Of a stretch of DNA of 64,000 bases, positions 1 to 64,000 are shown in pieces (within the stretch, counting starts at the first letter, position 1; each line of letters starts with the position of its first letter). The notes under the pieces are model-generated. The model saw nothing but the letters and a program-made list of their open reading frames with translations, had not been told where the DNA came from and searched no databases. The position numbers were made by a program, and so were the translations under genes. The DNA is from Mobula hypostoma (lineage: Eukaryota), in contig NC_086108.1 of the NCBI RefSeq assembly GCF_963921235.1, positions 49,230,001 to 49,294,000 on the forward strand. Direction: 5' to 3'.

Positions 1-154
1 GAAAGTGATTCGTTTATACTATATGCTGTATAGTTTGGAAATTGGTAGTGATTTGTGTGCACTGTGATCTTGCAGAGTGAAATTAGTAAAATGGTAACAG
101 GAGTGAATGTATTTAGTGAATGTCTGTAGCCCAGCCCAATCTTCGCTGATTTGA

Positions 155-452
155 TTTCAAAGTTTCAAAGTGCATTTATTGTTAAGAACATACAAGTGAT
201 ACACCCTTGATATTTGTGTACTCACAGACAGTCGCAAAGCAAGGAACCGAAAAGAACCCAATTAAAAACAGACCACTCCCCTCCCCCCCACTGTGCCCAC
301 AAAGGATGAAAAAACACACAAGACAAATCATATAAACAATAGAAACGAGAAAATTTGCAGATGAATGGTGAAGGAGAGGTTGGGGCGAGGGGGGGGGCAT
401 GAGCGGGAGCTCAGGAAATCGAAGCGAGCGAGCAACAGCAGCAGCATTCTGA
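155..452 (-). mobile_element. 3' end of a retroposon with a TTTGAA-type tail (family of 43502-44245)
   Basis: Shares acagacag..caaagcaag..aaaagaacccaattaaaa with 43502-43700; minus-strand AATAAA followed by a repeated TTTGAA tail. Confidence 0.45.
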
Positions 453-2012
453 ACCAAATTTGACACAGCACAAGACATTTCACTGCATGTTGTCATGTAC
501 TTGCAACAAATAAGACTAATCTTTAAAATGGTGAGGACTCTCTGAAATCTGGTGCTCTTTTGTAGCTCTGCAGTGAATGGAAACAACTTTCGGCCTGTGA
601 TAGTAATTTTGGACAAATGCAAATTTTGAATTTATCTCTCCTGGAATGTTCATTTTCTGTTGGCATTATGCTTCCTGTTCGTACCTTCAGAAGTCTGATT
701 AAAGAGTTGTTTGTTCCATTAGAAGGACAAATGTAAAATTAATCAGTTTGTACTCGGTGAACTGCTGTTCCTGGTAGAGAAACATAGCAAGGTACTATAA
801 ACAACAATGAAAACAGTCAGACCCCCCCCCCCCCATAGCTGCAATAAATGTGTTTATTATTTCTAAGTTTTAGTAGGGTAGACAGGAGCAAGTGAAAAAT
901 ATCTGGTTGCTCAGCCATTTGTTTTATCCCTCATTTTGCCTCTTTGTGCTAATCTTGGGTTAGTTGAGGGCTTGGCCAGGTATGGATGCTCCCAACAACT
1001 GAGTTGCCTTCTAACCAGTCTCATTTAGGCTAATTTGTGAATAAGATACAAGATATAATTGATGTCTGAAGAGCACCAGTGGAATGTTAGTCTGATATAG
1101 GCCTTTCAAAAGAAAAGCAGGAAGAAAAACCAGTGAAAAGACAGATAGCGTTCCTTTAAGTTGTCACGTAAGCATGTCATTTGTGTCATAGTTTAGTTGC
1201 CTGGCCCGTCCCCCATTCTGTCCTCTGTTGTCTTCCATGTCATATTCTTGCAAAAGAAAGACTAATAACCTTCAATCTCCCAAAAAACACATATTCAAGA
1301 TCTTAGATGAACACATTGCAACACTACTTATGTGACGATCAGTAGTAGAGGTCTCTCTTTAAAGTTGTATCAGATAAGATTGTATTACTTTGTAGATGGT
1401 TGAAGCTATGCTCACCATTTGGTGGACCAGACATAACAAAGCTGCAAGCTAAACTGTTTTCAGTTTTTGGAAGAAAGCTCAGTAAAGGCAAAAGCTGATC
1501 TCACTACTTTCATCTTGTGCAGATTTTCATCAGGTCTGTTGTCTGCATCTTGCCTGAAACTTTGATGCTCCAGTACTATCTTTTTACTTCCTTTATGATT
1601 CCAACCAGCTGCTGAAATGGAATAAACAAAATGTAACTGTCAGAGGAACCAGGATGAAAGGTAGACTGCCTGAATTTCACTTTTAAAGTCACTACTCCAA
1701 ATGGTGTTCAAATATTATTTTTAAATACAAAGTTAATTTGCGAATATAATGGTATTTATGACTTGAATATTTTTTCATGCCATCATTGATGTACTTGTGC
1801 ATCTTGTGTAGCATTGGTTGGCAAGGTAGGTATTCAGGCTTTCAAGGGTGAGCTGTGAATGAGTAACTTGAGAATGAATATCTGAATCTTTGCAGATATC
1901 ATAATTGTCACAGTGGACCTTGTCACAAATTTTCCTGCTTGGTCATTGCCGTGTTATGGACTTTTTGTTAACTGAAGTATGAATCATGGTTATCAAAGTT
2001 TTTAAGAAAGCA

Positions 2013-3097
2013 CTAGACAACAGGGTGACCCGTTGGGGCACACTTTGAGAGAAGGGTAGTGCAGTCTGATGTGACCAGAATGAACATTAAATTTTCCTGA
2101 ATGCTATTAGTATCACTTTGCTTTGGAAACTAAAGTAGAAAACCTCAGTTTATTAAAGAGGAATGATGCGTAGCAAAGCAAATATTGTTGCTCCTCATTT
2201 AATGAAGGACAGTTTTGATGGCATCATTTCTGGTTTATCTGCCACCCTTGTGCCTCTCGTTGTTATTCTGGAAACGTGTAGCCCTTTCATCCCCTGTCTC
2301 TTCAGCTCTTCTGCTGTTTGTTGTTTGTCTCTGATCCTGGAGACATGTATGCCTCTCCTCCTCTGCCTCTTCTTCTGTCATGTTTTTCTGTCCTGACTGT
2401 TTGATCCTGGAGTCATGTGGCCCTGGCCTCATCCAATTCTTGTTCTCTCCCTCTCCTTGCCACTTCCCGACGACGTTTGGCGTCATCTCTTGACCATGAT
2501 TACCCCCTTCCCTTTCCACAAGGCAGAATTAGGCTGACCTTTTTTTTAACCCTAATGCTGGATAGAAGATACGAAGCAGTAACACCAAAGGATGCTGATT
2601 ATTCTTGATGATGTGGTTGGCGCTCTCCTAAATGGACGTGATATAGTCACCGCTGCCCTTTGACTGCAGCAAATGAGTGTCTCGAAGTGTGTCATTACAA
2701 TAAGATTTAATTATCTCTTATTGATGGGTGGCAGTTAGATCTGTCCCAATCCTGCACATGCTGATGGTGATTAGCAGAATGTGACCCCTCAAAATAGAGC
2801 TGCCCTTCCCTTTTACTCTAGTAGGTGTCGCTGCTGAGGCTGGCCGTGCGCATGCGTCGGGCTGACGCATCCCGATTTCCATGATGCCCGATCGAGTCTC
2901 GGGTGAAAGCCAGCCTGTTGGTTTTGGCAAATGAGCAATTTTATACGAATATATAACCCTGAACTTTGCCTGCATTCTGTAAGTTAGCGCATTTTAATTT
3001 GATTTAGCCAAAAAAAGTGCTGTCGTAACGTACTGTTTGCACTAGTTGGAGGTCACAAACAGACAGACAGAGCATGAGAGTTTTAGTAGTATATAGA
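2013..3097 (-). mobile_element. Non-autonomous Helitron (internally deleted)
   Basis: Minus strand starts A|TCTATATACTACTAAAACTC with (GTCT)n nearby and ends CAACGGG-TCAC-CCTGTTG hairpin + TCTAG|T. AT target, no TSD. Internal ORF 2235-2519 has E(T/A)xxERxxxL-type units 23 aa apart. Confidence 0.8.
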
Positions 3098-4457
3098 TGT
3101 CACCTTACATCTAGTGGAATTGCAAAGCCTGTTATGCATAGATTCTAATTTTAATTTGGTGAATTTTTAAAAAAAATTGATCTTTCAACTTGACTCAGTG
3201 CATCTAATGTGTGTTTCGTGTTGAATAAAGTCCAGTCAATGATATTGTGGAAATTGCATTCATACAGAAAGCTAAGGGTAAGGTTCAGTCATCCTGACCA
3301 ATGTTTTCAATGAGATGATTGACCTTTGTCCTCCATGGTAAACTCTCAAGTTATCTAGTACTACGGTATATATCCAGAATTTTCAAGCAACTGGCAAACT
3401 TTTCAAAGATTATTAAGTAATTTCATTATATTTTTCCAAAAATGTTAGCTAAAGTTTGGTGTGTCAGATTCCAGTGTGATTGTGTTTATGCTCCCAATCA
3501 GCCTACAGCAATGCAGTCTCACAAGTATCTCACAAGTGGCTATTGTCTCTAAATATATCATTCAAGTGTGTCTAAATCTGAGTTTTTGACTTTGACTCTC
3601 TAAAGTTCTGTTCAACCTGATGACATGGCAGTAGAGTATTCAGAGCACAACAAGTAATTTGCACAGTCCTTTTGACATTTAAAGTGAATTTAGTTTAAGT
3701 GGTAGCCTTGCCTGGAGGCTATGTGTAAAAGGTCTAAGCATAGCTTACATTGTATAGTTTTATTTTTATGAAAATAAGCTCAATTAGTAATTTTTAAATG
3801 TTGCACAAAGTTTGTATGGAAGTAATTTTTTATTAACGTTTGTACATAAGGGCAGTGTACTTGTAAGCTAATTAGACACTACACCTTCGTTGAAGATTCA
3901 TGTGATGATGGATACAGTCATTCATGTGATTTGATTTTGCATTATTTAAAACTTAATTGCTAGCTTTACATGAAAAAATTGTGGTGTAACTCATTTTAAA
4001 GGGAAATAGTTGACATATAGTTCGGCAATTTATTTTTCAAATACTAATGTGTGATGTGCAATAATGTACTTTGGAACAGTTTTCCTGCAACCAGCCTCTT
4101 GAGAGTAAACTGAAATTGCTTTCATCTACTGCTTTCCAATTAAATTGGCAACAAAAGTTCTTATGTACAGGCTGGTTCATTAAATGGTTACAGGGTAATC
4201 AACTGGATAAGTGGGTAGCAGTTGGTATATTGGTTAGATTGTTTCAAAAATTGTCCTTGTTTGTTAATGGATTTGTTCTTTTTTTAACCGAATTTAGAAG
4301 TTATAATTTTCTGGAAAAAATACAATCTCAGATGGCAACAGGGAGGCAGAAAGAATTGATATAGATTGGTTGATTGAGTGAGGTCACAGCAACCTCAGTG
4401 AACATTAGCAAAACTAATGAATGGATTCGTGGACTCATGAAGGGAAGTTGGAAAACA

Positions 4458-4585
4458 CACATCAATCCTCGTTGAGGTTCCTAGATATCAAAATCTCCTG
4501 AGTTCTACACATTGACATAATCATGAAGAAGGCATGCCAGTGACTACTTTGTAGTTTGAGGAGATTTAGTAGGTCACCACTCTTG
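4458..4585 (+). mobile_element. Rex1/Babar LINE fragment
   Basis: Degenerate match to the RT C-terminal DNA at 38020-38200. Confidence 0.5.
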
Positions 4586-4610
4586 CAAATTTTTAAAGAT
4601 GTAGAAATGG

Positions 4611-4740
4611 GGTCCTTCTGAAGGGTCTTGGCCCGAAATGTTGACTGTACTCTTTTCCACAGATGCTGCCTGGCCTCCTGAGTTCCTCCGGTATTTTGTG
4701 TGTGTTGCTTGGATTTCCAACATCTGTAGGTTTTCACTTG
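4611..4740 (+). mobile_element. PLE terminal-repeat fragment (degenerate hammerhead)
   Basis: gaagggtcttggcccgaaatgttgactgt...gatgctgcctggcc...gtgtgttgcttggatttcc, as in the other PLE ends. Confidence 0.8.
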
Positions 4741-4824
4741 ATTGTGATTTGACTACCTCATTATTCCTTTCTTTTTGCATTATCTAATATTTTGTGATTC
4801 ATAGCAAGTTTCTGCATTCATCAA

Positions 4825-5450
4825 AACATGGCTGATCTTCTCCCTCGACACCATTTACCTCCCCTGTTCTCTTCGTATCCAAAAACCAAAGGATCTCTGT
4901 TTTGAATGAACCAATCCTATGCCCTCCTGAGTAGAGAATTTGAATTTTAAAGATTCGTCATCCTTCCGTGTAGAACTTTCATCCCAGTTCTCAATGCTCT
5001 ACCCCTTTTTCTGAGACATCCAGCATTCACAGAAAAAAATCAATGAGAGCTCATTCCATTCTTCTAATTTCTGGAGAGTACAAGTCTCATCTACTACTAA
5101 AAATTTCTTCAAATGACAGACCAACCATCCCTGGAAACAGTCTAATGAACCTATGCTCTACGTTTTTTAATGATAAAGTTGATCTTTATCATTCCAGAAG
5201 ATCCATAGTACTCCAATGTGTGGTTTGACCAGTATCTTGTATAAATATAGTACGACTTCTGAACTTGGATCTTCCCATAATGGAAGCCAACATACCGTCT
5301 CACTTTATAATTGCTTGTAGTAACTCAAAGTTGACTTTTAATAGTTTCTGTGCAAGGACATTGTAGTCACATTGAGCATTGCTCAGTATCCTATCATTTT
5401 AAATGTACTGTCTTAATCTTGTACACTACATTTTTCCACATTATCTTTGT
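4825..5450 (-). mobile_element. Highly degenerate CR1 LINE 3' part
   Basis: Patchy similarity to 13783-14238 and 25595-26400. Confidence 0.5.
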
Positions 5451-5924
5451 ATCGCCATGTTACCCTGGCTTTTTCATTTCACTCTGGCAGAGGTATAATG
5501 GCACTTGACAGCGACTCCTTCGAGCTCACCTGCAGAAACAGCTTAATTTCTACCTATAATGTCTCTTTTTTCCTTATCAAGGTGGATGAGCTTCTGTCAA
5601 GGACCCTGACCTTGAACTACACTCAAACTTTGGTTGTTTGTGGTGGTGGGACCCGCTACCGGGGCTCGTCGACCGGCTGTTTATCGATATCCGAAGTATG
5701 TGGCCTAAAAGACAAGCGTGCCTTTGGGGTTCCGAGGTTTTGCTGCCCTGGGCATGAGCCGAATCAATGCCAGTGCCACTGACTGAAGCATCCTGGGTGA
5801 AAACGGAACATCGGGAAGAGTGAATCAGCTGTTGGGGCTCTGTGCTGGGATCGCACTATCTTTCTCTTGTCGGTGGGGAAGAGCTTGTTGCTGATTCTTG
5901 AATCAGAGATCTTGGAGGGTGAGA

Positions 5925-6350
5925 GAAGCGATGCAGCAGAATTTATCAGTCTGATGGCCTGGTAGAAGAAGCTGTCCCAGAGCCTGTGAGTCCTGGCTTC
6001 TATGCTGCAGTACTGTTTCCCAGATAGTAGCAGCTGGAACAGTTTGTGGTTGGGGTGACTCAGGTCCCTAATGATTCTTCGGGCCCTTTTTACACACTTG
6101 TCTCTATAAATGTCATGAGAAGTTGGAAGTTCACATTTACAGATGCACTGGGCTGTCCGCAGAGTCCTGTGATTGAGGGAAGTACAGTTCCCATACCAGG
6201 CAGCGATGCAGCTATTCAGGATGTGCTCAATTGTGCCCCTGTAGAAAGTCCTTAGGATTTGGGGACTCATGCCAGACTACAACTGTCTGAGGTGAAAGAG
6301 GTGCTGTTGTGCTTTTTTCACTACACAGCCGGTATGTACAGACCATGTGA
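5925..6350 (-). mobile_element. Rex1/Babar LINE, RT C-terminal region
   Basis: ORF ILRTFYRGTIEHILNSCIAAWYGNC...DLSHPNHKLFQLLLSGKQY...DSFFYQAIRLIN; resumes briefly at 6939 after the LTR. Confidence 0.85.
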
Positions 6351-6354
6351 CTTC

Positions 6355-6938
6355 TGTTAGAGTGATTTTTGGGTTTAGGTCATTTACATTTAGCAAATGG
6401 CTTTGGCCACCAGTCTTCTGTTCCCTGACAATGTATTGTGGATTTAGTTTGTAACAATGCATTTCCTAAAAGCTGTGAATCCCAGTCCAGATGCTGCTTG
6501 CACCTGTGGGATGAATGTGAACCAGAAGGTGTGAAGTTTGCATGTAGTTTCAAAGACAGCATTATCAATACTTTGTAAATATGGAATTGTGTTTTGTGCT
6601 AAGCATGTAAAATACCAAATAAATGTATTGTGGATTCTGTTTGGAACAATGGATTTCTAAAAGCCCAGTCCAGACGCTGCTGGTGCCTGTGGGATGGATG
6701 CGAATCAGAAGGTGTGAAGTTTGTAGGTAGCGTCAAAAGAAAGCATTGTCTGTACTTGTAATTATGGAATTGTCCTTTGTGTTTAGCAAATAAATATCAA
6801 GCCCCACATTGGGCCAGCAGACCTTTCCACCAAAAGCGTCTCCATGTGATGCCTGCTATATCTTGTTTTGTCGAATAAAGAAGCTGCTTTGTATCTACCA
6901 GTAACACTCTCTCTGGTGATTTCGTTCACACAACAACA
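6355..6938 (+). mobile_element. Probable solo LTR
   Basis: TGTT...AACA termini, AATAAA near 6874, internal ~190 bp direct repeat, interrupts Rex1 (gaccatgtga|gatcctc). No clear TSD. Confidence 0.6.
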
Positions 6939-6984
6939 AGATCCTCGTGATATTAACTTTTTACTTACTGACTGGGACTCTCAT

Positions 6985-8045
6985 AATGTTCAAGGGATGG
7001 ATGGAAAATAGTTTGTCAAATGGTTTCCAGAGATATTGAGCCCTTGGTTAAGAAAATGGTGGTGAATAGGAGATATAGACAGGTAGGAGCAAATAAGCTA
7101 CATGAATATAACAAATGCAAGAGAACATTTAAGAAGAAAATAAGGAGGGCTAAAAGAAGATATGAGGCTGCTCTAGCAGACTCCTAAGTTAAAGGAGACT
7201 CCTAAGGGCTTCCACAGCAAAGGGATAGCAAGGGACAAAATTGGTCTTCTGGAAGGTCAGAGTAGTAATTATGCATGGAGCTGAAAGAGTTGGGGGAGAT
7301 CTCAAACGGATTTTTAGCATCTCTATTTATTTGTGAGATAGACACAGTCTATAGATGTGAGGCAATACAGTAGTCTGGTCAATAGATCCTTTACAGATGA
7401 CAGAGGAGGAGGTGTTAGCTGTCTTGAGGCAAATTAAAGTGGATAAATTCAGTTGTACTGAATACAAGGGTTGGGTTGTTATGTTGAAATTGTATAGGAC
7501 ATTGGTGAGGCCTAACTTGGAGTATTGTGTTCAGTTTTGATCACCTACCTGTAGGAAAGATGTAAATCAGTTTGAAAAAGTGAAGAGAACGTTCACAAGG
7601 ATGTTGCCGAGACTTGAGGACCTGAGTTATTTGGAAAGGTTGAGTAGGTCATGACTTTGTTCCCTAGAGTGTAGAAGAAAGAGGGGAGATTTAATAGAGG
7701 TATACAGAACTATGAGAGATATAGATAAGGTAGATACAAGCAGGTTTTTCCACTGAGGTTGAGTGAGACTATAACTAGAGATTATGAGTTAAGGCTGAAG
7801 GGTGAAACATTTAAGGCAAACATGAGGGGTCATTCAGAGGTGGTGTGAGCTGCCAGCAGAGGTGGTGAAAGTGGTTTGCCTTCAACATTAAAGAGAAATT
7901 TGGATAGGTACATGGACAGGAGGGGTATGCAAGGCTGTAGTCCCAGTGCAAGTTCATGTTGTGTGGTAGATAGATGGTTCAGCACAGATTAGATGGCCTG
8001 AAAGGCCTATCCCTATGCTGTGGTGTTCTGTGACTCTTTGACTAT
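6985..8045 (+). mobile_element. CR1 LINE, internally deleted, with 3' UTR and tail
   Basis: LYRTLVRPNLEYCVQF-like DNA near 7490; ends ctgtgactctttgact. Confidence 0.8.
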
Positions 8046-8061
8046 ATTTAATTATTGTCAC

Positions 8062-8235
8062 AAACGGCTGTGGGAGCCAAGTCATTGGGTGTATTTAAAG
8101 CAGCGTTTGATAGGTTGTGGGTTAGTCAGGACATCAAGGGTTATGAGAGAATGGGGTTGAGAGAGATAATAAATTAACCATGATGAAATGGTGGAGCAGA
8201 TTTAATGGTCCGAATAACCTAATTCTGCTCCTTGT
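8062..8235 (+). mobile_element. CR1 3' UTR fragment (second subfamily)
   Basis: Matches 55580-55800 and 57275-57492. Confidence 0.7.
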
Positions 8236-8784
8236 ATCAACAGAGATACAAATCCTAAATAATGTTGGGAACATGGAGCAGCTGTGGAAAGAGAAACAAT
8301 TAAAATTTCTCTTTCTCTTTGATAATATTCACTGCATTCTCTTGGATAATATAGGCTGAAATGGAGGATTTTGCTTTTTCTTAATAACCAAAGGATTTGG
8401 CTTTGTTCTAGAGCAGAGCATGTTGAAGGCCCTCAACAGTCCTTGTAGCATTTAAGAAGAGAGAAAGAGTGTTAACATTTCAAATGCTTGTTCTTTTGAA
8501 TTGTAAACATGAAGATGAGAGTTTTAAATTTCATAAAGGGAAGAACATATGTGATTTGGTAGAAAATGTTATGTCCAGGTAGTATGTTTGCTTCAAGGAG
8601 GGGGTGAATGCTTGTTAAATATATATCTACTGTAAATAGTGGGAGATGAATTGTATTTATTTTCTTACATCTAAGGGGAGAAAAATCTTTATGTTCTGTC
8701 TCTGTCGCAATATACAAGCAATAAAGAGGAGGATTATGGAAGAAAGGGGTGAATTGGGGCATTCCTGCATTTAGGAGTTACTGT

Positions 8785-10340
8785 TATTGGATATTTGAAA
8801 TAAAAATACTGGAAATCCTTGTCAGATCAGACAGTATCTGAGAGAGTAAAAATGAGTTAGTGTTAGAGGTTAATGATCTTCTACCAGAATTGGTCAGTTC
8901 TGACCCATGTACAATAAGCTGTTTATATGAAATGGTTGAGCAAACCTGAGGGTTGCAGTGTTTGGAGAGAAGATGAGGTGCTGTACTTTGAGCTTGTGTT
9001 GAAAATTGTATTGGAAGCCAGAGACCTTGTGCGGGAGAGAAGTGATGAGCAACTAGAATCTCAAGGTCAGCCTTCTGAACTGGCTGCAGAATAATCATCC
9101 AGTCTACATTTTGTTCCCCATTGTGGAGGAGATCACCTCTTGAGCATCAGATGGAATTCACTAGTTTGGAATTACTCCTTCACCTGGAAACTCTGTTTAG
9201 GTTACTGGATGGTTGAAAGACATGAAGTAAAAGAGCAAACATGAGGAAATCTGCAGATGTTGGAATTTCAAGCAGCACACATAGAAGTTGCTAGTGAACG
9301 CAGCTGGCCAGGCAGCATCTCTAGGAAGAAGTATAGTCGACATTTCGGGCCGAGACCCTTCGTCAGGCTGTGCCTCCAACCTGATGGCATGAACATTGAC
9401 TTCTCTAACTTCCGTTAATGCCCCACCTCCCCCTCGTACCCCATCCGTTGTTTATTTATTTATTATTGTGCGTGCAGGTGTGTGTGTGTATATATATATT
9501 ATTCTTTTTCTCTCTCTCCTTTTTCTCCCTCTGTCCCCTCCCCCCCACCCCCCCCCGCTATACTCCTTGCCCATCTTCTGGGTTCCCTCTCCCCCTTTCT
9601 TGCTCCGTAGGGCTCCCGTCCCATGATCCTCTCATATCCCTTTTGCCAATCAACTGTCCAGCTGTTGGCTCCACCCTCCCCCTCCTGTCTTCTCCTATCA
9701 TTTCGGATCTCCCCCTCCCCCTCCCCCTTTCAAATCTCTTACTAACTCTTCCTTCAGTTAGTCCTGACGAAGGATCTCGGCCTGAAACGTCAACTGTACC
9801 TCTTCCTGGAGATGCTGCCTGGCCTGCTGCGTTCAGCAGCAACTTTTATGTGTGTTGCTTAAGTAAAAGAGCAAATGCATTTACACAGGAAAATGCTCTG
9901 AGAGGTGGAGTGGTTGATGGAAATGTAAGAGTTAACTAGGGAGTCACTGAGGGAATGTTCCCTTGGAAATGCTGAAGTGGAAGAAGAGTGGAAGATATGT
10001 TTGGTGAATGAATCCCTTTGAAATGTGCATAAATCGAAGGATAATCTGTTGAATGTGGAGGTTGGTTGGGTGAAGGTGAGGTCAGCGGATCTTTCTTCCT
10101 GTCCTGACCGGGAAGAGACGAGGGTAAGAACGGACGAGCAGGAAATTGAACAAATGCATTTGAGAACCTGACATCTGTGGTTGTGAGACAAAGATATCTC
10201 AGAAGCATCACGGAAAATAAGCAGATTTAAAGCAAGCAGGGAAGCTGGGAAAATGGGATGGATCCTTTTGGGAGCAGCGGAAGAGCAGTTAAGGTAACTG
10301 GGGGGGCCTGAGGGTTTTTAGTGGTTTCTATTCTATGTTG
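8785..10340 (-). mobile_element. Old PLE, interrupted by a younger PLE palindrome
   Basis: ORF 9859-10191 (FQRDSFTKHIF..SAFPREHSLSDSLV) is homologous to the PLE ORF at 24460-24759. Confidence 0.7.
9240..9860. mobile_element. Inverted-repeat PLE insertion
   Basis: Left arm 9240-9367 is the reverse complement of the right end; flanking direct repeat aagtaaaagagcaaa at 9225-9239 and 9861-9875. Confidence 0.9.
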
Positions 10341-10937
10341 ATAGCAAGGAATAAGTGTCCCTTGTTAAAGGGAATATGTGGTTAGTTGGCATTCAAATGT
10401 CTAGCCTATATATTCCCGGTATTAATGAATGTTATCCTTTCAATCAGTATAGTTAATGATCTGAAGTAATTTAAACTATGGAAAAGTACTTTAATAATAG
10501 AACTGAGGGTCTGAATCTACATTCTCTCCCTCACAAAAGATTAACATTTCCATCAATGAAAAATTGTCCTGTGATCCTTATAGAGTCCATTTTAAAATTA
10601 TTGGTCATTTGGAATAATCAAAATAATACAGGCTTCAGTAAGCCTGCTAACTTTTATGAATGGGTTGACAATGATGTATTCGGTTTACAAATGCTGTCCA
10701 TCAGCTCATTTACAAACAAGATAAACAAGAATGAATGTTTATTTTCAGGGTTCCTATGCAGATCTGCTTCATGGTCAACTAGCTGGTGAAGTAATACTGG
10801 TACTGTGATTGCAATTAGATTAAGGGATGGCAGGGGGTGAGATCTGCAAACCCTTTTGGGAAACATTTTTGATGTAATACAATAAAATTACTTTATTTGG
10901 TTTAACAAATGCTGAGTTGACATTTATTGTTGGCTTA

Positions 10938-12095
10938 AGAATCAGGCTTATAACTGACATATGTCATGAAATTTGTTTTTTAGCAGTACAGTGCAAGGCA
11001 GAATCTACTCTAAGTTACAAAAAGAATGCAAAAGAGAAATAATGAGGTTGTGTTTATGGACTGTTCAGAATTCTGATGATGGTGGAGGGGAAATAGCAGT
11101 CCTAAAATGTTGTGTGGGTGAGGTCCTTAATGATGGACGCTGCCTCCTTGAGGCATTGCCTCTTGAAGATATCCCCAATGGTGGGGAGGGTTGTGCTCAT
11201 GATGAAGTTAGCTGAGCCTACAGCTTTCAGCAGTAGGATATTTTGATCCTGTGCATTGAAGCCTCCAGACCAGGTGGTGATGCATCCAGCAAAAATGTTC
11301 TCCAATGTGCATGTAAAGAAGTGTTTAGTGACATAGCAAATCTCCTCAAACACCTTATGAAGTAGAGCCACCGATGTGCCTTTGTGATTGCATCAGTGTT
11401 TTGGGCCCAGATAGATCCTCTGAGATGTTTGTGCCTGGGAACTTGAATCTGCTCACCCTTTCCACTGCTGATTCCTCAGTGAGGATTGGTGTCTGTTCTG
11501 CTGACTTTGAGCGTGAAGTTGCTGTTGTGACATAACTCAACCAGCTGAACTATCTCACATCTGTACATCTTGTTGCCATCCAAGATTCTGTCAGCAGCAG
11601 TGGTGTCATCAGCAAATTTAGAGATGGTGCTCTACTTCACTCGCCCTATCACTGAACTGTTTCCACACTTAATTTCAGGATCTCTTCATTTCATGTTTTT
11701 GATATTTAATGCTTATTTATTTATTAATATTTTTCCTCTTTCTTTTTGTATTTGCACAGGTTGTTTTGTTTTGTACATTGGTCATTGTCTGTCCTGCTGT
11801 GTGTGTCTTTCATTGATTCTATTGTGTTTCTTGTACTTTCTGTGATTGCTTGCAAGAAAAAGAATCTCAAGGTTGTATATGGTGACATGTATGTACATTG
11901 CTAATAAATTTTCTTTGAACTTTGAGTTGTGCCTCACCCCTGTTGTCATGAGTGCACATCTTGAATTGCGCCCATGTTGATTGTCGGCAAGGAGATATTA
12001 TTACCAATCTGTACTCACTGTGGCCTCCTGATAAAGGAAGTTGAGGATTCAGTTTGCGAGAAAGGTACAGAGGCCCATGTTTGTTCGTTGGTTAG
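10938..12095 (-). mobile_element. Rex1/Babar LINE 3' region
   Basis: ORF 11102-11371 (FTCTLENIFAGCITTW...CLKEAASIIKD); CTGATT-type tail. Confidence 0.8.
11630..11925 (+). mobile_element. Rex1 3' UTR inserted in the opposite-strand Rex1
   Basis: Ends aataaattttctttgaactttga; its reverse complement matches 60589-60635 + 62630-62800. Confidence 0.7.
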
Positions 12096-13782
12096 TACTT
12101 GCAAAACTATAACAATTGAGTATTCTGACAGCCAGTTTGTCAGTACTTCTATAGGATGCTATTCTCTAAGAATATGCAGTGACAAATGATTCCAAGAAAA
12201 GGCTCTGCACACCACATGCCACGAAAGCCAAGCTTGATTTAACGTTGCTCCAGCCATGTTGTCTAGAGCTATTTCTACTTCTTGCCATATAAGCGGAAAT
12301 TTTAAGGTATTCATAGCAGTCAATGGCACCTACTGTATGGGGGGGGGGGGGAGGACAGTGATAAAAACCTTCCAATTTATTTTCTGCTTTCAAATAGATT
12401 CTATCTGTTTTAGGAGCTTCTGAACTTTTCTCCCTACAGTTTTATTAACTGCATGTTACTTACTTGGCTTTTGTTTGCTGTGGTCACAGAAAGAATGATT
12501 ACTGTTGCTTTTTACAGAAACTGTCAGAATGATGACTATAGTAGATGATTAATTTTTTAAAACTAACTATGGCAGACATTCTTATTTTCTTTTACAAACA
12601 TGGAAAATTTGGAAAGAGCATCTGGTGAATTTGCTAAGTAAATATTACTTAAATATTCTTGCAGCCAACAGTCAACGGAACCAGTTAACATTGTTTTATT
12701 TCCTGTAATGCTCATATATAGTATTGAAATATTGATCATTAAGCATGGATATCATGCCGGAAATTGTGGAAATTGTCCAGGAGAAACCGATAGACTGCAG
12801 TATCTTTTTGCAAGGATTATTGTGTGTCACTTTTTTTTCCTAAATGGTGGTCAGTTCTTTCCAGAGTGCTTGGCCCAAGAGAATGCTCCTCAGAAAATCT
12901 TGAAAATAATCACATCAGTACAACCTTAATGATCTAGGTTGATGTAAAGACTTTTGGATGATTTGGTCTTGAACCATTTGAGGATACTGTATAGGCTCAG
13001 ATTCCCCTGAACCATCTGTTCCAAGGAACCGCCTTGTCTATTCTGTCTGAATTAGTTAATTCTGAATTTAAAAGTAAGTTTTTTGAAGGGGTAAAAATTG
13101 TTGTTCCCATTATTAATCCAATATCGAATGAAGATGGCTTCTATGTAGAAATGTGGCTTTGGGTAAGAAAGAATGAGCAAACCAGAAGCTTGTTTTCCCT
13201 GTATGTATTATTCTTTTGTCTGCTAGACTTGAATTCTGCCTCACCTATTTCTCAGACTTAGTCTTGTCCTTCAATTTCTCAGACCTGGTTTTGTCCCTCA
13301 ATTTGTTTTTTGTCTTTCTCTATTGTTTCCATTCTGACAAAAATGCCAAACACCCACCTGTCTTCCACACCAACCATGTTTGAAAATTGTTTCCCATTTG
13401 ATACTGGGTCTCAACTTTTTCAGTAGGAAGAATACTGTCTTTTGGCTTTAATTTAATCTCCTTTACTGTCTTTAGAGCATTTAGATTTCACATTAAATTT
13501 CAGGGCAATAAGTATAATGACTCTATCTGCTCCCCATTTGTTGATTCTGGCTACAAATGATCACCGTGTGGTGGTATTAAATCAGTATTGCATTGTTGCT
13601 GATTTCTAACAGCAGAAGCAAAAAAAAGTAGACAAATAAAATGTGTATATGGGAAGGCTTGATGGAATGAAGACTGGTTTTGAGAAATAAAATCTTGCAT
13701 GCCCTATTTACTTATGTGGGGATAACACTTCATATTTTTCTTGTTAATGTTTTTTAATCTGTTGTCCTGATATAATTATATT

Positions 13783-14238
13783 AAGACCATAAGACATAGG
13801 AACAGAATTAGGCCATTTGGCCCATCGAGCATGCTCCGCCATTTAATCGTGGCTGATCCATTTCCCTCTTAACCCCGTTGTCCTGTCATCTCCCCATAAT
13901 CTTTCACACATTGACTAATCAAGAACCTATCAACCTCTGCCTTAAATACACCCAGTGACCTGGCCTCCACAGCCGCCTGTAGCAATAAATTCCATAGAAT
14001 TACCTCCCTCTGGTAAACGAAATTCCACCTCATCTCTGTTCTAAGTGGTTTCTCTATTTTGAGACTGCCTTCTCGTGCCAGACTCTCCCAGCAAAGGAAA
14101 CATCCTCTTCACATCCACTCTGTCTAGGCCTTTCAACATTTGAGAGGTTTCAAAGAGATGCCCTCTCATTCTTCTAAATTCCAGTGAGTACAGGCCCAGA
14201 GCTTTCAACTGCTGCCAGTATGATAATCCTTTCATTCA
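13783..14238 (-). mobile_element. CR1 LINE 3' end
   Basis: ORF MKGLSYWQQLKALGLYSLEFRRMRG; tail tatgtcttatggtctt. Confidence 0.9.
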
Positions 14239-14684
14239 TTGGCTACTTCGTCCGTAAGCTTTTATGTTATTAAACAAATCATGTCTAACAGACAGTGAAA
14301 AATGTTTCACACTACTATTGGCCATTGTAAATGATGACAGTGATGCAAAGAGCAGCTGTACTGAGTTCCACTAATATCCCTCAGCAGGCTATTCATGTAT
14401 GAGTCACCAGCATAAGGCAAGAAGTTGGGTTGACTGTACCCCATACTTCAGCCTCTTTCAACTAGGTTGGTAGCTGTGGATCTAATCTATGATAGTAAAA
14501 TGTTATCCTGGAGAGCAGGCCTCCTCGATTATGGGGAAACAATATATTTTTATCACAGTTTAACCTCATTGTATAATTGCAGTTTTGGTCTGTAATTTTA
14601 TTTTATGTTTGAACCTTGATTATTTTTATAAATGACTTTGTAGATCAGTCACTCAGCTATTGATTTTGGTAGGTAATGGTTCAT

Positions 14685-15826
14685 CCACTTCTCCTCCATT
14701 TCCCGGACATCCAAGCTCACCCCATCTTCCTGCCGCCTTAACAGGGATAGAGTTCCTCTCATCTTCACCTACCAACCCGTGAACCTCCACATTCAACACA
14801 TCACTTCCACCATCTTCAATGGGACCCTACCACCAAACACAACTTTTACTTACCCCCCCCCACCACTCTCCACTTTCCACAGGGATCACTCCCTCCATGA
14901 TTCCCTTGTCCATTCATTCCTCCCCCACCAATCTCCCCCGTCACTTATCCCTGCAAGCCACAGATGTGCAGCACTTGCCCTTTCACTTCTTCCCTCACTT
15001 CCATTCGGGGCCCTAAACAGTCCTTCCAGGTGAATCAGCACTGCACCTGTGAATTTGTTGGGACTGTCTACTGCAGTTTCAGTCCCCATTCCCATTCTGA
15101 CACCTTGGTTGATGGCCTTCTCTTCTGCCATGAGAGGCCACTCTCAAGTTGAAGAAGCAACATCTTTATATACTTTATACTTTATTGTCGCCAAACAATT
15201 GATACTAGAGTGTACAATCATCACAGCGATATTTGATTCTGCGCTTCGCGCTCCCTGGAGTACAAATTGATAGTAAATATTAAAAATTTAAATTAGAAAT
15301 CATAAATAGAAAATAGAAAAGGGAAAGTAAGGTAGTGCAAAAAAAATCTTGTACTCTTGTCTAGATGGCCTCCAGCCTAATGGCATGAACATCAATTTCT
15401 CCAACTTTTGGTATTTTTCCCCCTTCTCTCTTCATTCCCCCATTCTGGACTCTTGCCTCTTCTCAGCTGCCTATCACCCCCTGGTGCCCCTCCTCCTTCC
15501 CTTCGATGATCTACTCCCCTCTGTATAAGATTCCTTCTCCAGCCCTTTGCGTTCCACTTACTTACCACTGCTTTCTTACTTCATACCCACCCTCCCCCAT
15601 CCACCTGGCTGCCACCACCTAGCACCTTCTACCTTGTCCTCTTTTTTTTCCCTTCCCCCGCCGCCTTATTCTGACATCTTCCCCTTCCTTTCCAATCCTG
15701 ACGAAGGGTTGCGGCCCAAAACGTCGTCTATTTATTCATTTCCATAAATGCTGCCTGACCTGCTAAGATCCCTCAGCATTTTGTGTGTGTTCTGGATTTC
15801 CAGCAGCAACAGGATCTCTTGTGTTT
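14685..15826 (+). mobile_element. 5'-truncated PLE (RT-EN linker, degraded GIY-YIG, terminal repeat)
   Basis: STFHRDHSLHDSLVHS and CSTCPFTSSLTSIRGPKQSFQV motifs; hammerhead-like CTGACGA..cccAAAACGTC at ~15698-15725. Confidence 0.85.
15167..15345 (-). mobile_element. Short LINE 3'-end insertion with (ATAAAGT)n tail
   Basis: Interrupts the PLE; atctt duplicated at 15162-15166 and 15346-15350. Confidence 0.6.
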
Positions 15827-17404
15827 AGATAATGGTCAATATATGTTCCACACATATGGCTGTCATTATTATTATCACACTAAGTTTAAAACTTGAATGA
15901 AATTGGTCAAGGTGTGTGTTTTTGTGACACAATATCCCCCATTGTATGTAATTTGTTACATTACCCTTACTGCCTCGAGATATATAGATATATATATATA
16001 TATATGTAGGGTGGCACCACAAACTGGCTGAGAATTTCAAGATTTAATACATGTATTAATGAGTTGCCTTTTAAAGCCCGGCAATAGTAAGTAAATCATT
16101 GGTTGGTATTATATCATTGCATGTAACTTATACTCGTGTCTGAAGTACAGGTTATTTATATACTAAATTTATGAATATACTGTGATGTTATCTGTCTTTA
16201 GGAATATTAAAATAGTGGCTGTGCCAAATTTGTTTTGGAATTCTTGCATATGGTTTGCACTATTCTTTCTTCAGTTTTTACAGTAGTTACTGTTTTCTCC
16301 TTTAAAAAGGTAGCATGGGGTATTTACAGAGGAGAAGAAGTGTCAAACATCATTACAAAGTTGTGGGGAGGTAAGGTTTGGTTCAAAAATTAACTTAACA
16401 AAGGTATAGAATAAGAGAGGCAACGGGGAGTTCTGGAGGACATTTTGGAGAATAGGATAGAAATGGGGGGGCTGAGAAGAGATTTAAATTAAACTGGGAA
16501 TAAAAAATGTAATGGGTGGGTTCGGATATTGATGTGGATGACTCATTTGTAGTTAACTGATACTTAGGAAAGAAAGCTATTTATTTTAAGTTCCAAATTG
16601 AATTGAGTTATCTATTGAGGCTTGTTTTCACTGTCTCTATTCTCTGCAATCCTGCAACTCAGTTTATTTGCTGTTTTGTATATTAGAACAAATGTCTTTC
16701 TATCACAACCATAATTACAAAATTGCAGTCTTTTTTTTTGTTATATATCTCTTCACTTGGTATTTTATTAAAATCTGCAGTTTTGCTGATTGAGCCTGTT
16801 GATTTCATGTCCAAACCCTGCTCAGTTCTTCAATGCCATTCTACTCTGGGGATCTATTTCAAGTAAATATCATCATTAAATCAGGGTTGAGGTGACAAAT
16901 ATTTACAAATATATGATTCCCTGCTAAGAAACAAATATGCGTTCATTTTTCGTAAATGTGAAGTGTATAGAAGAAAGACTTTGTTCCCAACATTGTTTTT
17001 CTGAATAGTTCACCTGTCTACACGTGTATGGTTGAATAACAATTAAACTTAACTTCTCTGGTTTAGATTAATGTTCATTAATCCCAAACTCTTGTCTCAG
17101 CATTGCGAGTCTTAAAATTGTGATACCTTGCATACCTCTGGTACCTTTGTTACCAGAGCCTTTTGTACGAGTAGAGAAAATGTTAAATCTGAAATTACTA
17201 CACAAAATGTACAGAGACAGGCCGTAACTGTGGGGAAGGAAAGAAATAAGATTTAGCAGTTGAGAACTGGTGCAAGGTCATTGATCTGAAAAGTTAACTC
17301 TGATTTTAATCTCTGAAAAAGAGACTGGTTTTGAATAAGTTAACCAAACTTGAGATAAATAAATCATTAGACTGCACATTTTCATGTTGTTTTTCTATCC
17401 GTTC

Positions 17405-17485
17405 AGGATGCGGCCCTGTGGACTGAATTTCTTAGTGCTGTTGTGGGGGACCAGAACATCAACACAGCAAGTGCAGCTGTTGGAT

Positions 17486-17537
<52 letters not shown>

Positions 17538-17968
17538 ATCCCCCTCTCCCCCCTCCTCCCCCCTCTCCCTCCTCCCCCCCCGTCTGTCTGTGTCTTTGTG
17601 TCTCGCTGCCCAGCTGTCTCTGTCTCTCTTGTTAGTGAGAGGGAGCCTGAGGAATGTTGACTGTTGGAGTGAACAGTTAGTTTTTGATGTACTGTGGACC
17701 ATGGTCTGTCTCTCTCTCTCTGGGGGTTTTGCTGTTGCTTACATGGTGGGTGATGAGAATGCTGATGCTTTATGCTAGAGTAAGTGTGGGGGAGGGGAGG
17801 GTTGTTGCTGCTTGTGTGTGGGATGGGGCAGGTGGCTTTGGGGTTCTTAGATTTTTTTCTGTCATTCATTCTTGGGTTTTTTTCTGTTTTGCGGATGTTA
17901 GTGGAGAGTAAGAATTTCAGGTTACATGTTGCATACATTCTCTGGTATTAAATGGAACAATTGAACCA
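17405..17968 (+). mobile_element. Non-coding retroposon-like repeat (3' end related to 33780-34440)
   Basis: GT-rich body; ending gaatttcaggttacatgttgcatacatt..attaaa..ttgaacc resembles 34380-34440. Confidence 0.45.
17491..17535. repeat. (CA)n microsatellite
   Basis: Read directly. Confidence 0.95.
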
Positions 17969-18054
17969 CCATACAAAAATGTGCAAATTCTATGGTGGAC
18001 CAGGGAAGTGTGGAAATCTGCAGAAAGAATTGGAAAAAGTCTTGTGAATGAGGC

Positions 18055-18522
18055 CATAAGAGAGGAACAGAATTAGGTCCTTCGGCCCATCTGCTCTGCC
18101 CTGCCATTCAATCATGGCTGATTTATTATCCCTCTCAACCCCATTCTCTTGTCTTCTCCTCACAACATTTGATGCTGTTATTAATCAAGAACTATTCAAC
18201 CTCAGCTTTAAATATACCCAGCGACTTGGCTCCCATAGCCATCTATGGCAGTGAACTCCATAGATTCACGAACCTCTGGCTAAACAAATTCCTCGTCTCT
18301 GCAACACTCTCCAGATGCTGGAGGAACTCAGCAGGCCAGATAGCATCTGTGGAAAAGAGTCTAGTCTCTGTTTCTGGCCGAGATATCCCCTCTGTTCTAA
18401 AGGGATATCCTTGTATTCTGAGACTGTGCCCTCTGGTCCTGAACTCCTTCTCTATAGGAAACATCCTCTCAGCAACACTCTATGAAGGCCTTTCAGTATT
18501 CAATCAGTTTCAGTGAGATCCC
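18055..18522 (-). mobile_element. CR1 3' end containing a ~85 bp PLE-end insertion (18301-18385)
   Basis: ORF 18243-18464: RTRGHSLRI..PFRTE [insert] RNLFSQRFVNLWSSLP. Confidence 0.8.
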
Positions 18523-18609
18523 TGAATAGTCGAACAATTGAGAGGAAAATATTTGACTCCCAAGGAATGCAGTGTTAACTTAATTGAGGAACAGAACATG
18601 GATATTCAA

Positions 18610-18874
18610 GCAACACACATCAAAGTTGCTGGTGAACGCAGCAGGCCAGGCAGCATCTCTAGGAAGAGTTACAGTCGACGTTTCGGGCCGAGACCCTTCG
18701 TCAGGGCAAGATTTCTCTTACTAGCTCTTCCTTCAGTTAGGCCTGTCGAAGGGTCTCGGCCCGAAACGTCGACTGTACGTCTTCCTAGAGATGCTGCCTG
18801 GCCTGCTGCGTTCACCAGCAACTTTGATGTGTGTTGCTTGAATTTCCAGCATCTGCAGAATTCCTCGTGTTTAC
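18610..18874. mobile_element. Mini inverted-repeat PLE insertion
   Basis: Arm 18605-18705 is the reverse complement of 18742-18843; atattcaa at 18602-18609 and 18875-18882. Confidence 0.85.
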
Positions 18875-19100
18875 ATATTCAAAGAACTCTTATTTGAGAA
18901 CATTTTAATTCCACATCCCATTCCCATTCTGATATGTCTATCCACAGCCTCCTCTACTGTCAAGATGAAGCCACACTCAGGTTGGAGGAACAACACCTTA
19001 TATTCCGTCTGGGTAGCCTCCAACCTGATGGCATGAACATTGACTTCTCTAACTTCCGTTAATGCCTCTCGTACCCTATCCGTTATTTATTTATTTTATA

Positions 19101-19145
<45 letters not shown>

Positions 19146-19351
19146 TCTCCTTTTTCTCCCTCTGTCCCTCTCACTATACTCCTTGTCCATCCTCTGGGCT
19201 TCACCCCTTCCCCATTTCTTTCTCCCTAGGCCTCCCATCCCATGATCCTCTCATCTCCCTTTTGCCAATCAACTGTCCAGTGCTTGACTCCATCCCTCCC
19301 CCTCCTGTCTTCTCCTATCATTTTGGATCTCCCCCTCCCCCTCCCACTTTC

Positions 19352-19958
19352 TTTTTCTTTTTAAATCTTTTTATTGATAAGTATACAAAAAGGTAAGCCA
19401 TATAGGCACTAATACACTGTTAGAATATAATAAAATTACAGAAGATATTAATACAAAAAAAATACTACAATGTAATTTAAACATAACGTACCAAGGTAAC
19501 ATAATAGTATACTAATTTTTATATATATATCAATAGAGAAAAGGAAAAAAAAACCCCAAAAAAACCCACCGTGCAACTAACTAAAAGCAAAGCAAAGCAA
19601 TGGGCTAACTTGAAACCAAACAGAGTTAAAAAACTTAAAATCACGTCCTCAATCCCGACCTCCATTAAAAACAGTAAAAAAAAACAAGAAGGGTATATAT
19701 TACATTAAATGAAAATATTGAATAAAAGATCTCCAGGTCTGTTCAAATTTAAATGAGGAGTCATAAAGATTGCTTCTAATTTTCTCCAAATTCAAGCATA
19801 ATATCGTCTGAGAGAACCAAAAAAAGGTAGATGGAGCATTGAGCTCTTTCCAGTGTTGTAAGATACATCTTTTCGCCACTAAAGTAAGAAATGCAATCAT
19901 TCTACGGGCTGAAGGGGAAAGATTACTGGAAATTTTAGGTAGTCCAAAGATAGCAGTA
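19352..19958 (-). mobile_element. 5'-truncated L1-clade LINE
   Basis: ORF2 C-terminus (AKRCILQHWK..P..W..LEKIR..FEQTW), polyA tail, TSD cccactttc at 19343-19351 and 19959-19967, TTTC/AAA target. Confidence 0.9.
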
Positions 19959-19995
19959 CCCACTTTCAAATCTCTTACTAGCTCTTCTTTCAGTT

Positions 19996-20031
19996 AGTCC
20001 TGACGAAGGGTCTCGGCCTGAAACGTCGACT
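19996..20031 (+). ncRNA. Minimal type-I hammerhead ribozyme motif
   Basis: AGTC-CTGACGA-AGG(GTCTCGG)CCT-GAAA-CG-TC^-GACT: stem I, core, stem II, palindromic ACGT in place of stem III. Confidence 0.8.
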
Positions 20032-20882
20032 GTACCTCTTCCTAGAGATGCTGCCTGGCCTGCTGCGTTCACCTGCAACTTTGATGTGCGTTGCTTGAAA
20101 TTCCAGCATCTGCAGATTTCCTTGTGTTTGAGAAATTCATTTGGTTTAAGTGATGAAAGAGTGAATGTGGATTTGCAAAGGATACAAAATTTTTATGCCA
20201 AATTAGCATCTATATTAGAGAGAGACTACTGACAGTAGGTGAGAAGTATCCTTGGATCTTTTTTCAAACTCAAATTACAGAGATAAAAGTACAAGCATTC
20301 ACATTATGCATCGTACCGCAACTGTCAAGAAATGAATTCCATAGTTGGAGTTGCTTGTTTTTGAACGTAGGTCAAGATTCTCATGAAGTTCTGTTTACAG
20401 TGTTCATCTGACTTCTATTTCTTTTCTCCAATGAACTACATATTGTCTGTCCGGTTCTGACCCATTTTGGCCATTTTTGTCCTGTCACAGCTGGACATTT
20501 GGCTTCCACGTCACACATTATGTAACAATCTAGTCATTGTTCTTGAGCCAAGTGGATAGAGAGGGACATGCAGTTGAATGCTTCTGACTGTTCAGACAGG
20601 AATTTCATTCACCACATGGGTTGCATGATCAAATCTCATCACTTGGCTGAGACTGTGGCTTTGAGTATCTCGTAGTTATCTCTTGTTGCAAAAGTAACAG
20701 CCTGTTCTTTACCTGCTTTTGAGGTCTTGAATGCCATTGGAGATGTCTGAGAGTGCTCCCGTTGTTCCTTATCTCACTTTAAGCAGATAGCCATTTTTCA
20801 AAGAATTAGGCCTTTGAGTCTGTTAGTAAAGTGAGTTAACCTCCCAATTTATGGCTGCTGTTTAGTAAAACAAATCCGAGTG

Positions 20883-20974
20883 CTGAAGGGTCTCGGCCCG
20901 AAACGTCGACTGTACCTCTTCCTGGAGATGCTGCCTGGCCTGCTGCGTTCACCTGCAATTTTTATGTGTGTTGC
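20883..20974 (+). mobile_element. Very short PLE terminal fragment
   Basis: Near-identical to 20005-20095; truncated within the hammerhead core. Confidence 0.85.
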
Positions 20975-22456
20975 TATATTGCAATACTGTCCACTAATTT
21001 ATGCCAGATTAGTTCATCATGATCAGTTAATCCCAATTAATTTGTTACTATCTTCTTGATTATCTTCCCAACATTTGTGGAGAACTACACATTTATCACA
21101 CCATCTTCAAGTGGAAATCCTACCATGTGGAAAACTACCCTCTGCTACCTTTTCCCCAGTAAGTGGCTGAAGAATGCTGTGGGCAACAGTATATACTCTC
21201 AAGTGTCTGAAATTGAAACACTTTTGCTTTCCCAATTCTGAAATTATTGATTGCTTTTGATCCTCTGACTGTCACCGAGTAGAGTTTTGTAAGCTCTGGG
21301 AGGAAACTTTGAAGTTGCTGTTGTGAGAAAATTTGGCAACATGGAATAGACAGAAAGTTAAATTAGTGCATATACATGGGTAGGAAAGGTTCTTAAAGTT
21401 GTGCTGAAATAGAATTAGGTGTTTAAATGCAATCTGCTGAAAACACAAGTGTATTTGTTCAGCTGGTTGCCTTCAGCCCCAGGGCAGATTGTGGCAAGTC
21501 CTGCATGAGATTCTTGAGCTGCTTTATAATTGGAAATAGTAGCTGAGGTAGTTTCCCATTACAATCATCCAGGTTATTTTCAGAATACCAAGAGGCTAGC
21601 CAATGATTAAAAAACACCAAGCCCTCTTTATTTTCTTTTTGATATTATGAATTCTACCTTTTTGTTTTACATCACTGCTGTGAAGCCACATTTTTGTTTT
21701 TGATACGTTCAGGATCCTCTGAGGAGAATATGGCTACTGCTGCTGCCTACTCCTTTGATTTTGGGACCAACACACTAACTCTTGGTCAGAATTAAGAAAA
21801 CAGTGGGCCATCTTCCTGAAAAATAAATATATTTGGCTAATGCCAACACACAAACAAGTAAGATTTGGACTTCTGTAAACTTAATCAGGAAAGCAATCAT
21901 CACATAGAATTCTATATTAAAGAACTGAGTTACAGATCAGCTTTGAAGGGGTAAAATGAGACTGGTGAAGTTAGTTGTAGATTGAAGTAATAAAGATTTA
22001 TTATTCAAAGACATTCATCTGTGCTTTAATCTGTAATGATTTGCAGAAGATTATTGAAATACACACAATCTGAAATGATGAATGGAAAATCAATAAAAAT
22101 GATTAGAGCAATGTGCAGAAATCCACCCTATACTTGCCACACCACTCTCAAGTTCCAAAATTCTGAAAGCAAAGTACTGTCATATTTCATATGATTGGTT
22201 GGAAAAGATTAGCTTGAACTTTACTTTTAACTCTGGGGAATACATTGATATCTTATTTTGGCACAGTTGCATGAATGAGCTTCGGCTGTCAGGATTACTT
22301 TTAATATACGCGAGTTTAATGTAGCCCCTGTTTGAATACATTGATGAATAATTGTTGCAGTAGTAACGAGAAATTACTGTCTTAAGGATGGAATTTTATT
22401 GGTATCTTCAGACTGACCTGTTTTCCTGAAATATTTTATATCGTTTCAAATTATCG

Positions 22457-23115
22457 TGCAAGATTCCCTAAAGGTTAACCTGCAGTGGTAAGGAAGGCAA
22501 ATGCAATGCTGGCATTCGTTTCAAGAGGACTAGAATATAAAAGCAAGGATGTAATGCTGAGGCATTTGTCAGACTGCACTTAGAGTATCGTGAGCAGTTT
22601 TGGGCCCCTTATCTAAGAAAAGATGTGCTGGCATTGGAGAGGGTCCAGACAAGGTCATGAGAATGATCCCGAGAATGAAAGGGTTAACAAATGAGCATTT
22701 GATACACTGGGCCTGTACTTGCTAGAGTTTAGAAGAACAAGGGAGATCTCATTGAAACCTATCAAATATTGAAATGCCTAGATAGAGTGGACATGGAAAG
22801 GATGTTTCCTGTAGTGGGGGAGTCTAGAACCAGAAGACAGTCTTAGAGAAGAAGGACGTCCCTTCGGACCAGGGATGAGAAATTGTTTTTGTGGGAGGAG
22901 AACAAATGTGCAGAATTCATTGCCACAGATGGCCTTGGAAGCCAAGTCAGTGGGTGTATTTAAAGTGGATGTTGATAGGTTCTTGGTTAGTCAAAGGTAA
23001 TGTGGAGAATGCAGGGGAATGGGGTTGAGAGGGAGAATAAATCAGCCATGATGGAATGGCGAAGCAGACTTGGGCTGAATGACGTAATTCTGTTCCTGTG
23101 TCAACTGATCTTATG
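22457..23115 (+). mobile_element. CR1 LINE 3' part
   Basis: KANAMLAF.SRGLEYKSKDVMLR-encoding DNA through to the 3' UTR. Confidence 0.9.
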
Positions 23116-23644
23116 AAATCCTATTGAGGGCATGATATGATGTATTCCATCATTGCAGAGCATAGCATTCCTAGAATACTCTTCGTATTTTCATTTTCCA
23201 TAAAGTAAATATGTATTCCCTCATTGAATTCCATATTAACAGAGGAGATGCGTTCCGTTGGGAAGTTTTTCTCTCTGCAGTAGTACTCCTGTGGGTGTGC
23301 AGCTTTTAGGCAAGGAAATTCTGATTATATTATAGACAAGAGAGAAAAGGTTGCTGCTTTGCTTAAACAAGATATGTGTATATTATATAGCTTGATAAGT
23401 TATTGTTGCACTAATATCAATAGAAGACATTGCTGTGACAGTTTTCAAAGCAAAGGCTTCGTGCTGTGAACTGGCATTGCTCGTTGGTAAACTAGTTCAA
23501 ATCTTTACATTTTGTGTTTCTTGTCTTTCAAAAAAAATTCTATTAGAGCAAATTTTAGTTTGTATCTCAACTTTTTTGGTAGTGCTTTTTGAATTTCAAT
23601 ACCCAAATCGCTATAAGATGGGGAGACACTGCATTGTGTTATGA

Positions 23645-24766
23645 TCAAGAGAAAATCTGCAGGTGCTGGAAATCTACGCAACACACACAACATGTGGGAG
23701 GAACTCAAAAGGCCAGTTAGTGTCTATGGAAATGAGTACAGTCGACATTTTGGGCCAAAACCCCTCAACAGGACTGGAGGGAAAAAAAAGAAGAAGAGTA
23801 GAGTTAAAAGGTGTGGGAAGGGAGGGGAAGCACATGGTGACAGGTGAAACTGGGAGGGGGAGGGGTGAAGTAAAGAGCTGGGAAGTTGATTGGTGAAAGA
23901 GATGCAGAACTGGAGAAGAGGAGTCTGGAGAGGACAGAAGACCATGGAAGAAAGAAAAGGAGAGGAGCACCAGAAGGGGGGGATGGGCAGGCAAGGAGAT
24001 AAGGTGATGGGGAATGATGAAGGGGGATGGAGGCATCACCGGAAGTTCACGAAATTAGTCTTCATGCCATTAGGTTGGAGGTTACCCGGACAGAATATAA
24101 GGTGTTGTTCCTCCAACCTGAGTGTGGCCTCATCATAACAGCAGAGGAGGCCATGGGTAGACACATGGGAATGGGAAGTGGAATTAAAATGGATGGCCAG
24201 TGGGAGATCTTTTTCTGGCGGATGGAGTGTAGGGGCTTGGTGAAGCGATCTCCCAGTTTACGTTGGGCCTCACCGATATACGGGAGGGCACACCGGGAGC
24301 ACTGGGCACAGTACGTGACCCCAACAGAGTCCCAGGTGAAGTGTTGCCTCACTTGGAAAGACTGTTTGTGACCCTGAATGGATAAGTACCAGAAGGGGCT
24401 CTTCCCCACCCCCCCCCAACTTACTGCTTTCCGCAGGAATCACTCCCTACCCGACTCCCTTGTCCATTTGTCTCTCCTCGCTGATAATCACGTACCATCC
24501 CACCAGCCTCTACGCCCAGCACATAATTCTCCACAACTATCGGCATCTCCAATGGGATCCCACCACCAAGCATATCTTTCCCTCCCCTCCACTTTCTGCT
24601 TTCCACAGTTATTGCTCCCTGCGCGACTCCCTTGTCCATTCGTCCCTCCCCACTGATCTCCCTCCTGGCACTTACCCTTGCAAGTGGAACAAGTGCTACA
24701 CCTGCCCTAACACCTCCTCCCTCACTACCATTCAGGGCCTCAAACAGTCTTCCAGGTGAGGCAACA
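23645..24766. mobile_element. PLE with inverted 5' segment; GIY-YIG endonuclease remnant
   Basis: Minus ORF 24062-24409 GVTYCAQCSRCALPYIGEAQRKLGDRF (GIY-YIG); plus ORF 24460-24759 TYHPTS..LQWDPTTKHIFPSPPLSAF..GTYPCKWNKCYTCP. Confidence 0.9.
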
Positions 24767-25177
24767 ATTTTTGTCTCCTCTTCCATGGTGTCAGTTTATC
24801 CAAGCTGCTTCCTTTTTGAGTGCGTTAGTAAAAATCAGCACAGTAAGTAGTCCTGCCAGCATAGTAGTTTTCAGGTCTTGCTCTTTTGAAGATTTGTATA
24901 CATGGTTGTAATTGTGACTTTGATATAATACCACACATCCTTTTTTCTGAAACTGAATTACATGCACAATTGGGTGCAGCTGGCGTGACATAAAATCTGT
25001 TTAAATAATAGTGATTTTTGTTCTTGGTTGTAACTGAGAAGGTGTAGGGAGTTTGCTTATGAACCTGACATGGGAAAAGGCCATTTCCCTTCCACTACCT
25101 CCCACCCCCAGAATCTTGCAACATTTCTTTCTCCTACCTTTTAACTCCTCTTTGATTATCTAACTATATATGTGTGG

Positions 25178-25362
25178 GGTAACTTTTAAACTAGACAATT
25201 AACATCCCAGTGTAACTTTGTTACGTGAGATGAAAATCAATCAGCTGGCAGAGGTCCATGCAGTGACGGAGAATATGAAAATTCCACACAGAGAGCACCC
25301 GAGGCCAGGATTGAACGTAGGTCCTGAGAATTCTAAGGCAACAGCATTTACTGTTCACCACC
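25178..25362 (-). mobile_element. tRNA-derived V-SINE (HE1-like), degenerate
   Basis: Minus-strand B-box-like GTTCAATCC followed by V-domain-like gctctctgtgtggaatttcatattctccgt. Confidence 0.6.
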
Positions 25363-25594
25363 CCCGCATCCACCCCCAAACACTCCGATCAATTGAAAAT
25401 AAAACTCATTGTCTGAAAGCTCTTGCATTTCTAGCTCCCTCGTTTGATGTGCATTGTTCAAGCAGCACCATACCTACAGAAATTATATGCATGTCTCATT
25501 GCACTGACTGACACACTATGGAGATTTGTTATAAAATAGAAAATGCAGGAAATGCTCATTTTTGGGCAGCACCGGTATTGTGAGAGTTATGCTG

Positions 25595-26702
25595 ACCATA
25601 AGACCAGGAGCAGAATTAGGCTGTTTGGCTGATCGACACTAATCCGCCATTTAATTATGACTGATCCTTTTTTCTCCCTCTTCAGCCCCACTCCCCGTAA
25701 TAACATTTGATAGGTTCTTTATTGGCCATAACATTAATCTCCACCTTAAATACACCCAATGACCTGGCCTCCACAGTTGCCTGTGGTAACAAATTCCACA
25801 AATTCACCACCCTCTGGTGAAAGAAATTTCTCTGCAACTCTGTTTTAAATGGATACCCCTCTATCCTGAGGTCCTCTTGTCCTAGCCTCCCCCACCATGG
25901 GAAACGTCCTTTCCACATCTACTCTGTTTAGGCCTTTCAACATTCAAAAGGTGTCAATGAGATCTCCCCCCCCCCCCATCCTTCTAAAGTCCAGTGAGTA
26001 TAGGCCCAGAACCATCAAATGTTCCTCATGTGATAACCATTTCATTCCCAAATCATCCATATGAACCTCCTCTGGACTCTCTCCAAAGCCAGCACATTTT
26101 TTCTTGGATGAGGAGCCCAAAACGGTTCACAATACTTAAGGTGAGGCCTCACCAGTGCCTTATAAAGCCTCAGCGTTACATCCCTGCTCTTGTATTCAAG
26201 ACCTCTTGAAATGAATGCTAATATGACATTTGCCTTCCTCACCACTGACTCTACCTGCAAATTAACCTTTAGGGTGTTCTGCACAAGGACACCCAAGTCC
26301 CCTTGCATCTCAGATTTTTGGATTTTCTCCCCATTTGGAAAATAGTCTGCACATTTATTTCTTTTACCAAAGTGCATGACCATGCATTTTCCAACATGGT
26401 ATTTTATTTGCCACTTTCTTGCCCATTATCTAAACTGTCTCAAGTCCTTCCGTAGCCTTCCTGTTTCCTCAACATGACGTGTGTCTCCATCAATCTTTGT
26501 ATCGCCTACAAACTTAGCAACAAAGCTATCATCTAAACTATTGATATACAGCATAAAAAGAAATGGTCCCAACACCAACCCCTTCGGAAAACCATTAGTC
26601 ACTGGCAGCCAACCATACAAGGATCCTTTTATTTCCACTTTCTGCCTCCTATCAGTCAACCAATGCTCTTAACCATGTTAGTAACTTTCCTGTAATACCG
26701 TG
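25595..26702 (-). mobile_element. CR1 LINE (RT C-terminus + 3' UTR)
   Basis: ORFs 26426-26659 (PVTNGFPKGLVLGPFLF..KFVGDTK) and 26042-26383. Confidence 0.92.
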
Positions 26703-27353
26703 GATCGAAAGGGAACTGTTTTTTTAAAGAGAAGCAACTTGCCATTTTTGTTAGTCTCTAGATCTATTTTCAGACATGATAAATCTTGTTAGTATATGGA
26801 TAATGAAGTTAACAAGTAATTGCTTTAAACCATTCATTGAATTTGGCACTCTAAACAATACCAAATTCAAATTTGTAGGAACATATCATGTCTTTTTGTT
26901 TGAACATTGAATCTAGCTGTAATTATCTCTTGCTTTTACACACCTTATTGCTTTTGATTTCATGATGGAAGTTGGCTTGGCACTAAAATTGTGATAATAG
27001 CTTGGTATAATTTGAGTGGAAAAATACCTTGGAGATGCAATTCAGTCATTTGCATTTATTTAGATTCTTTAAACTTATCGTTTTCATGTCATCATTTTCA
27101 CTGTTTGATTTACTCTTTATAATTCAAGGATTTGATCAGATATTTAGATAGAAGCTCTTAATTCACCTGAGAAATTAAATTCAAGGAGGATTTTGCAACA
27201 TAAGTTAGTTTATTTAAGTATGATTTCGACAGCCGTGGAAATCTAAAATTGTTTACACAAACAGGAATTCTGCAGATGCTGGAAATTCAAGCAAAACACA
27301 TCAAAGTTGCTGGTGAACGCAGCAGGCCAGGCAGCATCTGTAGGATGAGGTGC

Positions 27354-27389
27354 AGTCGACGTTTCAGGCCGAGACCCTTCGTCAGAACT
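27354..27389 (-). ncRNA. Minimal hammerhead ribozyme motif
   Basis: Minus strand: AGTT-CTGACGA-AGG..CCT-GAAA-CGTC-GACT (one G.U pair in stem I). Confidence 0.75.
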
Positions 27390-27748
27390 AACTGAAGGAA
27401 GAGTGAGTAAGGGATTTGAAAGTTGGAGGGGGAGGGGGAGATCCAAAATGATAGGAGAAGACAGGAGTGGGAGGGATAGAGCCAAGAGCTGGACAGGTGA
27501 TAGGCAAAAGGGGATACGAGAGGATCATGGGACAGGAGGTTCGGGAAGAAAGACAAGGGGGGGGGGAACCCAGAGGATGGGCAAGAGGTATATTCAGAGG
27601 GACTGTCCCATGATCCTCTCGTATCCCCTTTTGCCTATCACCTGTCCAGCTCTTGGCTCTATCCCTCCCCCTCCTGTCTTCTCCTATCATTTTGGATCTC
27701 CCCCTCCCCCTCCAACTTTCAAATCCCTTACTCACTCTTCCTTCAGTT

Positions 27749-27784
27749 AGTCCTGACGAAGGGTCTCGGCCTGAAACGTCGACT
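27749..27784 (+). ncRNA. Minimal hammerhead ribozyme motif
   Basis: Identical to 19996-20031. Confidence 0.8.
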
Positions 27785-28049
27785 GCACCTCTTCCTACAG
27801 ATGCTGCCTGGCCTGCTGCGTTCACCAGCAACTTTGATGTGTATTGTTTACACAAAGATTGGCAAGGCTAATCTGACAATTGAAAATCCCAAAACTGGAC
27901 GTTGTTGGCAAGGATAGTGAGAGTTTGAAACTGTGGAAAGCAGAGCTGAGATATGCCGCTGTGATAATCTAATTGAATGTGGAAATAGGCTTGAATGTAT
28001 GAAGTTATCAAACTGACATTAAAAAATAGAAAACTGCAAAAGACAGGAA

Positions 28050-28270
28050 TTGGAATTTAAAAGCAGGAAATGTGAAAATGCTTAAAAGATCAGACAACAT
28101 CTGTGGGATAAGACAGAGTTCATTAGGATTGGTGATGCATGTTCATAATCTAGAAACACCAATTATGTTTCTGTCTTTACAGGTACTGCCTGATCTATCA
28201 AGTATCACTGTGTTCTATTTATTTCAGATTTTCAGCATCTGTATGCTTTCCTTCTCGATTTCAGATTATT
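28050..28270. mobile_element. Ancient, degenerate PLE mini-palindrome
   Basis: gatcagacaacatctgt ... acaggtactgcctgatc in inverted orientation, then tttcagcatctg. Confidence 0.4.
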
Positions 28271-28717
28271 GAACTGAAATCTCTTCAGTTAATATGTTCA
28301 TGGAAGATCATGGCAGAACAGTGATGCTTTACTTTGGGGATTTTAGTGATGATATGGTATGTTTTAGTGATATTCGGAATAAATTTGTAAACCACAAATG
28401 CTATCTTGCTGGTCTTGATACCTGTATCTATACTGAGGTTATCTTAAAGGAATTAAATTTCACAGAATTTGCTAGTGTGTTCAGTGTCATGGTACAATAG
28501 CTATCCTTTGAATCATTGGGGATGTGTTATTAATTTTGTTTAGAGCCAATGTTAAAAGATGGAAATCAATTTGATGTAAGCTTTGATGTAGTGACGTTCC
28601 CCCCTTTATTTTAGCTCTGGCTTACTATCTGGTGTTTCTGAGAAACTTAATTTGGTAGCATCGGACTTCTAATAAAGTTTTCTTAAATAGATTTAACATA
28701 GTAAGATGCATATAACT

Positions 28718-29903
28718 CAGCAACACACACAAAATGCTGGTGGAACGCAGCAGGCCAGGCAGCATCTATAGGAAGAAGTACAGTCGACGTTTTGGGTCAA
28801 GACCCTTCATCAGGACTAATGGAAAAAAGAGATAGTAAGAGATTTGAGAGGGGGAGGGGGAGACCCAAAATGGTAGGAGAAGACAGGAGGGGGAGGGATG
28901 AAGCCAAGAGCTGGGAAGTTGATTGGCAAAAGGGATACAAGGCTGGAGAAGGGGGAGCATCATGGAACGGAAGGCCTTGGAAGAAAGAAAGGGGGAGGGG
29001 AGCACCAGAGGAAGATGGAGAACAGGCAAGGAGTTATTGTGAAAGTGAAAGAGAGAAATAAATAAATAAATAATAAATTAGGGATGGGGTAAGAAGGGGA
29101 GGAGGGGCATTAACGAAAGTTAGAGAAGTCAATGTTCATGCCATCATGTTGGAGGCTACCCAGACGGAATATAAGGAACATGTTCCTCCAACCTGAGTGT
29201 GGCTTCATCATGACAGTAGAGGAGGCCATCGATTGACATGTGGGAATGGGACGTGGAATTAATATGTGTGGCCACTGGGAGATCCTGCTTCCTCTGGCAG
29301 ACAGAGCGTAGGTATTCAGCGAAGCGGTCTCCCATTCTGATATGTCAGTCCATGGCCTGCTGTACTGTCGTGATGAAGCCACGCTCAGGTTGGAGGAACA
29401 ACACCTTATATTCTGTCTGGGTAGCCTCCAACCTGATGGCATGAACATTGATTTCTCTAACTTCCATTAATGCCCCTTCTTACCCCACCCTTATTTATTT
29501 ATTTATTTATTCTTTCTTTCTTTCTTTCTCTCTTTCCCTCTCTCAATAACTCCTTGCCTGTTCTCCATCTTCCTCTGGTGGTCCCCTCCCCATTTCTTTC
29601 TTCCAATGCCTTCCACCCCATGATACTCCCCCTTCTCCAGCCTTGTATCCCTTTTGCCAATCAACTTCCCAGCTGTTGGCTTCATCCCTCCCCCTCCTGT
29701 CTTCTCCTGTCATTTTGGGTCTCCCCCTCCCCCTCCCACTTTCAAATCTTTTACTATCTCTTTTTTCCATTAGTCCTGATGAAGGGTCTTGACCCAAAAC
29801 GTCAACTGTACTTCTTCCTATAGGTGCTGCCTGGCTTGCTGTGTTCCACTAGCATTTTGTATGTGTTGCTTGAATTTCCAGCATCTGCAGATTTTCTCGC
29901 GTT
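28718..29903. mobile_element. Long PLE palindrome (~530 bp arms)
   Basis: 28719-29245 inverted against 29331-29868; TSD tgcatataact at 28707-28717 and 29904-29914. Confidence 0.93.
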
Positions 29904-30030
29904 TGCATATAACTAAGATTTTTTCCTATAATATTTGTTGTAGCACTTTAAGTTTGTTTACCAATGATGAGGAATCACCATGAGTTATCATCTTGACTCA
30001 GATGTAGTTCAGCTGGGGTATTAGATAATA

Positions 30031-30220
30031 CCAGCGACGGTGGTGCAGGCGGATACGGTAGGGTCTTTTAAGAGACTCCTGGACAGGTACATGGAGCTCA
30101 GAAAAATAGAGGGCTATGGGTAACCCTAGGTAATTTCTAAAAGTAAGGACATGTTCGGCACAGCTTTGTGGGCTGAAGGGCCTGTATTGTGCTGTAGGTT
30201 TTCTATGCTTCTATGTTTCT
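30031..30220 (+). mobile_element. CR1 3' UTR with (TTCTATGT)n tail
   Basis: gggctgaagggcctgtattgtgctgta followed by an octamer tail. Confidence 0.8.
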
Positions 30221-30224
30221 TCCC

Positions 30225-30398
30225 CTCCAAGACCAAAGAGCAGATTGTGGACTTCAGAAGGGTAAGATGAAGGAACACAAACAATCCTCATAGAGGGATC
30301 AGAAGTGGAGAAAGTGAGCAATTTCAAGTTCCTGGGTGTCAATATCTCTAAGGACCTAACCTGGATGCAACATATTGATGCAGCTATAAAGGCACCAA
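30225..30398 (+). mobile_element. Rex1 RT fragment
   Basis: VDFR..IEGSEVEKVSNFKFLGVNIS-encoding DNA. Confidence 0.8.
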
Positions 30399-31750
30399 GA
30401 TCCCTGAGGCACACCACTGGTCAACGACCTCCATGCAGAATATGACCCGTCTTTGCCTTCTGTGGGCAAGCCAGTTCTGGATCCACAGAGCAATATCCCC
30501 TTGGATCCCATGCCTCCTTACTTTCTCAATAAGCCTTGCATGGGGTACCTTGCAAATGCCTTGCTGAAATCCATAAACACTACATCTACTGCTCTATCTT
30601 CATCAATGTGTTTAGTCACATCCTCAAAAAATTCAATCAGGCTCGTAAGGCACGACCTGCCTTTCGCAAAGCCATGCTGACTATTCTTAATCATATTATG
30701 CCTCTCCAAATGTTCATAAATCCTGCCTCTCAGGATCTTTTTTATCAGCTTACCAACCACTGAAGTAAGGCGCACTGGTCTATAATTTCCTGGGCTATCT
30801 CTACTCCCTTTCTTGAATAAGGGAACAACATCTGCAACTCTCCAATGCTCCAGAACCTCTCCCATCCCCATTGATGATGCAAAGATCATCGCCAGAGGCT
30901 CAGCAATTTCCTCCTTCGCCTCCCACAGTAGCCTTTGGTACATCTTGTCCGGTCCCGGTGACTTATCCAATTTGATGCTTTCCAAAAGCTCCTGCACATC
31001 CTCTTTCTTAATATCTACATGCTCAAGCTTTTCAGTCCGCTGTAAGTCATCCCTACAATTGCCAAGATCCTTTTGCGTCATGAATTCTGAAGCAAAGTAC
31101 TCATTGAGTAACACACATCAAAGTTGCTGGTGAACGCAGCAGGCCAGGCAGCATCTCTAGGAAGAGGTACAGTCAGCAACTTTGATGTGTGTTGCTTGAA
31201 TTTCCAGCATCTGCAGATTTCCTCGTGTTTACTTATTAAGTACCTCTGCTATCTCCTCTGTTTCCATACACACTATTCCAGTGTCACACCTGATTGGTCT
31301 TATTCTCTCACATCTTATCCTGTTGCTCTTCACGTACTTGTAGAACGCCTTGGGGTTTTCCTTAATCCTGTCTGCCAAGCCCTTCTCATGGCCCCTTCTG
31401 GCTGTCCTAATTTCTTCCTTAAGCTTCTTCCTGCTAGCCTTATAATCTTCTAGATCTCTATCAGTACCTAGTTTTTTGAACCTTTTGTAAGCTCTTCTTC
31501 TTGACTAGATTTACAACAGCCTTTGTACACCACAGTTCCTGTATCCTACCATTCTTTCCTTGTCTCATTGGAACGCACCTGTGCAGAACTCCACACAAAT
31601 ATCCCCTGAACATTTGCCACATTTCTTCCGTACAGTTGCCTGAGAACATCTGTTCCTAATTTATGCCTCCAAGTTCCTGCCTGATAGCCTCGTACTTCTG
31701 CTTACTCCAATTAAATGCTTTCCTAACTTGTCTGTTCCTGTCCCTCTCCA
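30399..31750 (-). mobile_element. CR1 LINE RT N-terminal region
   Basis: ORF 30518-31114: KSPGPD..PLFKKGSRDSPGNYRPV..SQHGFAKGRSCLTSL..DFSKAF. Confidence 0.93.
31111..31229. mobile_element. ~120 bp PLE-end palindrome lacking the ribozyme, inside CR1
   Basis: Flanked by tactcattgagta / tacttattaagta (31098-31110, 31230-31242). Confidence 0.85.
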
Positions 31751-31859
31751 GCTGATGATATTCCTGTTCCCTTGCCCTCTTTAGTAATGGAGATTGTGAG
31801 TTTGGATAAGTAACTTTTATGTTGTTCACTGGGCCACTGTATGCCAGTGGTATGCAGAA

Positions 31860-32250
31860 TGAATGGTTGGTGCGGTACCTATCAAATGTGTTGCATTGTC
31901 CTGGATTGCAGCCTTGTGTGGGGGCTCCAGTGCACAAGATCTCAACAGACTACAATCATTTCCATCATGGACACAACCCATTCTGCCATTAAGGGCATCT
32001 TCAAAAGGTGGTGCCTCAAGGAAGCACTGTTCATCATTTAGGACACTGTCCCTCCAGGACATGCTCTCTTGTTACTACCAGGAAGTGAAGGAACCTGAAG
32101 ACCCACACAGAACGATTTAGGAACGGCTTCTTCCTCCCTGCCTTCAGATTTCTGAATGGTCATTGAACACTACCTCGCTATTTCTCTATTTTGATTATTA
32201 ATTTATTTTGCAATTGACAGTAATTTTTATTGTCTTTGTGCTGCTGATGC
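31860..32250 (+). mobile_element. Rex1 3' region
   Basis: IKGIFKRWCLKEALFII; related to 39870-40150. Confidence 0.7.
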
Positions 32251-32479
32251 AAGCCATCAGTGTGTCTGGCATGTCCTACAGTCATCCCATTAGCAACGCA
32301 TTAGGTAGAAGACAAGCTTAATTTGATTTCAACTGCCACATTAAGTCATCTGTTCTCACTTCATCTGAAAAATTCCATTTGTTCCATTCAACGCCTCCCC
32401 CATTTTCTGTTATAAACTAACTTGTTTCTCTCAAGGAAAGTACGGGGGGGGGGAGGGGTGCCGGGGAGGGGGATGTCAG

Positions 32480-32705
32480 AGTTAAGTTCTTTACACAGAG
32501 TGCTGGGTGCATGGAACATCCTGCCAAGGGTGGTGGTAGAGTCAGATACATTTGGGGCATTTAAGAAACTTTGATAGACACATGGATGATAGAAAAATAG
32601 AGGGTTATTATGTAAGAGGGAAAGGTTAGATTGATTTTAGAGTAGGATAAAAGGACAGCGCGACATCATGGGCTGAAGAACCTGTACTGTTTTATGTTTT
32701 TATGA
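32480..32705 (+). mobile_element. CR1 3' UTR
   Basis: ttttacacagagtg..tggaac..catgggctgaagaacctgtactg. Confidence 0.7.
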
Positions 32706-33779
32706 GTTTTATTCTGTTTACCCGCTTTAATACTGAGTTTTAAAATTAAGTTTAATATTGAAATTTTGAAATTTACTGCCTGGATGTAGAAGGGCTTGAG
32801 CAATTTCGTGCAATGGCATTTGGGCATTTGAGGAGGCCCTCTTGAATGGGAAGCTGTTATCTTCATCATTGCACTAGATTACATTTAAGTTTGGTATATA
32901 ATGGTGTACAGTTGGAAGAATGATGTTTGCCAGCAGACAGGAATAGACAGAAGTGTTGGAGCAGAGTGTGAATGGACAGAAGTAAAGCAGGGTATTGAAA
33001 TAGATGGAAGTGTTTTGAAGATGTGACATCTAGCAGCATTGAGTTTGACATCAGCAAGGTGGTTGTGACTGCATCTAATCCATATCTCTGCACTCTGTTT
33101 AGTATGCATGTCCATTGCTATGTCTGCAAGACTGATGAAGATACTTCTTGACTTGAGTTTGCAAGTCTTAGGATTAGTTTCAGAAAAATACATGTTTTGC
33201 TTAACCACCGGGAATAACTGTTTTCATGGGATATTAAACACCTTTAGAAGTGCTTCTTCAACAGAAAGTATAAATGAACTCTTTATAAATAAAGAACCAA
33301 TGTTAAAGATGATTATCAGAAGTATACTGAAATATACTGGGGGCTTGAATTGTCCATATATGTAGTTGTACTGCAAGTAACCTGCTGAATTATGATGCGC
33401 AGTATAAAAGCATCAAAAGGTTTAAAGCATTTTATTGCCAACCTAGTTCCAAATGGATGAAGTTTCTTACCGAGGATGGTTCAAAATCTCTTTTATGTTC
33501 TCACTACTCAGTGGCATCCAAGAAAGACACATTTCGGTTTCAAAATGGCATAAAATGGGACATATGAGTATTTTAAGTTTAAGCTGCATTCTGAGCAGCT
33601 GCTGAGGAAAATGGGATGCCAGTGCTTGTCAGGTTTTGAATATGTTAAGCGAACAGTATTGACCAGATTTTTGGTTTTGAAGTTTTAGTTTGTGAAGTAA
33701 ACTCCCAGTTCTATTCAGTATTTCAAATAAATGTATGTGTGATGTTAGTGTATATTATAACCAAAGTAGGCTGCAGGTC

Positions 33780-34440
33780 AGTGGCATAGCGGTGCAGTGG
33801 TCACTGTTCATGGAAGAACTGAGTTTGAGCAGCTGCTTTCCTGAATTCTGATGGCAGGATGTTTTTGAAATTCTAAGATTTATGTGATTATTGGGCTGAA
33901 GTTTATACTGCTCTCCTTCAGTTTTCTGTGTTTTGTTGCCAATTAGCTGTTTGGGATTCTGGGTGGGCGATATGTTAGTTTTTGTGCGAGGTAGGGGTTG
34001 GGGATTTGGGTTTTGATTTTTTTTGTATGGGCGATCATTTAGTTTTTGTATGTGAGAGGAAGGTTGGGGGTTCGATGCTATTGTCGCTCTTCCTTTTTGC
34101 AATGGAGGGGTTTGGGGTTTTTGATTTTCTAACTGCTGTTTTCTGGGTGGGCGATCTGTTAGTTTTTCTGCATGAGTTTGGGGTTTGGGGGTTTGACATT
34201 CTGGCTGCTGTCTTCCAGGTGGGCAATCTGATAGTTTATTTGTGCGAGGGAGGGGATGGGGGATTTAGGGTTTGTGAGTTTTGTTTCTTCTTCCTCCTTG
34301 TGCTTAGAGGGAGGTTGATGCCTTTTCTTTCAAAAAATCCCGTGGCTTTTTTGTATTTCATGACTATCTGGAGAAGACGAATTTCGGAGCTATATTGTAC
34401 ATGCATACTTTGAAAATAAAATAAAACCTTGAACCTTTGA
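33780..34440 (+). mobile_element. Non-coding retroposon-like repeat with internal ~50-75 bp tandem units
   Basis: Four copies of gggcgatc(t)..tagtttt..gtg.gag in 33960-34260; tail aataaaaccttgaacctttga. Confidence 0.5.
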
Positions 34441-34646
34441 AGTATTTCTTTGAACTTCTCTCCCTTGTTGTAGAGTGGTCTAAATGACGTGACTGTTTTG
34501 AGACCTATGTTCCTGTCTTGAGAACATTGGATTAAGTTAGTGTCAGAGATTTTAGCTATTACTGAATCTGCTGTAACTAGAGAGACTGTTTTATTGGTGG
34601 CTGTTGGTTATGAGACTCCTGTGTTTTGGACTGGTTTTGAAAATTA

Positions 34647-35459
34647 CAGTGAATTCTGGTTAATTGTGACAAATTAGGACCAGTATGATTTGGCCCAATT
34701 AAGTGGCTGCCCCAATTAGACAAAGTTTCATGGAATTTGTTAAAAAAGTATTTTAAAAAAAGGCAAACCGAGTAACAAGTTATGCATTTAAATGAAATTC
34801 AGAACAAATTAGAACACTACCAATATTACTACAGTATTAAAAAAACTACATATTAGTTCCTGATATTTATTGACAGAGGAATTCATCCATGGGTTCTTTT
34901 GAGTCTAAATGAACAATATTGGCACAGGCACCTAGTACAGATAATGGACTGCCTTCATAAAATGCTGTTGATAATTGCATCCTCCAAATCTTCATTTTCA
35001 TTGTAACGTTCAAGATGTTACCTTCAAAGTAGAAACTATGAAAAACTTGATACCTTCCAATTTGTCATCGTTTCTAACTCGTTGAAGTTGTAACAACTAG
35101 CCATTTCTGCCTGAATGCTTGAAACTGCAGTGAGCAAAACAGTTCAAAATTGTCTTCGTGTTTATTTCTTGCCAACGATCAGTCACAAAAATCTTTTTGA
35201 ATACAAACACATACAACTGACTATTTAAAAACTGTTCGCTCGAAGCGCGGTTGTGTCTTAACAGCCACGCAATTACATACTACTGACGCTAGGTATAAAC
35301 TATTTAACAACAGTCTCCTGCTTCAGTTAAGCAGCATAGTGTCCCAAATAAACAAAGGGAGTCCTGGTTATTTTATCGATTAGTTTTTGTTCTTTAAGAG
35401 TTGTTCCAAATAAGTGACTGTCCTGATTAACTAATGGCCCAATTAACCTGAATTCACTG
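34647..35459. mobile_element. Tigger/pogo-like non-autonomous DNA transposon
   Basis: 20 bp TIR CAGTGAATTC(T/A)GGTTAATTG, TA on both sides. Confidence 0.85.
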
Positions 35460-36011
35460 TAATTTGTAATTCTCGGGTTTGGATTGTTCATCAAATTACC
35501 CATGGATGCCATCATTTTAATCACATTCATTCTTGTAACAATGGCTTTAGAAAGCTGATTATCCATGTTTATTTTGAGTAATCCCTATTCTTTCTGCTTT
35601 AGTACTTTAGCTGCCAGTGTGGTGTCATTTGGATTTATAACAAAGGGGACCAAAGAGACATTTGTTTGCATCTAGCTTATTTTTTAAAGAAAGAAATATA
35701 GACAAAGTCTGTTTTTAAACCTTCTGTCATGTTTTGTGTCAGAGTTCAGGGCAGTGTTGGTAAGTATTTTTTACAGTTGTTTCCAGTTTGTTGGCATTAA
35801 TATTCTTGTTAAGTGTAGTTGCTGCCAACATAATTTGAAAGATAGTTACTGAAATTATGTAAGAATTAGAATAATGTTTGTATTTCATTATGATTTTCCT
35901 TCTGTGCAAAATTATTTTGGATTTATTTTCTTCTTTCTTGTGTCAGTTTAGAACAATTTTCAGTATATTCTCAGTACCAGGGTTATGTGCCTTATGCTGA
36001 TATTCAAGTAT

Positions 36012-36333
36012 TGCTTGCTGCCCATTACACGATAGAATTTAGGGCAGCAATGAATGTCCGCAATCTCTGTCCTTATACAAGGGTTCTTCAGTGGTGTTTC
36101 TGTAACAACTTTCTTTTAACCTGACCGATTTTCTGTTAACCCTGAGCTGAACCCCTGAACATGGAGAACTGGTGGTCCACTCTTAGTCTGGCCTCTATCC
36201 TTCGACCTGTTTAGAATGGGTGACCCTACCAAGAACCAAAGCACAAGGCCCTGACTCCAGTCAACATAACTCTATGGGTCATAGAGGCATGCAAGCCTCC
36301 AAACCCTACGGCAAGTTTGTGGTCCACTTGGAA
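36012..36333 (-). mobile_element. RTE-clade bipartite non-autonomous retroposon
   Basis: 5' end GGACCACAAACTTGCCGTAGGG..GGCTTGCATGCCTC..GGTAGGGTCACCCA resembles BovB/Expander 5' UTRs (from recall); (GCAA)n tail; 13 bp TSD with 2 mismatches (35999-36011, 36334-36346). Confidence 0.7.
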
Positions 36334-38209
36334 GATACTTAAGTATGCTAATTGATTATCATAATGCAGCGTTATTTGAGTGAAGCCTTAATGGGAAAAC
36401 TACATTCTCCTTGTTTTATAATTAATGTTAGTTCTTAATAACTTCTCTAATACCTGTTCATAAGTGGTCAATAGCTTAGGGAATTTAAAAGATACAGTTA
36501 AAAAATTTACCTGCTGACTTTATTAAAGATCAAGCTTGAAATGAAATATCTTTGCTCATTCAAGTGAATAGAAATTCTTCTTTCTCAGAGAATTAACTGT
36601 TTTTAAATCTTAAAAGAAAAATACTGTTGAAGAAATATTTGGCTCAGTGCCCCAGCAGTTGCTTTCACATGACTGCTGAATGAATATCTAGAAAAGTTCC
36701 AAGTGAATGTTACTACTGCCCAACCAGGGTGTTCAACCAGAGTGCAGAAGACAACAAACTGTGCAAATACAAAATGAAGAAATAATAAATAAGTAAGCAA
36801 CAAATATTGAGAATGTGAGATGAAGAGTCCTTGAGAGTGGGTCCATTGTTTGTGGGAGGATTTCAGTGATGGGGCGAGTGAAGTTAAGTGAAGTTATTCC
36901 ATTTGGTTCAAGATCCTGATAGTTGAGGGGTAGTAACTGTTCCTGAACCTGGTGGTGTGAGTACTGAGACTTCTGTACCACCTTCCTGATGGGAGCAGTG
37001 AAAAGAGAGCATGTCCTGGGTGGTGCGGTGGTGGGGGGAGGGGGGGGGTGGTCCCTGATGTTGGGTACTGCTTTCCTGTGACTGAGTTTCATGCAGATGT
37101 GCTCTGCAGTTAGAAGGGCTTTACTGTGATGGTCTGGGCCATATCCACTAATTTTTGAAGGCTTTTGTATTAAAGGGCATTGGTGTTTCCATACCAAGCT
37201 GTGATGTAGCCAGTCAATACTCTCCACTGCATATCTGTAGAAGTTTGTCCGAGTTTTATATGCGATGCTGAATCTCCACAGACTCCTATGGAAGTTGTGG
37301 TGCGGTCAGCAAAATTGAATATGGCTTTGGAGCTGTGGCTGGCTACACAGTCATAAGTGTAAAGCGAGTAGAGCAGGGGCTAAACGCATAGCCTTACGGT
37401 GCACTTGGGCTGATGGAGATCATGGAGGAGATGTTGTTCCCAATCCGAACTGGCTGGGGTCTGCAAGTGAGGAAATCCAAGGTCCAGTTGCACAAGGACG
37501 TATTGAGGTCAAGGTCTTGGAGCTCATTGACTCTTCGTGTGGCTTTGGATCACCTGGACAATGCTAATGCCGATGTCAGGATGTTGTTTATTAACTATTG
37601 CTCAGTGTTTAACACAATCAGTCCTACAGTTCTGATCAAAAAGCTCCAAAACCTGGGCCTTTGTTCCTTCCTCTGCAGCTGGATCCTCGACTTCCTAACC
37701 GGAAGATCACAATCTGTGTGTATTGGTAATAATACATGCTCCTCACTGACGAATAATACTGGTGCCCTCAGGGGTGTGTGCTTAGCCCACTGCTCCACTG
37801 TCTCTGCACCCATGACTGTGTGGCTAGGCACAGCTCAAATGCCATCTATAAACTTGCTGACAACAAACTATTGTTGGCAGAATTTTAGATGCGGATGAGA
37901 AGGCGTACAGGAGCAAGATATATCAGCTGGTTGAGTGGTGTCGCAATAACAACCTTGCACTCAACATCACTAAGGCCAGAGAACTGACTGTGGACTTCAG
38001 AAAGGGTAAGGTGAGGGAACACACACCAGTCCTCATAGAGGGATCAGAAGTGGAAAGAGTGGGCAATTTCAAGTTCTTGGTTGTCAACATCTCTGAGGAT
38101 CTAACCTTGGCCCAACATATCGATGTAGCTGCAAAGACGACACGACAGCGGCTATATTTCATTAGGAGTGGCAGGATATTTGGTATGTCACCAAAGACAT
38201 TCTCAAATT

Positions 38210-39048
38210 GAACGTTGAACATTGAATATCTTTATTGTCATTGTTGTGGAGCAATGAAACACAGTTTAGCAGCTCAACGTTTTGCAGCATGACAAAGAAT
38301 ATATACATAAAATAAACTCTAAAACCTCAGGAGTGCAGTCCAAAATTAATAATATATGGATGGGGGGGGGTAGGACTATTGCACACCTGCCATTCCTGGA
38401 AGTGTGATGCATTTAGCTGCTGTTGTCTGAGGAGGGGGGCAGGAGAAGGGAAGGGGGGTGTTATACATTTCACTGCTTGTGGGTAGAAGCTGTTAAGGAG
38501 TCTGTTTGTTTTCATCCTTAATGCTCTGTATCTCTTCCCAGAAGGTAGAGGGGGAAAACAGGTGATGTCCAGGATGAGTGGGATCCTTTGAAATACAAGT
38601 AGCCTTCTTTTGAAGTCTGCCAGTATAAATGTCTCTGAGGGAGGGTAATGTTGTGCCATTAACCCGCTCTGCTACCCTCACCACCTGCTGCAAGTCTTTC
38701 CTGTTCTGCTCTGTGCAGCTGGCAAACCACACTGCACAGCAATATGTCAGGAGTCTCTCTATAGTTGTCTGATAGAAGTTGATCAGGTGATGAGGGAAGA
38801 GAGCGTGCTTTAGCTTTCTTAGGAAGTAGAGCCTCTATTGGGCCTTCCCCACTTGATAAGAGATATGGGCAGTCCAGGTGAGGTCAGCTGAGATGTGGAC
38901 GCCGAGGAACTTGAAACTCTCTACTCTCTCCACCTCTTTCCCGTATATGTGCAGAGCAGAATGTTCGATGCGCTTCGATTTCCTGAAGTCTACTATCAGC
39001 TCCTTGATTTTTGTGATGTTCAAGTCCAGGTTATTATAACAACACCAT
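38210..39048 (-). mobile_element. Rex1 LINE, different subfamily, (TTCAATG)n tail
   Basis: ORF 38835-39023 [21 protein letters not shown]; tcaaatt duplicated at 38203-38209 and 39049-39055. Confidence 0.88.
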
Positions 39049-39087
39049 TCAAATTTCTACAGATGTACCATGGAGGGTGTTCTAACT

Positions 39088-39862
39088 CAGCGGTCCCCAA
39101 CCACCGGTCCGCAAAGCATATGCTACCTGTCCACGAGGAAACGAAATGAGTCAGCTGCACCTTTCCTCATTCCCTGTCACACACTGTTGAAATTGAACAT
39201 AGGGTTGCCAACTGTCCCGTATTTGCCAGGACATCCCATATATCGGGCTAAATTGGTTTGTCCCATATGGGACCGCCCTTGTCCCGTATTTCCCCCACTA
39301 AGGTAGAGCGTTCCTATGAAACCTTTCGTGCCAAAATGGCATAAAGCGAAGAAGAAATTACCATTAATTTATATGGGAAAAATTTTTGAGCATTCCCAGA
39401 CCCAAAAAATAACCTAACAAATCATACCAAATAACACATAAAACCGAAAATAACACTAACATATAGTAAAAGAAGGAATGATATGATAAATACACAGCCT
39501 ATATAAAGTAGAAATAAAATATGCACAGTATAGTCGGGAAGATGAAGGTAAAACCGATTTGCGGAAAAAAATCGGCACGTACGCGCATACGCACGTCACA
39601 CATGCGCACACAGGTGCCCGTGCAAGGGTTCATGGTCATGGTAGTCTTTTTGGGGTAAAGTGTCCCGGGATTTGACTGCTACCTTTGTCCCTTATTTGGG
39701 AGTGAGAACGTTGGCAACCCTAACTGTAAAAAACATGTTGAGATGAGTTTAACCCTACTTGAACAACCTCCCCCCCCCCCCACCCCCCCCGGGTTGACCA
39801 GTCCGCAAGAATATTGTCAATATTAAACCAGTCCGCAGTGCAAAAAAGGTTGGGGACCCCTG
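39088..39862. mobile_element. hAT (Charlie-like) non-autonomous element
   Basis: 15 bp TIR CAG(C/G)GGTCCCCAACC; perfect 8 bp TSD ttctaact. Confidence 0.92.
39200..39722. mobile_element. Inner hAT (Blackjack-like) element
   Basis: Perfect 13 bp TIR TAGGGTTGCCAAC; subterminal TGTCCC repeats; TSD only 5/8. Confidence 0.85.
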
Positions 39863-42817
39863 TTCTAACTGGCTGCATCACCATCTCGTATGGGAGGCGG
39901 GGTTGCTACTGCACAGGATTGAAATAGGCTGCAGAGAGTTGTAAACTTAGCCAGCTCCGTCATGGGCACTCGCCTCTGTGCTGTCCAGGATATCTTTAAG
40001 GACTGATGCTTCAAAAAGGTGGCATCCATCTTTAAGGACCCCCATCACCTAGGACATGCCCTGTTCTCATTGTTACCATCAGGAGGGTGGTGCAGAAGCC
40101 TGAAGGCATACACTCAAGGAATCAGAAATAGCTTCTCCCCTCTGCCATTATTTACTGTGATTCAGTTTTTTCTTCTCTATTATTTACTGATTGTACTGAT
40201 GTGGCAAAGACAACGTATTGCAGAACTTATGCTGGTGATATTAAATCTGATTCTGAGTTTTGAGAGCATGATGGTATTGAATACTGAGCTGCAGTCGATA
40301 AAGAGCATTCTGATGTATGCACCTTTGCTGCCCCGATGTTCGAGGGTTGGGTGAAGAGCCATTGAAATTCTATCTGCTGTAGACCTGGAGATCCGGTAGG
40401 CAAATTAGAGCTGACCTAAGTCACTTCTCAGGCAGGAGTTGATTTGTTTCATCAGCAAACTCTTAAACCATTTCTTCAGAGTGGATGTAAGTGCTACTGG
40501 GCAACAGTCATTGAGTCAGGTCACCACGTTCTTCTTGGGTACCGGTTTAATTGATGCCTGCTTGAAGCAGGTGGCTACCCCACACCACCGAAGCTAGAGG
40601 TTAAAGATCTCAATGAACACTCCAGCCAGTTGATCAGCACAGGTCTCTTGTACTTGGCCAGGTGGCCCATCTGGGCCGGATGCTTTTCGTGGGTTTACTC
40701 TCCTGAAGGTTGCTAGCATGTTGGCTTCAGACACTGAAATCACAGGAACACTGGGGATGTAGGAGTTTTTGATAGTTCCTTCATGTTTTGACAAAGTGAG
40801 CATAGAAAGCATTGAGCAGATCTGGCAGCAAAGCCCTGTTGTCACCTACGTTATTTCATTTAACTTTATAAGAGGTGATGATTGTATTCAAGCCCTGCTA
40901 CAATTGTCGAGCACGCTTTGTTGTTTCAAGTTTGGTCCGGAATTGCCACTTCGCCCCTGAGATGACTTTCTGGAGATCGTACCTGGATCTCTTGTAACTT
41001 CCATGGTTACCAGACTTGAATGCCTCTGATCTGGCTCTCAGCAGATTGTGGATCTCACTGTTCATCCAGGGCTTCTGACTGGGGAAGAATGAATGACTTT
41101 GTGGGAACACTCTCTTGTATATAGCTGTTTTAATGAAGTCCATTATAACCATGGTGTATTCATTCCGATCCATAGATGAGTCCTTGAACACAGCCCAATC
41201 CATTGACTTGAAGCAGTCCCATTGCCGCTTGTGTGCTTCCTGTGACTATCTTTGTTATCCTAGTCTTTGGAGCTGTGCTCTTTAGCCTCTGCCTGTGTGC
41301 AGGTAGGAGAAGGACCGCCAAGAGATCCGATTTACTGAAATGCGATCTGGGCATGGTATGGTAAGCATTCCTTATCTTACTGTAACAGTGGTGTGTTGTG
41401 TTGGGACCTCTGATGCTACAGGTTGCATGCTGTTGGTGGTTGGGCAGGATTTTCTTCAAACAAATCTGGTTGAAGACTATGATTTGAAATGTATTGAGTG
41501 TGCTGTTTCTTGTATGGACGTGCAATAACGCGAGCGCTTGATTACATTCGGCCACTGGTGGTATTTAAACTCCGCTGAGGATCACGGGTGAGAATTCTCT
41601 GGGCAAGTAGAATGGACGACATTTGACCATTAGGTGTTCTAGGCCGGGGGAGCAGAGTTTGATAAAACCGCCGCATCAGAGCACCACTGAGAGTTCAACG
41701 TGAAACACACACCTCTACCTTTTGCCTTTTCCGAATGTGCAGTGTAGATTGTAGCAATGCTGCTGATTGGGTTTTGTAGAATGGTTGGGATTTTATATTG
41801 AATTGATTATGTTTTGGCTGCTGTCCTGGTAAACTCCACAGGTTGCTCCATTCTATTTATAGTTTCGAGTCCTGGGTGGTTGCAGTTGGCATTGTTGACT
41901 TTTCTAATATTATGATTTTATAACTGCATTTACAAGTCCAGTAAGTAAATATTGTATGAAATGTATGAAATTATTTCAGTGTATGTTTGTTATTTTCCCC
42001 ATCATTGCACCTTGAGTGTTTTTGAATAGTTTCCAAAAGGTAAAGCTTAAATTTTGTTTGAAAGCCCATTTCCCATTGTTCCATTTTCATACTTGTGCAT
42101 TGCAGCATGGTTATAACAGTATATTTGTGTTTTGTCATAGTTATAAATTTAGAAAATGTGATAGACACAACATGTACAGGTTAGAAGACATTCTGATAAA
42201 AATCAACGGACTAACGTGAATATTTTAAACCTAGTTCATAATGGCTCCTGCTCTTTTCTGTCATATAATGTGCTTTCTTTTTTGCTTATCTATTTAGTGC
42301 AAGAATTTTTGAAAGTGTGGAATTACAATTCTTTATCACTTTATGGATCACTGCTACTGCACATTCTGTTTAGTCTGCTTGTTATCATAATTATTGTTGC
42401 ATGTATTGTCAAGACAGGCATAACTTTTTAAAATTAATTTATATTTTTGTGTTTTGAAGTTTTGAGATTTTAAAGTTCTTCAGAAGTATAACTTAACTAT
42501 TTTTATGTAGAGGTGCAGTTCCCATCAGGCAAATTATCCAACATTGCAAAACATTGCATCCTTTTCATCTGCATGAACCAGGCAGTGCTGTTAAAATTTA
42601 ATGCATCTGATGAAAATAAATACAATTATAGGTTGTAAGATATGTCCTTTTGGTGTATCCAAAGGGGAAGACTGCACTGTGACTCTAAAATTAGTGTACT
42701 TGAAGAAATGCCACTGGCATGGCATTGGCAAAGGCATAACCCCCTGGGCAGAGAATAGAGGAATGCATGTTTGAAGTGAGAGCAAAACACAAGATTGATC
42801 TAAAAGCAATACTGAAT

Positions 42818-42976
42818 AACACTCACAAAATGTTGGAGGAGCTCAGCAGGTCAGGCAACATCTATGGAGAGGAATAAAGAGCTGACGTTTTGGGCTGAGA
42901 CCCTTCACACTGGCCCAAAACATTGGCTTTTTATTCCTCTCCATAGATGCTGCCAGAGCTGCTGAGTTCCTACAAC

Positions 42977-43015
<39 letters not shown>

Positions 43016-43052
43016 CACTGGATTTCTAGCATCTGTGGAAACACTGGTGTTT
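42818..43052. mobile_element. PLE mini-palindrome with expanded (TG)n
   Basis: Inverted ctcagc..catctatggagaggaataaa arms; taaaagca at 42801-42808 and 43054-43061. Confidence 0.75.
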
Positions 43053-43501
43053 ATAAAAGCATCACAGTCCTGCTTGTGCTTAATCTGTGAATAATATTTA
43101 TTAATAGTCTAAGCTAGCGGCCAAGAATTAGAGGAGACAAATTCAAATTGATTATCAATATATGTATTTGTATATGAATTGATTCAGATTTGCTTAATGT
43201 TATATACACCAGGTGCAAAGGAGGAGGTCATTATTTTCAGCCTTATGGTTTTGTAGAATTTCTCAAATGGACTCGATATGTGTTGTCTGCAGATTCAATT
43301 ATGGCATTAAAAAGAAGTTTGAATAGATATTTGAAGTGCAGTATTTGTGGGAACATGAGGGGAAAGTAAGAATTGAGACCAACTGGATTGCTGTCCAAAG
43401 AGTACATATTTAACAGAACAAATAGCTTCTTGTGTTGTAGTGATTATGTTGCAATTATTTGTATTGCGCTACAGTAAAATAAGACCGTAAGATATTTAAA
43501 G

Positions 43502-44245
43502 ATTCAAGGATTCAAAATACTGTACCTTTATTATCAAAGTATGTATAATTTATACAATCTTGAGATTTGTCTGCCGACAGACAGCCACAAAGCAAGAAAC
43601 CCAAAAGAACCCAATTAAAAAAAGAAAGACCAATACCCAATGTGCAGAGAAAGAGAAAGAAAGAAAAATCATGCAAACAATAGAAGCAAGCAACAGCATT
43701 CCAAACCAAGCTGAGTCCATAGACCCTGAATCCCTAGAACAACCGTAGTAGCCCAAAGCCTCGATCTCAGTTCATTATATAGTGGGGCAAATCGCCCCGA
43801 AGCTTGCAGTCACGAAGTGCGTAACAGTGGGAGCAGTCTCGCGGCCTCAGTGCCATAGAGAGATGAGTGAACACCGTGGGAGAACGAGTGAACTCAGCCC
43901 GACCCTTTCTTCCGGTCCCATCACCCTGCTTTTGCAGACATGTGGGCTGGCATTCAGATTGTCCAAATTCCAGATCATGTCTTGCATGAGGATTCGGGTC
44001 TTGCTTAGACCTTCCCAACTGGTGATATGCCCTGGCCTAGACTTCACCACCTAGCCCAAAGCCATTCTCAACCTCTCCAAATCGGCTCGGGGCTCAGAGT
44101 GATCTAACTTCATATCTGGTTTAGGTGGGTGGGTCTCGACTCCTCTCCAAATCGCTCGATCCAACTCCATCTCCATCTCCAAAACCGTCTCGAACATGTT
44201 ACGCTGTGACTTTGCAACACGTCAGCACAGCTCATCCTTCGGGTC
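43502..44245 (-). mobile_element. Non-coding retroposon with (TTGAATCC)n tail
   Basis: Homologous to 155-452; GC-richer body. Confidence 0.5.
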
Positions 44246-44529
44246 AACTGTGAGTCCATTTTCGTATTTTGTTGGCAAGATGGACAGATCTTTGTGGGCT
44301 TGGTTGTAGTGAAGACTAGGCCTCAAGCTGCGGGCTTGCCTGTTGCAGCAATCCAGGAGAGGAGATGCTGGAAGTGGAGTAGCTCAGCATCCATGCTGGA
44401 GTAGGAGTTGGCACCAACTGATGGTGCTGCCATCCAGTGTTCGATCAGTGGAATGACAAGCTGAATTGCATACATATATTTGTCTGCAGTTGGCTGAGAA
44501 CTGCTTATTCTTGCTGATAACACCCATGC

Positions 44530-44737
44530 ACCATCAACTTACAGGACATGTCACTCAGGGACTTGCGAGATATATATATATATATAGTGTGACTGTATAT
44601 TTACTTGCCGCCTTGTATGTGCTGTATTTGCCTTATTCTGTATTGTACTGTGTCTTGCACCTCGGCTGTGGAGGAATGCTGTTTCGTTTCGCTGTAGTCA
44701 TGGGTATTCATGTATGGTTGAATGATAATTAGGACTT
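44530..44737 (+). mobile_element. LINE 3' end fragment
   Basis: tgtatggttgaatgataatta matches 17026-17052. Confidence 0.4.
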
Positions 44738-45329
44738 AGGAATTAGGCCATTCAGCATGAAGCGCAAAAGAATTGCAGAATGGCTTAATGAAACAGTAGA
44801 AACTGCTACACCGAAAGTTCATGACCAGACATGCAGCTAAGAGAAATATGTATGTACTATACAGAACCTGGTGTTACCTACGTGTATAGTCGAGTTGCTA
44901 AGTTGCTAGAGAATTTACAAGTGGGAAGAAGTGGATTGATACTTGGAAACTTGACTTTTTTGAAGTGTCATTTAGCAAGCAAATCACATATGGATGGCGT
45001 GCAAAATCTCTGGCGAGAAAATCCTTCATTACCCGCTACAGACCTGCTGTGTATGTTTTGTTTGACCATTTCAAATAACTTGAATAACATGAAAAGATTG
45101 ATATTATTACTTGCTGTTGTGTAGCATATGAGAAATAAGACTCATTACTATGTAGTATTTTATTTGTTTTAAACTATGAATGACAAACTAGACTTGGTAG
45201 TTTATTATCCTTAGAATAACTTCAGGTTTACTTACCCTAAAAATTCAGTGTGCACATGTTGTTGCAGGCAAAAAATACACAGCACATGATTTTTCTGCAC
45301 ACTAACCATTATAAATTAGGGGGAACGTT

Positions 45330-45482
45330 GCTATAGGAAACATCCTCTTTACGTGTAGTCTATCTAGGCCTTTCAATATTCAATAGGTTTCAATGAGATC
45401 TCACCTCCAGCAAGCACAGGTCTAGCACAATCAAACGATGCTCATATGTTAACCTTTTCATTCCGGGAATCATCTTCTCCAA
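45330..45482 (-). mobile_element. CR1 fragment
   Basis: Reverse complement of 22665-22815. Confidence 0.7.
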
Positions 45483-46955
45483 TACCTGCACATCTTTTTT
45501 TAGATAAGGCCATAAGACATAGGAGCAGAATTAGACAATTCAGCCTGTCGGATCTTCTCCGCCATTCCATCATGGCTGATCCTGGATTCCACTCAACCCC
45601 ATACACCTGCCTTCTCACCATATCTTTGGTGCCTTGACCGATCAGGAAATTATCAGCTTCCGCCTTAAATATACCCACGGATTTGGCCTCCACTGCAGCC
45701 TGTGTGGCTGGAAAAATTCCTCCTTACCTCTGTTCCAAAAAGGTCACCCCTCAATTTTGAGGCTGTGCTCTCAGGTTCTGGATATCTCTACCATAGGAAC
45801 CATCCTCCCCACATCCACCCTATCTAGTCTTTTCAACAATCAGTAGGTTTCAATGAGATCCCCACGCACTCTTCTAAATTACAGTGAGTACAGACCCAAA
45901 GCTGCCAAATGTTCCTCATATGTTAACTCCTTCATTCCTGGAATATTCCTCGTGAGCCTCCTCTGGACTCTCTCCAATGACAACACATCCTTTCTGAGAA
46001 ATGGGGCCCAAAACTATTGACAATACTCAAAGTGTGGCCTGACCAGTGTCTTATAAATCCTCAGCGTTATCTGCTTGTTTTTACATTCTATTCCCCTTGA
46101 AATAAATGCCAGCATTGCATTTGCTTTCTTTACCACAGATTCAAAGTGTAAATTAACCTTCTGGCAGTCTTGCACGAGGACGGCTAAGTCCCTTTGCACC
46201 TCTGATATTTGAATTTGCTCCCCACTTAGAGAATAGTCTGCACTGTTGTTCCTTTTAGCAAAATGCGTTATCATACATTTCCCAACACTGTATTCCATCT
46301 GTCCTTTTTTTTGCCCATTCTTCCCACTTGTCTAAGTCCTGCTGAAATTGCATTGCTTCCTCAGCACTACCTACCCCTTTACCTATCTTTGTATCATCCG
46401 CAAACTTTGCCACAAAGCCATCAATTCTATTATCCAAATAATTGACAAAGAATGTGAGAAGTAGTGGTCCCAATTCTGATCCCGAGGAACACCACTAGTC
46501 ACTGGCAGTCAAGCAGAAAAGGCCCTTTTATTCCCACTCGCTGCCTCATGCCTATCAGCCATTCCTCTATCCATGCCAGTAGCTTTCCTGTAATGCCATT
46601 GTTAAGCAGCATCATGTTTCACACTTTATCAAATGCCTTCTGAAAGTCCAGGTAAATGGCATCTCTCCTTTGTCCACCCTGCTTGTTACTTCCTCGAAGA
46701 ATTCTGACAGATTTGTCAGGCAAGATTTCTTTTTACAGAAACCATGCTGACTTTGACTTATTTTATCATTAGTCTTCGAGTACCCTGAAACCTCATCCTT
46801 AATAATAGACTCCCAACACTTTCCCAACCACTGTGGTTAGGCTAACTGGCCTATAATTATCCTTCTTTTGTCTTCCTTCCTCCTTAAAGAGTGGAGTGAC
46901 ATTTACAATTTTCCAGTCTTCCAGGACCATGCCAGAATCAAGTGATTCTTGACAG

Positions 46956-48016
46956 ATCAGAATCAGGTTTATTATCACCGACATGTGTCGTGAGATTTGT
47001 TAGCTTAGCAGCAGCAGTTCAATGCAATACATAATGTTGAAGAAGAAGAAAAATAATAATAAATCAATTTACAGTACACGTATATTGAATAGATTGAAAT
47101 CATGCAAAAAACAGAAATAATTATATATTTCAAAAAGTGAGGTAGTGTTCACAGGTTCAGTGTCCATTTAGGAAACGGATGGCAGAGAGGAAGAAGCCGT
47201 TCCTGAATTGCTGACTGTGTGCCTTCAGGCTTCTGTATCTCCTATCTGATGGTAAAAGTGAGAAAGGAGAATGCGCTGGGTGCTGGAGGTCCTTAATTAT
47301 AGACGCTGCCTTTCTGAGACACCGCTCCTTGAAGATGTCCTAGGTTCTTTGTAGGCTACTACCCAAGAGGGAGCTGACTAAATTTACAACCCTCTGCAGC
47401 TTCTTTTGGTTCTGTGCAGTAGCCCTCCCCCCCACCATACCAGACAGCAATGCAGCCTGTCAGAATGCTCTCCATGGTCCATCTATGGAAGTTTTTGAGT
47501 GTATCAAACTGCTAATGAAGTATAGCCACTGTCTTGCCTTCTTTATAACTGCATCAATATGTTGGGACCAGGTTAGGTCCTCAGAGATCTTGGCACTTGA
47601 AACTGCTCACTCTCTCCACTTCTGATCCCTCTATGGGGATTGGTATGTGTTCCTTTGTCTCATCCTTCCTGAAGTCCACAATCAGCTCTTTCACCTTACT
47701 GATATTGAGTGCAAGGTTGTTCCTGTGACACCACTCCATTAGTTGGCATATCTTGCTCCTGTACACCCTCTCATCTCCATCTGAGGTTCTACCAAAAATG
47801 GTCATAATATCAGCAAAATTTATAGATGGTGTTTGAGCTATGCCTAGCCACAAGTCATGGGTATAGAGAGAGTAGAGCAGTGGGCTAAGCACACACCCCT
47901 GAAATGCACCAGTGTTGATCATCTGCGAGGAGGAGATATTATCACCAATCCGCACAGATTGTGGTCTTCTGGTTAGGAAGTCAAGGATCCAATTGCAGAG
48001 GAGGTACAGAGGCCCA
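46956..48016 (-). mobile_element. Rex1 LINE 3' half with (CTGATT)n tail
   Basis: ORF 47581-47955 [24 protein letters not shown]. Confidence 0.9.
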
Positions 48017-48578
48017 TGACCAATGCATCCATCATTTCATCAGCAACCTGTCTTGGGACTCTGGAATGTAGTCCATCTGCTCTAGGTGACTTATCCATCC
48101 TAAGACATTTGAGTTTGCCTTACACTTTTTCCTTGGTAATAGCAATGGCATTCAGTCCTGCTCCCTGACACTCATGAACCTCTGGCACATTGCTAGTGTC
48201 TTCCTCAATGAAGACTGATACAAAGTACTTATTAAGTTCATCTGCCATTTCTTTGTCCTCCATTATTACCTCACCGGCATCATCTTGCAGTGGTCCAATC
48301 TCAACTCTCACCTCCCTTTTACTCGTTATATAATTGACAAAACTTTCGGTATCCTGCTTTATTTTATTGGCAAGTTTGCCCTCATATTTCATCTTTTCCC
48401 TTATTGCTTGTTTCAGTTGCCTTTTGTTGGATTTTAAAAGCTTCCCAATCATCCAACTTCCCACTCACTTTTGCTTCTATATATGCCATTTCCTTGGCTT
48501 CTATGCAGTCCTTAACTTCACTTGTCAACCATCGTTTCTATCCTTGCCATTAAAGAACAACTTCGTCTGTAGGACTTA

Positions 48579-48880
48579 TGAGGGGTGATTGATAAGTTTG
48601 TGGCCTAAGGTAGAAGGAGTCAATTATAGAAAACCTAGCACATTTATTTTTCAACATAGTCCCCTCCTACATTTACACACTTAATCCAGTGGTTGTGGGT
48701 CATACAGATCCCTTCTTTGTAGAAGTCGGCGTCTTGGACCTCCAGAAAGTTGTCCACAGCAAGGGTGATTGATAAGTTCGTGGCCAAAGGTAGAAGGACA
48801 TGAGTAATACAGCTCTCGTTCCATGCACCTGCAGTTCAACTCTTTGAGTGATTGTGCAGAAAGTTTGAAGTTAATAACTC
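48579..48880. mobile_element. Mariner-like non-autonomous element, one end only
   Basis: TA + (C>T)GAGGGGTGATTGATAAGTT terminus, repeated directly at 48763-48799; no opposite TIR seen. Confidence 0.6.
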
Positions 48881-48944
48881 TGAGCTATTCTCAGAAATTT
48901 CAGCAATCTCTGTTCTGCTGGCATCCCTGGTAGAGGGTGTAAGT

Positions 48945-49460
48945 AGCCCAAAACTGCTCACAGTACTCCAATTGCAGTCTGATGAATGTCTTATAAAGCC
49001 TCAGCATTACATTCTTGCTTTTATATTCTCATCCTCTTGAAATGAATGCCAATATTGCATTTGCTTTCCTTACCACTGACTGAACCTGCAAGTTAACCTT
49101 TATGAACTCCTGCACAAAGACTTAAAAGTCGCTTTGCACCTATTTTTAAAAAAATTTTCTCCCCGTTTAGAAGATAGTCTATGCCTTGATTCCTTCTACC
49201 AAAGTTCATGATCATACATTTCCCTGCACTATATTCCATCTGCAACTTCTTTGCCCATTCTCCCAATCTGTCTAAGTCCTTTTGCAGACTCCGTGTTTCC
49301 TCACCACTAACTCTATCCCTCCAGCTGTCTTTGTGTCATCTGCTAACTGGGCTGCGAAGCCATCAATTCTGTCACCCAAATAGTCGACGTATAGTTTGAA
49401 AAGAAGTGGTCCCAATGCCGACTTCTGCGGAACACCACTAGTCACTCGCAGCCAAACAGA
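48945..49460 (-). mobile_element. CR1 RT fragment
   Basis: WLRVTSGVPQKSALGPLLF..LADDTK. Confidence 0.88.
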
Positions 49461-49464
49461 ATAG

Positions 49465-52400
49465 GCCCCTTCAGGTTCTGTACCCCTTCCCCTGATGGCA
49501 GTAATGAGAAGAAGGCAGTCCAGGATTGTGAGGGTCCTTAATGATGGATGCCGCTTCTTGAGACACCTGTCTTGAAGATGACCTTGATGATGGGGAGGGT
49601 TGTGCCAGTGATGGCCTTGGTTGAATCTACAATCCTCCACAGCTTCTGTGATCCTGTACTTTTGAGCCTACATTCCAGGCAGCGGCAATACAGCAACTAG
49701 GTGCGCTCTACTATATATCGATATAAATTTGGAAGTCTTTGGTGACGTACGAAATCTCCTCCATCTCCTAATGAAGTAGAGCTGCAGGTATTCCTGCGTG
49801 ATTGCAATAATGTGTTGGGCTTGGTACAGATCCTCAGAGATGTTGGCACCCAGGAACATAAAACTGCTCACCTTTTCCATTGGTGATCCCTCAATGTGGA
49901 CTACTACCTGTTCTCCTAAATTCCCCTTCCTAAAGTCCACAAAGCTTTGGTTGTGCTGACACTGAGTGTGAGGTTGTTGTTGTGACGCCACTCAACCAGC
50001 CAATCTCTCCTAACCATTTATAGATCCTCGTTACCATCTCAGATTTTACCAAGCATAGTGATGTTGTCTGTAAGCTGTGCTTAGCCACACAGTGATGAAT
50101 GTAAAAAGAGTAGAGCAGTGGGCTAAGCACATGTCCTTCAAGTGTGCCTGTGTTGATTGTGAGTGAGGAGGAGACGTTATCACTGACTGTGGTCTCCTGA
50201 CGAGGATGTTGAGGAAAATGAGAAAAAATCTGCAGATGCTGGAAATCCAGGCAACACACACAAAATACTGAAGGAACTCAGCAGGCTAGGCAGCATCTGT
50301 GGTAAAGAGTACAGCCCAACCTTTTGGGCTGAGACCCGTCATCAGGACTGGGGGAAAAAAAATGAGGAATCAGAGATAGAAGGTGGGGGGCTTTCTAACA
50401 TACGGAGTTAGAATATTGAAGATTCAGTTGCAGAGGGAGGTACAAAGCTGAGGTTTAGAAGCTTGGTGATTAATATTGAGGGGATGATGGGACAGAATGC
50501 CTAGTTGTAATCAATAAGTAACAGCCTGACATGTTTAGCTGTTGTCTAGGTGCTGTAAAGCCTAGTGGAGAGCCACTGAGATTTTACCTGCTGTAGAAAT
50601 TTGTGGTGGTAGGTATATTGCAGTGGGTCATAAGACCATAAGATATAGGAGCAAAAGTAGGCCATTTGGCCCATCTAGTCTGCTCCGTCATTCAATCATG
50701 GGCTGATCCAATTCTTTCAGTCATCTCCATTCCCTTGCCTTCTCCCCATACCCTTTGATGCCCTGGCTAATCAAGAACTTATCTATCTCTGCCTTAAATA
50801 CACCCAATGACATGGCCTCCACAGCCACTTGTGGCAACAAATTCCACAGTAATTTCTCCGCATCGCAGTCCTAAAAGGACGTCCTTTAATCCTGAAGTCA
50901 TGCCCCCTTGTCCTAGAATCCCCTACCATGGGAAATAGCTTTGCCATATCTAATCTGTTCAGGCCTTTTAACATTTGGTATATTTCTATGAGATCCCCCC
51001 TCATTCTCCTGAACTCCAGGGAATACAGCCCAAGAGCTGCCAGACGTCCCTCATACAGTAACCCTTTCATTCCTGGAATCATTCTCATGAATCTTCTCTA
51101 AACCCTCTCCAATGTCAGTATATCCTTTCTAAAATAAGGAGCCCGAAACTGCACACAATACTCCAAGTATGGTCTCACGAGTGCCTTATAGGGCCTCAAC
51201 ATCACATCCCTACTCTTACATTCTGTACCTCTAGAAACAAATGCCAACATTGCATTCACCTTCTTCACAACTGACTCAACCTGGAGGTTAACCTTTAGGG
51301 TATCTTGCACAAGGACTCCCAAGTCCCTTTGCATCTGCATTTTGAATTTTCTCCCCATCTAAATAGTAGTCTGCCCGTTTATTTCTTCCACCAAAGTGCA
51401 TGACCATACACTTTCCAACATTGTATTTCATTTGCCACTTCTTTGCCCATTCCCCTAAACTATCGAAGTTTCTCTGCAGGCTTTCTGTTTCCTCAACACC
51501 ATCCGCTCCTCCACTTATCTTTGTATCATCGGCAAATTTAGTCACAAATCCATTAATAGGATCCCTTTATTCCCACTCTGTTTTCTGCTGACCAGCCAAG
51601 TACACCATGTCTGCTGCATCTCCTTTGTCTACCCTGCTTGTAATTTCCTCAAAGAATTGCAGTAGGTTTGTCAGGCAGGATTTTCCTTTCAGGAAACTGT
51701 GCTGGCTTTGGCCTATCTTGTCATGTGCCTCCAGGTACTCCATAATCTCATCCCTAACAATCGATTCAAACAACTTCCCAACCACTGATGTCAGGCTAAC
51801 AGATCTATAGCTTCCTTTCTGCTGCCTCCCAAATAGCGGAGTAACATTTGCAATTTTTCAGTCATCCAGTACGAAGCCAGAATCTATCAAATCTTGAAAG
51901 ATCATCGTTAATGCCTCCGCGATCTCTCTAGCTACTTCCTTCAGAACCCGAGGGTGCATTCCATCAGGTCCAGGAGATTTATCAACCCTCAGATCATTAA
52001 GCTTCCTGAGCACCTTCTCAGTCATAATTTTCATTGTACAAACTTCACTTCCCTGACACTCTTGAATGTTTGGTATACTGCTGATGTCTTCCACTGTGAA
52101 GATTGGTGCAAAATATGCATTCAGTTCCTCTGCCATCTCTACATCTCTCATTATAATATCTTTATAATTCCTTGCTAAAGCAGGAATTAATTCTAGCCAT
52201 AACCAACCTCGCGAATCTCTTCTTTATTGAAAATGTGAGTGCCACCAGTCAATTGTCATTGAGGCTGCTCTCCCTGGTCGTCTTGTGCATTGGTATGATT
52301 GCTGCCCTTTTGAATCAGGTGGGAACCTCAGACCATAGAAGTGAGAGGTTGAAGATGTCCTGAATAGTCCAGCCAGTTGCTCAACCTAAGTTTTCAATAC

Positions 52401-53180
52401 CCAGCGAAGTGCCATACAAGGGATCATCATCTTGAAGGATGTTTGTCATTGGTGTCCAAAACAGATCACAGGGTTTGCATTGATGTAGCGTTATTCTCCC
52501 TTTCAAAGTGTGCGTAAAAGGCATTGGCAACATCCCTGCTGGGTTTCAGCTATCGGAGGTAATGACATGCAAATCCTGCCATAGCTGTCATGCATTGGAT
52601 TGTGTCAGTAACTTTACGTGGAATTTCCGTTTGACTTTTCATAGATTGTACCTGGCCTTCTTGTTGGATTCAGGATTACCAGTCTTTAATGCCACAGATC
52701 TAGCCCTTGGTAGATTGTGAATCTCCTGGTTCATCCAGGACTTGTGGTTTGCAAAGATTTGGTATGTTCTCGAAGGCCCACACTCATCCACACAGATCTT
52801 GATGAAGTCAGTGACATCTGTGACATATTCATTCATATCTGAAGATGAATTCCTGAATGTGGTCCAGTCCATCAATTCAAAGCAGGCCTGTAAATCCTCC
52901 TCTACCTCCCTTGACCACCCCTTCATCGTCATCACTGGTTCTGTGGTTTTCAGTCTCTGTCTATATGCCAGGAGTATTAGTGCAGCCAGGTAATCAGCTT
53001 GCCAAAGTGTGGGTGCAGGATGGCAAGCTAAGTGTCCTTGATGGTAGTGTAACAATGATCAAGTGTGTTGACTCCCTTGGTTATGCAGTCGTCTGTTAGA
53101 GATGACTTCAAGCTCGCCTAATTGAAGTCAGCTGCAATGATTGGGAAAGCATCAGTGAACGCTGGATAATATCATTTAGG
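49465..53180 (-). mobile_element. Rex1 LINE interrupted by a PLE end (50215-50390) and CR1
   Basis: ORFs 49668-49991, 49930-50259, 52639-53055. Confidence 0.8.
50628..52165 (-). mobile_element. CR1 LINE 3' 1.5 kb
   Basis: ORFs 50783-52151 with KSPGPDG, KFADDTK, LVRPYLEYCVQF; tail tcttatggtcttatg. Confidence 0.93.
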
Positions 53181-55099
53181 CTGGATTGATTTGCAGGGCA
53201 ATTTCCTTATTGGCTCAATTTCACTCCAAAATGGTTGCTCGTACAATCTAATATGGATGAATTTGCTTTTACATGTAATTTGTGTACATTAGTGGGAGAT
53301 AATTGGTTTAAATCTTTAGACATGTGTACGTAGAGGTGGTTAAATAAATTCCATTACTATTGCCTTGCTCAATACAACTTTTAATAGTTCCAAGTTGCAA
53401 TAGAGAATTTTTCATATTGACATAACAAGGTAATAGCATAGAAATTGATCTGGATCTAATTCATTATCCTGCCCTAAATCATAACAAAAGGAATGTTTTA
53501 AAGCATTGAAGACCAGGTGTGGTGTATAGAGTTCCCTTTTGTTCCCTTGCATCTGTTTTTCAGTTCAACGTGTAATTTATTGTAATGTTTGCTGACTGCT
53601 TCATTTGTTAGTACACTGTGTAGGGCCACTGAGTTCTGCTGTTTCTTGTATATTGTCCCAAATCTCATTGGGGTTCTTGGAAGTAGGATGTTTCGGATGG
53701 AGTGGGGATGGCAAAAATCATCTACCTGACTGATACAATTGACTGTTTTAAAAACAATCTTGTGGCCAGGCAAGAGTGTTTATGTTTGACTGCATTGTTC
53801 TTGGTGAGAAGTAATGAGTCAGGTTGTGTAGTGTTTGGCAAATCTTTAAAATAAAGAAACATTTAGATTTTGATTCATTGTATCATTGTGAAGCTGCTAT
53901 TTGGTGCTGGACCTCGCAGATGTCTATCTTTCTCAAACAATTCTTATTTATCAAGAATTATTATAAGTCATTACCAATCAGATAAACTTCAAAAATACAA
54001 CCTAATGAAAATTTGGTGCTTTGAAGTGCTCACTGGTTAGTTGGGCCAGTTGTTTGCCAAGCAGCATACTCCCTTGAACCTAATGGATTCATGGCAAACA
54101 CCAGTCCGATCCTTCCAGGACTGACCATACAAGTGACCTCCACATAGCTAAGTACGTAGCTCCATCAAACCATTAAATTTAACTGAATTTTTCTTTCTGT
54201 CCAGTTACATTGCATCTGTGACTTTATTGAAACGTGCTGTAAATTGTGAGAATATCGTGAAAGTGACATGGAAGAAACTGCAGAAGTAACTTTGTTTAAA
54301 AAAAAATCACTGCTGGAAAAGTTTCTTGTTTTTTGCTTGCTTTGCAGCCTTACAGTTCCTGCCATTATCTACTTTTTTCCTCACACTCCAATGTTTTCTT
54401 CATTCTCTAATTGTGTACTTGTTTGAGCAATTCCAATTATAACAGTTTTCTTGTTATTCACCCTCCTGTTAATTGGAATTGTGATGTGGGAGATGTTGAT
54501 GTATCTTTTGGAATATTCCATTGACAAAAACTTCAAAGTTTAAACTAAACTGCTACTCTGAAAAGAATGTTTTTTTCCAACCAGGCTGTCATTATAGAAT
54601 CAGGACACAAACGAAGTCCATTAACCTATCAGGTCTGTAATGATTTAAAAAAAAGAGCTACCACATCTAATTCTTCCCAGCGCTGTGTTCAAATCCAGTA
54701 GGTCATAGCTCTTCAAAAACACATCTGTACGTATAGAGTCATTATCACAAAGCAGGCCTTTCAGCTGACCAGATCCTCACCAACCCTCAAGCATCCATTT
54801 ATACCAATCACATTTTCTTCTTCTATTCCCAATTAACATCCCCAGATTTTACTACTCATCTACATGCCATGGGTATTTCAGTGGCCAATAATCCACCAGT
54901 CCAAGCACCCTCTGGTGAGTGATTCTTGTCTCTACCACCGCTTTGTATATTCAGTTTCAAATCCCTAGCTCTAAGCGAGTGAAAAATGTTTTCCTTATCT
55001 TCCCTGTACTCCTTCTATCAGTTTCTTAAATTCTGTGGTCCTGGGGTTTTGGACCCATTGGCTAAATAAAGGAAATAGGACCCTTCTCTGTTTTATCAC

Positions 55100-55257
55100 A
55101 AAAAGAGGAGAAAATCTCTGCAGATGCTGGAAATCCAAGCAACACACACACAAAATACTGGAGGAACTCAGCAGCATCTCAACCCAAAACATCGACTGTA
55201 CTGTTTTCCATAGTTGCTGCCTGGCCTGCTGATTTCCTCCAGCATTTTCTGTGTGTT
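55100..55257. mobile_element. PLE mini-palindrome
   Basis: Inverted acacaaaatactggaggaactcagcag arms; ccttctctgtttt at 55082-55094 and 55258-55270. Confidence 0.75.
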
Positions 55258-55579
55258 CCTTCTCTGTTTTTCCTGTTTCATCATTATTTTATACACCCCA
55301 ATTATATTTCACCACTACTACTCTCATCGCACACAGGAGAACTATAGTTGATCCAAATTTTCTTCAGAACTATTTTTTTCTCAGTGCTGGCATCATGTTG
55401 GATCTCTCTTCAGCCTTACCAGTGCAATCACATCTTTCCTATCATGCTGTGACCAGATGTTTATGCACTGTTTGAAACTCACCATAAATTACCGTACAGA
55501 GAAAAAGCCTTTTGACCTACCTCATTGGCCAATCCTATGCTAATTTACTTTAGTTGGAGAAATTAGTTGGAGGGTGGTA

Positions 55580-55800
55580 AGACTGTGGAATTTGTTGCCA
55601 CGAACGGCTGTGGAGGCCAAGACATTGGGTGCATTTAGGGCAGAGATAGATAGGTTTTTGATTAACCAGGGCATCAAAGGGTATGGGGAGAAGGCAGGGG
55701 AGTGGGGATGACTGGAAGAATTGGATCAGCCCCTGATTGAATGGCGGAGCAGACTCGATGGGCCAAATGGCCTACTTCTGCCCCTCTATCTTATGGTATT
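55580..55800 (+). mobile_element. CR1 3' UTR
   Basis: Reverse complement of 50630-50850. Confidence 0.85.
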
Positions 55801-56109
55801 ATCTTGTGGTCAAATTTAAGAATCTGTTGTTCCACTGTTCATCCATGTCATTCCATCCTCCCACTTTTAGTATCTTTGTTGCATTTCTCTAAAACATATT
55901 CTCCACCTTCCCTGGACTAAATTCTATTTGTAAAGTTGATAAGAGCATCTGAGTTTTCCTGCATGCTTTCCCTTGGCTGTCAACTGTACAACAATTTCTT
56001 ATGACATCTGTAAGCTACTTTATCATGTACCTTGCATTTAATTTTTTATACAAGTTACAAAAGAGCAAGAGACCATGTCTGAGCTCTGCAGAACCCCCGC
56101 CTTAAACTA

Positions 56110-56240
56110 TAGAAAGGGTGCAGAGGAGATTTACAAGGATGTTGCCTGGATTGGGGAGCATGCCTTACAAGAATAGGTTGAGTGAACTTGGCCTTAGAGT
56201 GACAGAGGATGAGAGGTGACCTGATAGAGGTGTATAAGAT
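56110..56240 (+). mobile_element. CR1 fragment
   Basis: RVQRRFTRMLPGL..MRGDLIEVYKI. Confidence 0.8.
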
Positions 56241-56759
56241 AAACTCACAAATCCAGCTATCAGTCATTGTTTTTCCAGTTACTGATCAGATTTGTCATTC
56301 TACCTCTCATGTAGGTCTCTGTCAAAAACTTGTTAAAATTATGCAGACACTCTATGCTGTTTTCAGCCAAGTTTTATCATGCTTTTTGAAAGGATTCTAA
56401 TGATTTGCCCAGGGCCAAAGTTAAAACCCATTGTTCTGTAATTACTTTTTTTTATTCTGTTGTTTTCCCCCCAAACAGTACAATGTTACCACCTTGAGAA
56501 TTTGCAGTTTCCTGATGCTTTTACCAGTTTGAGATATGTAGTGCCACTTCTGTATAGCATTGCTCGCCAGATTGAGTTTAAAGTAAATATTAGTTTTAAT
56601 ACTAGCGGATTGAAATAGTCCTCTGGCTACTGCGTTATTTTGAGGTTACCTTGCGACTTATCACCCCTTTGATATTTTCTCTTGTATATCTCATACAATA
56701 TTTCATCATGATGAAGGACTTCTGTGGTGGTTGTGATAGGAGTTGGGGTGGGAGGGGGA

Positions 56760-56890
56760 AGGTGATGAAGGGCGTTGGCCTGAAACAACAACTCTTTTTC
56801 CTCTCCATGGATGCTGCCTGACCTGTTGAATTCCTCAAGCACTTTGTTTTGTGTTGCTCTGGATTCCAGAATCTGCAGAATCCCTTTTGT
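56760..56890 (+). mobile_element. Degenerate PLE terminal repeat
   Basis: tgatgaagggcgttggcctgaaac...gatgctgcctgacctg. Confidence 0.7.
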
Positions 56891-57274
56891 TGAATGCACT
56901 GTATAGTAGGGGTTAGGGTTAGAAGAACAATATTGTGGCCTAATAAGGTGGTTACAAACTATAAAGTGAGATGAAATCCTACTAAAAATCCTGCAGCAGA
57001 GCTTCTCAGCAGATGGGGAGCTGGAGGTTGTCATTTGTTGGGAAAACCAGACATAGAGATCCCTGAGACATGGTTACAAAGGTATTTACTAGGGACAGAA
57101 AAACTTGGACATACCTAATAAAGAGCACAAAAGTTAAATCCATATTCATCAATGTAAAAGATTTTTAGAAACGGCTCTGTTATATAAATAAGCACAAAAG
57201 AAGGATTGGATCTACTAAGGGGACAGGAACCAGAGCAAGTATGTGAGCATCTTGGTAATAGTCATCATATTATA

Positions 57275-57492
57275 TTTGTGGAATTTGTTGCCACGAGCAG
57301 CTGTGGAGGCCAAGTCAGTGGGTGTATTTAAGACAGAGATAGATAGGTTCTTGATTAGCCAGGGCATCAAAGGGCATGGGGAGAAGGCAAGAGAATGGGG
57401 ATGACTGGAAGAATTGGATCAGTCCATGATTGAATGACGGAGCAGACTGGATGGGCCAAATGGCATACTTCTCACTATATCTTCTGGTTTTA
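57275..57492 (+). mobile_element. CR1 3' UTR
   Basis: Similar to 55580-55800. Confidence 0.85.
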
Positions 57493-58220
57493 TTATTGTA
57501 TTAGTTTTTATTCAGTTTTCAGGATTCAAGTATGTGTAAGTGCCCTCTGGTTGTCAAATATTATCACTCTCATGGCTGCAGAGCAGTCTTTCGTGAAAGA
57601 TGTACTTTTTAAAAATAGTTTTGGTTATTTTCTGTCAGAATTTGGAGAAAAATAATGCTGGTGTGGAAAAGCGTACCTAATGCTGACAAGGTTGGGTGAT
57701 TAGCACCAATTACTGATGGAAAAATCACACTCCAAAGTGATTGAGCTTGAGTTAGATTATATAAATGGTCGTTTCTGGAATGAAATCACAGTCAGTGGAA
57801 AATTGGGCATGCACTTCCAAGGTCAATACACTGTTATGCATCTGATGTTTTCCTTGCTTTACTTTTGTGCATTTTATGATGTTACAAGTCATGAACTGAG
57901 AGTTTCTTTTCTTCCCCCGTAAATTGGAGTTTTTAGGGGACGTTTTAACATTTCCATTGAAGAGTCACGAGAAAACATCTCAGTGCTCATAATGTTAATT
58001 GAAGGGTTTCCATACAACGTCCGCTAGCCCCAGGATATAGAAAGCTCATTGCATATTGCAGCTCTTTTACACTAAAGCTGCATGATTGATTTCTGCCTAA
58101 TCGATCCTGAACCTTACACTGATGTGAGCTCACTCATTGCATGGCAGTCAAATCGAGACAGATTTGGTGGTAGGGAACGGAGAACATTCCACGTGAACAC
58201 AATTTACATGTCTCCCCTAG

Positions 58221-58428
58221 CTGGAGAAAATCTACAGATGCTGGACGTCCAAGCAACACACACAAAATGCTGGAGGAGCTCAGCATGGTCTTGGCCCGAA
58301 ACATCGACTGTTAACTTTTTTTCCATTGATGATGCCTGGTCTGCTGAATTCCTCCAGTATTTTGTGTGTGTTGCTTGGATTTCCAGCATTTGCAGATTTT
58401 CTCTTTAGCATTTTGTGTGTATTGCCTG
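58221..58428. mobile_element. PLE mini-palindrome
   Basis: gagaaaatctacagatgctgg..cacacaaaatgctggagga inverted against 58350-58404. Confidence 0.8.
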
Positions 58429-59539
58429 AAAATTTTCTTGCCTTCATGGCAACATTTAGTATTTTTTTTGAGATTTTTTAAAGATCGGATGTCCTTGTAA
58501 TCAGTGCAGCAAAAATGGAGCAGTTGGGATCTTTCCAGGACCTACACCTTTTAAATAAATTATTCTATTTGTAAATCCATAATTCTGTTTTTAAAATATT
58601 TCAGGAAAAATTGTATGTGATTGAGGATTAATGCTATACACAGCATGCCTAGTGCACCATAAAGGATGAAGATACTTGAATTGATGGGGAAAAAAACTAA
58701 AATATTTTGACTGTTGCACTGGCATTAAACTTGAAATTGAAATTAAACATTTTTTAATGTCAATCTTTTTGTCAGGAACTATTTTATAATGCAACTATGT
58801 TCCAAGTTAGTGTTGTTTTGGCAATTTTCACCTATTATTTTCCACAGAAACTATGCATGTTAATCTGTTATTGGGTAGAAATGTACTTCTGGAGCCTATC
58901 CTAAGCACGTGTAGAATATGCACAAAAATGTTTAGTTCTGAAAGGTCACTTAAATGTGCTAAAGTGTCTCATTGAGGGCTAATTTGCAATAATTCAGGAA
59001 CTGGATCCATGTTCATGTAATGAAAAGCCTTATATTTTTCTCCCAATCATTCTAACAAATGCCTGATATTACCACCCATTCTTTCCCAGCTAAAACGATC
59101 AACATATAGACATTCAAAAAATATTGTCAGTTATTGAAATAATGTTTTTTAAAATGTGTTCTACAAAAATATAATTAAGTTGATCGAACTAAATAAGTGA
59201 TATATATATTTTTAGAATAGTCGACTGAAAAGTGAATTGTCCCAATTAAGTTGTTTACTATAATTTCTGTACTAGGTGTTCCTTCCAAAAAGATTTGCTA
59301 ATGTTTTCCGTAGTAATGTTTTTCACAGCTGGCGGTGTAGTGTTTATTTCAATAAATTGCAAAACTACACAGCTCCCTTGTGTACTGAAACAAAACGTCT
59401 GTTGATTTGTTGACGGACTTGTGCATTTGAAATGGAAAATTTCAAAAGAAAGTGACATCTTTTCTTTTGCTTCTTTGATCCTGTTCAAAGGAACAATGTC
59501 CTGTGATAGTTAAGATCCTTATTTGATTTATAAATTTTT

Positions 59540-60570
59540 GCAGTCTTAGTATTTCTGATAAGGCCAGCACTCACTGCCTGTACCAAATTGTCCTTGTGTC
59601 ATCCCTTGAACTGTTCAAGTTGTTTTGATGAAGTAAGTTCTATAGTGCTGGGATTTAGACCCGGTGATGATGAAGAACTATAATATATTTCAAGGTCAGG
59701 ATGGTGTGTGACTTGGAGAAATTTCAGATGGTGGTTTCCCATAATCCTATTATAATTCTCAGAGGTAGAGATCATGGATATGGCCAGAATAGCCAAAGGA
59801 GATGACTATTATCCATTTTGTATACTGTAGCCATTGAGAGCTGGGAAAATTGTATGTTTAGAAGCTAGATGGGGCACCAGACTGTTAAGTGGGCTGCTTT
59901 GTTGTTAACAAGTTGCTTGAAGGGTTGCTGGAGCTACACGTGTCCAGGCAAGTGGAGATGGTTCTGTCATACTCCTAACTTGTAATTTGCAGTTGGTGAA
60001 AAGGCCTTGGAGTGTCAGATGAGAACCTAGCCGTTGCTCTGGTAGCCACAGTGTTTATATGACTGGTCCAGTATTGTTACTGGTCAATGATGAACATCAA
60101 ATGTTGATGGTGGGTGAATTAGCGTTAGCAATACCATTGAATGTCAAGGTCAGGTGGTTAAACATTCTATTGTAGGTAACTGTTATTGCCTGCCACATTG
60201 GTGCCAGAAATGGTACTTTTTAATATACATAGTGCATGAGTGGATGTCAACCAGGTCTTGCTGCATGCAGGCTTGGATTGCTTAATGTGCTGAATAATGG
60301 TGAATAGAATTGGACATTCCAAACTCATTAGCAGACATTACCCACTTTTTGACTTCTTTTGATGGAAGGAGCCATTGGTATGTTATCCTTGATACCAATT
60401 GATTTCCATTTCACTAGACTTCCATGACACCCGATCAATTGCTACATTTCTGAAAGGCAGTTTTTTCTGACATGCTGGAATTCAACACTTTTGTTCATGT
60501 TTGAGCCAAGACATTGATGAAGGGTGGAACCTAGTGGCCCTGGCAAAACACGTTGTTATCGATGAACAAG
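59540..60570 (-). mobile_element. Ancient, degenerate LINE (CR1/L2-like)
   Basis: Recognised only by general resemblance to elasmobranch LINE 3' regions; no intact ORF. Confidence 0.4.
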
Positions 60571-60652
60571 TGAATCAGTGCAACTTTAATGTTCGAAGTA
60601 AATTTATGATTAAAATATATGTATGTCACCATATACAGTACTATGCTAAATA

Positions 60653-61310
60653 CAGGCAGTCCAGGAGTTACAAACGTCCGTCTTACGAACAGAGGAAGGA
60701 GAACGCCGTCTGCCATTTTAAGTTGGATCATGATGCCGTCCGCCATTTTAAGTCGTTGCCGTTAACACTGTGTTGATTGTGTATCTTTGTATTTGGCTTA
60801 AATTTTTCTTAGCAAAATTCATCCTGACACCCTCCCCCCCCCTTTTTACAGTCAGCACCACCCCCACTTGTCTCATTTAACCTAAATCTGCAGTGTTTCT
60901 ATTCTGTTGACGGAAAACGATCACGATTGAAAATAAAGTGGAAATAATAAATAATAAAGCGATCGGAAAGAAGTGAAACGCCATCGGTCATTGGAAAAAC
61001 ATTAAGCTAGTCGATCAACGATCGGAACAATTTTAAAGGATAAAGGATAAAGTGAGAATAATGAAGCATGTGAAAGGCTCTGCCCCGATGAAAGCTACAA
61101 GCTACAAAGCTACGCACTGATTTAATTATTGAAATACATACATTTCTTAAGTGTTTTATATCCATAGAAAGGTAAAATATATACCATATACTAAGAGAAA
61201 CGTTTGACTGATGCTAAATAATAATGGATGTACCTCTTTCGACTTATGTACAAATCTGACTTAAAGACAGACTCAAGAATGGAACTCGTTCGTAACCGGG
61301 GGACTGCCTG
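60653..61310 (+). mobile_element. Tigger (pogo) derivative with transposase HTH remnant
   Basis: TIR CAGGCAGTCC..TTAC.AAC, TA flanks; 60911-61050 encodes RKTITIENKVEII..RSERSETPSVIGKTL..RSTIGTILKDK. Confidence 0.9.
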
Positions 61311-61785
61311 TATATAGTGTGTATATATGTGTGTGTGTGTGTATACACACACACACACACACACGTACGTGGCTGGGGTGCCCCAGACCTCTGCACAGTA
61401 CTGTATTTGTCGATGTGGATTGGAGAGCAAGTTTGTAAATCTGGCGGAAGCAAAGGATGTTGGGAATAACAAGGGTGAAGCGCCACAGGAGGGATGTAGG
61501 ACAGGTGGCAGAGAAAGAGTGCCAGGGTGAAGGTGGTGCTGGTGCAGCCACACCCAGCCGTGAGATACCAGACAAGATCATTTGATTCCAAACAACTGGT
61601 TTATTGATCTTTGGTACTTCCCACTCTCCCTTCCCCATTCCGAACCATGATTCCCCTCTCCCTGCCCCCTTCCCACTCTCAGTCCACGATAGTGACCCGT
61701 ATCAGAATCAGCTTTATCATTAGTCACATATGTCAATAAATTTGTTTTTTTTGCGGCTGAAGTACAGTGCAATACATAAAAATTA

Positions 61786-62629
61786 CTCTACTGTGCACAA
61801 GTCATAGGCACCCTGGCTATATACAGTGGTGCTAGAAAGTTTGTGAACCCTGTAGAATTTAATCTATTTCTGCATAAATACGACTTGAAATGTGATCAAA
61901 TCTTCACACGTCCTAAAACTAGATAAAGAAAACCCAATTAAACAAATAACATAAAAAACCTTGTACTTGTTTATTTATTTATTGAGAAAAATGATGCAAT
62001 ATTGCATATATTTGGTTGGAGAAAGTATGTGAACCTTTGCTTGTACAGCAATAACTTCAACCAAATGTTTCTGGTAACTGTTGATCAGTCCTGCACATCA
62101 GCTTGGAGGAATTTTAGGCAATTCCTCCTTATAAAACTGCTTCAACTCCGGAATGTTGGTGGGCTTCCTTCCATGAACTGCTTGCTTCACGTCCTTCCAC
62201 AACGTTTCTATGGGATTAAGATCAGGACTTTGACTCGGCCATTCCAAAATGTGAAATTTCTTCTGCTTTAACCATTCTTTGGTAGACTGACTTGAGTGTT
62301 TAGGGCCATTGTCTTGCTGCATGATCCACTTTCTCTTGAGCTTCAATTCACAGATGGATACCCTGACATTTTCCTGTAGAATTTGCTGGTACAAGTCAGA
62401 ATTTATAATTCCATCAATGATAGCAAACCATCCTGGTCCCGAGGCAGCAAAGCAGGCTCAAACCATGGCACTACCACCACCACGTTTCACAAATGGGTTG
62501 AGATTCTTATGCTGGAATGCATCTGATTACATTTTAGGTCACATTTATGCTGAAATAGAGAAAATTCTAAAGGGGTCACAAACTTTCTAGCACCACTGTA
62601 TATGTGCCTAAAACTTTTGCACAGTACTC
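61786..62629. mobile_element. Tiny TA-flanked MITE (TIR ~CAGTACTGTGCAAAAGTCTTAGGCAC) split by Tc1
   Basis: tactgtgcacaagtcataggcac ... gtgcctaaaacttttgcacagtact. Confidence 0.75.
61824..62598 (-). mobile_element. Tc1 (DD34E) transposon, internally deleted
   Basis: Perfect 23 bp TIR CAGTGGTGCTAGAAAGTTTGTGA, TA TSD; ORF 62098-62394 QDNGPKH..WPSQSPDLNPIE with 34 residues between D and E. Confidence 0.95.
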
Positions 62630-63780
62630 TATATCCATGAGATTCATTTTCTTGTGGGCATTAACTGTAAATCCAAGAAACACGAGAGATTCAGTGAAGG
62701 ACTGCACCCAGCAGGACAAACAACCAATATGTAAGAGACAACAAACTGCAAATACTGAAGAAAAAATAAACAAGCAATAAACACCAAGAATGTGAGATGA
62801 AGAGGCCTTCAAAGTGAGACCATAGTTTGTGGGACCACAGTGATGGGGCGAGTGAAGTTGTCACCTCTGTTTCAAGAGCCTGATGCTTGAGAGGTAATAA
62901 CTGTTCCTGAACCTAGTGCTGTGGGTTTTGAGGCTCTTGTACAGCCTTCCTGAACGCAGCAGCAAGAAGAGAGCATGGCCTGTATAGTGGGGATGGATGC
63001 TGCTTTCCTGCAACAGTGCTCCATATAGATGTGCTCAATGGTGGGGAGGGCTGTACCTGTGATGGACTAGGCTGAATCTACTACGTTTTGTAGGATTTTT
63101 TTCTGTTTCACTAAAGAACATTGATGTTTCCATACCAGGCCGTGATACAACCAGTCAATATACACTTCACCATACGTCTATCGAAGTTTGTTAAAGATTT
63201 AGATGACATGCCAAATGCCTAATAATTTAGAGGCATTGCTGTGGTTTCTTCATAATGGCATGTATGTGCTGGACCCAGGACAGATCCTCTGAGATTATCA
63301 CACCGAGGAACTTGAAGTTGCTGACACGCTCCATTTTTGATCCCCGATGAAACTAGGTCACAGGAGTCTGGTTTCCTACTCCTGAAGTCAATAATCAGCT
63401 CCTTGGTAACAGTGAGTGAGAGGTGGTTGTTGTGGCATCACTCAGCCAGATTTTCATTATCCCTCCTCTATAATATGTCACCGCTTTCTGATTTGGCCAA
63501 TGACATTGGTGTCACCAGCAAACTTGAATATGGTATTCAAGCTGTTCTAAGCCTCACAGTCATAAGTATAAAGCGAGTAGAGCAGGGGCTACACACACTG
63601 TTTTGTGGTGCACCTATGCTGATGAAGGTTGTAGAGGAAATGATGCCAATCTGAATTAATTGGGGTCTGCAAGTGAGGGAATCAGGGTATTGAGACCAAG
63701 GTCTTGAAGTTTATTGATTAGTTCCGAGGGGATAACTTGTTGATTGCAGAGCTGTGGACAATGAAGAGCTTGCCACAACT
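62630..63780 (-). mobile_element. Rex1 LINE 3' region (its tail lies at 60585-60635)
   Basis: Homologous to 36740-37530 and to the reverse complement of 11630-11925. Confidence 0.8.
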
Positions 63781-64000
63781 ATCCAAGACTCTGGTACTTT
63801 GCAGATGATGCGCTGTGGATTGGTGACTGAGTGACAATCGGTATGATATGACATGTCCAGCTTTATGTGAACAGGCCTTGACCACATCTAATGCACTCAG
63901 TATTATCAAGTGGAGTGAACTAAATTGGTTGAAAACTGGCTTTTCTGGTGGTAAGAGGTCCTGGGAGGCAGCTCAACAGGAATATTTTCTTGTGCATGTG

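Follow-up and report, generated by a model that had tools for sequence, protein, structure and literature searches.

Minimal hammerhead ribozymes (min-HHRs) in the terminal repeats of metazoan Penelope-like elements (PLEs) were published by Cervera and De la Pena in 2014 (PMC4209133; this and the other articles cited are used for those parts of their text that were available), with the observation that min-HHR dimers alone cleave weakly, and small PLE-associated hammerheads with a very short palindromic stem III that cleave as dimers were described by Lunse, Weinberg and Breaker (via PMC6765202). In PAc, a Poseidon element of Anolis carolinensis, the hammerhead needs the element protein to cut, and ribozyme mutants still insert (Frangieh et al. 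2024, PMC11167929). EN+ PLE units with an adjacent inverted, 5'-truncated copy were reported by Arkhipova et al. 2013 (PMC3846280) and Craig et al. 2021 (PMC8557442), who explained the tail of such units by endonuclease resolution and their inversion by self-priming on an antisense template, while Naiad PLEs proliferate without hammerheads and also form inverted units (PMC8557442). Most recently, non-LTR retrozymes were described as deriving from PLE terminal repeats and carrying a type-I hammerhead, with one chondrichthyan genome among their hosts (Li et al. 2026, bioRxiv 10.64898/2026.07.22.740005). What PLE hammerheads do, and how the inverted, one-end-tailed structures arise, are questions stated as open in the available text of PMC8557442 and PMC11167929.

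Here we analyzed a stretch of 64,000 nucleotides (the window) around a hammerhead-like motif with the letters AGTC CTGACGA A GGGT CTCG GCCT GAAA CG T C GACT, parsed as follows:

19996-20031, plus strand: minimal type-I hammerhead motif, found as a descriptor match, with its register taken from energies, pair counts and the consensus in PMC4209133
19996-19999 with 20028-20031, plus strand: stem I
20000-20006, plus strand: core CUGACGA, with the extra A at 20007
20008-20011 with 20016-20019, plus strand: stem II, with its loop at 20012-20015
20020-20023, plus strand: GAAA, with the palindromic ACGU at 20023-20026 and C17 at 20027
20027/20028, plus strand: predicted cut

A strict type-I descriptor (3-bp stem I, CUGANGA, optional extra base, stem II, GAAA, palindrome of 0-4 nt, UH) applied to both strands of the window returned three matches, at 19996-20031(+), 27749-27784(+) and 27354-27389(-), which are exactly the three intact copies that an earlier sequence-only reading had named. 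That reading gave all three the same AGTC at the 5' side of stem I, which is correct for the two plus-strand copies; the copy at 27354(-) has AGTT, with a U-G pair closing stem I. In 200 dinucleotide shuffles the strict descriptor matched 0.005 times on average (maximum 1), and a loose pattern, CTGANGA-N(3-30)-GAAA, had 17 matches in the window against 7.05 expected, a number that none of 100 shuffles reached. We considered whether the match could be due to chance, since the Rfam scan of the window returned nothing at the gathering threshold, the folding z-score is near zero, and the three descriptor matches are copies of one repeat and therefore count as one event. However, a descriptor hit arises only once per ~200 shuffles, the site lies exactly where PLEs carry such a motif, and both position and consensus contradict coincidence, leaving the probability of a chance match close to nil. 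Scans of viral and metagenome contigs for degenerate forms of the motif yielded 0 loci.

The 15 further places listed earlier as variants all proved to be copies of the same family, none of which passes the strict descriptor. The G12>A change is found at 15698, 23745, 28782, 29772, 42885, 50315 and 55180, a mutated CUGA box at 4615, 18740 and 23745, and loss of the 5' strand of stem I or more at 9340, 18675, 20883, 42885, 55180, 56760 and 58290, with stem mismatches at 9760. Six additional arms, absent from that list, were identified at 18301-18383(-), 31107-31174(-), 31176-31230(+), 42912-43052(+), 55100-55174(-) and 58225-58285(-).

We prefer a parse with stem I AGUC/GACU, CUGACGA, an extra A, stem II GGGU/GCCY with a CUCG loop, GAAA, ACGU and C17, as this places G at 10.1 and fits the published consensus, in which a base separates positions 9 and 10.1 and G10.1 pairs with C11.1. 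The stem II proposed earlier (AGG, a 7-nt loop and CCU) is the less likely register, and the CCU of the focal copy is a minority variant. All three intact window copies carry U11.1, at a CpG site, giving a G-U pair; C11.1 is the majority state among the older window arms (10 of 11) and in sequencing runs X19 and X20 (83% and 67% of the depth, respectively). Among 11 aligned copies, 87% of the cells of the open 4-bp helix I (AGUC/GACU) are paired, and stem II is 100% paired with five one-sided changes. No two-sided change was found in the stems of these copies, and pairing was not above the shuffle control (473 of 500), in counts that come from decaying copies of one family and have little power for covariation. 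A candidate downstream stem (~+11 to +18 with +79 to +86) was rejected: it is 86% paired, with no two-sided change and with fold z-scores near zero.

Helix III consists only of ACGU, so a monomer would be unable to close it and a dimer would be needed; the earlier proposal that cutting would take two copies agrees with the type-I minimal architecture seen here. The minimum-energy fold of the monomer pairs the core GACG with CGUC at -10.0 kcal/mol, and nearest-neighbour folding gives -9.5 kcal/mol for the active double hammerhead vs -20.0 kcal/mol for two monomers. These energies, which leave out the non-canonical pairs of the core and Mg2+, suggest no more than that the hammerhead may need help in folding.

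The window motif and the min-HHRs of PMC4209133 have in common the type-I layout, CUGANGA followed by an extra base, the G10.1-C11.1 pair, the A-C-G-U to which helix III is reduced, palindromic at positions 15.2-16.2 and with no loop, a predicted cut after GUC and a 4-bp stem I. As in that study, most motifs lie singly on truncated copies, with opposite-strand pairs 100-700 bp apart. Its Acropora Neptune entry shares this layout, with a 4-bp stem II and a 4-nt loop, whereas the bony-fish and frog examples from Poseidon and Xena have a stem II of 7-8 bp in contrast to 4 bp here. The very short palindromic stem III is also shared with the Lunse small hammerheads, as they are described in the available text of PMC6765202. 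The sequence features that could be tested place the motif in the min-HHR class of PLE terminal repeats. This kind of ribozyme is already published, and its presence in the present PLE family is expected and ordinary in kind.

The claimed PLE origin is borne out by the ORF end, related to GIY-YIG, that lies upstream of the motif in six window copies, with tblastn stretches 50-85% identical to ray proteins and the GIY-YIG end directly upstream of the hammerhead. The 53 residues upstream of the focal motif match 7 of 11 candidate proteins, six of which are named from Mobula hypostoma and Hypanus sabinus (79-92% identity). These ray homologues comprise an RT thumb, a CxxxxCxxC linker and GIY-YIG, the last found in three of four of them with scores below the Pfam cutoff, and full-length relatives of the homologues gave 63 RVT_1 matches; the RT is thus known from the homologues rather than from within the window. 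A CX2-5CxxC linker is present in window fragments at 14799-15074 and 24481-24792 and is conserved in the homologue alignment. This Cys linker marks Neptune and Nematis elements alike (PMC8557442), and vertebrate PLEs are classed as Neptune or Poseidon, so that the putative assignment to Neptune follows from the linker motif and elimination, not from an RT tree. The linker also sets the family in another PLE clade than PAc (PMC11167929). No full-length element was seen; we infer an upstream repeat and a tandem structure for the source elements. Taken together, the motif is almost certainly the minimal hammerhead of a Neptune-type PLE, remaining in a ray-like genome within the 3' terminal repeat of copies that are 5'-truncated and dead on arrival.

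We do not propose that the ORF overlaps the ribozyme: the frame is open through ribozyme and tail in young copies and is frameshifted in the older subfamilies. A Pfam scan covering 60 of the 119 stop-to-stop frames with at least 85 aa gave only RT and DDE fragments above the cutoff and pointed to no evident host gene. The regions 30521-31117, 47584-48036, 51570-51857 and 62101-62457 hold pieces of RT from other LINEs and of one DDE_3 transposase. In Hypanus, a gene model with the name "ATP synthase subunit C3-like" (P0003) has at its end the GIY-YIG C-terminus of the present element and is probably an annotation artefact or an exonised copy.

The family is represented in the window by 23 aligned arms belonging to 16 insertions, which together with ORF fragments amount to ~6,600 bases, or 10% of the window. 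The focal insertion and the remaining copies are as follows:

18901-20130, plus strand: focal insertion, a 5'-truncated single-armed PLE copy with ORF end, 3' untranslated part, hammerhead and tail, flanked by an 8-bp duplication (18893-18900 and 20127-20134)
18901-19062, plus strand: final 53 codons of the PLE ORF with its stop, the C-terminal GIY-YIG part, 92% identical to P0001
19352-19958, minus strand: 3' end of an unrelated LINE with no Pfam hit, a later insertion splitting the focal copy, flanked by a 9-bp duplication (19343-19351 and 19959-19967)
20097-20130, plus strand: optional 34-nt tail, between the preferred 3' ends at ~+69 and ~+103 from the cut site
9236-9860: head-to-head I1, tailed arm 9367-9236(-), tail-less arm 9372-9860(+), 15-bp duplication (9225-9239 and 9861-9875)
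18599-18872: head-to-head I2, tail-less arm (-), tailed arm 18714-18872(+), 8-bp duplication by eye (18602-18609 and 18875-18882)
27262-27849: head-to-head I3, tailed arm (-), tail-less arm (+), carrying the intact motifs 27354-27389(-) and 27749-27784(+), 14-bp duplication
28718-29905: head-to-head I4 of a middle-aged subfamily, tail-less arm (-), tailed arm (+), both entering the ORF and both G12>A, 11-bp duplication
31107-31230: head-to-head I5 within another LINE, tail-less arm 31174-31107(-), tailed arm 31176-31230(+), 13-bp duplication with 2 mismatches
42815-43052: head-to-head I6 of an old subfamily, tail-less arm (-), tailed arm (+) with an expanded GT run, 8-bp duplication
55100-55261: head-to-head I7, old, tailed arm (-), tail-less arm (+), 13-bp duplication
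58222-58428: head-to-head I8, old, with a tail on each main arm and then a short tail-less piece at ~58408-58428; a target duplication was sought and none found
23645-24766: old copy with GIY-YIG, hammerhead and tail at 24382-23645(-) and the ORF linker inverted alongside at 24481-24766(+)
14683-15826, plus strand: old copy extending from the CxxxxCxxC linker through the tail, with an interruption at ~15175-15340, G12>A
4612-4742, plus strand: short single-armed decayed copy
18301-18383, minus strand: short single-armed decayed copy
20885-20975, plus strand: short tail-less young copy without the CUGA box
50218-50360, minus strand: single-armed old copy with an 8-bp duplication, G12>A
56763-56891, plus strand: single-armed old decayed copy

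The LINE that splits the focal copy is, by its motif, one that we take to be L1-type. Loose ends behind 20130 were seen in three of four sequencing runs, among the matches listed. The old copy at 23645-24766 has about a dozen codons duplicated between the linker fragment and the endonuclease part and no target duplication at the boundaries tried; it may reflect an inversion with priming within the ORF, akin to L1 twin priming. I1 sits inside a much older PLE ORF relic at 9169-9243 and 9928-10167(-), recognized by weak tblastn matches (E 0.001 and 0.008), and I2 and the focal insertion lie ~10 bases apart between their target duplications (18602-18900).

Most copies do not reach 200 bp, with 5' ends concentrated at the ribozyme (p = 0.0015 under a uniform null that is crude), as might be expected if the repeats were an independent non-autonomous family, either SINE-like or a non-LTR retrozyme of the sort now reported from a chondrichthyan genome, rather than truncated transcripts of an autonomous PLE. 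Yet six copies enter the ORF and the 5' ends are staggered over more than 1 kb. Retrozymes are described in the available text of the preprint (bioRxiv 10.64898/2026.07.22.740005) as head-to-tail arrays with a hammerhead in each unit, whereas the window holds no head-to-tail arrays of full units, and we regard an independent family as highly improbable.

We examined how the motif decays in three subfamilies and found that 3.4% (5 of 147) of the non-CpG core cells are off the majority, compared with 7.2% (20 of 279) of the stem and loop cells and 17% (217 of 1275) of the downstream cells, in counts that include non-independent twin arms and use a single majority for all three subfamilies, which inflates the downstream figure and overstates the contrast. 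The direction of this gradient, with the core least and the downstream part most divergent, would fit selection on source elements. CpG decay is alike in the core (8 of 35) and elsewhere (51 of 233). In X19 and X20, where shares are weighted by contig depth across related genomes and are not copy counts, G12>A has shares of 9.2% and 12.6%, inside or at the bottom of the ranges for four other CpG guanines (5.7-12.0% and 12.6-15.8%). G8 decays less than the other CpG guanines (2.8% in X19 and 7.5% in X20), for which the U7 present in 17-19% of copies accounts only partly. Since the catalytic CpG positions decay like other CpGs, the inserted genomic copies look neutral and dead on arrival. For the same reason, and because selection would act on source elements only, a test for conservation of the core among young genomic copies is ill-posed.

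All eight young arms keep G12. Of the 11 older arms, which belong to nine insertions, eight (in six insertions) have A in its place, both arms of I4 and both of I6 among them, while C11.1>T is seen in one older arm only, versus the eight with G12>A (two-sided p ~0.13 by insertion). The excess of G12>A in older arms may reflect chance CpG decay or older sources that spread with a dead ribozyme. The latter would suit a motif kept for a role other than cutting, such as RNA folding, dimerisation, protein binding or a mere passenger, with negligible cleavage in vivo. To the G12>A twins of I4 and I6 can be added the unfavourable energy of the active fold, the continued insertion of PAc hammerhead mutants and, in the available text of PMC11167929, RNA-seq with no reads ending at the cut. 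Eight of nine Xenopus dimers also stayed uncleaved in vitro, Naiads lack hammerheads, and the authors of PMC8557442 raise the idea of hammerheads parasitising PLEs. Against a non-cutting role, the positions kept across subfamilies are the catalytic ones, G12 is unbroken in the young arms, identical boxes are kept in 40 animal species (PMC4209133), and PAc cleavage relied on C3-G8 pairing (PMC11167929). On balance we consider a non-cutting role unlikely, and prefer cutting in the transcripts of source elements.

The genomic copies themselves are a different matter. Paired motifs in the window lie on opposite strands, so a single transcript carries a motif and an antisense copy instead of a dimer partner, and close to the focal motif the same strand holds just two others, 18745(+), with A6>U, and 20885(+), without the CUGA box. 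Cleavage in cis by the copies found here is unlikely.

With respect to the template for insertion, 19 of the 23 arms cross the predicted cut and four start downstream of it, indicating that uncleaved RNA is the usual template. Among the 15 short arms, 10 start at -32 to -1, inside the ribozyme body. Loose ends just before 19996-19997 were considered as a 5'-truncation hot spot and set aside, as the consensus there ends in the upstream sequence of an older subfamily, making much of this an alignment break. One arm, 31174(-) of I5, starts at +1 with one base of ambiguity, and some joints in the run data adjoin the cut site: X1 and X3 each have one contig that goes from 20099 back to 20028, and X19 has one that goes from 20027 on to 20099. 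Such ends would be expected if cleaved or circularised RNA were the normal template, cut, ligated and copied for more than one unit, following Cervera and De la Pena, and religation would also let a cDNA cross the cut site. However, only 1 of 23 arms starts at +1, a single such arm among 15 has a substantial probability by chance, and the ten starts inside the ribozyme body speak against a cleaved end. The joints, for their part, are single contigs that share a GA dinucleotide at both ends, with the letters between them unknown, in data that reveal neither RNA ends nor strand. We judge cleaved or circular RNA very unlikely as the normal template. The 20099-to-20028 joint fits a jump off a cleaved 5' end and gives a weak hint of the occasional use of cleaved RNA.

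The 3' ends cluster at either ~+69 or ~+95 to +103 from the cut, defining the tail of 34 nt as optional. Eight insertions are head-to-head pairs, seven of which have an 8-15 bp duplication of the target on either side (a script found five exact ones and one with 2 mismatches, and one was read by eye; the background chance of at least 8 bp is 0.019). In seven of the eight pairs exactly one arm is tailed, for which p is at most 0.035, given that an independent choice of start site caps discordance at one half; I8 breaks the one-tail rule by arm and keeps it by outermost end. In I1, I4, I5, I6 and I7 the tail-less arm extends further 5' than the tailed arm (in I6 by only ~10 nt), so each arm has sequence absent from the other and neither can simply have been copied from its partner; the tailed arm is the longer one in I2 and I3. 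Automatic reading of the central junctions (I1, I2 and I5) found four inserted letters in I1, eight in I2 and one shared letter in I5, while I3, I4, I6, I7 and I8 were read by eye owing to their divergence, giving four shared letters in I4 and I7 and a short palindrome in I3. By nearest neighbour, the arms of I3 and of I4 pair with each other and those of I1 do not.

This anatomy is shared with the EN+ PLE units of PMC3846280 and PMC8557442, which have head-to-head arms, a tail of 30-40 bp that is often confined to one end, duplications of ~8-10 bp and an occasional palindrome at the inverted junction, as in I3. It also has much in common with PAc (PMC11167929), namely internal RT starts past the hammerhead that define an optional tail, nicking and extension of both target strands (which we infer for the window family), an uncleaved RNA template and AT-rich targets. 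PAc starts 111-118 nt into its ORF, ~85-92 nt past the cut, compared with ends at ~+69 and ~+103 here, and the two window 3' ends, ~34 nt apart, parallel PAc, with its tail and its pair of RT start sites. The eight cases point to head-to-head pairs as two separately RNA-primed cDNAs from two start sites, not a simple fold-back, and the arm lengths fit this at least as well as the published account (PMC3846280, PMC8557442). Fold-back followed by trimming is a possible alternative source of the pairs.

Taken further, the reading of two primed cDNAs would have one RNP prime both nicked strands on RNA, one from each internal start site, with the 3' ends of the cDNAs end-joined and with each two-armed insertion receiving one arm with the tail and one without; in the boldest form of this, the palindromic hammerhead would pair two template RNAs for a dimeric protein. 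We offer this tentatively and doubt it more than we believe it; the role of the palindrome in template pairing is weakened by the Naiads, which form inverted units without hammerheads. If true, the tail would reveal by which subunit or template each strand was primed, rather than reflect trimming by the endonuclease.

As a whole, we consider the best explanation, which is probably correct, to be a PLE hammerhead with dimer cutting in source transcripts, insertion from uncleaved RNA and neutral decay, the mechanistic part of it being held with moderate confidence. In transcripts of source elements, two motifs would pair through the ACGU palindrome and swap stem I strands, forming a double hammerhead that cuts after GUC. 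A lone RNA would fold into an inactive hairpin, which the element's RT-endonuclease protein probably remodels, as in the anole element. Selection on source elements would keep the cut, probably for trimming multimeric or read-through transcripts, and insertion would not need it. The protein would nick both target strands 8-15 bp apart and reverse transcription of uncleaved RNA would begin at two internal sites, ~69 and ~103 nt beyond the cut; priming on one strand would give a single-armed copy, and priming on both a head-to-head pair with the tail on one arm. Inserted copies would then decay neutrally.

No description of this family from a shark or ray was found in the literature searched, and the family may nevertheless be in print or in Dfam or Repbase. 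The available parts of Table S1 and Figure S3 of PMC4209133 list no cartilaginous fish, and the chondrichthyan material of the 2026 retrozyme preprint may include a relative of the window family. A young and very abundant vertebrate Neptune family with clear target duplications offers many natural records of PLE integration. Both questions stated as open for PLEs can be addressed with it genome-wide, through the position of 5' ends relative to the cut site and through the tail status of paired arms.

We also observed a pyrimidine run followed by AG at the 5' edge of stem I (19985-19998 in the focal copy). This edge is found in 9 of the 10 copies that keep upstream sequence, across three subfamilies, and is a candidate 3' splice site. 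Two young arms share the start base -29 and differ in their upstream letters, with no common exon seen between them. The Penelope intron of D. virilis ends at the 5' end of helix I (PMC4209133).

Follow-up and report, generated by a model that had tools for sequence, protein, structure and literature searches.

Penelope-like elements (PLEs) are known to leave insertions of a peculiar layout. In a rotifer, an inverted pLTR completes the insert, a 9-bp target-site duplication (TSD) surrounds it, a 31-bp tail is found on one inverted pLTR, and the arrangement was checked against an empty site (PMC3846280). An overview of PLEs gives the same layout of inverted truncated copy, tail and TSD (PMC8557442), Penelope of D. 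virilis has 34-bp repeats and variable inverted ends (PMC2377424), and such peculiarities are listed as known for PLEs (PMC8969392). Poseidon of Anolis carolinensis (PAc) is an anole PLE whose protein, in vitro, cuts both strands, extends them and uses two internal start sites of reverse transcription that bound the tail; a dimer was predicted (PMC11167929). In that system internal initiation was unaffected by ribozyme mutants, no target homology was needed, and the start site was the same for both strands (PMC11167929). For L1, twin priming and a postulated dual priming have been defined (PMC2837659).

We analysed a 64-kb window (the whole stretch of DNA under study, 64,000 nucleotides) carrying many such insertions. 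They resemble the published endonuclease-bearing (EN+) PLEs (rotifer Pen2a, PMC3846280; PMC8557442; D. virilis, PMC2377424) in the head-to-head inverted truncated copy, the 30–40 bp tail at one end, the single TSD round the whole unit (8–10 bp in those elements) and the C-terminal GIY-YIG domain. In contrast to those elements as published, the units in the window are mostly tiny (119–1186 bp), are devoid of the RT region and are very abundant, their long/short pairing can be counted, and the linker appears to be of the Neptune/Nematis type. The likeness to PAc (PMC11167929) lies in two start points about one tail length apart, downstream of the hammerhead, in the cutting and extension of both strands that the insertions suggest, and in 3' ends for which the ribozyme seems unneeded. 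PAc differs, as that report describes it, in that the two sites are not tied to inverted insertions and that neither target homology nor a strand difference is seen; it also belongs to a different clade, and the element in the window ends GT-rich rather than AC-rich in the sense strand. Like L1 twin or dual priming (PMC2837659), the insertions suggest two primers from two target nicks, with inverted pieces inside one TSD and an end-joined centre. Twin-primed L1 pieces, however, come from stretches without overlap and vary in their second site (PMC2837659), whereas in the window one and the same 3' end is copied into both arms from two fixed sites, and poly(A) is absent. The non-overlapping pieces of a twin-primed inversion were not found here; only the unit at 23646–24769 comes near.

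A BLAST search with one arm revealed 24 arms bearing the terminal sequence in the window, 16 of them in eight inverted pairs and eight unpaired. All eight pairs are head-to-head and consist of 3'-terminal sequence of a Penelope-like element. In seven of the eight, one outer end is long, the other is 27–40 nt shorter (roughly 33), and one TSD pair encloses both arms; these seven have the layout of EN+ PLEs (inverted 5'-truncated copy, 30–40 bp tail at one end, variable TSD). The units other than the focal one are listed below, with inner ends counted from the long end.

9225..9875: palindrome with a 15-bp TSD; long arm 9237–9368 (minus strand), inner end at −130; short arm about 9373–9860 (plus strand)
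18602..18882: palindrome with an 8-bp TSD; short arm to 18705 (minus strand), inner end at −130; long arm 18714–18872 (plus strand)
28707..29914: palindrome with an 11-bp TSD; short arm 28719–29334 (minus strand); long arm 29330–29904 (plus strand)
31098..31242: 119-bp palindrome with a 13-bp TSD (11 of 13 positions match); short arm 31110–31174 (minus strand); long arm 31174–31230 (plus strand)
42801..43061: old palindrome, arms 80% alike; weak 8-bp candidate TSD; both inner ends within the hammerhead
55082..55270: old palindrome with a 13-bp TSD; long arm left, short arm right
58224..58430: eighth palindrome, the exception; both arms long, with a third, short piece at 58406–58430
24381–23646 (minus strand): long-ended copy with the GIY-YIG domain; whole unit 23646..24769
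24400–24769 (plus strand): inverted partner of that copy, an upstream ORF piece with the CX4CxxC linker; 43-nt overlap

The earlier note had described at least seven inverted-repeat insertions (9240, 18610, 27262, 28718, 31111, 42818 and 55100) of about 120 bp to 1.2 kb, flanked by direct repeats of 8–15 bp. All seven that it listed are present, with TSDs of 15, 8, 14, 11, 13, 8 and 13 bp, respectively, and 119–1186 bp between the repeats. When 30-nt stretches were paired at random 5000 times, the probability of a match was 0.012 for 8 bp or longer and 0.0006 for 11 bp or longer; the value for the 31111 repeat (13 bp with two mismatches) was 0.0025. The 8-bp repeat at 42818 is weak (p = 0.012) and does not adjoin the left arm, and 18610 shows two extra nucleotides at the long end. 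No direct repeat over 6 bp was found at 58224, and the TSD script returned none for 58224, 23646, 4612, 15697, 18313, 20885 and 56763; its scan left out 50216, and the 8-bp repeat of copy 20129 lies outside its search window. One arm had been said to reach the full terminus and the other to stop 30–45 nt short; the asymmetry is seen in all seven, with a measured gap of 27–40 nt. The common terminus CCTCGTGTTT is exact in two of the seven (18610, 31111) and varies by 1–3 nt in three (9240, 27262, 28718), but it is not universal, the remaining two (42818, 55100) carrying a different, older-subfamily end. Calling the end rule "fixed" was too strong: it is strong, not fixed, because 58224 has a long/long pair and the partner of 23646 comes from the ORF interior. 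Both arms of 28718 extend into the GIY-YIG C-terminus, 31111 lies inside a LINE RT gene, and the 23646–24769 unit contains an internal 85-nt duplication, its partner piece ending inside the ORF.

Several further pieces were observed in the window. The short third piece at 58406–58430 stands in tandem behind a long arm, and a similar joint, 27314 to 27260, is among the contig joints listed. An unpaired long-ended copy with an 8-bp TSD (18893–20134) begins about 30 nt past the 18610 palindrome and is interrupted by a 600-nt insertion (19352–19958). An unpaired short-ended piece with a possible 5-bp duplication (18296–18394) is inserted in an abundant repeat, within its 3' tail, and a decayed PLE endonuclease region (14640–15410) is broken by another repeat at about 15175–15345. 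The element at 61819–62603, with 83-nt inverted ends and apparently TA-flanked, is unrelated to PLEs; we take it to be probably a Tc1/mariner relic.

The assignment to Penelope-like elements in the earlier note was borne out by the homology of the C-terminal part to GIY-YIG endonucleases, the linker and the minimal hammerhead. The longer arms continue into the coding end of the element, and fragment 24206–24379 matches 327 proteins at E ≤ 0.001. Of the six homologues scanned, five carry GIY-YIG (E of 3e-4 to 2e-3, under the Pfam cut-off) and two, of 816–827 aa, carry RVT_1 and then GIY-YIG; it is through the homologues that the C-terminal GIY-YIG with two Cys between GIY and YIG, typical of EN+ PLEs, was found. 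In tblastn, the best-matching protein aligned at 64–77% with the endonuclease-coding pieces of the window, including both 28718 arms; in the Atlas, the first match scored 0.96, with GIY-YIG on 16% of the members. Direct Pfam scans of window fragments detected no GIY-YIG, and a word-index protein search returned none of six candidates. The RT core of the PLE family is absent from the 64-kb window, and the homologues suggest that RT belongs to the same ORF. The translation of 24395–24780 contains a CX4CxxC linker; a CX2-5CxxC linker before GIY-YIG characterises the Neptune and Nematis clades (PMC8557442), so the motif, by definition rather than by a tree, points to that type. A pattern scan for copies elsewhere gave none in viral contigs, none and later 107 loci in metagenomes, and four in genome contigs; these 111 loci were rejected as further copies, a single one aligning over at least 28 nt, as a 29-nt bacterial chance match.

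The focal palindrome comprises the following parts.

27248..27261 (plus strand): left TSD copy, 14 bp; the match of an organism B contig ends exactly at 27261
27259..27603 (minus strand): long-ended arm, 358 nt from the 3' end of the element, tail included
27259..27296 (minus strand): tail, running from the short to the long end point; loose contig ends peak at 27260/27263 and 27296
27354..27389 (minus strand): left-arm minimal hammerhead motif; predicted cut between 27358 and 27357
27536–27602: spacer, the partnerless part, carried by the long arm
27599..27609 (no strand): inner junction, an 11-nt mini-palindrome; 1 nt common to both arms
27603..27842 (plus strand): short-ended arm, about −285 to −40 from the long end
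27749..27784 (plus strand): right-arm minimal hammerhead motif; predicted cut between 27780 and 27781
27843..27856 (plus strand): right TSD copy, 14 bp

The 14-bp direct repeat that flanks this insertion (27248–27261 and 27843–27856) is exact, with a chance of 0.0004 among the 5000 random pairs. The arms (27289–27535 and 27603–27849) are complementary at 98% over 247 nt. They are 98.8% alike, versus 84–94% when compared with the young and intermediate long copies and 76% with the old one; gene conversion could homogenise arms.

The outer ends cluster at two points. In organism A, loose 3' ends of contigs peak at 27260, 27263 and 27296 (at least 202, 245 and 221 of 4256 partly aligned contigs), and in organism B at the same positions (143, 178 and 159 of 2798), as read from six entries per run among the matches listed; the contigs at these peaks carry long, unlike flanks. 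The resolution is about 10 nt, because 27263 and 27296 are private changes of the reference that clip alignments. Unpaired copies in the window use both ends, six of the eight being long and two short (18313, 20885). The long end is a narrow zone: at 27259–27263 the template seemingly continues for about 6 nt beyond the point where the end appears to lie, and the older subfamilies terminate a few bases further on.

Two defined RNA end points, possibly produced by ribozyme processing, had been proposed. The two points are there, although they are likely to be start sites of reverse transcription inside the RNA and not RNA ends, because they lie far from the cut and internal initiation is unaffected by ribozyme mutants in the anole system (PMC11167929). 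The outer ends sit 62–75 nt (short) and 102 nt (long) 3' of the predicted cut, a distance that rules out ribozyme cleavage as their source. Mixed long/short pairs make up seven of the eight, with p = 0.035 if both ends are used equally and independently and p = 0.006 if 75% are long, the share among unpaired copies. With eight pairs, the pairing of long with short ends looks coupled.

The terminal repeat contains a minimal hammerhead motif, for which self-cleavage is predicted. It spans −133 to −98 from the long end, with the predicted cut after −102, and matches the description of minimal hammerheads in PMC4209133, sharing with the known ones the core, the unpaired base before helix II, the G-C closing pair and the palindromic helix III stub. 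Helices I and II are 91% paired over 10 copies, compared with 16–59% when the motif was slid; the motif folds in copy 20129, not significantly, and the left arm of the focal palindrome has one private change, in helix I (27386). Over the 10 copies, the helices showed no compensatory (two-sided) changes and the pairing was not above that of column shuffles. An Rfam search at the gathering threshold gave 0 hammerhead matches, RNAalifold did not recover the motif, and single-sequence folds were no better than shuffles (z of 0.01 and 0.27). Because the folds were not above shuffles and RNAalifold missed the hammerhead, no conserved structure is claimed at the start sites. In Schistosoma, hammerhead motifs have been noted on opposite strands at distances of 100–700 bp. 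Taking retrozymes as a comparison class (10.64898/2026.07.22.740005), the pieces in the window differ from retrozyme arrays in being dispersed inverted 3' ends of an autonomous element, with cleavage predicted; the tandem head-to-tail non-coding repeats of a non-LTR retrozyme were not found, the copies being dispersed and inverted and running into the endonuclease ORF. In the young subfamily, hammerhead helix I is directly preceded by a word like a branch point, by a pyrimidine tract and by AG (9725–9760, 18714–18740, 27725–27752), with an overlapping word that is initiator-like. An intron in D. virilis ends at hammerhead helix I, and the young-subfamily arrangement resembles it (PMC4209133).

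If the ribozyme is linked to the palindromes at all, the link may lie at the inner (5') ends, which we regard as a lead. The 33-nt hammerhead holds the inner ends of 11 of the 24 arms (p = 0.0002) and of 7 of the 16 palindrome arms (p = 0.008), and no adjacent bin of 33 nt holds more than one inner end; with a single arm counted for each pair, p = 0.02. This accumulation was noticed after the fact, and arm 56763 is doubtful. Two arms begin at −130 (9240 long, 18610 short), and the inner end of the 31111 left arm coincides exactly with the predicted ribozyme cut (−101). Splicing was rejected as the source of the −130 ends because the upstream letters differ between copies. A loose-end peak at 27389 (217, 140, 173 and 7 contigs) was likewise not accepted as a sign that 5' ends lie at the ribozyme, because the consensus there matches older subfamilies that diverge at that place. 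Five of the 12 contig joints listed, of 92, break at 27385–27386; the private base at 27386 biases this count, which is only a lead.

The junctions carry further information. At six young long ends the TSD and the template overlap by 3, 0, 3, 1, 1 and 3 nt, 11 nt in total (p = 0.0003–0.006), or 17 nt if the template continuation seen in contigs is used. At five short ends the overlaps are 0, 6, 0, 0 and 1 nt, 7 nt in total (p = 0.008–0.05), a sum that rests on one 6-nt case. These counts, read by eye, exclude the three old pairs, and the targeting of AT-rich sites raises the number of A/T matches in them. At the inner junctions, about 5 nt are shared in 28718 and 1 nt in 27262 and 31111, and 4–8 extra bases are present in 9240 and 18610; mini-palindromes occur at 27599–27609 and near 18706–18719. 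The arms within pairs overlap by 24–520 nt, and the inner stretch without a partner is on the short arm in five of seven palindromes and on the long arm in two (bias p = 0.23).

That each palindrome arose from one integration event, as had been claimed, is supported by the single TSD pair, by a probable empty site and by host frames that are collinear at 9240 and 31111. Once 31111 and one TSD copy are removed, an open frame of 84 codons is left, continuous with the ORF that matches RVT_1. The 9240 palindrome interrupts a minus-strand PLE ORF, older and diverged, in its linker region, and the flanks of the palindrome (9169–9243, 9880–10317) match successive parts of a PLE protein. At the focal locus, a 1472-nt contig of organism B matches 26800–27261, to the last base of the left TSD, and continues with 887 letters off the arm; the right flank up to the next copy measures 862 nt, and the 887-letter run contains half of the sampled right-flank words. 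This contig fits an empty site, as judged from the match end, the length and the sampled words. The proposed check of TSDs at empty orthologous loci thus came out in favour at the focal locus, with the site deduced rather than read; it is also compatible with two insertions after the species split.

Taken together, these observations favour, in our judgement, a single integration in which both nicks prime their own cDNA from long and short start sites about 33 nt apart, a reading that we consider reasonably probable. The endonuclease would nick both strands 8–15 bp apart, and the staggered nicks would leave two 3' overhangs, as the TSD geometry suggests. Each overhang would prime reverse transcription, aided by 0–6 nt of pairing with the RNA, one cDNA beginning at the long start site and the other at the short one. 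Both cDNAs would halt early, often inside the hammerhead region, and would be end-joined with 0–5 nt of overlap or a few extra bases before repair fills in. The template would be used twice, because both arms copy the same stretch; most likely it would be one RNA or one protein–RNA complex, with each RT subunit at one start site. One RNA with two occupied sites would explain why long ends almost always come together with short ones and is most likely the best account of the pairing, two RNAs or a tandem transcript being the alternatives. Against double priming, the sample comprises eight pairs only, one of them is long/long, and 23646 is paired with an internal site; moreover, the arms of 9240 rank their partner only 6th and 9th of 23 by identity, and the anole system neither needed target homology nor differed between strands in its start site (PMC11167929).

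Fold-back or self-priming, in which antisense RNA or the first cDNA primes itself into a hairpin, staggered resolution leaves the tail and later central deletions appear as spacers, strikes us as unlikely, though it is the strongest of the rivals. Palindromes at inverted junctions led to the proposal of self-priming for Penelope in rotifers (PMC3846280), and the tail has been attributed to endonuclease resolution (PMC8557442). Fold-back yields identical arms and an obligatory asymmetry, and the two mini-palindromes at inner junctions agree with it. The spacer polarity, however, disfavours a simple fold-back of one polarity, since the short arm carries the spacer in five cases and the long arm in two, and this mixture requires secondary deletions. 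Such later central deletions are plausible, and deletion at palindrome centres could later randomise which arm keeps the spacer. Fold-back also has to contend with target/template overlap at both ends, with short-ended copies that have no partner (18313, 20885) and with the fact that both limits of the tail are RT start sites in vitro (PMC11167929). L1-style twin priming on one tandem transcript, with one nick priming the downstream repeat and the other the upstream, tail-bearing repeat, shares its steps with the double-priming account and differs only in template use; we hold it to be improbable, less so than the readings that follow. It needs neither displacement nor a second RNA, PLEs are transcribed from partial tandems (PMC11167929), and 23646–24769 resembles priming at an internal site. 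The further inward extension of the short arm in five of seven, which would suit it, is not significant, long arms of 56–575 nt would demand many upstream-repeat lengths, and no tandem source copy was seen in the 64-kb window.

Two independent insertions at one site, the second attracted by the first, or a post-insertion rearrangement, are very improbable. Arms are dense (about 24 per 64 kb), PLEs do enter PLEs (9240 lies in an older PLE ORF), and the 9240 arms are only 88% alike. Against this, TSDs are confined to one outer pair and absent from the inner junction, the orientation is always head-to-head, both arms of each pair come from one subfamily, the partner arm ranks first by identity for both arms of 27262 and 28718, and both arms appear jointly absent in organism B. 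Hardly credible is a MITE or fold-back DNA transposon family derived from PLE repeats and mobilised by a transposase. Terminal inverted repeats, TSDs and sizes down to 119 bp recall such a family, and the smallest products had been said to mimic MITEs. The likeness is superficial: equal termini, a fixed TSD length and a uniform size are not found, as the termini are unequal, the TSDs vary from 8 to 15 bp, the inner junction and length are private to each copy, and the arms are 5'-truncated pieces of an RT-endonuclease element.

The layout has been published before, as have the two sites of RT initiation behind the tail, and the reading of one event with two sites is largely right and largely published. 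The coupled long/short pairing, the target/template overlap and the pile-up of inner ends in the hammerhead were not found in our literature searches. A search by title or start of the abstract, with supplements and most subscription papers outside its scope, found no paper on coupled PLE ends, which may already have been noted in print, and a title search for Penelope and twin priming found none on PLE mechanism. The origin of the inverted structures of PLEs and the role of their hammerhead are stated as open (PMC8557442, PMC4209133, PMC3846280). This family is dense, with 24 arms in 64 kb and about 99,500 contigs of one run matching a 340-nt arm, and includes young species-specific events; end pairing, junction overlap and inner ends are therefore countable at scale, and such counts would separate double priming from fold-back. 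PLE mini-palindromes can also be mislabelled as MITEs. Tentatively, and with more doubt than attaches to double priming itself, obligately asymmetric double priming by an RT dimer on one RNA may combine with a hammerhead that sets the cDNA stops, through cleavage, structure or the RNA 5' end, to give ribozyme-bounded mini-palindromes. If true, obligate asymmetric double priming would replace the models of self-priming and resolution, and the palindromes would document in the genome that the ribozyme acts in vivo.
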